DNA from: a virus | IMG/VR virus record: IMGVR_UViG_3300048851_000084 | Coordinates: 1 to 44,512 of that record | Length of the DNA stretch: 44,512 nucleotides | Reading direction: 5' to 3' (one strand) | In this document: in pieces, positions 1-44,512 of the stretch | Layout of the letters: each line of letters starts with the position of its first letter | Position numbering within the stretch: the first letter of the stretch is position 1 | Notes under the pieces: generated by a model | What the model was told of the DNA's origin: nothing | What the model saw: only the letters and a program-made list of their open reading frames with translations | The model's database searches: none | Translations under genes and position numbers: made by a program

Positions 1-127
1 GGCCGGCGAACGACGACTGGCCGCCCGAATCGCGACGATTCATAAAGCCGACACCGACGAGGACCGCGAGGACGCCGTGTGGTATGCCCGCCGCGTCCTC
101 GACCAGCTGCTGGACTGCGGTTACAGC
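1..127. repeat. Terminal overlap copy 1 (identical to 44386-44512)
   Basis: Base-by-base comparison of both ends; constant offset of 44385. Confidence 0.95.
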
Positions 128-379
128 CAGGTGGCCGCCGAGGGTCAGGCCCTGCGGATCCGCAAGGCGTCGGCCGAGGTCGCCCAGCGCCTGGCCACGG
201 TCGATGCCGCGCCTGGTGCGCTGAATGCCCTGGGCTTCAATGTGCCGCTGTTTAAGGTGCGATTGCAGCGCCTGCAAGCGGTAATCAGCCAGTACAGCCC
301 GGCCGAGTTCGCCCGCGAATGCGCGCGCCTGGCCCGCACCGCTGACCCGCGCGTGCTGGCCGAGGACGAGTTTCAGTAA
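1..379 (+). CDS. 3' part of a junction-spanning hypothetical protein (140 aa in total; starts at 44342)
   Basis: ORF 77..379 is in frame with ATG 44342 once the 127-bp overlap is collapsed. Confidence 0.5.
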   Translation, partial: AGERRLAARIATIHKADTDEDREDAVWYARRVLDQLLDCGYSQVAAEGQALRIRKASAEVAQRLATVDAAPGALNALGFNVPLFKVRLQRLQAVISQYSPAEFARECARLARTADPRVLAEDEFQ

Positions 380-434
380 ATCCCACCCTACCGCCGCGCC
401 GTTCGGTGCGGCCATCACTCCCCGAGACGCAAGC

Positions 435-656
435 ATGTCCCACTTCTACCATGTGTGTTTTTCGCAAAGCCTGGCCGACGGCCGCACCGCCGAAGGCGAC
501 GCCACCCTGGAGCTGCAAAAGCCTCTGGACTACGTCAGCGACGTGGCCCTGGTCAAGCAGCTGTTGGGTCAGCAACACCCGGGCGCCGGCATCGTGATCA
601 AGTCCTGGCAAGCGCTCAAAGGGCCGCAACGGCCGCACCAGGAGCAAGCCGCATGA
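435..656 (+). CDS. hypothetical protein (73 aa)
   Basis: ATG ORF. Its stop overlaps the next start (ATGA at 653). No motif recognised. Confidence 0.4.
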   Translation: MSHFYHVCFSQSLADGRTAEGDATLELQKPLDYVSDVALVKQLLGQQHPGAGIVIKSWQALKGPQRPHQEQAA

Positions 657-844
657 CGCCACTGCAACGTGCCACCTATGACGCCCTGGTCAAAGAGGGC
701 TTTAAATTGGTCCTGGAATCGGGCGACATTGTCCGCGTGACCCGTCACGGCGATAACCGCGTGATCTATAAAGATGGCAGCCAGAAGCGTGGCCACCACG
801 TCGCGCCTGGCCAGCTTAAAACCCGGGGCCGTGCATGTTCCTGA
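653..844 (+). CDS. hypothetical protein (63 aa)
   Basis: Internal ATG (MTPLQRATYDAL...) of track ORF 455..844, translationally coupled to the upstream ORF. Confidence 0.5.
   Translation: MTPLQRATYDALVKEGFKLVLESGDIVRVTRHGDNRVIYKDGSQKRGHHVAPGQLKTRGRACS
737..748. repeat. GTGAC-CC-GTCAC palindrome (part of the 13-mer CGTGACCCGTCAC)
   Basis: Read directly from the sequence; lies inside CDS 653..844. Confidence 0.9.
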
Positions 845-924
845 CCAGCCCCCTGGTGGCCCTGACCCTGGCCTGGCAGCGCTTGTTGCAGCCGCACAAA
901 TCAACCCGTTCTGAGGTGCCTCAC

Positions 925-1197
925 ATGAACAGCTATCAACAGGACCTGACCCGCCCGCTCAAAGCCTGGTGCGTGGGGGATTTCAATCTGTACGCGGCCG
1001 AGGACGCCGCCCAGGCGCTGACCCTGGCGTGCAACGTGGCCGGCCCGGCGAGCTACACCCTGGACGATGTCGTGCCCGCACCGGCCGACCTGCTGGACGA
1101 GCGCCTGGCCGATGCCAGCGGCACCCGCCTGTCCTGGACGCTGCGCGGGCTGCTGGTCGATGCCAAAGCCCCGGGCCATCTGGCCAGTTATGAGTGA
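925..1197 (+). CDS. hypothetical protein (90 aa)
   Basis: ATG preceded by GAGG; MNSYQQDLTRPL... Confidence 0.5.
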   Translation: MNSYQQDLTRPLKAWCVGDFNLYAAEDAAQALTLACNVAGPASYTLDDVVPAPADLLDERLADASGTRLSWTLRGLLVDAKAPGHLASYE

Positions 1198-1254
1198 TAA
1201 TCGCGGCGGCCTGGATGGCCGCCGTGTATCACCCATCGAGAAAGAGAACGGACA

Positions 1255-1506
1255 TTGATAGGCAAAGCCCTGGAGGAAGACAGCTTGCGCCTGCTGCTGA
1301 GCCAAAACGCCGTGCGAGACGCACGCGTGTACCGCTCCCAAGTGCGCCCGGGGCATTGGTCCCTGGAGATTCGCCTGGGCGGTGGTTCGTCGCGCATGAT
1401 CCCGCTGCGCTCCCGACGTGAGCCGGTGCGCACCTGGGCGTCACTGACGGCGGTGGGACGGTTTGCCGAGTCGGTGGGTTTGCTGGAATTTCGCGTGGAG
1501 CTATGA
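1255..1506 (+). CDS. hypothetical protein (83 aa), last gene of the wrap-around early operon
   Basis: TTG start after a purine-rich GAGAAAGAGAA; followed by an intrinsic terminator. Confidence 0.5.
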   Translation: MIGKALEEDSLRLLLSQNAVRDARVYRSQVRPGHWSLEIRLGGGSSRMIPLRSRREPVRTWASLTAVGRFAESVGLLEFRVEL

Positions 1507-1514
1507 CCGGTCAC
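1503..1514. repeat. ATGAC-CG-GTCAC palindrome (9/10 match) containing stop codon TGA 1504-1506
   Basis: Read directly from the sequence. Confidence 0.85.
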
Positions 1515-1533
1515 ACGGGCGTTTAAACGGCAT

Positions 1534-1566
1534 AAAAAAACCCGCCTGGTGAGCGGGTTTTTGTTT
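1534..1566. terminator. Bidirectional intrinsic terminator
   Basis: A7-CCCGC-ctggtga-GCGGG-T5. Lies between the convergent + operon (ends 1506) and - operon (ends 1579). Confidence 0.75.
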
Positions 1567-1578
1567 CCGGGGTGATGA

Positions 1579-1731
1579 TCAGCGCGGGCTGAGCGCCTGG
1601 GTGATGGCATCACGAATGCGCGGCGAGCAGCGCACCAGGTACGCGGCAATCAGCTCCAACGGCACGGCGCGGATCTGGCCGAGCTGGTTTACCGGGGTCT
1701 GACGAATTTGGGTATAATCGAATGCTGACAT
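1579..1731 (-). CDS. small hypothetical protein (50 aa), third gene of the par operon; below the ORF-track cutoff
   Basis: ATG preceded by AAGGAAAG; MSAFDYTQIRQTPVNQLGQIRAVPLELIAAYLVRCSPRIRDAITQALSPR. Confidence 0.45.
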   Translation of the reverse strand: MSAFDYTQIRQTPVNQLGQIRAVPLELIAAYLVRCSPRIRDAITQALSPR

Positions 1732-1822
1732 GGCTCACTTTCCTTTAGACGGGGATGGGGGTTTTGTCACTGGTTGCCAGGGTGGTCGAAGACCCTGGCG
1801 GCCAATCCTTCCAGACCGCTGA

Positions 1823-2098
1823 TCAGCGGTGTTTCGCCTTCAATAGCTCAAAACCTTTTTGCAGGGCTTCGCCCATTTTCATGCCGTGTTGCGCTGCCCA
1901 CACTTTGAGTTCGGCGCGGAATTCGGCGGTGACCTCGGTGTTCAATCCCACTTTGCCGGATTTGGCCGGACGGGCCAGGTTGTTGGTCAGCGCCGGGGTG
2001 TCAGAGACGCCTTTCGGTGGCTCGCCCTTGAGGCTTGCGCGCGCTTTCGGTGGCTTTGGTACGGCGGTGGTGTCGACGGTGTTGGCTGCTTTGGTCAT
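1823..2098 (-). CDS. parG: ParG-like ribbon-helix-helix centromere-binding / repressor protein (91 aa)
   Basis: Sits immediately downstream of parA. Basic, disordered N-terminal half. The C-terminus KVGLNTEVTAEFRAELKVWAAQHGMKMGEALQKGFELL fits a beta-alpha-alpha RHH fold like TP228 ParG. Confidence 0.6.
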   Translation of the reverse strand: MTKAANTVDTTAVPKPPKARASLKGEPPKGVSDTPALTNNLARPAKSGKVGLNTEVTAEFRAELKVWAAQHGMKMGEALQKGFELLKAKHR

Positions 2099-2131
2099 GT
2101 CTGCTGTTTCCTGTGGATCTGTTATCGGTGA

Positions 2132-2776
2132 TTAGGCTGCAAGCTGTTCGATTCGCTCAATTATCCCGCGAATCCACTCGTTGGCCTGTTTTTTCGGCCC
2201 TGGCGCACCTACTTCGGTGATCGCGCGGCCCTGGTCGTGCGCCTGGCTGTAGCAGGTCATAAATGAGATATGCCCCGGCGAAGATTGAAAGCCGGCCTTG
2301 TCCAGATAGATGCGCGCCTCGGCGACGTCGACCTGGCTTTTGCCCATGTTGGTCAGCGGGAACAGAATGCGCGTCGGATCTATGCCGAATTCCTGGACCA
2401 GCGACAACGCCAGGCTAACGCTCGGTTCCAGGTCGTCCAGGCCGGTGCCCGAGGGGATCAGGATCAGGTCAGACGCCTGGGCCACCTCGGCGGTTTCCTT
2501 CGATGAATAGCCTTTGCCGTCGATGATCACCAGGTCGTAATCGTCACGGCCGGCCAGCACGGTGGAAACGTGCGCGTGTTTTTCGATGGCCAGCGCCGGG
2601 GTGATGTCGCGTGCCTGACGGCGCAGGTTCCAGCTGACGGCACTGGCCTGTCCGGGGTCCATGTCGCGCACCACGGTGTTCCATCCGCCTTTCGTGAACG
2701 CCACCCCGACGGCCCGCGCAATCGTGGTTTTGCGGGTGCCTCCCTTCTGCGCGAGGATTGCTACGGTAAACGCCAT
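2132..2776 (-). CDS. parA: ParA-family partition ATPase (type Ib, 214 aa)
   Basis: Deviant Walker A AILAQKGGTRKTT at the N-terminus; start taken at MAFTVAIL (internal ATG of track ORF 2132..3184). Confidence 0.85.
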   Translation of the reverse strand: MAFTVAILAQKGGTRKTTIARAVGVAFTKGGWNTVVRDMDPGQASAVSWNLRRQARDITPALAIEKHAHVSTVLAGRDDYDLVIIDGKGYSSKETAEVAQASDLILIPSGTGLDDLEPSVSLALSLVQEFGIDPTRILFPLTNMGKSQVDVAEARIYLDKAGFQSSPGHISFMTCYSQAHDQGRAITEVGAPGPKKQANEWIRGIIERIEQLAA

Positions 2777-2797
2777 GCTAGTGCCCTTTCTTCTATT

Positions 2798-2822
2798 TTT
2801 GTAGAAAAGTAGTTTTGTAGTG
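2798..2822. promoter_or_regulatory. GTAG tetramer-box array (3 boxes, 8-bp phase) in the parA 5' UTR
   Basis: GTAG aaaa GTAG tttt GTAG at 2801/2809/2817. Confidence 0.7.
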
Positions 2823-2832
2823 CTTGCCATCG

Positions 2833-2861
2833 AGTCTAGTCGCGGCCAGGCGAGCAAGCAA
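2833..2861 (-). promoter_or_regulatory. Putative sigma70 promoter of the parA operon
   Basis: Minus strand reads TTGCTT-17 nt-TAGACT; flanked on both sides by GTAG arrays. Confidence 0.55.
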
Positions 2862-2866
2862 CAGAA

Positions 2867-2890
2867 AAATAGAAATGTAGAAATGTATTT
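2867..2890. promoter_or_regulatory. GTAG tetramer-box array upstream of the parA -35
   Basis: ATAG aaat GTAG aaat GTAT at 2869/2877/2885. Confidence 0.65.
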
Positions 2891-2905
2891 ATGGGCGCTA
2901 GCATT

Positions 2906-2939
2906 CCACCACGCGGGACGATTAGCGGCCGCGTGGTGG
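2906..2939 (-). terminator. 11-bp perfect inverted repeat (hairpin, no U-tract) between the LuxR-type gene and the parA promoter
   Basis: CCACCACGCGG-12 nt-CCGCGTGGTGG. Confidence 0.35.
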
Positions 2940-3026
2940 ATGGGGTGTCGTGGATTGGGGTGCAGTGAGGGAGAAACGGGGGGGTTAAGCGATTCGGCCG
3001 AGGTTGCCCCCGGCCTGGACAGTGAG

Positions 3027-3461
3027 CTAACCGCGTGGGTGGTGACGTTTGTTGATGTAGTCCAGGTAGTGCGGGTCCTGCACAGCGGGGCCGCGTGAGC
3101 CTCCGGCCATGATGTCGTAATCCATGGCCTTGCTGTTGGTTGGGATCTGGTGCTGTTTGAAATAGACCACGCTGGACAGCCCAACGATGGCTGCCATTAC
3201 GGCAAAGACCAAAAACGCACGCGCCTGGAGTACACCCAGGGTAAAAGCGCGGGTCAGCATGTGCGCTTTGTTGCGCGCGCCCAGCTTGCCGCGAATGCTG
3301 GCCTCGACGAACGCCATTTCGTCGGGTCTGACGCCGATGGCCTCGGCCGTGGTTGCGCACGGCTCGCCATCGGCCAGGCCGACCAGGTAGCGCAGTTCGC
3401 GACGGTCCAGGTTTTGACCTGGCCGGCCGATAACTTCCTGCCCGGTGATGATGTCCGACAT
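3027..3461 (-). CDS. LuxR/GerE-type HTH regulator with a C-terminal transmembrane helix (144 aa)
   Basis: LDRRELRYLVGLADGEPCATTAEAIGVRPDEMAFVEASIRGKLGARNKAHM matches the LuxR_C HTH pattern. It is followed by the hydrophobic stretch AFLVFAVMAAIVGLSSVVYF. Confidence 0.65.
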   Translation of the reverse strand: MSDIITGQEVIGRPGQNLDRRELRYLVGLADGEPCATTAEAIGVRPDEMAFVEASIRGKLGARNKAHMLTRAFTLGVLQARAFLVFAVMAAIVGLSSVVYFKQHQIPTNSKAMDYDIMAGGSRGPAVQDPHYLDYINKRHHPRG

Positions 3462-3471
3462 CGTCCGATCC

Positions 3472-3831
3472 TTAATCCATCGCCAATGGGTGGGGCTGCT
3501 GCATCACCTGCTGGCTGTCCAGCGTGAGGGTGGCGACCTGTTGCTGGAGCATAGACAAAGCCTGGCCACGGTCAAAAGGCTGAAAGCTGGTGACCAGGGT
3601 TAACAGGTTGTCGATGCCCCGGGCCAGGTGGGTGTTAATCAGTTTGATCTGTAGCAGTTCGCTATAACTCGCCTGTCCCTGTTCTAGCGCCGAATCGAGC
3701 AGCGTCGTTAGCACGCCGCCATAACCATCCTGGCCAACCTGGTGCAGTTCCTCGGTCAACAGACGCTGATTGTCGTCGTCGAACACGGCCACCACTCCAA
3801 CTTCGGTTATGCCAACTACTTTTTTTAGCAT
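3472..3831 (-). CDS. hypothetical protein (119 aa), co-transcribed with the LuxR-type gene
   Basis: ATG after AGGAAGGA; ends 10 bp upstream of the next start. Confidence 0.5.
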   Translation of the reverse strand: MLKKVVGITEVGVVAVFDDDNQRLLTEELHQVGQDGYGGVLTTLLDSALEQGQASYSELLQIKLINTHLARGIDNLLTLVTSFQPFDRGQALSMLQQQVATLTLDSQQVMQQPHPLAMD

Positions 3832-3891
3832 TAGTAAAGGTCCTTCCTAATATTTGTGCATCTTTATACTAAAAGTTAATTCCGCAGCCAC

Positions 3892-3913
3892 AAAAAAGCC
3901 CCGTTCGTGGGGC
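3892..3913 (-). terminator. Intrinsic terminator of the repressor gene
   Basis: Minus strand reads GCCCC-acgaac-GGGGC followed by T6. Confidence 0.7.
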
Positions 3914-3919
3914 TGGGCG

Positions 3920-4573
3920 TTATCGATACCGTGAAATGTTCGTCACGCGTCCGATTATGCACAGTGATTCTAGTGCGCTCGCCTCTATCCTTGTTTCCCT
4001 TTGGTACTCGCCATCCTCGGCGGTGACCGTAAAGCTACCGTCAAGTTCCACGCAAATCCAGCGGAACCACACTTTATTGCGCACTAACATGGCGTACATA
4101 TCGCGATTGGCCGGTATGCGCTGATCCCGATTCACCAGGGCCCGCGCGCCTTCGGGCAGTGCTGGAGCCATGCTGTTGTCGCTAGCCGCCAATAAAATCA
4201 GACGAGCGGGGTTCAGACCATGGGCCGCCAGCGCTTCGCCGCTGAATTGAACGGTGCGATCCGTCGGCAGCATGACCACGTCACCCGACGGTAAAGACAC
4301 CGGCGCGTCGTCCAGGCTGACAAATTCCCGTGCGGCGGAATCCTCGTCGCGCTTGAACTGAGTGAAACCGCATAGATAGGCCGGGGCCACGTTTAGGGCT
4401 TCGGCCAGTTCCAGGATCTGTTCCATCTTCGGCAGATTGCGGCCGCTTTCATAATGGCTGATACGGGTTTCACTAGGGGCCGACGGCATGCGCGCGCTGA
4501 GCTGACGCGCCGTTAGGTCCATTTCGGTGCGGCAGGAGCGAAGCCGACGGGCAAAGTTCTGACGGATATCCAT
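3920..4573 (-). CDS. cI-type prophage repressor (XRE HTH + S24 LexA-like autopeptidase, 217 aa)
   Basis: N-terminal HTH (LTARQLSARM...ISHYESGRNLP). C-terminal S24 motifs: DNSMAP (Ser) and VRNKVWFRW (Lys). Confidence 0.85.
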   Translation of the reverse strand: MDIRQNFARRLRSCRTEMDLTARQLSARMPSAPSETRISHYESGRNLPKMEQILELAEALNVAPAYLCGFTQFKRDEDSAAREFVSLDDAPVSLPSGDVVMLPTDRTVQFSGEALAAHGLNPARLILLAASDNSMAPALPEGARALVNRDQRIPANRDMYAMLVRNKVWFRWICVELDGSFTVTAEDGEYQRETRIEASALESLCIIGRVTNISRYR

Positions 4574-4708
4574 AGGGGGGTCTGAGGATCCTTAGTGTAA
4601 GAGTTATTCGGTGGCAAACCATATTTGCAATACTACGCATAATTAATACACTTTCTGTTAAGTGATCAAGAAAATGCCAAACAATCGGTAAAATTTCCCA
4701 AAAAAATG

Positions 4709-4737
4709 TTGAAAAACTGGCGTTATGCCGCTATAAA
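4709..4737 (+). promoter_or_regulatory. Putative rightward early promoter (PR-like)
   Basis: TTGAAA-17 nt-TATAAA in the AT-rich cI-proximal intergenic region. Confidence 0.6.
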
Positions 4738-4785
4738 TTTAACTAATTGTTAAGCATTTTCCGATTAGTTGAGTTTTCCTGGCCC

Positions 4786-5352
4786 ATGGCGACGTTTTTT
4801 TACGACCAGCTGAGCGCGCATCCGATCACCCAGGCTCTGGTCAAACGCCAGGGCCTGATCGGGCTCGGGCGCCTGGTCCGACTGCTGGAGGATTGCACCG
4901 ACGCGGGCCTAGTCGGCATGACCAAGGCCGACTGGTCCCATGCTCTGGCGTGCCCCTTGTCCGAGCTGGACGCGTTGATGTCTGAGCTGGCTCGCCTGGG
5001 CGTTTTGGGCAAGCAATGGGCCGACCCTGGCCAAGGCCTGGCCATGGTGGCCCTGGGTGACGGCCTGCGTTTTCTGCTGGCTCGTCCCGACCCGTCGACC
5101 GTGATCTATACCCGCGCTGCGCAGTGGGCCGAGTGGATGACCGCCGAACTGGCGGCCCCGGGCTGGCTGACCAGCGATCCCGCCTCACAAGAATTGTTCC
5201 GTCGGTGGTGCGCCTCTAACGCCACCCTGGCCGAAATGAACCGGGCCGCCGAGCTGGCCGCCCAGGTCCCTGATATTTCCCCTAACGGCCTGTTCAACGC
5301 CTGGAAACAGGTGCGCGCCGAACGAGTTTCCCAAGCCTACAGCCGCGCCTGA
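4786..5352 (+). CDS. hypothetical early protein (188 aa)
   Basis: ATG MATFFYDQLSAHPITQALVKRQGLIGLGRLVRLLE.... Weak resemblance to phage replisome-organiser N-termini. Track ORF starts at TTG 4747. Confidence 0.55.
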   Translation: MATFFYDQLSAHPITQALVKRQGLIGLGRLVRLLEDCTDAGLVGMTKADWSHALACPLSELDALMSELARLGVLGKQWADPGQGLAMVALGDGLRFLLARPDPSTVIYTRAAQWAEWMTAELAAPGWLTSDPASQELFRRWCASNATLAEMNRAAELAAQVPDISPNGLFNAWKQVRAERVSQAYSRA

Positions 5353-5399
5353 TCGGGTGCGGCCTGCCCGTCCTGGGCACCCTTCTACAAGGTATTGCA

Positions 5400-5804
5400 A
5401 TGATCCTTATCGGTCTGTTTGGTGGCTCGCCTGAGTCCCGCGAAGAAATCACCCGCCTGATGCTAGCCGCTGCCGGCAGCGACCTGGGCGCCTACGGTCT
5501 GTCGCCATCGCAGGGCCTGGATGGCCCGGCCCGCGCGGAAAAACTCGCTGTCGTGCTGCGTGGCCTGGGGCCCCAGGTCAAGGACCGCGGACTATTGATC
5601 AGCCACGTTCTGACCACGGCCGAAGCTGACGCCATACGCGCCCGGGGCGGTCGCCTGCTGTATGTCCAGGGCGCGCCGTGCGAACAGATCGCGATCAGCC
5701 GGCACGACCTGGCCGTGACGGTCACGCCAGGCGGCGACCGGCACTACCTGGACCCGGTCGAAGCGTATTCGGAAATCCTGCTGTCGCAACGGCGGGTGCG
5801 TTGA
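5400..5804 (+). CDS. hypothetical protein (134 aa) with a degenerate P-loop-like N-terminus
   Basis: MILIGLFGGSPESREEI resembles phage dNMP-kinase-like N-termini but lacks GK[ST]. Confidence 0.45.
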   Translation: MILIGLFGGSPESREEITRLMLAAAGSDLGAYGLSPSQGLDGPARAEKLAVVLRGLGPQVKDRGLLISHVLTTAEADAIRARGGRLLYVQGAPCEQIAISRHDLAVTVTPGGDRHYLDPVEAYSEILLSQRRVR

Positions 5805-6007
5805 TGGCCCTGCCGTCGTATGCCTACGGTGACCCGGCTTTGATCGCCGAGCGCGACGAGCTGCACCGGATGGGCTGTCGTGCCTGCGTGCGCGCTGAGC
5901 GCGTGCTGGGTGAGTACGTCTGTACAACCTCGCTCAAATACCCGGCGTGCCGGCAAGAGCCCCGCAAGGGTTACAAGCTGCTGGCCAGTGCCGGGGGTGA
6001 GCGGTGA
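5804..6007 (+). CDS. small Cys-rich hypothetical protein (67 aa)
   Basis: TGATG coupling to the upstream gene; four Cys in CRACVRAERVLGEYVCTTSLKYPAC. Confidence 0.45.
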   Translation: MALPSYAYGDPALIAERDELHRMGCRACVRAERVLGEYVCTTSLKYPACRQEPRKGYKLLASAGGER

Positions 6008-6462
6008 GCGCCAAGCCTGGCCGCCTAGAGCGCCGTCTGGATGCCTGGGCGCGCTGGGTGGTATCGGGCGGCCAGGACAAGGCCCCGCCGTCGCTGCTGG
6101 CCCGCTGGATGGCCGGCAAAGGTCACATCGTCTTCGGCGGTGGATCGAGCGCGCCCAGCGACGTGATCGAAACCGTGATCGAGGCGACGGTTATGCAGAT
6201 GTTCGCCGAGGACGCCCTGGGCCAGCTGCGCGCCGATGTGTTGCGCCTGGAGTTCGGCGCCGGATCGCACCAGGTCGCCCAGCGCCGGGGCATTAAGGGC
6301 TTCGATCCGCGCACGCGCAGCCAAGCCAAAATGGCCGAGGCCCTGGGGATCAGTTACCGCACCTATCGCCGCCGCCTGGCGGAAGCCAAAGCCATCGTAA
6401 ACGCTGCATTGACCGCCGCGCTGCCACCTCGGGAGAAAGCCACATGTCCCGCTACAAACTGA
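6004..6462 (+). CDS. Q21/QuuD-like late antiterminator candidate (152 aa)
   Basis: GTGA-coupled start. N-terminal LERRLDAWARWV parallels the LERWGAWA motif of the Phage_antitermQ family. C-terminal HTH-like MAEALGISYRTYRRRLAEAKAIV. Confidence 0.45.
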   Translation: MSAKPGRLERRLDAWARWVVSGGQDKAPPSLLARWMAGKGHIVFGGGSSAPSDVIETVIEATVMQMFAEDALGQLRADVLRLEFGAGSHQVAQRRGIKGFDPRTRSQAKMAEALGISYRTYRRRLAEAKAIVNAALTAALPPREKATCPATN

Positions 6463-6812
6463 TTGAACGCAACCAGGCCCCGCGCAAGAACCGAGGGTTG
6501 TACAGCGCCGATGTCGTGCGTTTCCAGGCTAGTGAAAAGTATGTGTCCGCCTACAGCCTGGACGGGGAAATTTTGCTGCGCGATTCGCTCACCAGCCTGG
6601 AGGCCGAATTCCCTGGGCGTTTCTTCCGTGCCCATCCTGCGCACCTGGTCGACGTCCAGCGCATCACCCGCATCGACGTCCAGCGCACCCAGGTCGATGG
6701 CAAGAAGCGTCAGCGTCTGCATGTCGAGCTGCGCGAAGTGCCGGGCCTGGTGCCCCTGGGTCGCCGTCAGCTGCGCAAGTTGCTGGAGCGCCGGCCCGAC
6801 CTGGCGTCCTGA
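6444..6812 (+). CDS. stand-alone LytTR DNA-binding domain protein (122 aa)
   Basis: VVRFQASEKYVSAYSLDGEILLRDSLTSLEAEFPGRFFRAHPAHLVDVQRI fits the LytTR consensus (..yv.v.t.....lr.sL..le..lp..FfRvHrS.lVN...I). Confidence 0.65.
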   Translation: MSRYKLIERNQAPRKNRGLYSADVVRFQASEKYVSAYSLDGEILLRDSLTSLEAEFPGRFFRAHPAHLVDVQRITRIDVQRTQVDGKKRQRLHVELREVPGLVPLGRRQLRKLLERRPDLAS

Positions 6813-6836
6813 TCCAAGCAGGCCGCGCAATGCGGT

Positions 6837-6868
6837 CTGTAGTTAAATAGATTTGTAGAAAAGTAGAC
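6837..6868. promoter_or_regulatory. GTAG tetramer-box array (4 boxes, 8-bp phase) upstream of int
   Basis: GTAG ttaa ATAG attt GTAG aaaa GTAG at 6839/6847/6855/6863. Confidence 0.7.
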
Positions 6869-6957
6869 CACTCCCCCGCTGCCTGGCGTTCTGCCGGGTG
6901 GCTTTCGGCTGCCTGCCGTTTGGCATGCGGTCCCGCTGCATTGAGGACGCCCGCGCA

Positions 6958-8160
6958 ATGACCACTATCACCCTGGAAATCTCCGACGCGGCGATTCGCC
7001 GTCATGCCACCGATCCGGCCGTACGAGAGCTGAACGACAGCCGCCTGCCTTATCGCTTCCGTTACGACAAAAAACGCCTGGGCGGGTCCTGGCATATCGT
7101 CAAAAGCATTGAGGGAAAGCCGCGTTGGAAGAAAGCCGGCACCTTCCCCGCACTAACCACCAAGGGCCTGAAAGCTGCGCTGCCGGCGATCATGGGCCGC
7201 CTGTATGCCGACCCCAAAAACGCCAGTGCGGCGGTGGGGATCTACAAAGTGGTGAACGACGTCCTGGTGTGGTTCGAGGCGCGCATGGCCCAGGACCGCA
7301 ACCTGTCGCGCAAGCGCAAAGACACCGTGCGCTCGGCGATTAAATGTCACCTGCGGCCCATGCTTGGGGGCTTTGATCTGTTGGAGCTGACCCGGGGCAA
7401 CCTGGACAGCCAATTACTATGGCCGCTGCAATCGCGCTATTCGCTGGCTCATGTTCGCCTGGTCTGGCAAGTCCTCAAGATGATCAGCAAGCGGGCCCGT
7501 AGTGCGGGAGTGATCGAACAGGACCCGCTGGCCGGGCTCATGTTTACCGACTTTATCGGTGCGTCGATCAATGCCAAGGACTCACGCTTGCGCGCTGCCC
7601 TGGTGCCGGAGCTGATCGCCTCGCTGAGCCTGAACTGGAGCCGTGACCCGTCACAAACAGCCCTGGCGGTACTGATGCTGGCCAACGTCACGCGCCTGGG
7701 CGAAACCCGCCAAGCCAAATGGGCGCACTTTGACGGCATCACCTGGCACATTCCCCAGGCAACCGCCAAAACCCGGGTGTCGCATAGCCTGCCACTGACC
7801 GCACAAATGCTGGCCTTCCTGGAGCGTTACCGGCAGTGGCAACGCTCGACCGGGTACGACGGGGCCTATCTGTTCCCGGGCAAGCGCACCCGCAAGCCCA
7901 TCACCGAACGCCAAGCGTCTGAGCAGTTCGCGCGCCTGGGTGCCGGCGAGTGGACCAGTCACGACCTGCGCAAAGTCGGTGCCTCGACGTTGCTCGACCT
8001 GGGCGTGGATAACCTGATTATCGACCTGCTGCTAAACCATAAGGTCAAGGGTGTGAACCAGGCGTACATCCATACGCATGCCGAGGAACGCAAGCGCGAC
8101 GCCCTGGAACGCTGGCATTCCTGGCTGGATGATCGGGGTTTTTCTGCGCTCGGCCGTTAG
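6958..8160 (+). CDS. int: tyrosine recombinase, P4-type phage integrase (400 aa)
   Basis: Arm-binding-like N-terminus (LPYRFRYDKKRLGGSWHIVK). C-terminal catalytic signature HDLRKVGASTLLDLG...LLNH...YIH. Confidence 0.85.
   Translation: MTTITLEISDAAIRRHATDPAVRELNDSRLPYRFRYDKKRLGGSWHIVKSIEGKPRWKKAGTFPALTTKGLKAALPAIMGRLYADPKNASAAVGIYKVVNDVLVWFEARMAQDRNLSRKRKDTVRSAIKCHLRPMLGGFDLLELTRGNLDSQLLWPLQSRYSLAHVRLVWQVLKMISKRARSAGVIEQDPLAGLMFTDFIGASINAKDSRLRAALVPELIASLSLNWSRDPSQTALAVLMLANVTRLGETRQAKWAHFDGITWHIPQATAKTRVSHSLPLTAQMLAFLERYRQWQRSTGYDGAYLFPGKRTRKPITERQASEQFARLGAGEWTSHDLRKVGASTLLDLGVDNLIIDLLLNHKVKGVNQAYIHTHAEERKRDALERWHSWLDDRGFSALGR
7643..7654. repeat. GTGAC-CC-GTCAC palindrome (13-mer CGTGACCCGTCAC)
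   Basis: Inside int; encodes RDPS. Confidence 0.9.
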
Positions 8161-8333
8161 ACATTCACTAGACGGCGAAAATAGGTCCCACGGGTCAACG
8201 CCACGGACGGCGCGGCCTGGCGGGCTTTTCTCGCTTCCCTAGCATAAGAGGAAGTTGTTTTAACTATTTGTTGATTGCTAAACTTTGGCTCAATAAAGGC
8301 TTTACGGCCTGTAATGTCTGACAAGGGGAACGC

Positions 8334-8696
8334 ATGAAACGCAAGCCCACCGCCCAGTCGATCCGCGTCGGGCAAACCCTGTACTACGTGGCCCACCCGC
8401 TGGCCACGTCCAGCCGCCGCTATGTGGTCGGATCGGTCCAGGTTAAAACGGACGCGTTGCCGCTGCCGCCCGATGGCCAGGCCGGGCCCTACCCGCGCCG
8501 TTTCGTGGCCAACCACCTGCGCGAATTCCCTGGCGACATGCACTACAGCCGCCGCGTTGCCACGCGCTACGCCAAGGACATGAACGCGGAAATGGACCGG
8601 GTTAACGCCCAGGTCCGTCAGAAGGTGCGCGCCCTGCAAGGCCTGTTAGCCAACCGCGCAGTGCTGGAGCATGTGATTCAGGCGGCCGCGCAATGA
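8334..8696 (+). CDS. hypothetical protein (120 aa)
   Basis: ATG after AAGGGGAA. Confidence 0.5.
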   Translation: MKRKPTAQSIRVGQTLYYVAHPLATSSRRYVVGSVQVKTDALPLPPDGQAGPYPRRFVANHLREFPGDMHYSRRVATRYAKDMNAEMDRVNAQVRQKVRALQGLLANRAVLEHVIQAAAQ

Positions 8697-8950
8697 GCCG
8701 GGTGCTACTGATCGGCGCAGGCCTGGCCCTGGCCTTCCTGGTGGGCTGTAGCGACCCCAAAGGCGCCGAGCGCGTTCTGGCGGCCAATGGTTTCACCCAT
8801 ATCGAAACGGGCGGGTTTGACCTGTTTAGCAGCTGCCCGGACGGCGTCGTTACGTCAACGCCGTTTCAGGCGGTCGGGGTCAACGGCGCCACGGTTACGG
8901 GCCGGGTGTGCCGCCAGCTTTTTGAAGGCGCGACGGTGAGGGTCAACTGA
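8693..8950 (+). CDS. putative lipoprotein (85 aa)
   Basis: Signal peptide plus lipobox LAFLVGC; ATGA coupling. Confidence 0.55.
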   Translation: MSRVLLIGAGLALAFLVGCSDPKGAERVLAANGFTHIETGGFDLFSSCPDGVVTSTPFQAVGVNGATVTGRVCRQLFEGATVRVN

Positions 8951-9183
8951 TGAGCGATCTGGAGCGCCTGTTAAAGCTGGTCAGCGTGATAGCCGACGAC
9001 GGGTTTGCCTCGTCCACCAAGGGCCTAGCCGAGTACCGCAACGCCCTGTTGACCGTAGGGGTCAATCTGCTGGGCTACACCCCCGAGTTTGTGACGGACA
9101 AGCGCACCGCCGAGCAGCGCCGCCGCCGTGGCCCGTCGGGCGACCGCTGCCTGGGCGACGCGGTGCGCGAGGGTCGTCGATGA
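8950..9183 (+). CDS. hypothetical protein (77 aa)
   Basis: TGATG-coupled ORF. Confidence 0.45.
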   Translation: MSDLERLLKLVSVIADDGFASSTKGLAEYRNALLTVGVNLLGYTPEFVTDKRTAEQRRRRGPSGDRCLGDAVREGRR

Positions 9184-9422
9184 GCCCTGTCGCTATGCAA
9201 AGCCTGCGCACTGTCGCGGCGGCGTCCCCTGCGCATGTCCTGTTGTTCACAGGGCCGGGCGTGTCCGATGAGCTACGCGACGAGCTGGTGGCCTATCTGG
9301 TGTTCCTGAGGGTCGAGGGTGTGACGATTACCGCTGAAAAATACTTAGAGCGCGGCCAGGTGATCGCCACGGCGCCGCCGCCGCCCCTGGCGTGGCCTGT
9401 TGGTGGCGAGTGCGTGCTGTGA
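9180..9422 (+). CDS. hypothetical protein (80 aa)
   Basis: ATGA-coupled ORF. Confidence 0.45.
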   Translation: MSPVAMQSLRTVAAASPAHVLLFTGPGVSDELRDELVAYLVFLRVEGVTITAEKYLERGQVIATAPPPPLAWPVGGECVL

Positions 9423-9775
9423 ATCGCCCGGCCGAAGCAGATCCGCGCAGCCCCGAGGCCATCCGCAAGGAGGCCCAGCGCCTGCGCGAGATTGGCCTGG
9501 GCATCGAGCGCCGGGAGGTCAAGCAGTCGGCCCGCGAGCGCGACGTGGCGGACTTCTGCGCCCAGGTGCGCGGCGGTGATACGCCCTACACGTTTAACGA
9601 ATACGTCAACACGCTGATTCGTCGGGACTATGACAGCCTGCTGGAACAGCTCAAGACCCTGAACGCTTCAACCTGTGAACAGTGCGGACGCATTCCACCC
9701 ACGGTCTGCGGTGGCCGCTTTCCTGGATCTGCCAGCTGCTGGGCTCTGCGCGGTCGCTGGGATCTGATGCTGTGA
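9419..9775 (+). CDS. hypothetical protein (about 118 aa; alternative start at 9392)
   Basis: GTGA-coupled start; Cys cluster CEQCGRIPPTVCGG near the C-terminus. Confidence 0.45.
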   Translation: MNRPAEADPRSPEAIRKEAQRLREIGLGIERREVKQSARERDVADFCAQVRGGDTPYTFNEYVNTLIRRDYDSLLEQLKTLNASTCEQCGRIPPTVCGGRFPGSASCWALRGRWDLML

Positions 9776-9783
9776 CTGGTCAC
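9772..9783. repeat. GTGAC-TG-GTCAC palindrome containing stop codon TGA 9773-9775
   Basis: Read directly; shares the 13-mer GTGACTGGTCACA with 15928. Confidence 0.9.
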
Positions 9784-9841
9784 AAAAGGCTTACAAATCA
9801 AAGTAAGTTAACAAACAGTAAAAAAAGACATTACAAATAGT

Positions 9842-9870
9842 TTGACAGCGGTGGCCACGTCCTTTACGAT
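9842..9870 (+). promoter_or_regulatory. Strong sigma70-type late promoter (PR'-like)
   Basis: TTGACA-17 nt-TACGAT. An AT-rich upstream region carries TTACAAAT direct repeats at 9791 and 9831. Confidence 0.65.
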
Positions 9871-9945
9871 TTTGTCTAGCGTGGTGAATCCACCGACTCA
9901 CGCGGACTGTTTCCCCTCTGACCTTCCCTGGTCGCCCTGCTGGAC

Positions 9946-9967
9946 CCGGCCACCCAGGCCGGTTTTT
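9946..9967 (+). terminator. Leader terminator 1
   Basis: CCGGCC-accca-GGCCGG-T5, about 90 nt downstream of the predicted start site. Confidence 0.6.
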
Positions 9968-10035
9968 CATTCGCTGTTGTAGTGCTGCTGTTGCTCTGAT
10001 CTGCATGTTTTCCAGCTGTATTTCCTGACTGTTTT

Positions 10036-10065
10036 GCCCGGCTCCCACTGGCCGGGCTTTTTTTT
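10036..10065 (+). terminator. Leader terminator 2 (tR'-like)
   Basis: GCCCGGC-8 nt-GCCGGGC-T8, about 190 nt downstream of the predicted start and immediately before the holin RBS. Confidence 0.75.
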
Positions 10066-10081
10066 GCCTGGAGTTTTTGCC

Positions 10082-10297
10082 ATGTCCAAAGCCGTCGAAA
10101 TCGCTAAGGACGCGGTCCAGGCGACACCGCCTGTCTACGTTGCGGCGCAGACGCTTATTTTTGGGTTGCCCCTGAGTTCCTGGGCGTCCCTGCTGGCCAT
10201 CGTTTACACGCTGTTGATCATCCTCAACCACCTGCGCAAACAGTGGCTGCCCTGGATCGCGTCCAAGCCCTGGCAGCGCGCGCAGTGGTGGAAATGA
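10082..10297 (+). CDS. holin (71 aa, two TM segments; pinholin-like)
   Basis: GGAG RBS; two hydrophobic helices plus a basic, W-rich C-terminus; ATGA-coupled to the SAR endolysin. Confidence 0.65.
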   Translation: MSKAVEIAKDAVQATPPVYVAAQTLIFGLPLSSWASLLAIVYTLLIILNHLRKQWLPWIASKPWQRAQWWK

Positions 10298-10785
10298 TCC
10301 GGCTGCCGCGTGGCCTGGTCCTGGCCCTGGGCGGATCGGCGCTCGCCCTGGTGGTCTCCCTGGTGCAATTCTTTGAAGGTGTGCGTTATGACGCCTATCA
10401 GGATATTGGCGGGGTGTGGACCATCTGCTACGGCCACACGGGCGACGTTCTGCCCGGGCAGCATGCCAGTGCCGCGATCTGTACGGCCTATCTCAAGGCC
10501 GACATTGACACCGCCCTGGCAGCGGTTGAACGGCTGATCACCGCGCCGTTACCCGTCACGCGTAAAGCAGCCCTAGCCGATTTCGTCATTAACGGCGGGC
10601 CCAACCTGCTGGCCAAATCCTCAATCCGACGCAAGTTGAACGCCGGCGACACGCCAGGCGGTTGCGCGGCTATCTCGCTCTACGTCTACGCGGCCGGGCA
10701 TGACTGCCGGGTCAAGGGGTCGGGCTGTGAGGGGATCGTCACGCGGCGCGATGTCGAGCGCTGGCTATGTGAGCTGGAACCATGA
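10294..10785 (+). CDS. SAR endolysin, GH24 lysozyme (163 aa)
   Basis: Gly/Ala-rich N-terminal TM LVLALGGSALALVVSLV. E-x8-D-x5-T triad in FFEGVRYDAYQDIGGVWTICYGHTG. Confidence 0.85.
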   Translation: MIRLPRGLVLALGGSALALVVSLVQFFEGVRYDAYQDIGGVWTICYGHTGDVLPGQHASAAICTAYLKADIDTALAAVERLITAPLPVTRKAALADFVINGGPNLLAKSSIRRKLNAGDTPGGCAAISLYVYAAGHDCRVKGSGCEGIVTRRDVERWLCELEP

Positions 10786-11300
10786 CCGTTTCCCGTACCT
10801 GGGCGCTGATCTGCGCCCTATTCACTCCCAACCCAACGAAAGGGGCTTTCAATTTGGAACTTGCCAACGACGCAACCGGCGCCGGCTCTGCCAGCCTGGT
10901 GGCCGACGCTTCGACTACTGCTGTCAGTGCTGACACTGCTGGCACTGCTGCCGCCGCCGCGCCTGCCGCTGCTGCCGACACTGCGTCCGCTGTCCTCATT
11001 CCTGGCAACACGGCCGGGCCTGCTGCTGTTTCGGCGCTTGCCGAGCCGTCACTGGTCGGCCTGGTCATTGGTGGGCCTAGCGCTGCTGATTCGGGTGCGG
11101 TGGCTGGCCTGGATGCAGACGACGAACACGAAACTGGCGAGGAACTGGAAAGCCTCAAAGCCATTGCCGGTGGTGGTGTGGACCTGTTCGTGACGGTGCT
11201 GAAAGACCTGGTGTCGTTCGCCATGGACCTGGGACACGACTTCGATTCGGCCTACGACAAGTCGGTGGCGCGCGCAAAAGCCCTGGCCGCGAAACTCTGA
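10782..11300 (+). CDS. Ala/Thr-rich hypothetical protein inside the lysis cassette (172 aa)
   Basis: ATGA- and TGATG-coupled on both sides. The low-complexity core uses mostly GCT codons, unlike neighbouring genes. Confidence 0.45.
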   Translation: MTVSRTWALICALFTPNPTKGAFNLELANDATGAGSASLVADASTTAVSADTAGTAAAAAPAAAADTASAVLIPGNTAGPAAVSALAEPSLVGLVIGGPSAADSGAVAGLDADDEHETGEELESLKAIAGGGVDLFVTVLKDLVSFAMDLGHDFDSAYDKSVARAKALAAKL

Positions 11301-11701
11301 TGGCCAAGGTCGTCGCGGCTATCGTCGCCGTCCTGGTATTGATCGCGGTGCTGGGCGGGTTTGGCCTGGAGCTGTACCACCAGGGCGCCGCCCAGGTGCA
11401 GGACCGGGCGAACCTAGTCACTGCCCTGGCGGCCAACCAAACCCAGGCCGATGCCCTGGCCAGGCTGCAAGCCGACCGCGCCGCCGATGCTGCCCAGGTG
11501 TCGGCCCTGGTCGTCAAACTGCAAACCATCAGTGCCGAGCAGACCAGCCAGCGCGCGGCCTTCGCCAAGGTGACCAACCATGCAACACCCGCTGAACAGG
11601 CTTTGCTTGGCAGCCATCTGCCTGCTGCTGTTGTGCAGCTGTTCCCGCGATCAGCCGGTGCAGCTGCAACAGGCGCAACTGGTTCCCCTGTCCATCCCTG
11701 A
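11300..11701 (+). CDS. i-spanin (Rz-like, 133 aa)
   Basis: N-terminal TM VVAAIVAVLVLIAVLGGFG followed by an Ala/Gln-rich coiled coil. Confidence 0.65.
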   Translation: MAKVVAAIVAVLVLIAVLGGFGLELYHQGAAQVQDRANLVTALAANQTQADALARLQADRAADAAQVSALVVKLQTISAEQTSQRAAFAKVTNHATPAEQALLGSHLPAAVVQLFPRSAGAAATGATGSPVHP

Positions 11702-11852
11702 CGCGCTGCTGACGCCTTGCGCTCTGTTTGGGCTGGAAGGGGACACGGTGAGCGACCTGGTTAACTTCGCCATTGATCAAACGGCTGTCATTGCCTGTTA
11801 CCAGGCAAAGCAAGAGGCAGTCCGCGACAAGGTGAATAAACAAGTTCGCTAA
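11580..11852 (+). CDS. o-spanin (Rz1-like lipoprotein, 90 aa), overlapping the i-spanin gene
   Basis: Signal peptide plus lipobox LLLLCSC in the +1 frame of the Rz 3' end. Confidence 0.65.
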   Translation: MQHPLNRLCLAAICLLLLCSCSRDQPVQLQQAQLVPLSIPDALLTPCALFGLEGDTVSDLVNFAIDQTAVIACYQAKQEAVRDKVNKQVR

Positions 11853-11869
11853 CTTGCTGGAAAAAGTCC

Positions 11870-12538
11870 ATGTCTGATCTATTTAACGTTTCGATACGAT
11901 CAAATGTCCGGGAAATCAGTAAACAGCTCTCAGACATGGCATTAAAACAACTAAGGTTCGGCACTGCCCTGGCCTTGACCCAACTGGCCAAAGAGGTCCA
12001 GGTGGATGAGTCCGACAACATCGGACGCACGTTTAAAAAGCCTAAGTCCTTCACCAAAAACGCCGTCGGTATGCGCGGGGCACGCAAAGACAATCTAACC
12101 GCGATTGTCTTTGTTAAGCCGATTGCTGCGCGCTACTTGCGGCCTTATGAGGACGGCGGCAACCACGTTTTGCCGGGCAAAGCGCTGTTGAACCCCAAGG
12201 ACATCAAGCTAAACGCTAATGGCCAGCTGCCGCGCGGGGTGCTGGCCCGACTCAAGGCCCGGCCGGATGTCTTTATCGGCGCGGTGCAAACCAAATCGGG
12301 CCCGGTCAACGGTGTCTGGCAGCGGATCCCCGCCGCCAAGACGGGCGCGCAGACGCGCCGCCGTGTGGCCGCTGCCATCAACACGGCCGCGCATTTGAAA
12401 CTGATTATTCGTTTCGGTGATGCGATCCCGGTGCAAAAGAGTTTGCACTATCGCAGTCGCGCCGCCTCGCTGATTAATCGGCGGGCCAACGCGGTATTGG
12501 CCCAGGCCATGAATAAAGCGCAACTAACCGCGCGCTGA
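11870..12538 (+). CDS. conserved-looking phage protein of unknown function (222 aa)
   Basis: Long ATG ORF with host-like codon usage; no motif recognised. Confidence 0.5.
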   Translation: MSDLFNVSIRSNVREISKQLSDMALKQLRFGTALALTQLAKEVQVDESDNIGRTFKKPKSFTKNAVGMRGARKDNLTAIVFVKPIAARYLRPYEDGGNHVLPGKALLNPKDIKLNANGQLPRGVLARLKARPDVFIGAVQTKSGPVNGVWQRIPAAKTGAQTRRRVAAAINTAAHLKLIIRFGDAIPVQKSLHYRSRAASLINRRANAVLAQAMNKAQLTAR

Positions 12539-12584
12539 TCGTTATCGGTTTATTACTGCTGCTAGTGCGGCGACGGGGAATTAC

Positions 12585-12902
12585 TTGCATACCTTTCTTA
12601 TTGTCCTGGCGGCAGTGCTGTGCCTGTGCGCCATTGTTCTAATTCTTTGTCATATCAGTGGCCGGAACATGACCCCGGTGGCCAGGACATTTTCCAGCCT
12701 GTTCATCGGCTGTTGTGCCGTGATGTTGTCGGTCCAGGTCATGCTCGGCTATCCCACGGAGGCGGATCACTACGCGGCCCGCTATGACGGTGACGCTATC
12801 CAGTCGCAGCTAACTCTTTCCAGTGCCGCCAGGTCTGTCGCGTCGACGGCGATCAGGTGTGCCCGCCCCTACTGCCCGGGAGTGCTTGCCATGTCGAAAT
12901 AG
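12585..12902 (+). CDS. putative small membrane protein (105 aa), possible moron
   Basis: TTG start; two Cys-rich hydrophobic segments; locally AT-richer. Confidence 0.35.
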   Translation: MHTFLIVLAAVLCLCAIVLILCHISGRNMTPVARTFSSLFIGCCAVMLSVQVMLGYPTEADHYAARYDGDAIQSQLTLSSAARSVASTAIRCARPYCPGVLAMSK

Positions 12903-13088
12903 ACCACTGCGTTTCCTGAGTCACGGGCGCAAGTGACCGTCGGTCCTGGTACGACAACCCGGGGCGCTGGCCAGCGGTGCAGCTGAATACTGGTCCGGAG
13001 CGCATCAGCCGCCAACTGATCCCGTTAGCGACCATTGAGGTCACCAAGGACGGCCGTGGCACGGCGCCGGATAACGTCACCGGCACGC

Positions 13089-13195
13089 CCAGGGGGGCCT
13101 GAGCAGGGGGGAATGAGGGCCATAGGCACCCCCCCCTAGTTTGGGTCCCTCCGGGGTCTTAATGCAGCGTGGGCATTGCGCGCCACGCTGCGCCC
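13089..13195. other. Candidate cos region (cosN/cosB) upstream of terS
   Basis: G6 (13092-13097), G6 (13106-13111) and C8 (13129-13136) tracts, plus the 9-bp inverted repeat GCAGCGTGG/CCACGCTGC (13164-13191). The position matches lambda cos relative to Nu1. Confidence 0.4.
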
Positions 13196-13233
13196 CTAGC
13201 TACAAGTTTTGAAATTTGGGTAACAGTCAAAAA

Positions 13234-13881
13234 ATGGCCTTAGTCAATCAAGCGGAATTCGCCCGATTGATGGACGTTTCCCGCAAAACAGTCACGACCT
13301 GGAAAGCCGCGAATCTATTGGTTTTGGCCGGTGGTTTGGTCGACGTCGAGGCGTCCAAAAAGGTCCTGCAAAAATACCGCCGCGACGGCGTCCCGTCTGT
13401 TACCTCGGACACGGCGAAGTCGCGCAAGAAATCCCCGCCAGGTAACAGCGCGGGTAACGCGAAAAAACGCGCACCAGGTAACACGGCGCCGCCGCCGAAA
13501 ACGCCCCGCAAACGACCCCCCGCCAAGCCCGACACCCTGGAGTGGGAAGCCGAGCGCGAGCTGGAGCTACGCGGCGCAAACCTGAGCCTGTTAGAGGCCA
13601 AGCGGGTCAAGGAAAACTATCTGGCCCTGCTGCGCGAATTGGAATACCAGGAGCGCACCGGATCCCTGGTCGACCTGGACCTGGTCAAGCGGGTGCTGTT
13701 TGAAGAACACCGCGCCCAGCGTGATGCCTGGCTTAACTGGCCAGCCCGCGTCGGGCCGCTGATCGCCGCCCTGTTTGATCTGGAGGCCGACAAGGTTGTA
13801 GGGGCGCTAAATGAGCATGTCCACAAGCACATTACCCAGCTCGGCGAACCCGCGCTCGACCTCGACGCTGAGCAAGACTGA
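13234..13881 (+). CDS. terS: terminase small subunit, Nu1-like (215 aa; track start TTG 13216)
   Basis: N-terminal winged-HTH MALVNQAEFARLMDVSRKTVTTWKAANLL; basic linker; immediately precedes terL. Confidence 0.65.
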   Translation: MALVNQAEFARLMDVSRKTVTTWKAANLLVLAGGLVDVEASKKVLQKYRRDGVPSVTSDTAKSRKKSPPGNSAGNAKKRAPGNTAPPPKTPRKRPPAKPDTLEWEAERELELRGANLSLLEAKRVKENYLALLRELEYQERTGSLVDLDLVKRVLFEEHRAQRDAWLNWPARVGPLIAALFDLEADKVVGALNEHVHKHITQLGEPALDLDAEQD

Positions 13882-15931
13882 CCAGGTACGCAAGGCCATC
13901 CGCAAGGGCTGGACACCGCCGCCACGCATCAGCGTGCCGGACTGGGCCGACCGCTTTCGCGTGTTGGCCAAGGAAGCCGGCAGCACGTCAGGCAAGTGGT
14001 CAACGGCTACGGTGGAGGTCGCACGCGGCCCCATGCTGGCCGTGACCGAACCAGGGGTGCGCACCATCACGGCGATGGTCAGCACCCAGCTACTCAAAAC
14101 GGCGATGCTGGAGAACATCACCGGCTTTTTTGCCCACCTGGACCCCTGCCCGATCCTGCTGATTCAGCCCAAGGAAGCGGCGGCCGAGCAGTTTTCCAAA
14201 GAGCGAATTTCTCCGCTGATCCGGGTCACACCGGTCCTGCGCGAGATCATGGGCAACAAGGGCAAATCGCGCTCAAGCGACGAAACGCTGCTGTACAAGG
14301 CGTTCCCGGGTGGCTTCCTGGCCCTGGCCGGTGCGGGCAGCCCCGACAACCTGGCGCGCCGCCCGATCCGGGTCGTGCTGTTCGACGAGGTCGATAAGTA
14401 CCCGATCACCCGCGAGGGCGAGCCGATCCCCATCGCCGAGGAACGCATGGCCACCTTCGGCGCTAACTCGCTGTCGGTGCGCGTCTGTTCCCCCACGGTC
14501 GACGAGGAAAGCCGGATACAGGCCAGTTACCTGGATTCGGACCAGCGCCGGGCGTCCCTGGCATGCCCAGGCTGCAACCACCGCCAGTTCCCCGACTTCC
14601 ACAAGCATGTCGTGTGGGACAAGAACGGGGCCACGCACCTGACCAAAACCGCGCGCATCTATTGCGAGGCGTGCGGGCTGGGCTGGTCCGAAGGTGACCG
14701 CCTGCAAGCGTTGACGACGGTGCGCTGGCACCAGACGCGGCCCTTCGATTGTTGTGATCAGCATGTGCTGCCGCTGGATCTGTACGAGCAGCGCCGCGCC
14801 GTCTCGGGCCTGGCCGCCGTGGATGAGGTATGGACCTGGACGCACAGCGACCGTTTTGCGGTTTACATGGCCCGGTGTCCGAAGTGCGGCGACCATCCGG
14901 TGAGCAACGAACACGCGGGTTTCCAGGCGGGGAAATTATTCAGCCCCTGGCCCAAGGACAAGCCGGCCGACATTGCCCGCAAGTGGATCACCGCCCAGGG
15001 CAACGAAGAAATGTTGCAGGTCTGGTACAACACCCAAATGGGCCTGCCCTACCGCAAACACGCGGGTAAAGAGATTCGCGTGGCGCGCCTGCTGGAGCGT
15101 CGCGAAGTGTGGGCTGCCGATATTCCCGACGGCGTCACCGTGCTGACCGTGGGCATCGACGTGCAAGCCTACCGCCTGGAATTGGAGCTGGTCGGCTGGG
15201 GCATGGATGAGGAATCGTGGTCGATTGACTATCACGTCATTGAAGGCGAGATGTCAGACCCCGAGACGCAAAAGGCCCTGGACGCTTACCTAAAGCGGAT
15301 CTGGTATCGCGCGGACGGTCGACCGTTCACCGTCAAAGCCGCGTGCATGGACTCGGGCGGTAACCATACCCAGGACGTCTACAAGTTCTGCAAGGCGCGG
15401 ATCGGTCGCAAGATATGGGCGATCAAGGGCGAGTCGGCCACCAGTGGCCAACGCAACCCGGTCTGGCCCGTCAAGAAGCCCAACAGCCGCAACAAGTCGG
15501 CCTATCGGCCGATCATGCTGGGCGTCAACGCCGGCAAGGACAGCGTGTCGCAACGCCTGCAAAAGGACGCGCCTGGCCCGGGTTACATGCACTACCCGGT
15601 CACCCGCGACCTGGGCTACTTCGAGCAGCTGACCGCCGAACGCTCGGTGGTCAAGTTCAAGGGCACCCACCGTTACCGCGTGTGGGAATTGCGCCCAGGG
15701 CGGGCCAACGAGGCGCTGGACTGTCGCGTGTACAGCTACGCGGCATTGCAGGGCCTTATTCACGCCGGCTACCGCCTCAACGCCGAAGCCATCGCCATCG
15801 CCAAGACCATTGGCCCGACGGTCGCCCGTCTGGTCGAGCCGGAACCTGTCCAGGACGTCGTCCAGGAACAGGCGGCAGCGCCTGAACCGCCGCCGATCAA
15901 ACGCCGGTCGCGCGCCAGTCGCCTGGCGTGA
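13811..15931 (+). CDS. terL: terminase large subunit, lambda gpA family (706 aa)
   Basis: GWTPPPRISVPDWADRFRVL...GKWS...PMLAVTEPGV and overall gpA-like length and layout. The start is uncertain because it overlaps terS. Confidence 0.9.
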   Translation: MSMSTSTLPSSANPRSTSTLSKTDQVRKAIRKGWTPPPRISVPDWADRFRVLAKEAGSTSGKWSTATVEVARGPMLAVTEPGVRTITAMVSTQLLKTAMLENITGFFAHLDPCPILLIQPKEAAAEQFSKERISPLIRVTPVLREIMGNKGKSRSSDETLLYKAFPGGFLALAGAGSPDNLARRPIRVVLFDEVDKYPITREGEPIPIAEERMATFGANSLSVRVCSPTVDEESRIQASYLDSDQRRASLACPGCNHRQFPDFHKHVVWDKNGATHLTKTARIYCEACGLGWSEGDRLQALTTVRWHQTRPFDCCDQHVLPLDLYEQRRAVSGLAAVDEVWTWTHSDRFAVYMARCPKCGDHPVSNEHAGFQAGKLFSPWPKDKPADIARKWITAQGNEEMLQVWYNTQMGLPYRKHAGKEIRVARLLERREVWAADIPDGVTVLTVGIDVQAYRLELELVGWGMDEESWSIDYHVIEGEMSDPETQKALDAYLKRIWYRADGRPFTVKAACMDSGGNHTQDVYKFCKARIGRKIWAIKGESATSGQRNPVWPVKKPNSRNKSAYRPIMLGVNAGKDSVSQRLQKDAPGPGYMHYPVTRDLGYFEQLTAERSVVKFKGTHRYRVWELRPGRANEALDCRVYSYAALQGLIHAGYRLNAEAIAIAKTIGPTVARLVEPEPVQDVVQEQAAAPEPPPIKRRSRASRLA

Positions 15932-15939
15932 CTGGTCAC
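15928..15939. repeat. GTGAC-TG-GTCAC palindrome containing the terL stop codon
   Basis: Read directly from the sequence. Confidence 0.9.
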
Positions 15940-15949
15940 ACAACCATAA

Positions 15950-15971
15950 GCCCGCCCCGTGCGGGTTTTTT
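15950..15971 (+). terminator. Terminator-like hairpin after terL
   Basis: GCCCGC-cccgt-GCGGG-T6. Confidence 0.55.
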
Positions 15972-15984
15972 ATTGGGGGCCTTT

Positions 15985-16254
15985 ATGCGCCGTTCTTCTT
16001 CACCTTCGGTCAGCCTGCTGGCCGGTCGGCCGGTTGCCCAGCTGCAAAGCGACCTGGCAGCCGCGCAACAGGCCTATATCGAATTGTCGACCGGGGCCAA
16101 GGTGGCAAACGCCACCTACGCCCAGGGCGCGGGCAGTCGTTCGGTCAGCTACAGCCAGGCCGATATCGGCGCTGTGCAAGTGCTGATCCGTACCCTGCAA
16201 CAGCAACTGGGCATCGTTGACCGTGCCCGCGCTCCCATTCGGCCGGTGTTCTGA
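15985..16254 (+). CDS. gpW-like head-tail joining protein (89 aa)
   Basis: LQSDLAAAQQAYIELSTGAKVANATY...SVSYSQADIGAVQVLIRTLQQQLG parallels lambda gpW; sits between terL and the portal gene. Confidence 0.65.
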   Translation: MRRSSSPSVSLLAGRPVAQLQSDLAAAQQAYIELSTGAKVANATYAQGAGSRSVSYSQADIGAVQVLIRTLQQQLGIVDRARAPIRPVF

Positions 16255-17912
16255 TGGATCCTGTACGCATTCTGGGCGCGAATGGCCAGCCGCTGCCGCC
16301 AATGCAGCCGAGCAAAGCCAAGGCCCTGGCCCAGGGCAGTAACACGCCGTATGACGCGGCCAGCTACGTCGGCGAACACGTCGCCGATTGGAATCCCTAC
16401 CTCGCCTCGCCTGACGGCGAACGCAACATGTACCGCGACCGGATCACCGCCCGTTCGCGTGACCTGGTGCGCAATGACGGCTGGGCATCGGGCGCGGTGA
16501 CGCGGATCCTGGATAACCAAATCGGCGGCAACTTCCGGCCGATGTTCAAGCCCGATTACAAGGCCCTGGCCTTGCGCACGGGCATCAAGGCCTTCGACTC
16601 AACCTGGGCCCATGAATATGCCCAGGTGTTGGCCGCCAACTTCCGCACCTGGTCGGAGGGGCCAGGCCACTACGCGGACGCCCAGCGGCATCAAACATTG
16701 GTGCAGCTGATGCGCCTGGCCTTCCGCCACAAGCTGATCGACGGCGACGCCCTGGCCCAATTGCTCTGGCTGCCGGAGCGCATGGGACCAGGCCGGGCCA
16801 GCTACGCCACCACGGTGCAGCTGATCGACCCCGACCGCCTGTCTAACCCGCAACTGGTGTTTGATTCGCAGACCATGCGCGGCGGCGTCGTCGTCGACCA
16901 GTACGGCGCGGCCGAGGGTTACTACATCCGCCGCGCGCATCAAGGCGACTGGTGGTCCGCCGCCGAGAGCCAGACGTGGGACCTGATCCCCCGAGAAACA
17001 TCGTGGGGCCGGCCGATCATCGTGCATGACTACGACCCGGACCGGGCGGGCCAGCACAAGGGCGGCACGGGGATTTTTACCCCCATCCTGACCCGTATGA
17101 AAATGCTGGCCAAGATGGACGGCGTCGAGCTGGATGCGGCCGTGGTAAACGCGGTGTTCGGCGCATACATCGAGAGCCCCTACGACCACACGCTGGTCGA
17201 GGAAGCCCTGGGCGACAACGTGGACACCGGGCTGTCGGCCTACCAGACCGACCGCGCCGAGTTTCACAAGGAGCGCCGCACCGCCCTGGGCGGCGTGCGG
17301 GTGCCGATTCTGTTTCCTGGCGAGAAAATCAACGCGGTCGCCTCAACCCGGCCGAACGCGAATTTCGCCGGGTTTCAAAGCACCTTCCTACGCAACTTCG
17401 CCCAGCAAACCGGCCTGGCCCCGCAACAGCTGTCGGGCAACTACAGCGACGCCAACTATTCCAGCCTGCGCGCCGCGCTGCTGGATGCTTACAAAACCAT
17501 GGGTCGCCGGCACTACGACTACAGCCACCGCTTTGCTAACCCGATTGCCAACGGCTGGCACGAGGAAAGCCGCGACGTGGACGCCTACCCGCTGCCCCGG
17601 GGTGCGCCGGAGTTTGCCCTGTGCCGCGCCGAATACGGCCGCATGATCTGGATGCGGCCGCCACGCGGCTGGGTGGATCCGGTGGCTGAGAAACAAGGCG
17701 CGGTCCTGGGCATGGACGCGGGCCTGTCTACGCTGCAACACGAAACCCAGGAACAGGATCTGGACTACGAGGAAGTGCTGGAGCAGCGCGCCCGCGAAAT
17801 CGCCAAGTTCGAGTCCCTGGGCATGATCCCACCGACCTGGGCGGGTATGCAGGTTTACCAAAACCAGCCCGTGCCCGCCAACCAGGTCGCCACCAAACCG
17901 GAGCCGCAATAA
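16254..17912 (+). CDS. portal protein, lambda gpB family (552 aa)
   Basis: Size, position and TGATG coupling; lambda-type portal layout. Confidence 0.85.
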   Translation: MDPVRILGANGQPLPPMQPSKAKALAQGSNTPYDAASYVGEHVADWNPYLASPDGERNMYRDRITARSRDLVRNDGWASGAVTRILDNQIGGNFRPMFKPDYKALALRTGIKAFDSTWAHEYAQVLAANFRTWSEGPGHYADAQRHQTLVQLMRLAFRHKLIDGDALAQLLWLPERMGPGRASYATTVQLIDPDRLSNPQLVFDSQTMRGGVVVDQYGAAEGYYIRRAHQGDWWSAAESQTWDLIPRETSWGRPIIVHDYDPDRAGQHKGGTGIFTPILTRMKMLAKMDGVELDAAVVNAVFGAYIESPYDHTLVEEALGDNVDTGLSAYQTDRAEFHKERRTALGGVRVPILFPGEKINAVASTRPNANFAGFQSTFLRNFAQQTGLAPQQLSGNYSDANYSSLRAALLDAYKTMGRRHYDYSHRFANPIANGWHEESRDVDAYPLPRGAPEFALCRAEYGRMIWMRPPRGWVDPVAEKQGAVLGMDAGLSTLQHETQEQDLDYEEVLEQRAREIAKFESLGMIPPTWAGMQVYQNQPVPANQVATKPEPQ

Positions 17913-18793
17913 TGCAGTTTGGCCACCTGGCGCAACGCATGTTTAACACCCCCGTGGCCATCCGCCCGGAAAAGGCCGAGGTGATCATGGCCGCCCTGGC
18001 CGAACGCATGGGCGTTTCGTCCATGCGCTACCTGGGCGGCGATTCGATCAGCCTGGCAAAGCCGCTGATGATGAGCGACGACGCCTACGACTACGGCCCG
18101 CGCGACCTCAACGAGAAGGGTTACGACGTCGCCGGCAACGTCGCAGTGATCCCCATTCACGGCACCTTAGTGCAGAAGCTGGGCACGCTGCGGCCTTACT
18201 CGGGTATGACCGGTTATGACGGCATTCGCCAGGCGTTCCTGACGGCGCTGTATGACCCCGAGGTTAAAGCCATTGTCCTGGACGTGGATTCACCAGGCGG
18301 TGAGGTCGCCGGGTGTTTCGACCTGGCCGACGTGATCTACAACGCCCGGGACGAAAAGCCGATCTGGTCGATTCTCAACGAGTCGGCCTACTCGGCCGCC
18401 TATGCGCTGGCCAGCTCGGCGCACCGCATCGTCGTGCCCCGCACGGGTGGCGTGGGCTCGATTGGCGTGATCTGCATGCACGTCGACATGAGCAAGGCGC
18501 TAACCACGGCCGGGCTACAGGTGACGTTCATCACCTACGGCGACCGCAAGGCCGACGGGCATTCGGAAATCGCCCTGTCGCCCGAGGCGCTGGCCGCGTT
18601 CCAGGGCGATATCGACACCATGGGCGAGCTGTTTGTGGACACCGTGGCCCGCAACCTGGGTCAGTCGGCCAGCAAGATCAAAGCCACCCAGGCCGGCACC
18701 TTCCTCGGCGCCCGTGGCGTCGCCATGAACCTGGCCCACGAAGTCGCGGCGCCCGATGCCGCTTTCCGCTCGCTGATTGCACAGCTGGCATAA
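17912..18793 (+). CDS. head maturation protease, S49/ClpP-like (gpC-like, 293 aa)
   Basis: VLDVDSPGGEVAG motif typical of the S49 (SppA) family. Confidence 0.85.
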   Translation: MQFGHLAQRMFNTPVAIRPEKAEVIMAALAERMGVSSMRYLGGDSISLAKPLMMSDDAYDYGPRDLNEKGYDVAGNVAVIPIHGTLVQKLGTLRPYSGMTGYDGIRQAFLTALYDPEVKAIVLDVDSPGGEVAGCFDLADVIYNARDEKPIWSILNESAYSAAYALASSAHRIVVPRTGGVGSIGVICMHVDMSKALTTAGLQVTFITYGDRKADGHSEIALSPEALAAFQGDIDTMGELFVDTVARNLGQSASKIKATQAGTFLGARGVAMNLAHEVAAPDAAFRSLIAQLA

Positions 18794-18816
18794 CCCCCCG
18801 ATCAAGGAATCATCCC

Positions 18817-19401
18817 GTGCCTACTAAAACCATGTCCTTTGCCCACCTGCTGGGCCTGGCCAAGCGTGCCGCGAAAGCCTCCGACGATGACGACGACCAG
18901 GCGCGCCGCGCCGAGGGTCCGCTGGACGATGACCCGGCCGACCAACAGAACGCCAAAGGCCGCAAGGCAGAAGGCGACGATGACGACGATCTGAACCCCG
19001 AAGGGGAAGACGACGACGCCGAGCCCAAGGGCAAGAAGGCCAAAGGCAAGAAAGCCGACGACGACGAGAAGCCCGACGAAAGCGCCGAGGAAGACGACGA
19101 CGACGCGCCCAAGGCGGTGCGCGCTGATCGTCAGCGTTGCGCGGCCATCATGGCGTTTGGTCTGGCCCACGGCTGCGCCGAACAGGCGGGCGTCCTGGCG
19201 TTTGAGACCAACATGGGCAAAAAGGCCGCGCTTAACGTACTCAAGGCGGGCGGCAGTCGCAGCACCCAAGCCCCTGCGGCGAGCCTGGGCAATCGCATGT
19301 CCAAGCTCAACCACGCCCAGGTCGGCCCCGAGGGCGGCGGTGGTCAATTGCCGCCAGGCATGTCGACCATCGCGGCCGGCATCATCAAAGCCGGGCAATA
19401 A
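18817..19401 (+). CDS. scaffolding protein candidate, highly acidic (about 194 aa; alternative ATG at 18832)
   Basis: AAGGA RBS then GTG. D/E/K-rich low-complexity N-terminal half. The upstream part of track ORF 18313..19401 overlaps the protease gene in another frame. Confidence 0.55.
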   Translation: MPTKTMSFAHLLGLAKRAAKASDDDDDQARRAEGPLDDDPADQQNAKGRKAEGDDDDDLNPEGEDDDAEPKGKKAKGKKADDDEKPDESAEEDDDDAPKAVRADRQRCAAIMAFGLAHGCAEQAGVLAFETNMGKKAALNVLKAGGSRSTQAPAASLGNRMSKLNHAQVGPEGGGGQLPPGMSTIAAGIIKAGQ

Positions 19402-19438
19402 GCCGGCATCACCCACCCCCTTGTAACTGGAACGGATC

Positions 19439-20128
19439 ATGTCCCTGACCCCCACTGTGATGGGCGATAACGCCCAAGTCCCTGGAATTTCCGCTGTCGC
19501 TTACCGCCCTGATCAGCTCATTGCCGATTCGCGCACCCTGATCAGCGACATGGTCGTATTGGGTGCCGGCACCTACAAACGCGGCCAGGTCTTCGGCCTG
19601 GTGTCCGTCGCGGCCGTAGAGGCGGCGCCAGGCGCGGCCAACGTCGGTAACGGCAGCGTCGGTGCCCTGGCGAGCAAATCGCAGAACACCGGCGCGTATA
19701 CGCTGACCGCGACCAGCGCGACCGAGTTTGCGGTGGCCAGCCCCGAAGGCGTCGCCCTGGGCGTCGCTACGGTCGGTGCCGCGTTTACCAGCGCCGACAT
19801 CGCCCTGACCGTCTCGGCCGGTGCGACTGCCTTTGCACCTGGCGACGTGTTCACCGTGACCGTGTTCGATGCGGCCGGCATCTATGTGCCGAGCGTGCGC
19901 ACCGCCACCGACGGCAGCCAGGACGCCAGCGCGATCCTGGCCGACGACGTCACCCTGGCGGTGCCGGGCAAGGTCGGCGCGTACTTCGCCGGCGAATTCA
20001 ACCTTAACGCGTTGATTCACGATGCCAGCTGGTCGCCGTCGTTGCTCGCCGCTTCCCTGCGCAAACACGGGATCTACGCGAAATCGTCGATCAGCGCGGC
20101 GGCCCCGTTGAACAACTCGGCGCCGTAA
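19439..20128 (+). CDS. head decoration protein, gpD-like with a central insertion (229 aa)
   Basis: LIADSRTLISDMVVLGAGTYKRGQVFG and the C-terminal AILADDVTLAVPGKVGAYFAGEFN resemble gpD family ends; sits directly before the major capsid gene. Confidence 0.55.
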   Translation: MSLTPTVMGDNAQVPGISAVAYRPDQLIADSRTLISDMVVLGAGTYKRGQVFGLVSVAAVEAAPGAANVGNGSVGALASKSQNTGAYTLTATSATEFAVASPEGVALGVATVGAAFTSADIALTVSAGATAFAPGDVFTVTVFDAAGIYVPSVRTATDGSQDASAILADDVTLAVPGKVGAYFAGEFNLNALIHDASWSPSLLAASLRKHGIYAKSSISAAAPLNNSAP

Positions 20129-20146
20129 CGTCCGCCCCACCTTCCA

Positions 20147-20169
20147 GCCCGCCCCGCGCGGGTTTTTTT
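20147..20169 (+). terminator. Terminator-like hairpin 1 between the decoration and capsid genes
   Basis: CCCGC-cccgc-GCGGG-T7. Confidence 0.6.
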
Positions 20170-20187
20170 CTGCCTGAGATTCGCCAC

Positions 20188-20213
20188 AAGCCCGCCGCCG
20201 TGCGGGCTTTTTT
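20188..20213 (+). terminator. Terminator-like hairpin 2 between the decoration and capsid genes
   Basis: AAGCCCGC-cgccgt-GCGGGCTT-T4. Confidence 0.6.
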
Positions 20214-20242
20214 GTGGCCGCTCGCTTTGCTTTGGAGTCGTC

Positions 20243-21340
20243 ATGCCTGACGCGAACACCCCGAACCTTGCGTTTACCACGGTCGACCTGATCCAGGTCG
20301 TGCCTACCCTGAAACGGCCGACCAAGTTTTTGCTAGACCGTTTTTTCCCGCAAATTCAGGTTTCCGAAACTGAATACGTGGCCATCGACATCGACGTGGG
20401 CAAGCGCCGTATCGCCCCGTTTGTCAGCCCCCTGGTCGAGGGCAAGCTAGTCGAGCAGCGCGGCCGTCAGCTCAACCTGTACAAGCCGCCGTACATCAAG
20501 GACAAGCGCGCCCCGGATCTGCGCAAACCGGTCATGCGCCAGATCGGCGAGCGCATCGGTGGCGGTCAGCTCAAGGGCGCCGAGCGCGAAATGGCCAACA
20601 TCAATTTCGAGCTGAACGACCAGATCGACATGATCGACCGTCGTATGGAATGGATGGCCGCGTGTGCGCTGCAAACCGGGCAAATCATCGTCGAGGGTGA
20701 AGGCTTTCCCACTGAGGTGATCGACTTCGGCCGTGACCCGTCACTGACCGTCGCGCTGACCGGCAACAAGCAATGGGGCGTGCCGGCGAACTTCGACGAG
20801 AACGGGTTTGACCCGATCCCGCAAAAGTCGATTGAGCGCTGGCAGCAACGCATTCTGCGCCTGTCGGGTGCCCAGGCCACTGACCTGGTGTTTACGACCA
20901 GTTCCTGGGAATGCTTCATCAACGGTTCGGCGATGCAAGGCGCGATCAAGTTTCCAGCGCTCAACACGGCCGGCAACACCATCAACCCGGGCGCGCAAAT
21001 CGCACCAGGCGCCGTTTACAAAGGCAAATGGGGCCAGTACGACCTGTGGATTTACAACGAGTGGTTCGTTGACGAGGACGGCGTAGAACAGCCGATGCTG
21101 GAAGACGGCAGCGTGCTGATGTGCGGTCCCGACCTGATGGGCATTCGCGCCTTCGGCATGATCATGGACCCGGCTTTCAATTACGAAAGCATGGCCTACG
21201 CGCCTAAAACCTGGCTGCGCGAGGATCCGGGCCAACGCATGATGATGATGCAAGCCTCCCCCCTGGTGATCCCTTCCCGCGTTAACGCTTCGCTGTGCGC
21301 CGTTGTCTGCGCGCCCCTGCCTGATCTGGAGAACGAATAA
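20243..21340 (+). CDS. major capsid protein, lambda gpE family (365 aa)
   Basis: N-terminal FTTVDLIQVVPTLKRPTKFLLDRFFPQ...IDIDVGKRRIAPFVSP is characteristic of Phage_cap_E. Confidence 0.85.
   Translation: MPDANTPNLAFTTVDLIQVVPTLKRPTKFLLDRFFPQIQVSETEYVAIDIDVGKRRIAPFVSPLVEGKLVEQRGRQLNLYKPPYIKDKRAPDLRKPVMRQIGERIGGGQLKGAEREMANINFELNDQIDMIDRRMEWMAACALQTGQIIVEGEGFPTEVIDFGRDPSLTVALTGNKQWGVPANFDENGFDPIPQKSIERWQQRILRLSGAQATDLVFTTSSWECFINGSAMQGAIKFPALNTAGNTINPGAQIAPGAVYKGKWGQYDLWIYNEWFVDEDGVEQPMLEDGSVLMCGPDLMGIRAFGMIMDPAFNYESMAYAPKTWLREDPGQRMMMMQASPLVIPSRVNASLCAVVCAPLPDLENE
20733..20744. repeat. GTGAC-CC-GTCAC palindrome (13-mer CGTGACCCGTCAC)
   Basis: Inside the capsid gene; encodes RDPS. Confidence 0.9.
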
Positions 21341-21564
21341 TGACCGCTGCCGCTAAGAAGGCCACCGAAGGCAAGTCCGTGGCTCGCCTGGTTGCGCCAG
21401 GTCGAACCGTTGTCGGCAACGACGGCAAGTCTGTCGGCCCAGGCACTAAGGTCTGGATCCTCGACACGGACGTGGAGCGCCTGACCCGCCTGGGTTACCT
21501 GGTGGACCCGGAAGCCAAGCCGATGAAACGTCGCGGCCCGGCCACGTTGAACGACCTGGGCTGA
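21340..21564 (+). CDS. hypothetical head-module protein (74 aa)
   Basis: TAATG-coupled ORF. Confidence 0.45.
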   Translation: MTAAAKKATEGKSVARLVAPGRTVVGNDGKSVGPGTKVWILDTDVERLTRLGYLVDPEAKPMKRRGPATLNDLG

Positions 21565-21900
21565 TTGGCGCTCGACTTCGACCGACTGTTGCATGCCCCG
21601 ATCAGCGCCATTTTTGGCGAGTCGGGGCATGGTGCAGACCTGCCGGTCTACCTCCCGCAAAGCGGTGCGCCCTACCCCGTCGACGGGATTTTTGACAACG
21701 CCTACACGGAACCCGACCTGATTTCGGGACTGTCACCTAACACCGTCGAAAACGTGTTTGGCGCAAGCCTGGCCCAGTTCCAGGCCGCGCCGATCCAGGG
21801 CGACCGGATCACCATCACCCGCCTGGGCAAAACTTACCTGGTGCGCGACGTGCAACCGGATGGCCACGGCTGGCTCTTACTCAAGCTGAACGAACAATGA
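21565..21900 (+). CDS. putative head-tail connector/adaptor protein (111 aa)
   Basis: TTG start directly after the upstream stop; called from position and size only. Confidence 0.45.
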   Translation: MALDFDRLLHAPISAIFGESGHGADLPVYLPQSGAPYPVDGIFDNAYTEPDLISGLSPNTVENVFGASLAQFQAAPIQGDRITITRLGKTYLVRDVQPDGHGWLLLKLNEQ

Positions 21901-22532
21901 CCCAAACCGCTGAGCTGTTGGCCCTGGCTGTGGATGCCCTGAAAGGGGCGACCCTGGCCGGGGATCGGGTCTATTCGGCCCTGAACTGGCCGACCACGGC
22001 CGTGCAATACCCCATGATCTATTGCAAGACCCCGACCGAGGACAAGGAGTCGCTAAGCCGCAACGGCGCGCCGAGTTTTAACGTGACCGTCACGCTCAAG
22101 GTCGAGGCCCGCGCGGAGCTGGGCGCCCTGCCCAACGGCCAAAGCGCCGCCCTGCTGGAGCGTCAACTGGCGCTGCTGGGCCAGCAAATTCAGGTCGCGT
22201 TGATCAACAACCCGGCCTTGATGGGCAAGCTGCAACAGATCCCGTTTATCCGCACCGAAATGCGCACCACCGATGCCGCCAATAAGGAAATCGGAGAAAT
22301 CGAGGTGGCCATCGGGCTGGAGTTCTTCCAAAGCGGCGAGGACTTCTACCCGTTGCCGAGCTGGCCCCTGGAAACCCTGGCCATCACCGGCGACCTGCGC
22401 AACGTCTTCGACCCGTCCGGCACCTACCCCGAGTCGGCATTCCCCGATTCAGTCACTGAGGCACCACGCACCAGCGGGCCAGATGGCCGCGCCGAGGCGG
22501 GCCTGTTTATCACACTCAATTCTGAGGCTTGA
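21897..22532 (+). CDS. putative head-tail / tail completion protein (211 aa)
   Basis: ATGA coupling; called from position only. Confidence 0.45.
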   Translation: MTQTAELLALAVDALKGATLAGDRVYSALNWPTTAVQYPMIYCKTPTEDKESLSRNGAPSFNVTVTLKVEARAELGALPNGQSAALLERQLALLGQQIQVALINNPALMGKLQQIPFIRTEMRTTDAANKEIGEIEVAIGLEFFQSGEDFYPLPSWPLETLAITGDLRNVFDPSGTYPESAFPDSVTEAPRTSGPDGRAEAGLFITLNSEA

Positions 22533-22536
22533 CCCC

Positions 22537-22821
22537 ATGCGAGTTTTTCCAGTCCCTGGGCTGCCCCTGCGCGACCCGGTAAAGGGCGACTTTGTCCCCG
22601 ACGAAGGCCGCGAGGTCGCCGATTCGCCCTACTGGCGCCGGCGCTTGCTGTGCCAGGACGCCAGCTTGAACGCGCCGAAGACCACCCCGACGAGCGCCCA
22701 AGCGGCGCCGGTGGTGGTGATCGAGGACGTGACCGAGGTTGCGCCGGCACAAGCCGACGACACCGCCCTGGCGACCGATGACAGCGATTTGGTTGTGGCT
22801 GACGGAGACAACGCCCAATGA
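22537..22821 (+). CDS. DUF2635-like protein found upstream of Mu-type sheath genes (94 aa)
   Basis: MRVFPVPGLPLRDPVKGDFVPDEGREVADSPYWRRRL matches the pattern I recall for that family. Confidence 0.55.
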   Translation: MRVFPVPGLPLRDPVKGDFVPDEGREVADSPYWRRRLLCQDASLNAPKTTPTSAQAAPVVVIEDVTEVAPAQADDTALATDDSDLVVADGDNAQ

Positions 22822-24305
22822 GCGTATCGTTTAGCAAGATCCCGTCAAACCTGCGCCTGCCGCTGTTCTACGCCGAGGTCGACAACAGCCAGGCCAACAG
22901 CGGCGCGCAGAACCAACGCACGCTGATCATTGGGCAGATCACCCCGGCCGGTAATGGGGTGCCCGGCGTGCCCGTGATCAGTGGCGGCATTGCTGATGCC
23001 AAGGCCAAGGGCGGCCCCGGGTCCATGCTGCACCTGATGACCATGGCTTACCTGGCGTCGGACAGCTTCGGCGAGGTGTGGTTTTTGCCCCTGGCCGACG
23101 CTGACCAGTCGATCAAGGCCATTGGCTCGGTGGCGGTGACAGCGGCGCCGACCGACTCGGGCGTGATTTCCCTGTACATCGCCGGCAAGCTGGTCAGCGT
23201 GACCGTCACGGCCACCGACACCGTGGCCACCGTGGCGGCCAGCATCATCGCCCAGGTCAACCGCAACACCGCGTTGCCGGTGACGGCGGCGGTCGATAGC
23301 GTTTCGCCTGGAAAGGTCAACCTAACCGCGAAAAATGCCGGCGCCTGCGGTAACGACATTGATTTGCGCTTGAACTTCCTGGGCACCATCAACGGCGAAG
23401 CCACCCCGGCCGGCCTGGTGCTGAACGTCACGGCGATGACGGGCGGCGCGACCAACCCGGTGCTGGACGATGACCTGGCCATGCTCGGTGATGAGCCGTT
23501 CGACTTCATCGTGTCGCCCTACAACGATAAGACGTCGTTGGACGCGCTCAAATCGCTGATGAACGACACGACCGGGCGCTGGAGCTGGGCAAACCAGATT
23601 TACGGGCATGTGTTCGCGGCGAAAAGCGGCACCCTGGCGAGCCTGACGGCCTTCGGCGTGACGCGTAACAACCAGCACGAATCGGTGATCGGCGTGTACG
23701 ACTCGCCGACCCCGAGCTGGCTGTGGGCTGCCGACGTTGCCGGCGCGGCAGCGGTCGCGCTGCGCGCAGATCCAGGCCGCCCGCTGCAAACCCTGACCCT
23801 GGGTTATGTGACGGCCCCGCCGCACGATTCGCGCTTTATCGCGACCGAGCGCAACACCCTGCTGTGGGACGGCATTTCGACCTTCACCGTCGGTTCCGAC
23901 GGCACTGTGGCCCTGGAAAACGTGATTACCACGTACCAGGAAAACAGCTACGGCGAGGCCGACGACAGCTACCTGGAAATCGAGACGCTGTTTCTGCTGA
24001 TGTACGTGCTGCGCGCGCAGCGCTCGGTGATCACGTCCAAGTTTGCCCGGGTCAAGCTCGGCGCCGATGGCGGCCGTTATGCGCCTGGCTCGGGTGTCGT
24101 CACCCCGTCGGTGATCAAGGCCGAGCTGATCGCCAATTACCAGGAAATGGAAACGAACGGGATGGTTCAAAACAGCGCCCTGTTTGCCCAGGCCCTGGTC
24201 GTCGAGCAGGACAAGACCAACCCCAACCGGGTCAACGTGCTGTGGCCGGTCGAGCTGATCAACCAGCTGCGCGTATTCGCCCTGTTGGCCCAGTTCCGCC
24301 TGTAA
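22818..24305 (+). CDS. contractile tail sheath protein (Mu gpL-like, 495 aa)
   Basis: Size, position before the tube gene, and N-terminal FSKIPSNLRLPLFYAEVDNS. Confidence 0.85.
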   Translation: MSVSFSKIPSNLRLPLFYAEVDNSQANSGAQNQRTLIIGQITPAGNGVPGVPVISGGIADAKAKGGPGSMLHLMTMAYLASDSFGEVWFLPLADADQSIKAIGSVAVTAAPTDSGVISLYIAGKLVSVTVTATDTVATVAASIIAQVNRNTALPVTAAVDSVSPGKVNLTAKNAGACGNDIDLRLNFLGTINGEATPAGLVLNVTAMTGGATNPVLDDDLAMLGDEPFDFIVSPYNDKTSLDALKSLMNDTTGRWSWANQIYGHVFAAKSGTLASLTAFGVTRNNQHESVIGVYDSPTPSWLWAADVAGAAAVALRADPGRPLQTLTLGYVTAPPHDSRFIATERNTLLWDGISTFTVGSDGTVALENVITTYQENSYGEADDSYLEIETLFLLMYVLRAQRSVITSKFARVKLGADGGRYAPGSGVVTPSVIKAELIANYQEMETNGMVQNSALFAQALVVEQDKTNPNRVNVLWPVELINQLRVFALLAQFRL

Positions 24306-24324
24306 TCCCTCCCGTTCCGTCCAA

Positions 24325-24349
24325 GCCACCCCGCCCGGGTGGCTTTTTT
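24325..24349 (+). terminator. Terminator-like hairpin after the sheath gene
   Basis: GCCACCC-cgccc-GGGTGGC-T6. Confidence 0.6.
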
Positions 24350-24362
24350 ATGGGTCAAGAAA

Positions 24363-24728
24363 ATGAGCAACCTACTTGCCGGTACGGCAAACATCACCGC
24401 CAACGGCCGCAACCTCATGCTGGTCGGCGACCTGTCCTACGACCCGTCGTCGGTCAAGCGCGAAACCAAAAGCGGCCAGGACGGCGTTCACGGTTTTTCT
24501 GAAATGCCCAAGCCCGGGAAGATTTCCGGGACCTTGCGGGACTCGGGAAACCTGGTCGTCGCTGACCTCAACGCCATGACTAACGCCACGGTCGTGCTGA
24601 GCCTAGCCAATGGCAAAACCGTGATCGGTCGCAACATGTGGACCGTTGACGCCCAGGAAGTAAAAACCGCCGAGGGCACCTTTGAGGTGACTTGGGAAGG
24701 CCCGACCGTAACCGAGGTGACCGCATGA
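24363..24728 (+). CDS. tail tube protein (Mu gpM-like, 121 aa)
   Basis: Position and size; internal ATG of track ORF 24339..24728. Confidence 0.7.
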   Translation: MSNLLAGTANITANGRNLMLVGDLSYDPSSVKRETKSGQDGVHGFSEMPKPGKISGTLRDSGNLVVADLNAMTNATVVLSLANGKTVIGRNMWTVDAQEVKTAEGTFEVTWEGPTVTEVTA

Positions 24729-25021
24729 AAATCCAGCCTGAAACCCTGAAACTCGAATTCCGCACCCCCATCGTTATCGGCAAAGACGAAGGCGCCGTGA
24801 CCTACACCCATGTCGATCTGCGCGAGCCGACGGCGGGCGACCTGGAACACGGCCAGCGTGCTGACACCCCGGTGGGTGCGGTGATTAACCTGGTATCGAC
24901 CATCGGCAAGGTGCCGCGCCTGGTCGCCGAGAAGATGTCCAGCCGCGACATCAACGCCGCGAACAAGTACCTGTCCGGTTTCCAAGATGGCCCCGAGACG
25001 GCGGCGGCTGGCCAGAACTGA
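24725..25021 (+). CDS. tail assembly chaperone (98 aa)
   Basis: ATGA coupling; sits between the tube and tape measure genes. Confidence 0.65.
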   Translation: MKIQPETLKLEFRTPIVIGKDEGAVTYTHVDLREPTAGDLEHGQRADTPVGAVINLVSTIGKVPRLVAEKMSSRDINAANKYLSGFQDGPETAAAGQN

Positions 25022-25146
25022 TAGCCGAACTGACCAAGTTCTATGGCTGGGGGCCACGCGAAGCCTGGTCCCTGACCCTGACCGAGCTGGGGTGGTGGGC
25101 CAAGCAGTCAAACCGCATGATCGAGAAAAAAACCGATGGCCAGTAG
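24725..25146 (+). CDS. tail assembly chaperone, -1 frameshift-extended form (inferred)
   Basis: The -1 frame is open from 24865 to TAG 25144-25146 and encodes IAELTKFYGWGPREAWSLTLTELGWWAKQSNRMIEKKTDGQ. Slippery site not identified. Confidence 0.4.
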
Positions 25147-27259
25147 CTTCAAGATCACGATTGACGCGGTCGACAACGCCACGGCCGTTTTCCGCAAGGT
25201 TAACGGCGCGGTCAATCAGCTGTCGCGGCCGTTTGAGCAGGTCGGCCAGTCGTTCAAGGGCCTGGGCCGGGAAATGGGTTTGCAGCGCCTGGGCAAGAAC
25301 CTGGGCAGCATTGGGCGCGAGGCGCGCGGCGCAGCCTCGGGGGTGACCTCGGTGGTCGCTCCCCTGGCGGCGATCACCGGCGTGGGCTCGGTGGCCGGGA
25401 TCATCGCCCTGGCCGATGGCTGGGCGCGCCTGGGCCGGTCGACCGCGAACACGGCGGCCAACATCGGCGCCAATGCCGGCGACCTGCAACGCTTCCAGGG
25501 CGCTGCGCGCCTGGCGGGCCTGTCGACAGACGACATGGATAGCAGTCTGCAAGGCCTGGCCAGCACCATGGAAAACGCCGCGTTCGGCCGGGATAACAGC
25601 GCGTTAATGCTGTTCAACCGCCTGGGGGTGGGCATCAAGCGCACGTCCGACGGTGCGATGGACGCAACCGGCGAATTCAAGGCGCTGGCCACCGCCATCA
25701 GCAACCTAAAGAACCCGCAACAGCAAATGCTGGCCGCGCAGAAATTCGGCCTGACCAGCCTGCTGCCGCTGATTCGCCAGGGGCCGGAGGCGTTCGACCG
25801 GCTGACCGCGCGGGCTGAGGCGATGGGCCTGGTCATGTCGGGATCTGCGCTCAAGGCAGCAACCGACTTTGCCAACAGCCTGGACAACCTACAGGGCGCC
25901 GGCACCGGGCTGAAAAACTCGGTGATCGAGCAGCTGACCCCGGCGCTGAAACCCCTGGTCGACGAGCTGGCCGGCTGGATCGGGCAAAACCGCGAGCTGA
26001 TCGCCCAGGACGTCGGTGCCTGGGCGCGGGACTTCGCCACCTGGGTCAATGGGGTGGACTGGAAATCGGTGGGCCAGGGTGTGCATGGCTTCGTCAGCGA
26101 CATCGGCACCGTGGTGGACAAGCTTGGCGGCTGGAAGAACGTGGCCATCGGTGTGGGCATCGCCATGAATGCCGGGCTGATCGCCAGCGTTGCCACCCTG
26201 GGCATCAGCCTGGCGCGTGGCGGTGTGGGCATCCTGTCGTTTATCGGCCTGCTGTCCCGCTGGAAATGGGCATCCAACGCGGCCAAGGTGGCCACGCTGG
26301 AGACGGCAGCGGCTGCCGAAGCGGCAGCGGCGCGCGAGGCGGCGGCAGCACGCGGGGGCCTGCTGGGCGCCGGCCTGCTGACCACCGCCGTGGTGGGCAC
26401 ATCGCTGGCTTTGTCCGGCGATCAGGATCAGGGCGAACGTGACGCGCGAACCCTGGAAAACCGCGCCATGGCCGGGGATCGAGGCGCCGCCCTGGCGTTG
26501 GCCAAGCAACAGCTGTCCCACTGGTATCAGCCGACGCCATCGAGCAAGGACATCGAGCAGCGCGCCGACGACATCGGCAGCGGCCGCCAGGCCGGCTACT
26601 CGCCCGAGCTGATGGCCAAGCTGCACCCGCAACACGCGGACGCCGAAAAGCAGCTGACCGGCATCGAGCAGAAATATCAGCTGCCAGCGGGTTTGCTAGA
26701 CAAGGTCTGGAACCAGGAGTCGAGCCGAGGCGCGGCGCTGCTGTCGCCCAAGGGGGCCAAAGGTCATTTCGGCTTTATGGACCCGACCGCCAAGCAATAC
26801 GGCCTGACGGACCCTAACAACTTTGCGGAGTCGGCCGACGCGGCGGGCCGCATGTACCGGGATCTGTTGAAGGCCAACGGCGGTAACCTCGACAAGGCGT
26901 TGGCCGCCTACAACTGGGGCCAGGGCAACCTCGACAAAAAGGGCCTGGAGCAGGCCCCGGCCGAAACCCGGCACTACATCCACGACATCAAAAGCGGAAT
27001 GCAGGCCGAGCGCGGGCAAGACGCCCCGACGCAAACCTGGGTCAAGCCTGAGCGCGCCCAGGCCGCGCCGGAGCAAGCTCCACCGGAGCAGGTCGCGCCG
27101 CAAGGCCCGGTCAGCACCGAGAAGGCGCAACCCCAGCGGCACGCCTTTGACGTGACGTTTAACGGGCTGCCAGCCGGCACCACCGCCAAAGTGAGGTCGA
27201 AGACGGGCGCCGACGTGGATTCCAGAATCGGCTATTCAGGCATAGGGGCCATCGCATGA
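25136..27259 (+). CDS. tape measure protein with a lytic transglycosylase (SLT) domain (707 aa)
   Basis: Ala/Gly-rich helical protein. SLT motifs VWNQESSRG...GHFGFM...AAYNWGQGN at about 26670-26960. Confidence 0.85.
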   Translation: MASSFKITIDAVDNATAVFRKVNGAVNQLSRPFEQVGQSFKGLGREMGLQRLGKNLGSIGREARGAASGVTSVVAPLAAITGVGSVAGIIALADGWARLGRSTANTAANIGANAGDLQRFQGAARLAGLSTDDMDSSLQGLASTMENAAFGRDNSALMLFNRLGVGIKRTSDGAMDATGEFKALATAISNLKNPQQQMLAAQKFGLTSLLPLIRQGPEAFDRLTARAEAMGLVMSGSALKAATDFANSLDNLQGAGTGLKNSVIEQLTPALKPLVDELAGWIGQNRELIAQDVGAWARDFATWVNGVDWKSVGQGVHGFVSDIGTVVDKLGGWKNVAIGVGIAMNAGLIASVATLGISLARGGVGILSFIGLLSRWKWASNAAKVATLETAAAAEAAAAREAAAARGGLLGAGLLTTAVVGTSLALSGDQDQGERDARTLENRAMAGDRGAALALAKQQLSHWYQPTPSSKDIEQRADDIGSGRQAGYSPELMAKLHPQHADAEKQLTGIEQKYQLPAGLLDKVWNQESSRGAALLSPKGAKGHFGFMDPTAKQYGLTDPNNFAESADAAGRMYRDLLKANGGNLDKALAAYNWGQGNLDKKGLEQAPAETRHYIHDIKSGMQAERGQDAPTQTWVKPERAQAAPEQAPPEQVAPQGPVSTEKAQPQRHAFDVTFNGLPAGTTAKVRSKTGADVDSRIGYSGIGAIA

Positions 27260-28686
27260 AAGGCTGGGTCAAACAGCTAAACCCCGCGTCGTTCCGTGGG
27301 CTGCGCTTCGGGGTCCTGGGCGGTGAGGCGCGATTCGGTCGACGCCTGGCCGTCCACGAATACCCTGGGCGCGACAAGCCCTACGCCGAGGACATGGGAC
27401 GCGGCACCCGGGTGGTTAACCTGGTCGGATTCCTGATCGCTGACAGCCTGGTCTATGGCGGCGGCGACGTGATGGAACAGCGCGATCTGATGATAGGAGC
27501 GGCGGAAAAGGCCGGCCCTGGAATCCTGATCCACCCAACGCTCGGCCAATTGGTGGTGTCCATCCCCGAGGGTGGCCTGTCGATTGTCGAGCGCTGGGAC
27601 GAGGGCCGTTACTTCGAGCTGCATTTCTCGTTCATCGAGTCCGGCGACCGCGTGTTCCCGACGACCAAGCCCGACAGCCGTTCGTTCCTGGGCCAGGTGC
27701 TGAGCGCCCTGGGCCTGGACGCGGCGGCCGACTTTGTCGGGTCCGTGGAGGCCGCCGTTAGCACGGTATTCAAGGCGATTAAGATCGCCGAGGGGGTCAT
27801 TAGCGACGCCCTGGACATGGTGGAATCGGTGATCGAGGTCGGTCAGTCCGCGGTCAATGCGGTGATTGATACGGTCGCGGCATTTCAGCAAATCGTCGGG
27901 CGGATATCGCACGATGCCAGCCAACTGAGCAGCCTGGGCAGCCTGTTAACCGGCGACTACGGCCGCTATACGTCCGGGGCGACCACCAGCGCCCTGCGGC
28001 AAAGCCAGAAAGGGTCGGATTCATCGGCGGACTTGGCGGCCGTGATCGCGGCCAACGTGGTCAAACGTGACGCTGTCACCCGCGCATCGGCCACCCTGGC
28101 AGCGGCTGCGGCCAACTTTGGCGGGGGCACGTTGCCGGTGTTCATCAAGGCCGCCCAGGACCTGGTCGCCGCCGTAGCGGCGGGAATTGCCACCCCGGCC
28201 GATCAGATCCGCCTGCTGACCGAGCTGGCCAGCTTCACCCGGCCCGACTACGCCAGTACGTCGCAGATCGGCCAGGCCAAAACGGTCGCGCAATACGTCA
28301 CCGCTGCCCTGCTACGGCGCGCCGCGCTGGGCCAACTGGCCACGGCATCGAGCAACTACGCACCGACCTCCTACGATGACGCGGTGCGGGTGCGTGACAC
28401 CGTCGTGGGGCTCATTGAGGCGGAAATGCTGATTGCCGGCGACATGGGCGACGATGCCACCTACGGCAGCCTGCGCGACTTGCGCCGTGCGGTCATTCAG
28501 GACCTGGACGCACGCGGGGCCAGCCTGGCGCCGCTGGAGGTGTTCACGGTGCGCGACAGCCTGCCGTCCCTAGTCCTAGCGAATCGGCTGTACCAGGACC
28601 CGAACCGCTCTGATGAGCTAATCGGGGTGGCTGACCCCATCCACCCGGCGTTTATGCCGGCAAGTTTTCGCGCGCTTAGCAGCTGA
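27256..28686 (+). CDS. DNA circulation protein (Mu gpN/gp43-like, 476 aa)
   Basis: N-terminal PASFRGLRFGVLGGEARFGRRLAVHEYPGRDKPYAEDMGR is the DNA_circ_N signature. Confidence 0.85.
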   Translation: MKGWVKQLNPASFRGLRFGVLGGEARFGRRLAVHEYPGRDKPYAEDMGRGTRVVNLVGFLIADSLVYGGGDVMEQRDLMIGAAEKAGPGILIHPTLGQLVVSIPEGGLSIVERWDEGRYFELHFSFIESGDRVFPTTKPDSRSFLGQVLSALGLDAAADFVGSVEAAVSTVFKAIKIAEGVISDALDMVESVIEVGQSAVNAVIDTVAAFQQIVGRISHDASQLSSLGSLLTGDYGRYTSGATTSALRQSQKGSDSSADLAAVIAANVVKRDAVTRASATLAAAAANFGGGTLPVFIKAAQDLVAAVAAGIATPADQIRLLTELASFTRPDYASTSQIGQAKTVAQYVTAALLRRAALGQLATASSNYAPTSYDDAVRVRDTVVGLIEAEMLIAGDMGDDATYGSLRDLRRAVIQDLDARGASLAPLEVFTVRDSLPSLVLANRLYQDPNRSDELIGVADPIHPAFMPASFRALSS

Positions 28687-28706
28687 CGCCCCGTCTGGAA
28701 TTCCCC

Positions 28707-29789
28707 ATGTTTGATAACGATGTGACCGTGATCGCGGGCGACCAGGTGCTGACCGGCTGGACTGATGTGCGGATTACACGCGGCATCGAGCGCCTGCCCA
28801 GCGATTTCAATCTGTCCATGTCGGACGTGACACCGGGCACGCTAAACGCTGTGGTGGTCCGCCAGGGCGACGCGGCCCAGATCAAGATCGGCGACGACCT
28901 GGTGATCACCGGTTACGTGGATCGCATGATCCCCGGGTATTCCAAACAATCGCACTGGATCCGCCTAGCCGGTCGGTCGAAATGCGCCGACCTGGTCGAC
29001 TGCGCGGCCGAATGGCCTGGCGGGCAAATCAGCGGGGCCAATGCCCTGGTGATCGCGCAGAAACTCGCCTCGGTCTATGGCATGAACGGCGAAGGCATCC
29101 CGGTGGCCAGCAACGTGACCGACCTGCCGATGATCCCCCAATTCAACCTGCTGAACGGGGAAAGCGCGTTTGAAATCATCGAGCGCATCAGCCGCTATTC
29201 CGCCGTGCTGGCCTACGACCTGCCCGACGGTAGCCTGTTCCTGAGTCGCCTGGGCACCACCTACACCGAGGGCGGGTGTCGTGAAGGGGTCAACGTAGAG
29301 AGCGCCTGGGTGGAAAACTCCGCCGATGCGATCTACAGCAACTACGACGCCCTGTTGCAATCGATGGACGTCCTGGGCGACCTGGGCGACAGCGGGAACC
29401 TGATCTACAGCGCCACCGACCCGAACTGTCAGCGGCATCGCCGGCTGATCCTGATTGCCGAGGCGGCCGGGGGCGGCCTGGACATCGTCAAACAGCGGGT
29501 GTTGTGGGAAGCGTCACGACGCAGCGGGCGCAGCCAGGTGGTGCGCCTGGTCGTCGATTCCTGGCGCGATGCGGCGGGTGTGCTGTGGACGCCTAACACC
29601 CTGGTGTTTGTCGAGCTGCCGACCCTCAAGTTTACCGGCGACTGGTTGCTGCTGTCGGAGGTGACGTATTCGCTGACCGAGGAAGGCCACCACGCCGAGC
29701 TAACCCTAATGACGCCGAGCGCGTTTGAACCTCAACCGGTGCAACTACAGCCGGTCCTTGCGGAGTTTTCCCATGGGCTCAACTACTGA
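28707..29789 (+). CDS. baseplate hub / tail protein (Mu gpP, gpD-like, 360 aa)
   Basis: [31 protein letters not shown]...VITGYVD...[11 protein letters not shown] pattern. Confidence 0.75.
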
Positions 29790-30348
29790 CGGGCAACTGT
29801 CGCGGATTTGGCGGCGCGTCCAGCTGGCCGTCGGCCGTGGCCGGATCACATTCAGCAACGACGCCGGCAACGTGCAAGCGCTGCAAGTGCGTCTAGGTCA
29901 GCTGGAGACGCGCGACGGCACGCCGCGCCTGGGTGAGTTTGGCCACGCCTCACGGCCGCCAGTGGGGGCCGACGTGGTCGCGGTGTTTGCTGCCGGCAAT
30001 CGCGCCGACGGCGTGGTGATCGCCACCGGGCATCAGGCGTCACGCCCGCGCGGCCTGGCCGAAGGCGAAAGCCAGCTGTATGACCTGTGGGGCAAGTCGG
30101 TTTATCTGACCAAAGACGGCGGCATTGTGGTGGAGGCCAAGGGCACGCCGGTCACGGTCAATAACGCCACGGTGGTGACCATCAATGCCAGCGACTCGGT
30201 GGTGATGAACACCCCGCTGTTGAAGGTCAGCGGCAACATTGAGGCCGGGGGTGACATCACCGACGGCGTGCGCAGCATGGCAGCCGACCGCGCGATTTAT
30301 GACGGCCACAACCACGGGGGCGGCCCAGCGCCGGCACAACAGCAATGA
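29773..30348 (+). CDS. baseplate assembly protein V / spike (Mu gp45-like, 191 aa)
   Basis: Internal ATG of track ORF 29725..30348; [15 protein letters not shown]...[14 protein letters not shown]...GHNHGG. Confidence 0.75.
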
Positions 30349-30788
30349 GTGACATCAAAACCGTCTGGATGGCCGACACGGGCCAGGGCGATTGGACGAT
30401 AGCCGACGGCGCCCTGGCCAGTTCCGACGACCTGGGCACGGCGCTACTGATCAGCCTGTTTTCGGATCGCCTGGCGGATGGCGACGACACCTTGCCCGAC
30501 GGCAGTACCAACCGGCGCGGCTGGTGGGGCGACCTGGACCAGGACGTGCCCCTGGGCTCCCGCCTGTGGCTGCTGTCGCGCTCAATCCTCGACGATGACG
30601 TGGCCAAGCTGGCCGTGATCTACGCCAAGGAGGCCTTGCAATGGATGATCGACGACAAGGTGGCCGAGTCCGTGACCGTCACGGCGACCCCGGACGGACG
30701 CAAAACCCTGGTGCTTGACGTGACTGTCACGCGCAAGACCGGCACCCAGTCGTACCGCTACGGCTGGGCCTGGGCTTCGGAAGCCTGA
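30345..30788 (+). CDS. baseplate protein GP46 family (147 aa)
   Basis: [22 protein letters not shown]...[15 protein letters not shown]...RRGWWGD. Confidence 0.8.
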
Positions 30789-30808
30789 TCCATTTCCCCC
30801 GCATCACG

Positions 30809-30831
30809 ACCGCCTAACGGCGGTTTTTTTT
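30809..30831 (+). terminator. Terminator-like hairpin after the gp46-like gene
   Basis: ACCGCC-taac-GGCGGT-T8, then GCCTGGAG RBS. Same layout as the tR'-like site at 10036-10074. Confidence 0.6.
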
Positions 30832-30846
30832 CGCCTGGAGTTTCTT

Positions 30847-31971
30847 ATGCCATATCCACGCCCGGCCCTGTCCGAGCTGCGCGCGCAGGTCGCGTCTGAC
30901 CTGACGGCGGGGCTTAAAACGGTCGACGGCCTGTTGCGGTTTTCTAACCTGGGCATCCTGGGCACCAGCGTGGCCGGCCTGTCCCATCAGCATTACGGGT
31001 ATCTGGCCTGGATCGCCAAGCAGGCCACCCCCTACACGGCGACCGGTGAGTATCTGGAAGCCTGGGGCGGGCTGAAAGAGGTTTACCGCGAGGGCGCCAC
31101 CTTTGCACGGCTGCGTGCGACATTCCTGGGCGTGGCGGGTAAGGTCCTGCCCCCGGGCACCGAGGTGGCCCGGAGTGACGGGGTCTACTACCTGACGGCC
31201 GCCGAGGCCAAGGTGGCCGGCGACGGCACGTTGTCGGTCGACATTGTGGCCCGCGACTCGGGGACGGACGCCAACGCCAGTGCGGGCACCCTGGTGACGC
31301 TCGCCGGCGTGGCCGACGGCATCCAGTCCAGCGGCGCCGTGACGGACACGGTCGCCCTGGGCACCGCCCTGGAGCTGGACGAGCCTTTCCGCACGCGGGT
31401 CCTGACCGCCTACCAGGCCAAGGCGCGCGGCGGGGCTATCGACGATTACCTGGTGTGGGCATTGAACGCCACGGGCGTCACCCGCGCCTGGGTGAAACCC
31501 CTGGGCGCCGGCCCGGGCACGGTGGTGGTCTACGTCATGTTCGACGTGGTCAATATCGACAATGACGGGTTTCCCACCGGTGGTAACGGCCTGTCGGCCC
31601 TGGACTCACGCGTCACGGCGGCATCAATGGCAAAGGGGGATCTGTTGTCGGTGGCCGACGCCGTGTTTGCCAGCCAGCCGGTCACCGCCCTGGTCTACCT
31701 CTGCGCGCCGACGCCTTCGCCGGTGCCCTTCACCATCACCGGGCTGGCCACGTCGTCGAGCAGCATGCGCGCCGCCATCGCCCAGGCGATTGCCCAGGTC
31801 ATGGTCGACCAGGGCGCGCCGATTGAAGGCACCGACGTGGATCTGTCCGCGATTGAATCGGCGATTGCGGCTATCGCCGGCACGGCCGGGTTTGTGATCA
31901 CCAGCCCAGCCGGCAACATTCCCAACCAGCGCGGCTACCTGCCAACCCTGGGGACGGTGACCTATGGCTAA
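30847..31971 (+). CDS. baseplate J-like protein (Mu gp47-like, 374 aa)
   Basis: Position, size and N-terminal PALSELRAQVASDL pattern. Confidence 0.8.
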   Translation: MPYPRPALSELRAQVASDLTAGLKTVDGLLRFSNLGILGTSVAGLSHQHYGYLAWIAKQATPYTATGEYLEAWGGLKEVYREGATFARLRATFLGVAGKVLPPGTEVARSDGVYYLTAAEAKVAGDGTLSVDIVARDSGTDANASAGTLVTLAGVADGIQSSGAVTDTVALGTALELDEPFRTRVLTAYQAKARGGAIDDYLVWALNATGVTRAWVKPLGAGPGTVVVYVMFDVVNIDNDGFPTGGNGLSALDSRVTAASMAKGDLLSVADAVFASQPVTALVYLCAPTPSPVPFTITGLATSSSSMRAAIAQAIAQVMVDQGAPIEGTDVDLSAIESAIAAIAGTAGFVITSPAGNIPNQRGYLPTLGTVTYG

Positions 31972-32560
31972 GGTGAATTTTTCCGATGCCGATTACACCC
32001 GCGCCATCGCCAACCTGTTGCCCCCGGGGCGGGCCTGGAGCCGCGAGCCCGACAGCGTGCAAATGCAAGCGATGGGCTGCTACGCACAGACGTTTCGCCG
32101 CAACAGCGACAGCGCCCTGGCGTTGCTCGCCGACAGCTTCCCCGCCAGTGCCATCAACCTGCTGCCCGAGTGGGAGGCCACCCTGGGCCTGCCGGATCCT
32201 TGCGCCGGCGTCGCTCCAACGCTGCAAGCGCGCCGCGCCCAGGTCACGGCCCGCTTTGCCGCCACGGGTGGCCAGTCGGTCAGCGACTTTGAGACCTACG
32301 CGGCGGGCCTGGGCTACACGATCAAGGTCAAGCAATACAGCCCGTTTCGGGTCGGGCAGAACGCCATGGGCCAACAGCTCGGCGGCCTGGACTGGCTCAA
32401 CACCTGGGCCATTGAAACCCCGGCCAACACCATCACCCGCTTTAGGACCGGCGCCGCTGCCATGGGCGAACCCCTGGCCAGCTGGGGCAACGCGGTTTTG
32501 GAGTGCGAGCTAAACGACATCGCCCCGGCGCATTCCATCCTTCAATTCCATTACACGTAA
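31964..32560 (+). CDS. tail protein, gp48 / DUF2313 (P2 gpI-like, 198 aa)
   Basis: FSDADYTRAIANLLPPGRAWSREPDS motif. Confidence 0.75.
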   Translation: MAKVNFSDADYTRAIANLLPPGRAWSREPDSVQMQAMGCYAQTFRRNSDSALALLADSFPASAINLLPEWEATLGLPDPCAGVAPTLQARRAQVTARFAATGGQSVSDFETYAAGLGYTIKVKQYSPFRVGQNAMGQQLGGLDWLNTWAIETPANTITRFRTGAAAMGEPLASWGNAVLECELNDIAPAHSILQFHYT

Positions 32561-32569
32561 GGTCAGCCA

Positions 32570-34201
32570 ATGTTTCAGATTGATAACGACACGTCGTCGC
32601 AGAACATGCCGGCGCCGACAGCGGCGGGCATCCCGGGGTTTTTCGTCGACGGGGATCCGGCAAAGGGTATCCCGGCCACGATCCTGCCGGCTGAGTTTAT
32701 GAATATGTTGATGATGGAATACATCAACGTAGTGAAATCGGCCGGGCTCAAGCCAAGCAAGGCCGATTACACGCAACTGGCGCAGGCGCTGCCGCTGCTG
32801 ATCAGCAAACTGGCGACGGTGGACTGGTCCAAGGTGACCAACGTTCCGGCCGACCTGGTGCATGCCAACACGACCCCGGTTTTTGGCGGGCTGGAGCTGA
32901 ATTCCGGTACGCCTTACATTGATTTTCACTTTGGCAACGATGCCAGCGACTACAACCTGCGCTTGATCAACAACGCCGACGGCAACCTGGCGTTGATGAA
33001 CAAGGCCGGCACCGTCTTATGGAACGCGAAAGCCTCAATTTTTGACATTGGGGTGCCGGCCCTGATGCGCAAGGGCCTGTCGCTGCTGTCCCAGGGCGCT
33101 GGCATGTCGCTGGCCCTCAACAGCGCCGACGGCACCCTGACGCGGTTTGCGATCAACCACACGGACGCCAGCTTTGCCCTTTGTACGTTCACCGATGCCG
33201 GGGCCTATGCGTCGTCAGTGGTGACGGTCAACCGAGCGACCCGCCAGGTCGTACTGAGTGGCGGCCTGGAGGTCAGCGGCGCGGCTCTGCTGGATTCGTC
33301 GCTGGAGGTCAAGGGCGGCACCGTCCTGGACGCGACGCTGGAGGTCAAAGGCGCGGCGGTGATGGACACCACGCTGGAGGTCAAAGGCGCGACAACGCTG
33401 GACTCGACGCTACAGGTCAAAGGCGGCGCTGTGATCGGGACCACCTTCGAGGTCAAAGGCGTGGTCCAGCTGGACAGCACGCTGGACGTGTTAGGCGGCA
33501 CCACTCTGCGCAGCAACGTAAACGTAGGGGGTGCGCTGGGCTGTAGTGCGTCAGTAACCGCCGCGAATAACGTGGTCGCGGGTGTCAGCGTCTATGCGGG
33601 CATGGCCAACATGACGTCCAACGTCTTGCACATGCAATGCAACGACGCGGGCAACACGGGCAACGTGCATCTGTGGCTGTACAACTACGACGGCACCGAA
33701 CGCGCGCTGATCTATGGCGACAGTTCGGGGGCCCTGCATTTCCGCGCGAACGGCCAGGCCGACAGTCTGGTACTGGCCAGTAATGGAGGCGCCGTCTTCA
33801 AAGCCACGTTAACGGCGGCGGCGCGCGTCCAGGGCGGCGACCTGTTGAGCCAGGGCAATCTGTACCTGGGCGGCGGGGCCACCGTGATGCAGTCCGACGC
33901 CAACATCAGCGGCTCGGTGTGGGGCGGTTACCTGTCCACCTACCTGACAAACACTTATGTCACGCGCACCAACCTGCCCGGCGACCTGGCGGTTTACGCC
34001 GGCAACTGCGGCGCCGTGGGGACCTACGCCTACCTGCGCAATAACTCGCCGACCAACATCGCCCCGGGCGGCCTGATCGCAGGTTCCAGCCTGGCCTACT
34101 CCGACTCCGACGAAAACCAAAACGGCGCCCCTGCGGGCACCTGGCGCGCCATGGGCTGGGGCACGTCCGCCAACTGTTCCATGTACATGCGTATTTCCTA
34201 A
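32570..34201 (+). CDS. tail fibre protein (543 aa)
   Basis: Conserved fibre N-terminus GIPGFFVDGDPAKGIPATILPAEFMNMLMMEYINVVKSAGL plus 12-aa beta-repeats. Confidence 0.75.
   Translation: MFQIDNDTSSQNMPAPTAAGIPGFFVDGDPAKGIPATILPAEFMNMLMMEYINVVKSAGLKPSKADYTQLAQALPLLISKLATVDWSKVTNVPADLVHANTTPVFGGLELNSGTPYIDFHFGNDASDYNLRLINNADGNLALMNKAGTVLWNAKASIFDIGVPALMRKGLSLLSQGAGMSLALNSADGTLTRFAINHTDASFALCTFTDAGAYASSVVTVNRATRQVVLSGGLEVSGAALLDSSLEVKGGTVLDATLEVKGAAVMDTTLEVKGATTLDSTLQVKGGAVIGTTFEVKGVVQLDSTLDVLGGTTLRSNVNVGGALGCSASVTAANNVVAGVSVYAGMANMTSNVLHMQCNDAGNTGNVHLWLYNYDGTERALIYGDSSGALHFRANGQADSLVLASNGGAVFKATLTAAARVQGGDLLSQGNLYLGGGATVMQSDANISGSVWGGYLSTYLTNTYVTRTNLPGDLAVYAGNCGAVGTYAYLRNNSPTNIAPGGLIAGSSLAYSDSDENQNGAPAGTWRAMGWGTSANCSMYMRIS
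33263..33514 (+). repeat. Seven tandem 36-bp (12-aa) repeats inside the tail fibre gene
   Basis: xLEVKGxxxLDx units phased at 33266, 33302, 33338, 33374, 33410, 33446 and 33482. Confidence 0.85.
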
Positions 34202-34218
34202 TTCCCGGAGTAAAGAGC

Positions 34219-34875
34219 ATGACCGATACCACCACCGACACCCCCGAAACCGTCGACACTGTGGCCGCCCCGGGCACCGTAGACGCCGTCGAGACCCGTG
34301 ACGCCGCCGATACGGCGGACACCAGCGAACACGACGCACTGGTGGCCCAAATGGCCGAAAACGACGCCAAGGTCGCGGCCACCTTGGCCGCTGCCCAGGC
34401 GCAAGCCGCCCAGGAGAAAGCCCCCGGCCTGGTCTACACGGCGGTTGCGGATCTGCACTACGCCAACGCGCAAAAGACCGTGATCAATGCCAACGTGACG
34501 TTTGAAGGGCTGGGCGTACTGCCGTTTAGCTGCACCGCGAACGACGTGGAGGCCCATGGCCAGGAGCTGTACGCCAGGGCGGTGGCCGGCGACTTCGGCG
34601 AGATTGCGCCGTATGCCGCGCCGGCCGCCACCGAGGAAAGCGCGCGCACCTGGCGCGACGCGGAGATTGTCGCCAGCCAGTGGCTAGTCGAGCGCCACCG
34701 CGACCAGGTCGATTCGGGCGTGGCCACCACGCTGACCGCTGCGCAATATTCCGCCCTGCTGGTCTACCGGCAAAAGCTGCGCGACTGGCCCACCGCCTCG
34801 GGCTTTCCGGCCGATGCGACGCGCCCGGTCGCACCTGACTGGCTGGCTGCTGCCCAGGTCGCCGAATCCGTGTGA
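34219..34875 (+). CDS. tail fibre assembly chaperone (218 aa)
   Basis: C-terminal YSALLVYRQKLRDWPTASGFPADATRPVAPDWL resembles the Caudo_TAP family. Confidence 0.65.
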   Translation: MTDTTTDTPETVDTVAAPGTVDAVETRDAADTADTSEHDALVAQMAENDAKVAATLAAAQAQAAQEKAPGLVYTAVADLHYANAQKTVINANVTFEGLGVLPFSCTANDVEAHGQELYARAVAGDFGEIAPYAAPAATEESARTWRDAEIVASQWLVERHRDQVDSGVATTLTAAQYSALLVYRQKLRDWPTASGFPADATRPVAPDWLAAAQVAESV

Positions 34876-34883
34876 CGCGTCAC
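34872..34883. repeat. GTGAC-GC-GTCAC perfect 12-bp palindrome containing the stop codon of the last late gene
   Basis: Read directly from the sequence. Confidence 0.9.
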
Positions 34884-34925
34884 GACCCCGCTTGACCCCC
34901 CTTCCCTGTATCCCCGAGGTATCCC

Positions 34926-35507
34926 ATGTTTCTCTCTTTGCCGCGCGCCCTGGCGCAGTGGGTGTTTCTGTTCGTCTGCAATGTGGTCCTGGTGCTGCTG
35001 GGCCTGGTGATCGTCGCCCTGGCGATCCCCTGCCGCGTCCCTGGGGTGTCCGTCAGTGATGGCCGCCCTATCGTCAACCTGCCGCGCTGGGCCTGGCTGT
35101 GGGGCAACGATTACGACGGGTTGACCGGCGACAAGCACGGCACCTGGGCAGCGTCCACGCCGTTTGGCTGGCCGGCTGATTCCTATGGCGCGATGTACGT
35201 GTGGGCCGCGCTGCGCAACCCGGTCAACAACATGCGTCAGACGTCGTTGTTTTCCTGCCCGGTGGCCAGCTGCACGATCACCGGCTATGGCCAGGACTAC
35301 GTCCGCGACCACGACGGGCAAGCCGGCTGGCAACTGGTGATCGCCAAGCGCGGTTTGCGCCGCTGGTACGGTTTCTATTGGGTCCACCAGTGGAGCGCCA
35401 CCCGCGCCCTGGTGGTGCGCCTGGGCTACAAGATCACCAAGGCCGACCAGGGCCAGGCTGAGGTGATCGGCATGACGACCAAAATCAATCTGTTCAAGTC
35501 GATCTAG
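34926..35507 (+). CDS. N-terminally anchored membrane protein of unknown function (193 aa), moron candidate
   Basis: GAGG RBS; TM WVFLFVCNVVLVLLGLVIVALAI; Trp-rich soluble domain. Confidence 0.5.
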   Translation: MFLSLPRALAQWVFLFVCNVVLVLLGLVIVALAIPCRVPGVSVSDGRPIVNLPRWAWLWGNDYDGLTGDKHGTWAASTPFGWPADSYGAMYVWAALRNPVNNMRQTSLFSCPVASCTITGYGQDYVRDHDGQAGWQLVIAKRGLRRWYGFYWVHQWSATRALVVRLGYKITKADQGQAEVIGMTTKINLFKSI

Positions 35508-35865
35508 GCCCGCCCGGGCCGCCTGGCGTGCCTTTCGATGGCCGGCAACGACCCGCAAGGCGCCGCCAGGTTCATGTAAACGAAACGATTTGTTTGCCCG
35601 ATCGGAGTTTTCGGGAGTAGGATTCGGGGAATAACTCTCTGATACGCCCGGCAAAAATCTTGCTGCGCGAGGTTGTCCATGCGAGTGCCGAAGCGACGCG
35701 CGGCACACCCAAAAGGCGACTGGCAGAAAAAAGAGGTTTAAAAAAAGTAAACTTTTAGATGCGTTCTAGTTAAATGAACGCTAAGATTGACGCCATCAAG
35801 ACGCCTGGAACGGCGCATAAATGGCGATAAAAGCCATAAAAAACAGGACTTTAGCTTCGCAGAAA

Positions 35866-35905
35866 AGAAAAAACCCCAGGGCCGGCAAGCCTTGAGGTTT
35901 TTGGG
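35866..35905. terminator. Bidirectional terminator-like hairpin about 90 bp upstream of rep
   Basis: A-run, then ACCCCAGGGC-cggcaa-GCCTTGAGGT (9/10 pairs including G-U), then T5. Confidence 0.45.
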
Positions 35906-35988
35906 GTCAACCGCACAAAACTCATGCAACTAACCGGTGATAAGGTTTGAGTTTATGCGTGTAGGCCCACTGATGCAAGCGCAGACAG

Positions 35989-36996
35989 TTGGGGATCTAC
36001 ATGCACGGCTTAACCGAGCCTGCGCCCGCGCCCATTTTGCGATGGGGCAAGCGCGCGTATGGCTATCATGGCAGCAACCTGGGAACAGGTAACCGCTGCA
36101 ACCACGACCCGGAATCGCTGGCCGTCATGCGCCTGGCGCTGCCGTCCACCAAGGACGGGTTTCGGGTCAAGATCCTCGACACCCTCATTAAAAAGGCGCA
36201 AGCCTACTTCCTCGACCCTGAGTCTGTGCCCCTGCTGGCCTACCTGGACAAGAAGAAGAACCGCGACGGCTCCTATCGTCAAAATCGCAGTGAAGGCCGT
36301 GAGGCGCAATCGCTGGTCATGTGCGCGATCTTTGCAGCGCTCGACCTCAAGTCGTTGCGCGTCGGCACCTATACCCTGCGCGGTGAGTTTAAAAACCTGT
36401 CGTTCGACGAGCTGGCCCGCCGTTGCGGCCTGACCAAGCCGAGCAAGGATCCTGCACAGCCTGAGCCCGTGGCGTCTAGCCGGTTCTGGCGCGCCATTGC
36501 CTGGCTAAAACGCGCCGGCGTGATCGAGGTTTTCGAGCAGTACGAGGAAACCACCGACGGCAAGCGCGGCCGGCCCGCGATCAAGACCGTGAGCCAGGCG
36601 TTTATCAGGACCCTGGGCAAGTTCACGCGCAACGCGTTGAAGACAGCCCGCGACAAGGCCCACCAGAAGGTCACCAAGTTTCTAAACGGCGCCGTCTTGG
36701 GCGGCGTGCTGAGCAAGGCCGAAGACGAGCAATTGACGCATGAGCTGCAACAGGAATCCATGCGCAAGCAGATGCGCCAGGCCCCTACGCTGAAAAACCA
36801 GCGGCCTAAGACAGTCCCGCGCGACAACGACACGACCGCCCTGAAAAACGATTACAAGGCCTACACCGTCGCCCTGATGGAGCGGATCAGTAGCGGCCTG
36901 GGCCGTCCTGTACGCGGTCTGGCGGAAAGCCAGCGATTGTTTAAGGAATTCGGCGGCCTGTCTGAGCCTGAATGGCTGCTGAGGCGCACCGAGTAA
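35989..36996 (+). CDS. repA: plasmid replication initiator, IncFII RepA-like (335 aa; alternative ATG at 36001)
   Basis: RSEGREAQSLVMCAIFAALD...LSFDELARRCGLTK...SRFWRAIAWLKRAGVIEVFEQYEE...GRPAIKTVSQAFIRTLG parallels the IncFII_repA family layout. Confidence 0.65.
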   Translation: MGIYMHGLTEPAPAPILRWGKRAYGYHGSNLGTGNRCNHDPESLAVMRLALPSTKDGFRVKILDTLIKKAQAYFLDPESVPLLAYLDKKKNRDGSYRQNRSEGREAQSLVMCAIFAALDLKSLRVGTYTLRGEFKNLSFDELARRCGLTKPSKDPAQPEPVASSRFWRAIAWLKRAGVIEVFEQYEETTDGKRGRPAIKTVSQAFIRTLGKFTRNALKTARDKAHQKVTKFLNGAVLGGVLSKAEDEQLTHELQQESMRKQMRQAPTLKNQRPKTVPRDNDTTALKNDYKAYTVALMERISSGLGRPVRGLAESQRLFKEFGGLSEPEWLLRRTE

Positions 36997-37203
36997 CACC
37001 CCCGCCACACCTCCCCGCAACACTCTCCCCGAAGCCTCGGGCGGCCCACTGTGGCCGCGCCGGGGCTTTCCTGCGCCTGGCGCCCTGTCGCGCCCTTCCC
37101 TGCCCCTTAAAACAGCTCAAATCGAGCCCTGGCGGCGCCTAAATCACCCCTGTTTTGCCCCAAGCAGCACGCACCTGGCGCCGAGCGCCGCACCCCTGGA
37201 AAT

Positions 37204-37254
37204 TTAAGTGGGACCCCCAATTATTAAGTGGGTCCATAGTTGGTTTAAGTAGTG
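37204..37254 (+). repeat. Three direct iteron-like repeats TTAAGTGGG / TTAAGTGGG / TTAAGTAGTG spaced 20-21 bp apart
   Basis: Copies at 37204, 37224 and 37245; followed by a T-rich stretch. Confidence 0.6.
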
Positions 37255-37273
37255 AGTGTTCTTTTCCCTTTTA

Positions 37274-37840
37274 GCTTCTGAGAAGCGGGCGGCACGCCTG
37301 CGGCCTGCCTTTTTAATGCCTCGGCAAGCCGAGACCTGCCTATCTCGCCTGGGCTTGCCCAGGCAACGAGGCCGCCCGCAGTTCGTGCCTACGGCACGGC
37401 GGGACGATGGGTTTTAAAGCCTGCCGCCGCCGTTCCGTCAGTGAGGCGCGTTCCACTCCTTGCGCGCCGGAGAACGTCCGCGCAAGACCTCACAGCCGGC
37501 GCACCGGCACTACAGTCGATCACGCGCCGGCCGTTGGCCTGGTAGGTCGCTACGCTCCCGGTAAACAGTGAAGGGGGTGGCCCTGCCTTGCGCGTATGCC
37601 TGCAAGCCCGCCAGCGCCGTTTTGGACGGTTTAGCGTTGCTGGCCAGGTCTGCGCATGCCTGCACGATTCGCGGCCGTGCGAGCCCCTGGCGGCCTTCGG
37701 CCGCTCGGCGACCGCAATTCGCCGTCGACGTCCGCGCGAACGCGTCACGGCGGTGGGTGCGGCCGCGCCTGGATCCGCGCCGGGCCAGGTTTACGGGCCG
37801 GCTGCGCCGCGAGCATCGAGGACAAACATTTTACGCTGGC
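37274..37840. other. ORF-poor, dyad-rich GC-rich segment (putative origin/ssi region or structured RNA)
   Basis: Nested perfect stems, e.g. 37285-37293/37371-37379 enclosing the hairpins 37320-37333 and 37347-37364, and 37441-37446/37488-37493 enclosing 37459-37466/37479-37486. Only Arg-rich shadow ORFs are present. Confidence 0.4.
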
Positions 37841-37870
37841 TATGTTTGTAGATTTGTAGAAATGTAGTAG
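37840..37870. promoter_or_regulatory. GTAG tetramer-box array upstream of CDS 37921
   Basis: GTAG attt GTAG aaat GTAG at 37848/37856/37864. Confidence 0.7.
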
Positions 37871-37920
37871 CCTGCTGGCTCCCTAGTTGTGATCTGTCAC
37901 GCCCCTGGAGCCCCTGCGCA

Positions 37921-38457
37921 ATGATTGACCCGAACGACAAACGCACCCTGGACCTGGTCGAAATGGCCAGCGGTCGACCTGCCCGGCCGTTGGCCGAGCT
38001 GATCGAGGCCAGCGCCCTGGCCGCTGCGCCCGATGATGACGACGAGGCCGATTCCGGCCCGATGGATCCGGCCGCCCGCCAGCGCCGGATGCGCGCCAGG
38101 CGCAAAGCTCTGGGCAAAAAAGCGGTTTGGCTGACCGATGTAGAACGCCTGGCCATCCAATGCGCGCTGGAACTGTTGCACGCGATCCCGGCCCCGGGCC
38201 TGGCGGCGACACTGGACGCGGCGCTGCAAGCGGTGACCCCTGGCGCGATCTGGCCGGAATCGGCCGCACCTGCCCCGCGCGTCGAAGGTGGCCAGCTGGA
38301 ACGACTGCGCGCACGGGTGGCGGATCTGGAGCAGGAAAACGAGCTGTGCATTGTCGAGCGCGGCCGGGCTTTCGAGGCCGTCCAGGTGCTACAGGCGCGG
38401 CTCCAACGTGCCGGCCTGCCCGCTGACTACCAGCGGCAGCCAGACGAGCCTAAATAG
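37921..38457 (+). CDS. hypothetical protein (178 aa) with an acidic linker and a C-terminal coiled coil
   Basis: ATG ORF directly downstream of a GTAG array. Confidence 0.5.
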   Translation: MIDPNDKRTLDLVEMASGRPARPLAELIEASALAAAPDDDDEADSGPMDPAARQRRMRARRKALGKKAVWLTDVERLAIQCALELLHAIPAPGLAATLDAALQAVTPGAIWPESAAPAPRVEGGQLERLRARVADLEQENELCIVERGRAFEAVQVLQARLQRAGLPADYQRQPDEPK

Positions 38458-38486
38458 TTTTATAGAAATGTAGAAATGTAGAAATT
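38452..38486. promoter_or_regulatory. GTAG tetramer-box array upstream of CDS 38531
   Basis: ATAG tttt ATAG aaat GTAG aaat GTAG aaat at 38454/38462/38470/38478. Confidence 0.7.
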
Positions 38487-38530
38487 AAACCGGTAGGATG
38501 ACCCCACCAGCCCCCAAAGGAGTGTCACCC

Positions 38531-38899
38531 ATGAAAGCAACAATCACCCAACGCACTGAGCCGGTCGCCTGCCACTACGCGTTCGGCTTCCTGGACTCGG
38601 CCGGCCGCGAATACGGCATGGCGTCACTGTGCTGGGAAGTCGAGGTAACCGAGCAAGTCGAAAAAACGGGCGTCTACTACACGTCGTTCGATGCCCCCGG
38701 CCATTATTTCGCGGCAAGCACTCAAGCCACCCGCGACGGAAAAAGCTACGGCGCATCGCAAGACAGCCGCTATTTCAAGACCGAAGAGGAACGCGAGGCG
38801 TACCTGGCCCGCCGCAAGTCCGACAGCCTCAAGGCCGCTGAGAAAAAGGGCATTCCGCGCAAAGTAAATTTACGTTTAACTATTAATGTAGAAATGTAG
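38531..38899 (+). CDS. hypothetical protein (122 aa)
   Basis: AAGGAG RBS 8 nt before the ATG. Its last codons and stop (aat gta gaa atg tag) lie within the next GTAG array. Confidence 0.5.
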   Translation: MKATITQRTEPVACHYAFGFLDSAGREYGMASLCWEVEVTEQVEKTGVYYTSFDAPGHYFAASTQATRDGKSYGASQDSRYFKTEEEREAYLARRKSDSLKAAEKKGIPRKVNLRLTINVEM

Positions 38900-38907
38900 A
38901 TTTCTAC
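38885..38907. promoter_or_regulatory. GTAG tetramer-box array with one inverted box
   Basis: GTAG aaat GTAG attt CTAC at 38888/38896/38904; abuts the -35 of the next promoter. Confidence 0.7.
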
Positions 38908-38936
38908 TTGCACGCCGTACCCAAAGGGTACACAAT
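38908..38936 (+). promoter_or_regulatory. Putative promoter of tail-anchored peptide gene 1
   Basis: TTGCAC-17 nt-CACAAT. The spacer contains the hairpin GTACCC-aaa-GGGTAC. Confidence 0.45.
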
Positions 38937-38990
38937 ACAACCCATGGGAAGCGCGAAGGGCGCGGCCCAAGCCCCAAAGGAAGGTTGAAC

Positions 38991-39188
38991 ATGCTGGACA
39001 ATCGCGAAGCACTGGAACTGGAAAAGCTACAGGTTGAGATTCAAAAATTCATGGCTGAAAGCCGCAAGCTGAACGCCGAGGCGCGTAAGCTCAAACGGGA
39101 ATCCGACTGGTATCCGTTTGCAGCGGGGGCGGGTCTGGTCACTGCCATCGTGGCGCTGCTGACAGTCTTCGTGAAGTTCGTCAGCTGA
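38991..39188 (+). CDS. small C-tail-anchored membrane protein, paralogue 1 (65 aa)
   Basis: AAGGAAGG RBS; charged helical N-terminus; C-terminal WYPFAAGAGLVTAIVALLTVFVKFVS. Confidence 0.55.
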   Translation: MLDNREALELEKLQVEIQKFMAESRKLNAEARKLKRESDWYPFAAGAGLVTAIVALLTVFVKFVS

Positions 39189-39194
39189 TCCACC

Positions 39195-39214
39195 GGCCCC
39201 GCGAAAGCGGGGCC
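39195..39214 (+). terminator. 8-bp GC stem with a GAAA tetraloop (no U-tract) after paralogue 1
   Basis: GGCCCCGC-gaaa-GCGGGGCC. Confidence 0.4.
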
Positions 39215-39235
39215 ACTGTCGCCCGTCGTGCCGGC

Positions 39236-39264
39236 TTGTCATTTGCCCGCGTCGGGGGCACATT
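39236..39264 (+). promoter_or_regulatory. Putative promoter of tail-anchored peptide gene 2
   Basis: TTGTCA-17 nt-CACATT; same geometry and leader length as 38908-38936. Confidence 0.4.
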
Positions 39265-39317
39265 AAGCCCAAGGGCGGCGCAACAGGCGCGGCCCGTACC
39301 TGAAAGGATGACCTGCT

Positions 39318-39500
39318 ATGAACAACGCACAAGCCAAACCGCTGGAGCAGCTGCACAGCGACGTCGCCGCCTTTAATGAAGAAATGCGCGAGGCGCGCCA
39401 GGCTTCGGCCGTGACCCGTAGCGGCCTGGTGCCGTTTGCCCTGGGCGCGATGTCCGCCCTGGCCACTTTCGGCGTGGTCGCCCTGCTGCTGAAAGTCTGA
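39318..39500 (+). CDS. small C-tail-anchored membrane protein, paralogue 2 (60 aa)
   Basis: Helical N-terminus; C-terminal LVPFALGAMSALATFGVVALLLKV shares PFAxGA with paralogue 1. Confidence 0.55.
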   Translation: MNNAQAKPLEQLHSDVAAFNEEMREARQASAVTRSGLVPFALGAMSALATFGVVALLLKV

Positions 39501-39517
39501 CCCCCCTTCCCCCTCAT

Positions 39518-39545
39518 AAGCCCCGCACCGGTCGGGGCTTTCTGG
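39518..39545 (+). terminator. Terminator-like hairpin after paralogue 2
   Basis: AAGCCCCG-caccggt-CGGGGCTT followed by TCTGGTT. Confidence 0.5.
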
Positions 39546-39552
39546 TTCCCCT

Positions 39553-39846
39553 ATGAAAAGAATTGCGCACTACACCCCGCCGTCACCGGCTGACCTTGCG
39601 CGTCTGAAATCTGACCTCAAGTTCACCAGCCCGCAAATGGCCGATCTGACCGGCTTGGCCCAGGGCGCTCACTGGCGCAAATACACGGGCGGCGCGACCC
39701 CGCGTGAAATGGGTGTTCACATGCACTTTTACCTGGCTGCGCTGCTGACCCTGAGTGACGACGAGCTGGCCAGGGTGGCCGCGACCATGCGCGAACACGG
39801 CGCGGATATTGAGTTAGGCCCCTTGCCCGCTGGGCCTTCGGCCTGA
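39553..39846 (+). CDS. putative XRE-like HTH protein (97 aa)
   Basis: LKFTSPQMADLTGLAQGAHWRKYTGG...REM...FYLAALL resembles short HTH regulators. Confidence 0.45.
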   Translation: MKRIAHYTPPSPADLARLKSDLKFTSPQMADLTGLAQGAHWRKYTGGATPREMGVHMHFYLAALLTLSDDELARVAATMREHGADIELGPLPAGPSA

Positions 39847-39847
39847 G

Positions 39848-39888
39848 CTAGGTTTGTAGCTTTGTAGAAATGTAGTCTTATTCTGTAG
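39848..39888. promoter_or_regulatory. GTAG tetramer-box array upstream of the UmuD'-like gene
   Basis: CTAG gttt GTAG cttt GTAG aaat GTAG at 39848/39856/39864/39872, plus an out-of-phase GTAG at 39885. Confidence 0.7.
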
Positions 39889-40251
39889 GTGGCCCCCGTG
39901 TCTGATCCCTTCGAGACGTTGCCCAAAGTCCTGTCCCTGGACGACCTGCTGTCGATCCGTTCGCCGTCGACGTACCTGGTCAAAGTCGACGGTGACAGCA
40001 TGCAAGGCGCCGGGATCTACTCCGGCGACATCCTGATAGTGGATAAGGGCATCGAGCCCACGCGCGGCGACATCGTTATAGGCGTGATCAACAATGAGCC
40101 GCTGTGCAAGCGCCTGGACTACGAGGGCCGCACCCCGGTGTTACGTTCGGAAAACCCGCGCTACCCGCCGCGCTGGATTATGGAAGGTGACGATTTTAGC
40201 GTGTGGGGAGTTGTCCGCTACAGCCTGCGCGCGCATACGCGGGAGACTTAA
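39889..40251 (+). CDS. umuD: UmuD'-like S24 peptidase-fold protein lacking the cleavable N-terminus (120 aa; GTG start at 39889 or 39898)
   Basis: STYLVKVDGDSMQGAGIYSGDILIVDKG...GDIVIGVINNEPLCKRL aligns with UmuD from about residue 30 (GDSM Ser, CKRL Lys). No Cys/Ala-Gly cleavage segment. No umuC in the genome. Confidence 0.75.
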   Translation: MAPVSDPFETLPKVLSLDDLLSIRSPSTYLVKVDGDSMQGAGIYSGDILIVDKGIEPTRGDIVIGVINNEPLCKRLDYEGRTPVLRSENPRYPPRWIMEGDDFSVWGVVRYSLRAHTRET

Positions 40252-40297
40252 TCCGTCGGCCCTGGTCTGATGTCTGCCCCCATTAGGATCTGCCTAT

Positions 40298-40528
40298 ATG
40301 CCTACCGAAACCGCTGCTAACCTGCGCACCAAAGCCCTGGCCGATTGGAAAAAAGCGGTCAACGATCAAAGCGCACTGCTGCGTGACCCGTCACAACGCA
40401 TTAAAGAGCTGACCGACCAGGCGCGCCAGGCGCACGACCAGGGCGTGATAAATGCCGAGGATCTGCGCGAGTTATTGGAATGGGCAGACGCGGCCTTTGC
40501 CTGGGCCGAGGAACACCGCACGGCCTGA
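40298..40528 (+). CDS. hypothetical helical protein (76 aa)
   Basis: ATG ORF; contains the CGTGACCCGTCAC 13-mer. Confidence 0.45.
   Translation: MPTETAANLRTKALADWKKAVNDQSALLRDPSQRIKELTDQARQAHDQGVINAEDLRELLEWADAAFAWAEEHRTA
40383..40394. repeat. GTGAC-CC-GTCAC palindrome (13-mer CGTGACCCGTCAC)
   Basis: Inside CDS 40298..40528; encodes RDPS. Confidence 0.9.
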
Positions 40529-40533
40529 GCCGA

Positions 40534-40782
40534 TCAGGGCAGCCGGGTGCGTTCCTGGTTTATCACCCGCTGCAATTGCTGGAGCGCGACCAGGTCGCCC
40601 CCGACGCATTCGCGCCAGGCCTTGTGGGTGTTCTTATACAGGCCGTCAATCTCGCTGATCACCCTGCGGTAACGTGCGACCTCAAGCATTAGCCGGCGAA
40701 GATCAGGCGCGCCGTGCTGGGTCCAAAGCTGTCGCAGTTCGGTTTCGGTGATCGGTTCAAATGGCGGGAGTACGCGGGCCAT
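40534..40782 (-). CDS. hypothetical protein (82 aa), SOS-regulated candidate
   Basis: ATG 14 bp from a perfect LexA box; AAAGG RBS. Confidence 0.5.
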   Translation of the reverse strand: MARVLPPFEPITETELRQLWTQHGAPDLRRLMLEVARYRRVISEIDGLYKNTHKAWRECVGGDLVALQQLQRVINQERTRLP

Positions 40783-40795
40783 GCTGAGCGCCTTT

Positions 40796-40815
40796 TACTG
40801 TTTGGATGTACAGTA
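40796..40815. promoter_or_regulatory. LexA (SOS) box
   Basis: TACTGtttggatgtaCAGTA, i.e. TACTG-N10-CAGTA / CTGT-N8-ACAG, in a divergent intergenic region. Confidence 0.75.
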
Positions 40816-40892
40816 TTGCGAGGCGAGGTTTTGATTGCCAGTACCGGCGATCAGGCGCCGTTTTTCGGCTATCACGATGAGAGGTTTGCGGC

Positions 40893-41117
40893 ATGAGCCA
40901 ACGCGGTATTGATTACATGACGGCTTACACGGCTGTCAGTGCCCAGCTGATCGAGGAAGGCTATGAGGATCTGCTGGACGGCGGGCCCGGTGGCGTGCGC
41001 GAGGCGCTGGCCCAGATGATGGGTGATGCCGAACAGATGATGATCCGGGCCGCCGCGCTCAAGGCCCAGCTGGATGCTGCCGACGCGCAAATGGCCGATA
41101 GTAAGGATCTGCATTAA
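40893..41117 (+). CDS. hypothetical acidic protein (74 aa)
   Basis: ATG ORF divergent from 40534..40782. Confidence 0.45.
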   Translation: MSQRGIDYMTAYTAVSAQLIEEGYEDLLDGGPGGVREALAQMMGDAEQMMIRAAALKAQLDAADAQMADSKDLH

Positions 41118-41434
41118 TAGTTAGGCGAACGGCCGGCGTAAGGAATTAGGCCGGCCAGACGGCGTGCAATTCGGTGTCTGAAAAGGGGTCAGAACGGGGG
41201 ATAAGGGCCTGGCGGCGCGGCGCCTGGATAGTCGGCGGCTATAGCTTTTGTCACTGCCCGGGCGCATACCGATTGTCATAAATGCTTCGCCCGGGCGCCG
41301 GGAGGTCTACAAAAAGCACCTGCACCATTTAATTCAATGTTGATTTATAAGGGTTTTTTGCCTTTACCCGTCAAAACGGCGCGCATTCTAGCGGCCGTCG
41401 GTCGACAAAATCAAATGGTTTTACTTGTAAACGC

Positions 41435-41462
41435 TTGCACAATTTATCAGAACTGATAATCT
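41435..41462 (+). promoter_or_regulatory. Promoter plus 16-bp palindromic operator (TTATCAGAACTGATAA, 41444-41459) of the HTH gene
   Basis: TTGCAC-16 nt-TAATCT, with the palindrome filling the spacer. Confidence 0.55.
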
Positions 41463-41571
41463 CCGCCTGACCCGACATCGTAAATAATGATTATCCACAA
41501 ATTGTTCGATTGAATTTGCAAATCAAATACCCAAGAGACATAACCTCCCCCTATGTCGGAGGACCCCCGAA

Positions 41572-41883
41572 ATGAGCCAAAATATATTCGAGCTGTTCAC
41601 AGCTGATCCCGTGGAATACAACATGAAGCACCTAAAGGTGCAGCTATTCGCGGCGCTGACAAAGCTGATACGTGAAAAGCGGTGGACCCAAACCGAGGCC
41701 GCCCAGGAACTGAACGTGAGTCCGCCAAGAATGAGCAACCTGTTCAAAGGTCACTTAGAGAAATTTTCCATCGACGCGCTGATCGAAATGCTGGTCCGTA
41801 TCGGTTATAAGCTCGATGTAGATTTCGATCCCGATAATCGGCAGCAACCGCTAACGATGAACGTAAAAAAGGCGACGCTGTGA
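41572..41883 (+). CDS. XRE-type HTH protein, HigA/HTH_37-like antitoxin candidate (103 aa)
   Basis: LIREKRWTQTEAAQELNVSPPRMSNLFKGHLEKFSIDALIEMLVRIG is typical of HTH_37 antitoxins. Confidence 0.7.
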   Translation: MSQNIFELFTADPVEYNMKHLKVQLFAALTKLIREKRWTQTEAAQELNVSPPRMSNLFKGHLEKFSIDALIEMLVRIGYKLDVDFDPDNRQQPLTMNVKKATL

Positions 41884-41933
41884 AGCGTCGCCCTGTGGAT
41901 AGATCGCCCTGCCGCGCTCTATTTACCCGCCTG

Positions 41934-42323
41934 TTACTCATCCCCTGCTTTGATCGCCGCTATCAAAGCCTTTAGCCGTAGCTCTACGGTTGACATCAAG
42001 TGCCTGTCTACACCGTTCGTTGTTTTCTCTCCGACGTACAACACGTAGATAACGCCTTTGACACCCGTGTAATACACGCACCGCCATGCTGGCCGGCCGT
42101 TCTCCTTGAGTTCGTACACGTTGGGGCCCAGTGCTCGCAAAGGGCTGACGGTACTTGTTGCTTCCATGTTGTTGCATAGATTGGTCAAGCTGAGCACGAA
42201 TCTTAGCTGCTCTCTATCAGGTGCTGCCGCCATTTCCTTGCCTGCTGCTTTTGCAGGGTAGAACTTGACGATGCGACGGTTATTACTTGCGGTGTCGGTA
42301 TTTTCGTTTTTGTGGTGTTGCAT
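41934..42323 (-). CDS. Gp49/HigB (RelE-superfamily)-like toxin candidate (129 aa; track ORF extends to TTG 42374)
   Basis: IVKFYPAKAAGKEMAAAPDREQLRFV...LGPNVYELKENGRPAWRCVYYTGVKGVIYVLYVGEKTTNG fits the Gp49-like pattern; GAGG RBS before ATG 42323. Confidence 0.6.
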   Translation of the reverse strand: MQHHKNENTDTASNNRRIVKFYPAKAAGKEMAAAPDREQLRFVLSLTNLCNNMEATSTVSPLRALGPNVYELKENGRPAWRCVYYTGVKGVIYVLYVGEKTTNGVDRHLMSTVELRLKALIAAIKAGDE

Positions 42324-42474
42324 GGGATACCTCATAATTGTGGAGAGCTGGGCTATAACTGGACATGATTTCAATACCTTTCAGGTTTGGGTTAACTAGC
42401 ACAATCGTAGGCTAAGGCTAAAAATCGCCTGTTTTAAGCGCCGTCGTCGTAGACGGTATTATGCCAGTGCGGTA

Positions 42475-42502
42475 ACCTTATCAGAATTGATAAGATTCGC
42501 AA
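42475..42502 (-). promoter_or_regulatory. Promoter plus 16-bp operator (TTATCAGAATTGATAA, 42478-42493) of the toxin-like gene
   Basis: Minus strand reads TTGCGA-16 nt-TAAGGT. Geometry matches 41435-41462, and the operator is 15/16 identical. Confidence 0.55.
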
Positions 42503-42644
42503 ACTATTTCTAGCTTGTTACGGCAATTATTAAATTGACGTCAAATTAGTTTCAGTCGGGTTTGCATTGCTGGCTAAGCGCACGGCCTGGGCGGGAGGAT
42601 GCCGAGGATGTGCGCGAGCTGCTGGAATGTGCGGACGCTGCCTA

Positions 42645-43040
42645 TTATTTGGCGCCCGTCACGCGGTCGTATTCCTCCCAGCTTGCGAACCCTATGGGAC
42701 GCTTGGGCTGTTCTGGGTGGACCCGTTTCTGGCGTACTAACAGGACATTGATCTGGCTAACGTGCTGAATCAATTTAACAGGCGAGCCATCAGGTCGAGT
42801 GCCGATAAAGCCGATCAGCGAGGGGTTCCAGTAGGTCAAGTCGTCAAAGGAAAATGTGATTTCACTTCCAAAGCTGACCAGCTGGCCGCCGACCTCATAT
42901 TCGTCCTCTAGGTCCCTATGAAAATCATTGATCCATTCGATCAAGCGGCGATGAAACTCGCTCGCATAGTTCGGATCTTTGAAATCGGCCATGTTTGGCA
43001 TGCTGCTGTAGGTGGACATTAGCTCGAATGGGTCGGACAT
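42645..43040 (-). CDS. hypothetical protein (131 aa; alternative start at 43124)
   Basis: MSDPFELMSTYSS...NYASEFHRRLIEWINDFHRDLEDEYEVGGQLVSFG...; looks like a conserved family, which I cannot name with confidence. Confidence 0.5.
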   Translation of the reverse strand: MSDPFELMSTYSSMPNMADFKDPNYASEFHRRLIEWINDFHRDLEDEYEVGGQLVSFGSEITFSFDDLTYWNPSLIGFIGTRPDGSPVKLIQHVSQINVLLVRQKRVHPEQPKRPIGFASWEEYDRVTGAK

Positions 43041-43205
43041 ATGCTTTCCGGGTATAGATGGTGGGAACGCCAGTCTAGCCGGGGGCTGAAGGTCCTGCGG
43101 TTCTTCTTTGGGTGCTGCAAACATCAGGAGGCGAGTTTTCCCGCTGAAGTCCTGATTTAATGAGCGGACGTCTGAACCCTATCCAAACAGCAAGGAGCAA
43201 GACCA

Positions 43206-43367
43206 ATGCAGATCAGTGAAGCGTATGAAGTGGCTGAGGTTCGCAGTCCCGCCGATGCGAACAAAATGATAAGGGATGGCTGGAAACTGCTAGCCGTTGC
43301 GCCTGGATCAACCGGCGGCAACGGTAGCACCTACGTGATCTATGTCCTGGGCAAGCCCAAGCGGTGA
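43206..43367 (+). CDS. small hypothetical protein (53 aa); below the ORF-track cutoff
   Basis: AAGGAG RBS 8 nt before the ATG; MQISEAYEVAEVRSPADANKMIRDGWKLLAVAPGSTGGNGSTYVIYVLGKPKR. Confidence 0.4.
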   Translation: MQISEAYEVAEVRSPADANKMIRDGWKLLAVAPGSTGGNGSTYVIYVLGKPKR

Positions 43368-43584
43368 CCGCTGGAGTTTCAGCGCGCGCACCGATCCCCA
43401 GCGACGATAAGCAGCGTTACGAATAACGGGTGCTATGTTAAAAGCACCCCCTCACACGACACGGCCCTGGCGGCCTTTTTTTCTGGTCGCGGCAACCACT
43501 CCCCGGTATACTGGCGTACCAGTCCTGGGGGTTCTGGTTTTATGCGTTACGGCCCCCTGCCCCGAACCTGACCAGGTGCCCGTC

Positions 43585-43980
43585 ATGTCCCACCGTCGCA
43601 GCCCGCTGCACACCCGCGAACGCCGTCGCTTTATCCGCCCTGAACCCATGGCCAACCCCGACAGCGGCCGCGCCGATCCCTTGTATTGGGACGCGGTGCG
43701 CTTTGTCCTGGCACGCGGCCGGGTCGGCACCGTCGGCCTAATGCGCCGCTTCAACATCGGCCGGCAGCGCGCCTATGATCTGCTGATCGGTATGCGTGCG
43801 GCCGGGGTGCTGTACCCCGGGCACTGGCGGGGGGTCTATCGGCCGATGGGCCTGGCCTGGCGTTGGCTGCAACTGATCGGCACGCACGCCGATGCGCCGA
43901 GCAGCCCAGGCGCCTTTCGCCTGTACCTGGATGGACACCCCGCCTATGCCCGCGTGCCGGGCTGGAGGGCTGCCGCATGA
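43585..43980 (+). CDS. small protein with an FtsK-gamma-like winged helix (131 aa)
   Basis: DPLYWDAVRFVLARGRVGTVGLMRRFNIGRQRAYDLLIGMRAAGVL parallels the FtsK gamma domain (DPLY..AV.FV......S.S.lQR.l.IGYNRAAR.i..mE..GiV). Confidence 0.55.
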   Translation: MSHRRSPLHTRERRRFIRPEPMANPDSGRADPLYWDAVRFVLARGRVGTVGLMRRFNIGRQRAYDLLIGMRAAGVLYPGHWRGVYRPMGLAWRWLQLIGTHADAPSSPGAFRLYLDGHPAYARVPGWRAAA

Positions 43981-44345
43981 ATCCAGGCGTGAACCCAACC
44001 GATGAAATCGACACCATCGTTCACCAGCTCGACGCGCTGTTTGGCGAGCTGGAAGGCCTGCCCGAAGGCGAGGCGATCAGCCAGGCGCTGCGCGACCGGG
44101 CGGACAGGATTCAGGCCATGGCCCAAGCCTGCCGCGCTACATCGCTGTTTCCCCTGACGGCGGACAAGTTCGAGCAGGCACGCAAGCGGCTGGAGCAGAT
44201 CACCCACCCGAGCCAGTACCTGGCCCGCGCCTGGAACGAGCTGTTAGACCAGATCGCCCATGCGGACGGCTATCTGCAAGCGTCGGCCTACGTGGTGTTT
44301 TTTGTGCCCCTGGTCGCGCTGTACCTGCCAGCGGTGCCGGCATGA
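43977..44345 (+). CDS. hypothetical protein (122 aa)
   Basis: ATGA-coupled internal start (MNPGVNPTDE...) of track ORF 43863..44345. Confidence 0.45.
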   Translation: MNPGVNPTDEIDTIVHQLDALFGELEGLPEGEAISQALRDRADRIQAMAQACRATSLFPLTADKFEQARKRLEQITHPSQYLARAWNELLDQIAHADGYLQASAYVVFFVPLVALYLPAVPA

Positions 44346-44512
44346 GCCTGGCCGAGCGGATGAAGGCGACCCCGGCCGAGATCGAGGCCGGCGAACGACG
44401 ACTGGCCGCCCGAATCGCGACGATTCATAAAGCCGACACCGACGAGGACCGCGAGGACGCCGTGTGGTATGCCCGCCGCGTCCTCGACCAGCTGCTGGAC
44501 TGCGGTTACAGC
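44342..44512 (+). CDS. 5' part of a junction-spanning hypothetical protein (continues at 128..379)
   Basis: ATGA coupling at 44342-44345; the frame is continuous across the circular junction. Confidence 0.5.
   Translation, partial: MSLAERMKATPAEIEAGERRLAARIATIHKADTDEDREDAVWYARRVLDQLLDCGYS
44386..44512. repeat. Terminal overlap copy 2 (identical to 1-127)
   Basis: Same comparison. A length of 127 is typical of a de Bruijn-graph circularisation overlap (inference). Confidence 0.95.

Follow-up and report, generated by a model that had tools for sequence, protein, structure and literature searches.

A conserved palindrome at operon junctions of a phage-plasmid family looks like an undescribed binding site of a putative regulatory protein

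Several unrelated genes of a single virus genome end on stop codons that lie inside the same short palindrome, and this raises the question of what such a sequence is doing at the ends of these genes. Here, we analysed a window consisting of the whole 44,512 nucleotides of the IMG/VR record IMGVR_UViG_3300048851_000084. The window ends in a 127-bp terminal duplication and thus represents a closed circular contig; tRNA and Rfam scans of the window gave no match, no near-identical phages were present in INPHARED, and a contig look-up with the exact terL protein gave no hit. The palindrome, GTGACNNGTCAC, has seven exact copies in the window (starting at 737, 7643, 9772, 15928, 20733, 34872 and 40383), and the sites considered in the following also include two copies with one mismatch:

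9772 to 9783: exact site GTGACTGGTCAC; the last early-operon gene stops at the TGA within it (9773-9775).
15928 to 15939: exact site; its TGA (15929-15931) is the stop of terL (13811-15931).
34872 to 34883: exact site; the TGA within it (34873-34875) terminates the last tail gene (ORF 34219-34875), which encodes a tail-assembly-chaperone-like protein.
1503 to 1514: one-mismatch site ATGACCGGTCAC, which provides ORF 1255-1506 with its TGA stop (1504-1506).
37889 to 37900: one-mismatch site GTGATCTGTCAC in an operator-like position, 20 bp before the ATG of gene 37921-38457.
737 to 748: exact intragenic site, read as V-T-R-H in a small gene at about 653-844.
7643 to 7654: exact intragenic site, read as R-D-P-S in the tyrosine recombinase gene.
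20733 to 20744: exact intragenic site, read as R-D-P-S in ORF 20243-21340, likely the major capsid protein.
40383 to 40394: exact intragenic site, read as R-D-P-S in the 76-aa ORF 40298-40528.

The original prediction had placed the TGA of four gene ends inside the palindrome, and the stops at 1506, 9775, 15931 and 34875 are indeed located there, the first of them in the copy with one mismatch. The sites at 9772 and 15928 also have the 13-mer GTGACTGGTCACA in common, as claimed, and where a late promoter was expected, about 60 bp past the 9772 site, a promoter-like element was found 59 bp downstream. The site at 1503 had been described as the end of the early operon; it does mark the end of an operon, which runs from 37921 over the circular junction, while the label "early" is an assumption. 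This site is located approximately 30 bp upstream of a bidirectional terminator and faces the 3' end of the partition (par) operon, and the site at 37889 lies just downstream of three 8-bp TGTAG repeats. Additional elements lie downstream of the sites at 9772 and 15928:

9842 to 9870, plus strand: late promoter-like element TTGACA-17-TACGAT.
9946 to 9962 and 10036 to 10057: terminator-like hairpins after the late promoter-like element.
15948 to 15968, plus strand: terminator-like hairpin with a T-run, 9 bp past the terL-end site and retained in most relatives.

The late promoter together with the two hairpins that follow it would be an arrangement typical of antitermination control.

The number of copies far exceeds what chance provides. 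Against the seven exact copies, for which almost none had been predicted by chance, dinucleotide shuffles of the window gave a mean of 0.05 (maximum 1), and codon-aware shuffles gave means of 0.23 (maximum 2) when synonymous codons were exchanged and every protein retained, and 0.02 when the order of codons was shuffled. Seven or more copies were reached in none of 2000 shuffles of the synonymous-codon or codon-order type. A codon shuffle and a comparison with related phages had been named as checks, with an artefact of codon usage or composition as the outcome that would refute the prediction; since neither type of shuffle reproduced the count and the relatives retain the sites, this refutation does not apply, and such an artefact is ruled out as the source of the palindrome. 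Further, three unrelated proteins have R-D-P-S encoded by one and the same 13-mer, CGTGACCCGTCAC, and this speaks for selection on the DNA itself.

Across 18 family genomes, the palindrome is really a 14-bp dyad, YGTGAC-NN-GTCACR, with C or T at position -1 in 95% of the sites and position +1 mirroring it. The spacing is strict: in approximately 300 kb, the half-sites were separated by two bases 51 times, by one base 11 times, by three bases once, and by every other distance 0 to 1 times. The window includes five copies of GTGAC-N1-GTCAC, coding for Val-Thr-Val-Thr, and these N1 copies are largely protein-driven, as the synonymous shuffle already gives a mean of 1.2. Other repeated palindromes of the window (GGCCA-N3-TGGCC and similar) are probably due to coding or composition. 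The 14-bp dyad looks like the binding site of a putative regulatory protein, and one that appears undescribed, as the motif 12-mers were not found in any paper of the searchable literature.

The conservation of the sites in relatives, proposed as a check, was observed at the level of positions as well as across genera. In about ten related Pseudomonas phage-plasmids with 67-84% nucleotide identity, the ten specified bases are invariant at orthologous positions, while the central NN and the flanks drift. The 18 family genomes hold 67 sites against 0.61 expected, a count in which orthologous sites are not independent events; complete genomes of the Pseudomonas clade have 7-8 copies each, and an additional P. 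aeruginosa phage-plasmid has 4 more sites. Exact copies are also present in distant relatives from Vibrio, Aliivibrio, Aeromonas, Serratia and P. aeruginosa, and relatives with only structural genes in common have just 3 sites in 292 kb.

Conservation is highest between the last early gene and the late promoter. A site at this junction occurs in members from Pseudomonas, Vibrio, Aliivibrio, Aeromonas, Serratia and P. aeruginosa; the ortholog of the 9772 site occurs in all six relatives covering the region as well as in genomes L040, L042, L045 and L057. At the end of terL, the ten bases are invariant in the window, in relatives R1-R6 and in L040, L042 and L045, with variation in NN (TG, CG, TT, AT) and in the flanks; in motif-negative relatives, no alternative palindrome was found at the terL stop, and terL there abuts gpW directly. 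The 34872 site is retained in R1 and R3 at 69-73% local identity. The ortholog of the 1503 site is exact in R1, R2 and R3, and the P. aeruginosa plasmid CP124676.1 has an exact site at a comparable position. For the 37889 site, the ortholog in R1, the closest relative, is also exact (GTGACTAGTCAC). Among the intragenic sites, the one at 737 is also found in the homologous gene of R1 and L040, the one at 7643 is exact in R2 and R3 and has one mismatch in R1 and R5, and the one at 20733 is exact in R1 and R2 and broken in R4 and R6.

The sites are biased in their position towards the borders of transcription units. Approximately 55-60% of 50 Pseudomonas-clade sites provide the stop of a real ORF, and a terminator-like hairpin lies within 40 bp of 14 of the 67 sites, compared to 6% of genome positions. 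Other sites are found in promoters and upstream regions: within the parA promoter of R1, where the site separates the -35 from the -10, about 20 bp before the gene 37921 ATG in both the window and R1, and 110-140 bp upstream of parA, directly after a terminator, in two Vibrio phages. In the Serratia relative, there are tandem pairs of sites 22-23 bp apart. A class I activator site for the late promoter was considered and rejected, as the distance from the site to the -35 varies from 31 to 59 bp among relatives.

Of the roles that had been suggested for the palindrome, a protein-binding site is favoured by the 2-bp spacing, the 14-bp dyad, the invariance, the operator-like placements and the Serratia tandem pairs. 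We lean towards the interpretation, by a little more than even chances, that these are operator or roadblock sites dispersed over a plasmid prophage, where a dimeric DNA-binding protein uses them to insulate transcription units. Both the binding and its effect are what we infer. Under this interpretation, a dimeric sequence-specific protein would recognise YGTGAC-NN-GTCACR throughout a widespread gammaproteobacterial phage-plasmid family, of which the window would be a Pseudomonas member. The sites would mark unit junctions, always the one between the last early gene and the late or lysis promoter and often one beside the par operon, and in the Pseudomonas clade they would also follow terL and the tail genes and lie within two promoters. 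Binding would most likely turn the sites into operators or roadblocks by which the transcription units are insulated or regulated jointly, for example by keeping the lytic modules off during expression of the lysogeny and plasmid-maintenance genes. Against this interpretation, several conserved sites are located deep in genes (integrase, capsid, portal), and a roadblock to elongation there would be costly in lytic growth. In addition, the half-site centres are 7 bp apart, a distance seldom found for helix-turn-helix dimers and seen more typically with ribbon-helix-helix proteins.

The overlap with stop codons would then be a by-product, since TGA is present in one frame of the motif on both strands and a stop codon is the cheapest placement at a boundary in a genome that is 87% coding. 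The bidirectional translational stop that had been suggested is also better seen in this way, as many conserved sites are intragenic or intergenic and an equivalent site is placed just past a TAA or TAG stop in VPHZ6, in PARCL1pr and at the tail end of R1, where the counterpart of the 34872 site is intergenic and follows a TAA.

The position of some sites beside partition genes suggests another interpretation, which concerns the following elements:

1823 to 2776, minus strand: type Ib partition operon with ParA (2132-2776, 214 aa) and a ParG-like ribbon-helix-helix protein (1823-2098).
About 2794 to 2893: CTAC-N4 8-bp repeat arrays in the promoter of the par operon.

The palindromes could be dispersed centromere or organisation sites in the manner of N15-type SopB or matS/MatP, with a protein that segregates, pairs or positions the 44-kb plasmid, which we regard as unlikely, although it deserves to be taken seriously. 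The element is a phage-plasmid that encodes a type Ib ParA together with a ribbon-helix-helix partner, its Rep-like gene is accompanied by iteron-like repeats, and relatives have been deposited as 36-52 kb non-mobilizable plasmids. The par operon is flanked or preceded by sites in the window, R1, L040, VPHZ6, PE002A and CP124676.1, the sites are spread round the whole genome, phage genomes with scattered sites of the SopB type have been described (PMC3177203), and the half-sites are identical to those of matS, GTGACRNYGTCAC (PMC6907758). However, the DNA-reading beta-strand of the ParG-like protein differs (KVGLNTEV, KVPVNF, RVLINVGF, REMFSVGL) among genomes with an identical palindrome, and the parA promoters have their own 8-bp repeat arrays, the usual type Ib centromere or operator; both observations argue against the ParG-like protein as the binder. 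MatP was rejected, as the window encodes no homolog (the best E-value was 2.7 in a phmmer search with E. coli MatP, checked against PDB 4d8j, of the six-frame ORFs of the window), and the half-sites are separated by 2 bp rather than 3. In addition, the sole universally conserved site adjoins the late promoter and not par. A variant of this interpretation, in which the sites are matS-like landmarks at which a phage-encoded (e.g. 37921-38457) or host organiser positions the prophage or expels SMC complexes (MukBEF, MksBEF, Wadjet), is quite improbable; if it were true, the approximately 40-kb plasmid would be protected from SMC-based plasmid restriction, comparable to the action of MatP-matS against MukBEF.

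Other interpretations would attribute the motif to recombination, RNA or DNA modification. As a description, the module boundary of the original prediction holds, since the sites lie at transcription-unit junctions and different late modules join one early module exactly at the early/late junction site in relatives; the further claim that recombination is the motif's purpose is not supported. The corresponding idea that it is a linker for module exchange between phages, retained since recombination swaps whole modules with the stop included, is in our view improbable. Homology among relatives often stops exactly at the site, with conserved sequence upstream and unrelated sequence downstream, and the early module with its site is joined to a lambda-like terL with a contractile tail in the window, to HK97-like siphovirus genes in PARCL1pr, K303 and Delftia, and to lambda-like siphovirus genes in Serratia. 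However, with ten specified bases the motif is too short to recombine efficiently by homology, invariance at more than 60 sites cannot be maintained by recombination that is still to come, and the intragenic and promoter-embedded sites, the tandem pairs and the strict dyad are left unexplained. The junctions more likely arise as a side effect, at a site conserved for its function. An RNA-level role, in which a hairpin at the stop codon tunes termination, coupling, UGA-C read-through, or processing or antiterminator loading, is the least probable of the interpretations. More than half of the sites overlap UGA followed by C, terminators often follow the sites, and at terL the GTG of the motif could couple to the downstream ORF, but the motif hairpin (4 bp and a tetraloop, -2.7 to -4.3 kcal/mol) is no better than in shuffled sequences, the stem is invariant and covariation is never seen, and many sites are intergenic, in promoters or past TAA or TAG stops. 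Moreover, read-through of the terL stop reaches a TAA after 5 codons, and the gpW domain begins only about 38 codons into ORF 15928-16254. The motif was also rejected as an intrinsic terminator, as it folds no better than shuffled sequence and separate terminators adjoin some of the sites. Finally, it is very improbable that the palindrome reflects restriction-modification, methylation or another genome-wide host system (GTSAC-type), or is merely a frequent host word. There are two GTSAC units within the motif and some Vibrio and Aeromonas relatives encode DNA methyltransferases, but no methyltransferase was detected among the window proteins scanned, the motif is absent from other Pseudomonas replicons (four small plasmids and a 41-kb conjugative plasmid), the number of sites ranges from 8 to 1 among family members within one genus, and the strict 2-bp spacing and the fixed positions are unexpected for a methylation word.

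For the operator or roadblock interpretation, the genes of the window were considered as sources of the binding protein, including:

6004 to 6462, plus strand: candidate binder (g6004) with a C-terminal helix-turn-helix like sigma region 4.
9392 to 9775, plus strand: last early gene (g9392), phrog_536 "transcriptional regulator" with a Cys4 C-terminus; ends in the motif.
37921 to 38457, plus strand: candidate binder that looks like a basic stretch, a ribbon-helix-helix and a coiled coil; has the palindrome in its own promoter.

The g6004 family is the sole helix-turn-helix protein common to all motif-bearing genomes examined, and its fold is similar to sigma region 4 and, to a weak degree, to the Q21 antiterminator. 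Homologs also occur in a motif-free Halomonas member and in the Delftia member, which has a one-mismatch remnant only, and this speaks against g6004. The product of 37921-38457 has a weak NCBIfam match to "plasmid repression protein F" (residues 50-88), and its homologs were found only in R1, R3 and, in part, R2 and L035. The g9392 family was rejected, as a homolog is encoded in an Aeromonas jandaei P2-like prophage without the motif, so that the protein is not sufficient as binder, and its putative beta-strand is variable. Further rejected were the CI-like repressor, with no site in the CI-cro region (4574-4746) or the equivalent region of relatives; the g1255 family (ORF 1255-1506), with homologs on 4-7 kb Pseudomonas plasmids lacking the motif; and the integrase, g4747, g5400 and g3027, none of which was detected by BLAST in the motif-rich Serratia member. 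PDB sequence searches with g6004, g9392 and the ParG-like protein gave no match, and a TetR-like protein was not found in the window.

If the operator or roadblock interpretation is true, one invariant 14-bp site would mark the operon junctions of a whole phage-plasmid family of roughly 110 genomes, which has hosts in at least five genera (Pseudomonas, Vibrio, Aliivibrio, Aeromonas and Serratia) and includes clinical P. aeruginosa plasmids with mercury-resistance transposons. It would also represent a conserved regulatory or maintenance circuit apart from the CI-type immunity switch that has not been described before, and would account for one palindrome providing the stop codon of unrelated genes. 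The motif can be used as a sequence signature for family members and as a probe to fish out the binding protein, and it offers defined positions for mutation when studying how plasmid prophages silence lytic genes beside constitutively expressed maintenance genes.

Among known systems, the repressor sites of mycobacteriophage L5 are stoperators, located in promoters and short intergenic spaces, and those of cluster A phages (L5, Bxb1, TipsytheTRex) are thought to stop transcription initiation and elongation (PMC9283540). Like stoperators, the present site occurs in many copies over a temperate phage genome, in promoters and at gene ends. However, each stoperator is an asymmetric 13-mer that points along the direction of transcription and binds the immunity repressor as a monomer, whereas the present site is a perfect dyad and has no copy at the CI/early promoter; stoperators also co-vary with immunity, while the palindrome is invariant across genera and among phages whose CI is only 25-70% identical. 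The matS sites of the E. coli Ter macrodomain, bound by MatP, are similar in their GTGAC/GTCAC pentamer half-sites, short dyad and few dispersed copies (PMC6907758). They differ in their 3-bp RNY spacer and 13-bp length, as the palindrome has a 2-bp spacer (51 sites with 2 bp against 1 with 3 bp). MatP is not known to occur in Pseudomonas. The N15-type SopB sites are likewise short palindromes scattered over a plasmid prophage and not arrayed by the par genes (PMC3177203). Unlike in N15, with its 16-bp sites and type Ia ParB, the system here is of type Ib, with a variable ribbon-helix-helix partner and its own repeat arrays. The omega repressor/ParB of pSM19035 is a ribbon-helix-helix partner of a type Ib ParA that reads WATCACW in a 7-bp register, at several separate sites serving both regulation and partition, with arrays of 7-10 heptads in promoters. 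The palindrome equals two divergent heptads containing TCAC, but each of its sites holds just two units, strictly divergent in orientation, and most of them are located at gene ends. In the phage-plasmid P1, the primary immunity repressor C1 has many dispersed operators, which are asymmetric 17-mers at promoters; the likeness is that of one repressor with many operators scattered round a plasmid prophage, and the difference lies in the asymmetry and promoter placement of the P1 sites. The SlmA-binding sites, GTGAGTACTCAC, are chromosomal 12-bp dyads, and they have the form GTGAx-NN-xTCAC in common with the palindrome but differ from it in the fifth and eighth bases.

The palindrome GTGACNNGTCAC occurs in seven exact copies in the window, at 737, 7643, 9772, 15928, 20733, 34872 and 40383, which agrees in number and position with the original prediction, and four more copies carry one mismatch, among them ATGACCGGTCAC at 1503. 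The ORF list also bears out the claim that the TGA stops of four genes lie inside the motif, these genes being:

1255-1506, ORF with its stop in the one-mismatch copy at 1503
9392-9775, last early gene
13811-15931, terL
34219-34875, ORF with its stop in the copy at 34872

The predicted promoter near site 9772 was likewise found, as a near-consensus element (TTGACA-17-TACGAT) at 9842-9870, 59 bp past the site, with two terminator-like hairpins downstream of it and ahead of the holin gene (region 9842-10057), and this layout of a sigma-70-type promoter and two hairpins suggests that the late genes would be controlled by antitermination. A terminator-like hairpin also lies downstream of the terL-end site. 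The product of ORF 1255-1506 belongs to an 83-aa family (phrog_22090) found on over 100 plasmids of Pseudomonas, cryptic ones of 4-7 kb among them, on which its gene stands in a small operon beside an unnamed gene.

The window represents a temperate phage with a genome of about 44.4 kb (63% G+C), and since positions 1-127 are identical to 44386-44512, this 127-bp terminal duplication shows the assembly to be closed into a circle and the phage-plasmid genome to be complete. It encodes:

LexA/CI-like repressor
type Ib ParA of 214 aa, upstream of a 91-aa protein with a ParG-type ribbon-helix-helix layout
35989-36996, Rep-like protein, adjoining iteron-like repeats
tyrosine recombinase, within the early operon
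lysis cassette
lambda-type terminase, gpW and portal
contractile tail

Named homologs of the recombinase come from Pseudomonas, and other genes have homologs in P. lurida and a P. fluorescens-group isolate. Relatives have been deposited as non-mobilizable plasmids of 36-52 kb from Pseudomonas, Aeromonas, Edwardsiella, Serratia, Vibrio, Delftia and Halomonas, as well as Vibrio and Aliivibrio phages, and the window is thus a member of a widespread phage-plasmid family. Direct repeats with an 8-bp period (CTAC and an AT-rich spacer of 4 bp; TGTAG on the opposite strand) flank the parA promoter at 2794-2893, precede gene 37921 at about 37845-37869 and are kept in the closest relative (L038:6530-6640); these arrays look like the tetramer boxes that serve type Ib (ParG-type) partition systems as centromere/operator. 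At 37204-37235, roughly 200 bp downstream of the Rep-like gene, the 12-bp sequence TTAAGTGGG(A/T)CC is directly repeated at a distance of 20 bp, with a third, degenerate copy, and these repeats may form a plasmid replication origin with iterons. The CI operon includes a minus-strand gene (3027-3461), conserved from Pseudomonas to Vibrio members, whose predicted product has a helix-turn-helix of the LuxR/GerE kind and a transmembrane segment at its C-terminus; it would be unusual for a lysogen to express a DNA-binding protein anchored in the membrane.

Dinucleotide-preserving shuffles gave 0.05 copies of the palindrome against seven in the window. Such shuffles can understate what coding sequence produces, since all five window copies of the form with a 1-bp spacer, GTGAC-N1-GTCAC (at 5715, 22083, 23199, 30672 and 30720), read GTG ACC GTC ACG, or Val-Thr-Val-Thr, and codon-aware controls were therefore used. 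The excess survived them: the mean number of copies with the 2-bp spacer (N2) was 0.23, with a maximum of 2, when synonymous codons were shuffled within each gene with all proteins kept, and 0.02 when codon order was shuffled, and seven copies were reached in none of 2000 shuffles of either kind. For the N1 form the synonymous shuffle gave a mean of 1.2, with five copies in only 2 of 2000 shuffles; the proteins account for most of this excess, leaving a mild surplus. The same 13-mer, CGTGACCCGTCAC, encodes Arg-Asp-Pro-Ser in three unrelated proteins (the recombinase, a 76-aa protein and the product of ORF 20243-21340, likely the capsid protein), a pattern that selection on DNA, not on proteins, would produce.

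Comparison with about ten close relatives from IMG/VR and other assemblies (67-84% nucleotide or 52-99% recombinase identity) also upheld the motif, as sites are conserved at orthologous positions with the ten specified bases invariant and a variable central dinucleotide (TG, CG, TT, AT, AC, TC and others) and flanks. The terL-stop site is present in 7/7 genomes covering the position and additionally in L040, L042 and L045, all related Pseudomonas phage-plasmids, and the site closing the last early gene is kept in every genome that covers it. A par-adjacent site is exact in the relatives R1-R3 and has one mismatch in the window, and two or three genomes share each of the tail-end, recombinase-internal and capsid-internal sites. 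R1 has one copy in the parA promoter, between its -35 and -10, and in both R1 and the window a copy precedes the ATG of gene 37921 by about 20 bp. In about 300 kb of the clade the spacer is 2 bp in 51 cases, 1 bp in 11 and 3 bp (N3) in one, with 0 to 1 for other spacings, and at roughly 55-60% of 50 sites the motif supplies the stop of an ORF that bears a coding signature. The N2 form occurs three times in 292 kb of phages sharing structural genes only, and in these more distant phages terL directly abuts gpW, without the palindrome.

Distant members of the family carry exact copies as follows:

Vibrio phage VPHZ6, 2
Vibrio phage PE002A, 2
Vibrio phage K303, 3
Aliivibrio phage H905 (42.5% G+C), 2
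Aeromonas veronii plasmid, 2
Serratia plasmid, 5
P. aeruginosa plasmid, 4

Pooled over 18 family genomes, 67 sites were found against 0.61 expected from base composition, and as the flanking base of the aligned sites is a pyrimidine in 95%, mirrored by a purine, the real site is YGTGAC-NN-GTCACR. Nearly all members share one position, between the last early gene and the lysis/late promoter, where the site gives the TGA stop in PE002A, the P. aeruginosa plasmid and the Pseudomonas clade. VPHZ6 and PE002A have a further copy 110-140 bp upstream of parA, straight after a terminator. The Serratia plasmid, pJSRIV006_2, has GTGACATGTCAC as tandem pairs with a distance of 22-23 bp at two places (19640-19673 and 35535-35569); one pair is ahead of the holin gene, and the other has a small gene on one side and, on the other side, the 3' end of a gene for a Rha-family regulator. 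Terminator-like hairpins lie within 40 bp of 14/67 sites, compared with 6% of genome positions, orthologous sites not being independent. The Halomonas member has no motif even at two mismatches, and at the early/late junction of the Delftia and PARCL1pr members one and the same remnant survives, GTGACNNGTAAC, with a single mismatch; in these members the motif is lost or decaying.

Three further observations concern individual relatives. Aliivibrio (L054:9275-9628) and Vibrio (L055:21373-21687) members have a small gene with the palindrome 20-30 bp upstream, and its product resembles a serine recombinase catalytic domain without the usual YxRVS(T) serine motif. A more distant relative, IMGVR_UViG_2740892492_000002, whose terL is 64% identical, lacks the GTGAC motif; in its place an 18-bp perfect palindrome, GTGGGACCGCGGTCCCAC, occurs five times (630, 886, 4219, 5059 and 5233), always in intergenic DNA of the early region, and may form an analogous dispersed-site system of different sequence. 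The clinical P. aeruginosa plasmid CP124676.1 (L061) bears two copies of a Tn3-family mercury-resistance transposon (about 26400-32530 and 40640-47900) and is probably a defective phage surviving as a plasmid, because one copy splits the tail-sheath gene.

The observation is thus real and much stronger than sequence alone could show at first reading. Given the strict spacing, the dyad extending beyond the 12-mer, the invariance without covariation, the tandem pairs two helical turns apart and the positions inside promoters, YGTGAC-NN-GTCACR looks like a site at which a protein binds DNA as a dimer, and of the roles originally proposed, protein binding is best supported, as a putative boundary element. 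Its most likely function would be that of an operator or roadblock insulating transcription units of the plasmid prophage, mainly the late operon and also the par operon and the operon starting at 37921. That the motif acts in RNA is unlikely, as the putative hairpin, with 4 bp, is no more stable than folds of shuffled sequence, the stem never covaries, and the site often follows a TAA or TAG stop or lies in untranslated DNA. The last point also speaks against the proposed translational stop, and we read the stop-codon overlap as economy, a by-product: TGA in one frame on each strand bars the motif from that frame inside genes, a gene may end in it at almost no cost, and with 87% of the genome coding, a boundary-bound site tends onto a stop codon. 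The main rival to the operator or roadblock is a dispersed centromere of the plasmid prophage, since scattered SopB sites on phage genomes are on record (PMC3177203), but the DNA-reading strand of the ParG-like protein differs among genomes sharing an identical palindrome. This argues against the centromere and against that protein as the binder, and the separate 8-bp arrays at the parA promoter also count against the protein.

The CI-like repressor is excluded by the lack of a site at its own promoter region, and the family of ORF 1255-1506 by homologs on small Pseudomonas plasmids without the motif. The family of 9392-9775 always adjoins a site; its case is weakened by a homolog in a P2-like prophage of Aeromonas that has no site at all. 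In the motif-rich Serratia member no homolog of the recombinase or of ORFs 3027, 4747 and 5400 was detected, and none of these is therefore required. A candidate binder is the 6004-6462 family: no other helix-turn-helix protein was found in all motif-bearing genomes, and the Halomonas member, which lacks the motif, has it too. The structural model of this candidate (pLDDT 74) is similar to sigma region 4 domains and shows a weak similarity to the Q21 antiterminator. Another candidate is the protein of 37921-38457, which looks like a ribbon-helix-helix with a coiled coil and weakly matches a 'plasmid repression protein'; its gene, found only in the closest relatives, has the palindrome in its own promoter. 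A host factor common to these gammaproteobacteria may be a further candidate.

Six variants of the 12-mer gave no microbial-context occurrence in the literature searched. As leads, the 7-bp register and TCAC core resemble the heptads of the pSM19035 omega protein, and the 12-bp form resembles SlmA sites. The E. coli matS site (GTGACRNYGTCAC; PMC6907758) has the same half-sites, but its spacer is 3 bp as opposed to 2 bp here, and MatP is excluded as the binder by the lack of a homolog in the window. The stoperators of mycobacteriophage L5 and relatives (PMC9283540) are the closest precedent for the putative operator or roadblock. Such scattered sites, regulatory or organisational, are a known kind of feature in the genomes of temperate phages, and what is unusual here is the perfect dyad, the independence from the immunity repressor and the invariance across genera.

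Follow-up and report, generated by a model that had tools for sequence, protein, structure and literature searches.

Short GTAG repeats recur in 8-bp phase near genes for partition, integration, and accessory functions in the 44,512-bp stretch of viral DNA analyzed here (IMGVR_UViG_3300048851_000084; hereafter, the window), raising the question of which protein reads them and to what end. A first-pass annotation had proposed that one repeat-reading protein co-regulates all three sets of genes. Positions 1 to 127 of the window are identical to positions 44386 to 44512, which closes it into a 44,385-bp circle, and the element is a circular 44-kb Pseudomonas-type phage-plasmid. Because of this circularity, all seven arrays lie within one 13.4-kb arc (Table 1).

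Table 1. Arrays, putative promoters, and genes discussed in the text
Feature	Position	Strand	Details
ParG-like gene	1823-2098	-	91 aa; candidate reader of the arrays
parA	2132-2776	-	214 aa; small Walker-type partition ATPase
parA-proximal array	2793-2820		CTAT GTAG GTAG GTAG
Putative parA-parG promoter (PparA)	2833-2861	-	-35 TTGCTT (2856-2861), 17-nt spacer, -10 TAGACT (2833-2838)
parA-distal array	2861-2888		ACAG ATAG GTAG GTAT
LuxR-type membrane HTH gene	3027-3461		candidate rival regulator
cI-like repressor gene	3920-4573		candidate rival regulator
152-aa HTH gene	6004-6462		candidate rival regulator
LytTR gene	6444-6812		candidate rival regulator
int-upstream array	6839-6866		GTAG ATAG GTAG GTAG
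int	6958-8160	+	tyrosine recombinase (integrase family), 400 aa
rep-like gene	35989-36996	+	335 aa
Accessory array 1	37840-37867		CTAT GTAG GTAG GTAG
Accessory array 2	38454-38481		ATAG ATAG GTAG GTAG
Accessory array 3	38880-38907		CTAT GTAG GTAG CTAC
Putative promoter of 65-aa membrane-protein gene (38991)	38908-38936	+	TTGCAC-N17-CACAAT
Accessory array 4	39848-39875		CTAG GTAG GTAG GTAG
UmuD-like S24 peptidase gene	39889-40251	+	Pfam Peptidase_S24 3.5e-21; phrog_811 "UmuD-like" 2.7e-32

Sequence, phase, and conservation of the arrays

Each of the seven arrays comprises four (G/A/C)TA(G/T) boxes in exact 8-bp register, separated by spacers of 87% A+T, compared to 37% for the genome as a whole. 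With the array at 2861 re-registered by one base, the 28 phased positions hold 22 canonical boxes (17 GTAG, 4 ATAG, and 1 CTAC) and 6 degenerate ones, close to the roughly 23 boxes counted in the first-pass annotation. Its four accessory arrays were all recovered at or beside the positions it gave, but with extents that lacked one box on the 5′ side, which brings these arrays to four; the parA pair and the int array that complete its count of seven are also present. When 8-bp-phased occurrences of all 256 tetramers are tallied without preselection, GTAG ranks first. At least three phased RTAG/CTAY boxes occur in 6 arrays, compared to a mean of 0.023 and a maximum of 1 in 300 first-order Markov shuffles, showing that the arrays are not random, and TGTAG-N3-TGTAG with at most one mismatch has 11 matches (0.65 expected; 0 of 100 shuffles reach 11), every one inside the seven arrays. 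Neither the phased-box nor the TGTAG-N3-TGTAG scan detected an array in the structural and lysis region (6.9 to 37.8 kb), in agreement with the earlier reading.

Five related metagenomic elements carry the same boxes at syntenic positions, with diverged flanks. In L001, L005, L006, and L011, whose ParG-like proteins are 63 to 99% identical to that of the window, boxes occur before int, twice before parA, and three to four times in the accessory arc, and boxes and promoter hexamers are conserved against diverging flanks. The joining of partition, integrase, and accessory genes by one motif, first proposed for the window, recurs in relatives.

Partition locus and its ribbon-helix-helix protein

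The parA product exceeds the Pfam cutoffs for AAA_31 and CbiA, matches phrog_164 ("ParA-like partition protein," 3e-27), and scores 84 bits against NCBIfam ParA_partition, under the 180-bit cutoff. PparA has one array on either side. The proximal array separates the -10 hexamer from the ribosome-binding site of parA and is 16 bp away from the start codon, and its block CACTACAAAACTACTTTTCTAC is near-invariant in an alignment of four relatives in which the flanks vary; the first box of the distal array shares 1 nt with the -35 hexamer, and relatives keep this array as CTACATTTCTACATTT(G/C)TAT. The PparA hexamers (TTGCnn, TAGACT/TAAACT) are conserved across four elements, with a variable spacer; phylogenetic footprinting is the evidence for this promoter, since our strict sigma-70 scan covered positions 37000 to 41000.

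On profile evidence, the 91-aa protein is a member of a ribbon-helix-helix (RHH) family, remotely similar to TP228 ParG, which bears out its first-pass assignment. The window protein itself matches no Pfam or NCBIfam model, Pfam ParG included, and 15 of 48 members of its family match Pfam RHH_10. Against the PDB, the family profile finds the RHH protein SvtR (2KEL; E = 1.2e-3) and, second best, ParG (1P94; E = 0.052), while hhalign of the family with ParG (E = 7.8e-5, probability 62%) places the ribbon, helix A, and helix B in register. Top Foldseek matches to the structural model are nearly all RHH proteins, but with E-values of about 1; the AlphaFold monomer is poor (pLDDT 59.6), with the ribbon unformed. 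A disordered N-terminal tail bearing a conserved KGEPP motif precedes the C-terminal RHH domain (ribbon KVGLNTEVT; helices 57 to 70 and 74 to 89). This ribbon is invariant across all GTAG elements, and within the GTAG clade the entire RHH domain (residues 45 to 68) is invariant and the tail variable.

Arrays at int and in the accessory arc

The int product matches Pfam Phage_integrase (1e-14) and phrog_1 (1e-41); alignment replaced an initial GTG start at 6898 with ATG 6958, which gives 400 aa as in relatives. Upstream, the gene is preceded by its array and a near-invariant block of ∼60 bp. The array sits directly 3′ of a conserved terminator-like hairpin (∼6822 to 6838), 91 bp 5′ of the ATG, and has a syntenic counterpart in all four named relatives.

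Array 1 ends a ∼850-bp non-coding stretch (36997 to 37839) behind the rep-like gene, 53 bp 5′ of ATG 37921; its block TTTGTAGAAATGTAG is invariant in the alignment with L001 and L005, in which conserved promoter hexamers near the array were sought and not found. The rep-like product is weakly similar to the annotated RepA of the Escherichia coli phage-plasmid compared below (BLASTP; 23% identical across 237 aa, E = 0.002), and the two genes occupy the same syntenic position. Together with the TTAAGTGGG(A/T)CC repeats at 37204 and 37224 in the non-coding stretch, the rep-like gene probably forms a plasmid replication module separate from the GTAG arrays.

The first box of array 2 holds the stop codon of 37921..38457, and boxes 3 and 4 overlap a -35-like TAGAAA (38471 to 38476) that is followed 17 nt on by a conserved -10-like TAGGAT (38494 to 38499) and then by ATG 38531. 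As first described, the TAG stop codon (38897 to 38899) of 38531..38899 lies inside array 3, in box 3, and the inverted CTAC box adjoins a promoter-like TTGCAC (38908 to 38913)-N17-CACAAT (38931 to 38936), whose spacer contains the palindrome GTACCCAAAGGGTAC. Array 3, these hexamers, and the 65-aa gene are kept as a unit in L005 and L001 (consensus TTGCAA-N17-CATAAT). This candidate promoter was missed by the strict sigma-70 scan because only 7 of 12 positions match; the scan found no promoters between 37 and 41 kb, and the argument for operators therefore draws on weak hexamers. Array 4 begins 2 bp past the stop of a 97-aa gene (39553..39846) and ends 13 to 22 bp short of the UmuD-like start, which is probably GTG 39898, judging from the AGGTGG Shine-Dalgarno sequence in front of it. 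In L011 and L005 the array stays with the 97-aa gene and its downstream neighbor is a convergent 82-aa gene; the UmuD-like gene fills this place in the window element only.

The proposed regulon of four consecutive accessory cassettes, each with its own operator, therefore stands in part. In its favor, array 2 overlaps and array 3 abuts promoter hexamers that are conserved, but no conserved promoter was found beside array 1, array 4 goes with the 97-aa gene, at its 3′ end, and not with the UmuD-like gene, and the third cassette is three genes (38991, 39318, and 39553) with hairpins between them.

Distant phage-plasmid lineages

We compared three distant lineages, represented by the Pseudomonas aeruginosa plasmid pPAC1.3b, the 48.5-kb plasmid of E. 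coli ATCC 25922, and Vibrio phage 10N.237.312.C11_PE002A. Their ParG-like proteins share 37 to 38% identity with that of the window, and only ParA, the ParG-like protein, and the array layout are common to all; in the Vibrio phage, the genes adjoining parA differ from those of the window. In all three, two four-box arrays in 8-bp phase flank the parA promoter and further copies are dispersed. The box is GCGA in pPAC1.3b (27 matches versus 4.7 expected), TATA/ATAG in the E. coli plasmid (9 arrays versus 0.005 expected), and CGTG in the Vibrio phage (18 matches versus 0.78 expected), and the ribbon changes with it, from KVGLNTEVT with GTAG to LVDFNFKVG, GAQMAFNVD, and QEPLNFKVD among the other lineages. 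Arrays thus co-vary with the ParG-like protein across lineages, although over four lineages this does not single out that protein, because every element-specific protein also differs. pPAC1.3b carries an array of its own box in front of int. In this plasmid and the Vibrio phage, arrays also lie between tail or capsid genes, inside late operons, and before rep. Location within late operons is easier to reconcile with a centromere or roadblock role than with classical repression of promoters. An accessory regulon therefore does not hold as a general rule, and these placements argue for docking sites across the genome.

Comparison with known systems

For TP228 ParG the box is the tetramer ACTC, direct or inverted, bound by one dimer and set off by 4-bp AT spacers; the arrays lie upstream of the operon, overlap its promoter, and are operator and centromere at once (PMC3130281). 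In both TP228 (ParF-ParG) and the window, a small Walker ParA is encoded ahead of a small RHH protein whose N-terminal tail is flexible, and both set direct and inverted tetramer boxes in 8-bp phase with AT-rich spacers. The window differs in its box (GTAG), in being a phage-plasmid, and in having discrete four-box arrays, a pair at parA and five more at other genes across 13 kb, in place of one contiguous 20-box region (12 in parH and 8 in OF). TP228 ParG is an even closer formal match than omega of pSM19035, the analogy drawn in the first-pass annotation, which is apt in that RHH dimers there read short direct and inverted repeats serving as parS and operators. The omega parS sites overlap three promoters, and ParA activation needs at least four contiguous repeats (PMC9499535), a threshold matching the four-box length of the window arrays. 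As proposed for the window, omega of pSM19035/inc18 binds one dimer per short repeat in either orientation; its several separate parS arrays per replicon lie over promoters of partition and other maintenance genes, and for this reason it doubles as a global repressor. Its sites, however, are 7-bp heptads (WATCACW), 7 to 10 per site, versus four 8-bp units; the omega/delta targets are copS, delta, and omega-epsilon-zeta, whereas in the window the candidates are parA, a tyrosine recombinase, and genes without an assigned function; and its replicon is a Firmicute plasmid rather than a phage.

N15 is, like the window, a phage-plasmid with separated partition sites, four in number (IR1 to IR4) compared to one tandem cluster in F (PMC7205306). 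Unlike the window, it is linear and type Ia, with a large HTH ParB (SopB) and single 16-bp palindromes in place of tetramer arrays, and its sites have no sequence relationship to ours. In work by Ravin and Lane, the N15 sites are scattered over the genome and reportedly influence phage gene expression. KorB, the ParB of IncP-1 plasmid RK2, is both a partition protein and a global transcriptional regulator with about a dozen operators across the plasmid, but it is a type Ia HTH protein of a conjugative plasmid that reads single 13-bp palindromes and can act at a distance. The RHH repressor MetJ binds cooperatively to two to five tandem 8-bp met boxes, the period and logic proposed for the window; as a chromosomal repressor of metabolism, however, it depends on a co-repressor and plays no part in partition, and its box is unrelated.

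Proposed reading of the arrays and its rivals

We favor, with a probability of roughly 0.6, the reading in which the GTAG-N4 arrays would act as both parS and operator by binding the type Ib centromere-binding protein that the element itself encodes, the ParG-like RHH protein. Binding, stoichiometry, direction of regulation, and centromere activity are extrapolated from TP228 ParG and pSM19035 omega. At each tetramer box, a single RHH dimer would insert its two-stranded ribbon into the major groove, and the 4-bp A+T spacers would let adjacent dimers touch, so that four dimers may coat the 28- to 32-bp array cooperatively. The two arrays bracketing its promoter would autoregulate parA; a four-box array would be a minimal parS unit, where ParA may be recruited and stimulated via the N-terminal tail of the ParG-like protein; and the remaining five arrays would turn the plasmid prophage into a multi-centromere replicon. 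Where arrays lie on or next to promoter hexamers (38471 to 38499, 38908 to 38936, and perhaps int), transcription would depend on the level of partition protein.

It is rather unlikely that the ParG-like sites serve segregation only, leaving neighboring transcription unaffected outside parA autoregulation. The two arrays at parA, like accessory arrays 2 and 3, coincide with or adjoin conserved -35/-10-like hexamers; in array 3, the final, inverted box has the orientation of the box beside the PparA -35; placement is strictly intergenic; and an array precedes int in two lineages with different boxes. A centromere-only role does have a parallel in N15, with several parS units over one replicon, and would be consistent with the four-repeat length of the arrays, the lack of promoters in the strict sigma-70 scan of 37 to 41 kb, the lack of a co-oriented gene downstream of array 4 in L011 and L005, and the arrays amid tail and capsid genes in the Vibrio phage and pPAC1.3b. 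We consider it improbable that the arrays are operators of another element-encoded regulator, with the partition protein uninvolved. Several DNA-binding proteins are encoded in the array arc (Table 1), the co-variation among lineages is not protein specific, and the 152-aa HTH protein is 69 to 80% conserved within the GTAG clade; however, the LytTR protein is only 31 to 58% identical between window and relatives, and the cI recognition-helix region of the window differs from that of relatives that keep GTAG. HTH and LytTR proteins use longer sites with other spacings, whereas tandem repeats of 7 to 8 bp are what RHH proteins, among them MetJ, ParG, and omega, typically read. The E. coli plasmid and pPAC1.3b retain a cI-like gene near parA, but annotation tables for the Vibrio phage list none of the candidates at matching positions, and the parA promoter lies between two arrays in every one of the four lineages.

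Highly improbable, in our view, are replication iterons or handcuffing sites, A-tract-like UP elements, and boundary sequences that promote cassette recombination. Array 1 does end the non-coding region behind the rep-like gene, and an array precedes the rep-like gene of pPAC1.3b, but no similarity was detected between the Rep-like proteins of these two elements, which share the array architecture, and the separate TTAAGTGGG repeats adjoin rep. Nor does phased bending follow from an 8-bp period. Arrays do occur at junctions where the gene content of relatives varies, yet they do not flank the variable cargo (40.5 kb to 1.8 kb). The 8-bp GTAG spacing places stops in three plus-strand frames in 6 of 7 arrays, a property that is not conserved because box orientation is mixed in relatives.

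Both the identity of the array-binding protein and its role (repression, activation, or centromere only) are points that we infer. The GTAG arrays are most likely docking sites for the small RHH partition protein of the same element; if so, this phage-plasmid probably couples its segregation to the regulation of its partition operon, of the integrase, and of several accessory genes.

Replicon layout and gene content

The first 127 bases of the window match bases 44386-44512 exactly, and this terminal direct repeat indicates that the sequence is a closed circle of 44,385 bp in which coordinates near both ends are contiguous. With the circle closed, all GTAG-box arrays fall in one 13.4-kb arc, from 37840 through the coordinate origin to 6866. 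The element encodes terminase, portal, capsid, and tape-measure proteins together with ParA, a ParG-like protein, and a weak Rep-like gene; its syntenic relatives pPAC1.3b and a plasmid of E. coli ATCC 25922 are circular plasmid records, and a Vibrio relative is a phage record with RepA. By gene content, the closed circle, and the records of its relatives, the element can be classed from sequence as a phage-plasmid, one that also encodes an integrase-family recombinase. This tyrosine recombinase starts at ATG 6958 (400 aa) and not at GTG 6898.

The noncoding stretch behind the Rep-like gene may hold the plasmid origin. Its TTAAGTGGG(A/T)CC repeats at 37204 and 37224 are joined by a related third copy around 37245, and it also contains an inverted repeat of 17 nt. 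Neither the Rfam nor the tRNA scan of the entire window gave a match, this stretch included.

Features of the window, with array boxes listed 5' to 3'
Feature	Position	Strand	Boxes or remarks
ParG-like gene	1823-2098	-	91-aa product
parA	2132-2776	-	214-aa product
parA-proximal array	2793-2820		upstream of parA (minus strand)
parA-distal array	2861-2888		upstream of parA (minus strand)
GC-rich hairpin	6822-6838		GGCCGCGCAATGCGGTC; immediately 5' of int array
int array	6839-6866		upstream of int
Invariant block	6868-6945		int array to int RBS
Rep-like gene	35989-36996	+	weak similarity to annotated RepA of an E. coli phage-plasmid
Noncoding stretch, ~850 bp	36997-37839		after Rep-like ORF; no convincing gene
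17-nt inverted repeat	37317-37365		in noncoding stretch
Array 1	37840-37867		CTAT GTAG GTAG GTAG
Inverted repeat	37889-37900		GTGAnnnGTCAC; ~20 bp 5' of ATG 37921
Array 2	38454-38481		ATAG ATAG GTAG GTAG
Array 3	38880-38907		CTAT GTAG GTAG CTAC; last box inverted
Palindrome	38916-38930		GTACCCAAAGGGTAC; in 17-nt spacer of putative TTGCAC/CACAAT promoter
65-aa gene	38991-39188	+	phrog_6330
60-aa gene	39318-39500	+	phrog_9071
Array 4	39848-39875		CTAG GTAG GTAG GTAG
82-aa gene	40534-40782	-	
SOS-like box	40797-40816		TACTGTTTGGATGTACAGTA
Gene divergent from 82-aa gene	40893-41117	+	
16-bp palindrome, two copies	41444-41459, 42478-42493		TTATCAGAA(C/T)TGATAA
DnaA-box consensus	41491-41499		TTATCCACA
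HTH_37 gene	41572-41883		
Small accessory-arc genes		+	178, 122, 65, 60, 97 aa; function not assigned
UmuD-like S24 peptidase gene			accessory arc
Variable cargo			within array-bearing arc
cI-like repressor, 119-aa gene, 144-aa LuxR-type HTH gene, parA, 91-aa gene		-	
Early operon		+	ends in LytTR gene and tyrosine recombinase

Several further features lie in the accessory arc. The 65- and 60-aa genes look paralogous (function not assigned), each predicting a charged N-terminal helix and a C-terminal transmembrane segment, and a GC-rich hairpin follows each. A perfect CTGT-N8-ACAG palindrome resembling a LexA/SOS box sits in the divergent intergenic region between the 82-aa gene and its plus-strand neighbor; the close relative L011 has CTGTATATAAATACAG at the same gene pair (~17880-17900), and the box may place a switch or an antirepressor module under LexA control, next to the self-cleaving cI-like repressor. 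The two copies of the 16-bp palindrome (0 expected by chance) flank low-GC cargo, namely, the HTH_37 gene and a minus-strand 146-aa gene, and a perfect DnaA-box consensus lies 32 bp past the first copy.

Array sequence and statistics

The first-pass annotation had reported four GTAG-box arrays in the accessory region, two at parA, and one at int. All seven are present, and each of the accessory four extends one degenerate box farther 5', so that every array has four boxes in strict 8-bp register. Of the 28 box positions in the seven arrays, 17 read GTAG, 4 ATAG, and 1 CTAC, and the 4-bp spacers are 87% A+T, compared with 37% for the genome. Scanning against 300 Markov shuffles, as had been suggested, returned 6 arrays with at least three phased boxes versus 0.023 per shuffle. 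The pattern TGTAG-N3-TGTAG with at most one mismatch has 11 matches (0.65 expected), every one within the seven arrays, and GTAG ranks first among the 256 tetramers in 8-bp-phased count. The reported lack of arrays in the structural and lysis region also held: our scan found none between 6.9 and 37.8 kb, the part of the window with the terminase, portal, capsid, tape-measure, and lysis genes.

An 8-bp period is not divisible by 3, so each of three successive GTAG boxes puts its TAG in a different plus-strand frame, and six of the seven arrays thereby carry a stop codon in every forward frame. This explains why two upstream ORFs, 37921..38457 and 38531..38899, terminate within arrays. Relatives with inverted arrays lack the property, and since box orientation is mixed among relatives, the all-plus orientation of the window is not conserved.

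Conserved arrays and promoter-like hexamers in close relatives

A large protein collection yielded seven ParG-like relatives. Four metagenomic contigs (L001, 41 kb; L005, 44.6 kb; L006, 16.9 kb; L011, 46 kb), whose ParG-like proteins are 63 to 99% identical, are syntenic phage genomes. Conservation in homologous elements had been named as a check, and all four have GTAG/CTAC arrays at matching places: a single array precedes int, a pair precedes parA, and the accessory arc holds three or four. In the parA upstream region the distal and proximal arrays are kept along with the -35 (TTGCnn) and -10 (TAGACT/TAAACT) that they bracket, and the 17-nt spacer and flanks vary. A conserved TAGGAT lies downstream of array 2, 17 nt past a TAGAAA within the array, and array 3, TTGCAA-N17-CATAAT, and the 65-aa gene move as one unit. 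Upstream of int, a hairpin with compensatory changes leads directly into the array, followed by a ~60-bp nearly invariant block. Conservation of boxes and hexamers against diverged flanks is, in these alignments, a classic phylogenetic footprint.

The proposal that an operator precedes each of the four accessory cassettes stands only in part. Arrays 2 and 3 lie on or against conserved hexamers, but none are conserved around array 1, where the alignment instead shows a palindrome kept farther downstream, and array 4 had been misassigned. It was read as the operator of the UmuD-like gene, whose start in the window is only 13 to 22 bp past the array; it instead follows the 97-aa gene, and in L011 and L005 the sequence downstream of it is a convergent 82-aa gene and then an SOS box.

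Other conserved elements accompany the arrays. Two base pairs of the GC-rich hairpin 5' of the int array show compensatory changes among relatives; this hairpin is likely the terminator of the LytTR operon. Between the int array and the int RBS, ~60 to 80 bp are almost invariant in four elements whose proteins are only 60 to 75% identical; this block has a potential 10-bp hairpin (GCTGCCTGGC...GCCGGGTGGC) and may serve as a structured leader or as the core of an attP or resolution site. An invariant 19-mer from downstream of the int array, used to seek attB sites or relatives among GTDB genome contigs, had 26 matches in unrelated phyla, none extending past the 19-mer, which marks them as chance. 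L001 keeps the palindrome in the putative promoter spacer after array 3, a possible second operator read by another regulator, and the inverted repeat 5' of ATG 37921 is perfect in L005 (CGTGACTAGTCACG) and recognizable in L001. L011, whose ParG-like protein is 99% identical to that of the window, carries different cargo at 13415-17200 (a serine resolvase, a KAP-family NTPase, DUF7946, and one more gene), which may be a defense module; its difference from the window shows cargo turnover within the clade. Megablast of 37000-41000 found no phage match and a single 250-bp, 76% patch in one Pseudomonas plasmid, and no relatives came from viral contigs searched with ParA or from GTDB genome contigs searched with the ParG-like alignment.

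ParA and a ribbon-helix-helix protein

ParA is a small Walker ATPase without an N-terminal HTH, and its length falls within the type Ib range of about 200 to 230 aa. It matches Pfam AAA_31 and CbiA above cutoff and the ParA-like phrog_164 at 3e-27, and it aligns over its full length with NCBIfam ParA_partition at 84 bits, below the 180-bit cutoff. The ParG-like gene begins 34 bp after parA, and its 91-aa product is below the 100-aa limit for type Ib centromere-binding proteins. As in type Ib systems, repeats overlap the operon promoter: two four-box arrays flank the conserved parA -35/-10 in the window and in all related lineages examined.

The tail of the ParG-like protein is rich in proline and lysine and includes a conserved KGEPP motif; the C-terminal segment is KVGLNTEVT-AEFRAELKVWAAQHG-MKMGEALQKGFELLKAKH. 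Residues 45 to 68 are invariant within the GTAG clade, and the tail is variable. As a single sequence it matched nothing in Pfam (E ≤ 0.01), NCBIfam, or the PDB. An exhaustive HMMER search recovered about 100 clusters (50% identity) of relatives of 70 to 100 aa; 15 of 48 family members match Pfam RHH_10, and others match 56B_RHH or Antitox_RHH. Searched against the PDB with hmmsearch, the family profile best matched the ribbon-helix-helix (RHH) regulator SvtR (2KEL; E 1.2e-3), followed by TP228 ParG (1P94; E 0.052) and then Mnt. hhalign to ParG, with the ParG sequence checked against 1P94, gave E 7.8e-5 and a probability of 62% with 48 sequences, placing ribbon, helix A, and helix B in register, and E 0.008 and 5% with only 7 sequences. 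The AlphaFold monomer is of low confidence (pLDDT 59.6), with helices only at 57 to 70 and 74 to 89 after a 48-aa low-confidence tail; the RHH fold forms on dimerization, so two helices alone are expected from a monomer model. Foldseek matches to this model were nonsignificant (E ~1) and almost all RHH proteins at the top, and only this enrichment was used. We conclude from the family profile that the 91-aa protein is an RHH protein at the position of a type Ib centromere-binding protein. Remote homology to TP228 ParG is plausible from the alignments, hence the name ParG-like and not ParG-family member. The family corresponds to phrog_6024, annotated "hypothetical" or "unknown function."

The same architecture with other boxes

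By tblastn, ParG-like homologues with 35 to 42% identity lie beside ParA on 41- to 49-kb plasmids and phages of P. aeruginosa, E. coli, Salmonella, Yersinia, Vibrio, and Halomonas. The P. aeruginosa plasmid pPAC1.3b, with myovirus-type structural genes, has the order cI, two genes, parA, parG-like, and its parA promoter lies between two four-box arrays with the box GCGA (unit TAGCGAAW). Dispersed arrays precede int and a rep-like gene and follow the capsid and tape-measure genes, and the two-unit pattern has 27 matches (4.7 expected). The 48.5-kb E. coli ATCC 25922 plasmid, which encodes RepA and a phage structural module, has two arrays of TATA/ATAG boxes around the parA promoter and nine arrays with at least three boxes in all (0.005 expected). 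An additional four-box array lies between its parA and parG-like genes (21360-21387), and several dispersed arrays share a longer unit ending in AAAAAGTGC. Vibrio phage 10N.237.312.C11_PE002A (RepA, ParA, ParG-like) carries units CTTTCGTG, with two arrays around the promoter and at least five further arrays, several between tail genes (18 matches versus 0.78 expected). The ribbons differ by lineage (KVGLNTEVT, LVDFNFKVG, GAQMAFNVD, QEPLNFKVD); common to all four are ParA, an RHH protein, and four-box arrays in 8-bp phase.

These lineages bear on the idea of a regulon of four accessory cassettes governed by one repeat-reading, omega-like protein. It is supported in part, in that the arrays are nonrandom and conserved and some overlap promoter-like hexamers, but because sister lineages have arrays inside late operons, four accessory cassettes are too specific a target. 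Replicon-wide docking sites of a partition protein, some overlapping promoters, would fit the sequences better.

Comparison with known systems

TP228 ParG reads tetramer boxes separated by regular 4-bp AT-rich spacers, tolerates direct or inverted orientation, and coats the array cooperatively, each box taking one dimer; operator and centromere functions reside in the same boxes (PMC3130281). On the DNA side, the window arrays match this pattern point by point: they comprise 28 units of 4+4 bp, a single box of which is inverted, and relatives show mixed orientation. In pSM19035, separate parS arrays overlap the copS, delta, and omega promoters, and at least four contiguous repeats are required for ParA activation (PMC9499535); the window has a similar multisite layout with arrays four boxes long. 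However, omega/inc18 arrays comprise 7 to 10 heptads of 7 bp (WATCACW), in contrast to the 8-bp period, GTAG box, and four units here, so that by analogy the system may work like omega while lying outside the omega family. Dispersed centromeres are also present in the phage-plasmid N15 (PMC7205306), but that system is type Ia, with an HTH ParB and single palindromic sites, and is unrelated to an RHH-family protein with tandem tetramer arrays.

An RHH centromere-binding protein as a multipromoter regulator is a principle already known from omega and ParG. What seems new is the combination of four features: the uncharacterized RHH family phrog_6024, ParG-type 4+4 arrays divided into many four-box units across phage-plasmid genomes, boxes that differ by lineage, and the recurrence of an array upstream of the recombinase. 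Full-text searches of an incompletely covered literature turned up no account of RHH-type arrays dispersed in this way over phage-plasmids.

Proposed mechanism and alternatives

Since the arrays match the ParG geometry and the omega multisite layout, we propose a ParG-like mechanism as the most likely one, of which we infer everything beyond sequence pattern, conservation, and fold family. ParG-like dimers would coat each array, the two arrays around the parA promoter would autoregulate the par operon, and every array would be a minimal parS unit able to engage ParA. At arrays 2 and 3, and perhaps at the int array, bound protein would modulate the adjoining promoters; for an array just upstream of or over a -35, repression as with omega would fit, with activation as the alternative.

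That the arrays act only as centromeres is a serious alternative, although we consider it improbable. Promoter-like hexamers lie on or against four of the seven arrays (both parA arrays and arrays 2 and 3), and for the int array and arrays 1 and 4 no promoter could be assigned. The strict sigma-70 scan found none in 37 to 41 kb of the window and, in the E. coli plasmid, none on the relevant strand beside arrays, so promoter statements rest on conserved weak hexamers. Reading of the arrays by a different regulator is less probable still, disfavored by the common denominator across lineages (the Vibrio phage has different genes beside parA) and by the repeat geometry. Among encoded candidates, LytTR and cI are unlikely readers: cI of the window and cI of its relatives diverge in the recognition-helix region, and the LytTR protein is only 31 to 58% identical within the clade. 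The most remote of these options is that the arrays are Rep iterons, UP elements, or recombination boundaries. The window and pPAC1.3b share the array architecture although their Rep-like proteins are unrelated, and a separate repeat set sits beside rep; on these two grounds we rejected Rep iterons as the main reading. Variable cargo is also not bracketed by arrays.

Scattered four-box units precede parA, the tyrosine recombinase, rep, and accessory genes; some lineages also have them among the late structural genes. A broader reading, to which we tentatively give a probability of roughly 0.3, is that in a widespread but undescribed class of phage-plasmids (Pseudomonas, Escherichia/Salmonella/Yersinia, Vibrio, Halomonas) the RHH partition protein is a genome-wide organizer acting through scattered four-box parS units. 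Partition complexes would then silence or time recombination, replication, and accessory and lytic functions in the plasmid-prophage state, and lineage-specific pairs of ribbon and box (GTAG, GCGA, TATA, CGTG) would sort the elements into groups by incompatibility or cross-talk and amount to a natural recognition code for RHH proteins.

For annotation, the motif flags candidate centromere and operator sites and phrog_6024 as the probable partition partner of ParA. Should the partition protein bind the arrays, the omega/ParG principle of a centromere-binding protein that is also a regulator would extend to phage-plasmids in a new layout of many separate four-box units across the genome. The four natural protein/box pairs, with the same architecture and different tetramers, would form a compact system for studying RHH specificity and would be useful for predicting phage-plasmid incompatibility. 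There would also be a testable link of plasmid segregation to the tyrosine recombinase (integration or dimer resolution), to accessory genes, and, in sister lineages, to late genes.
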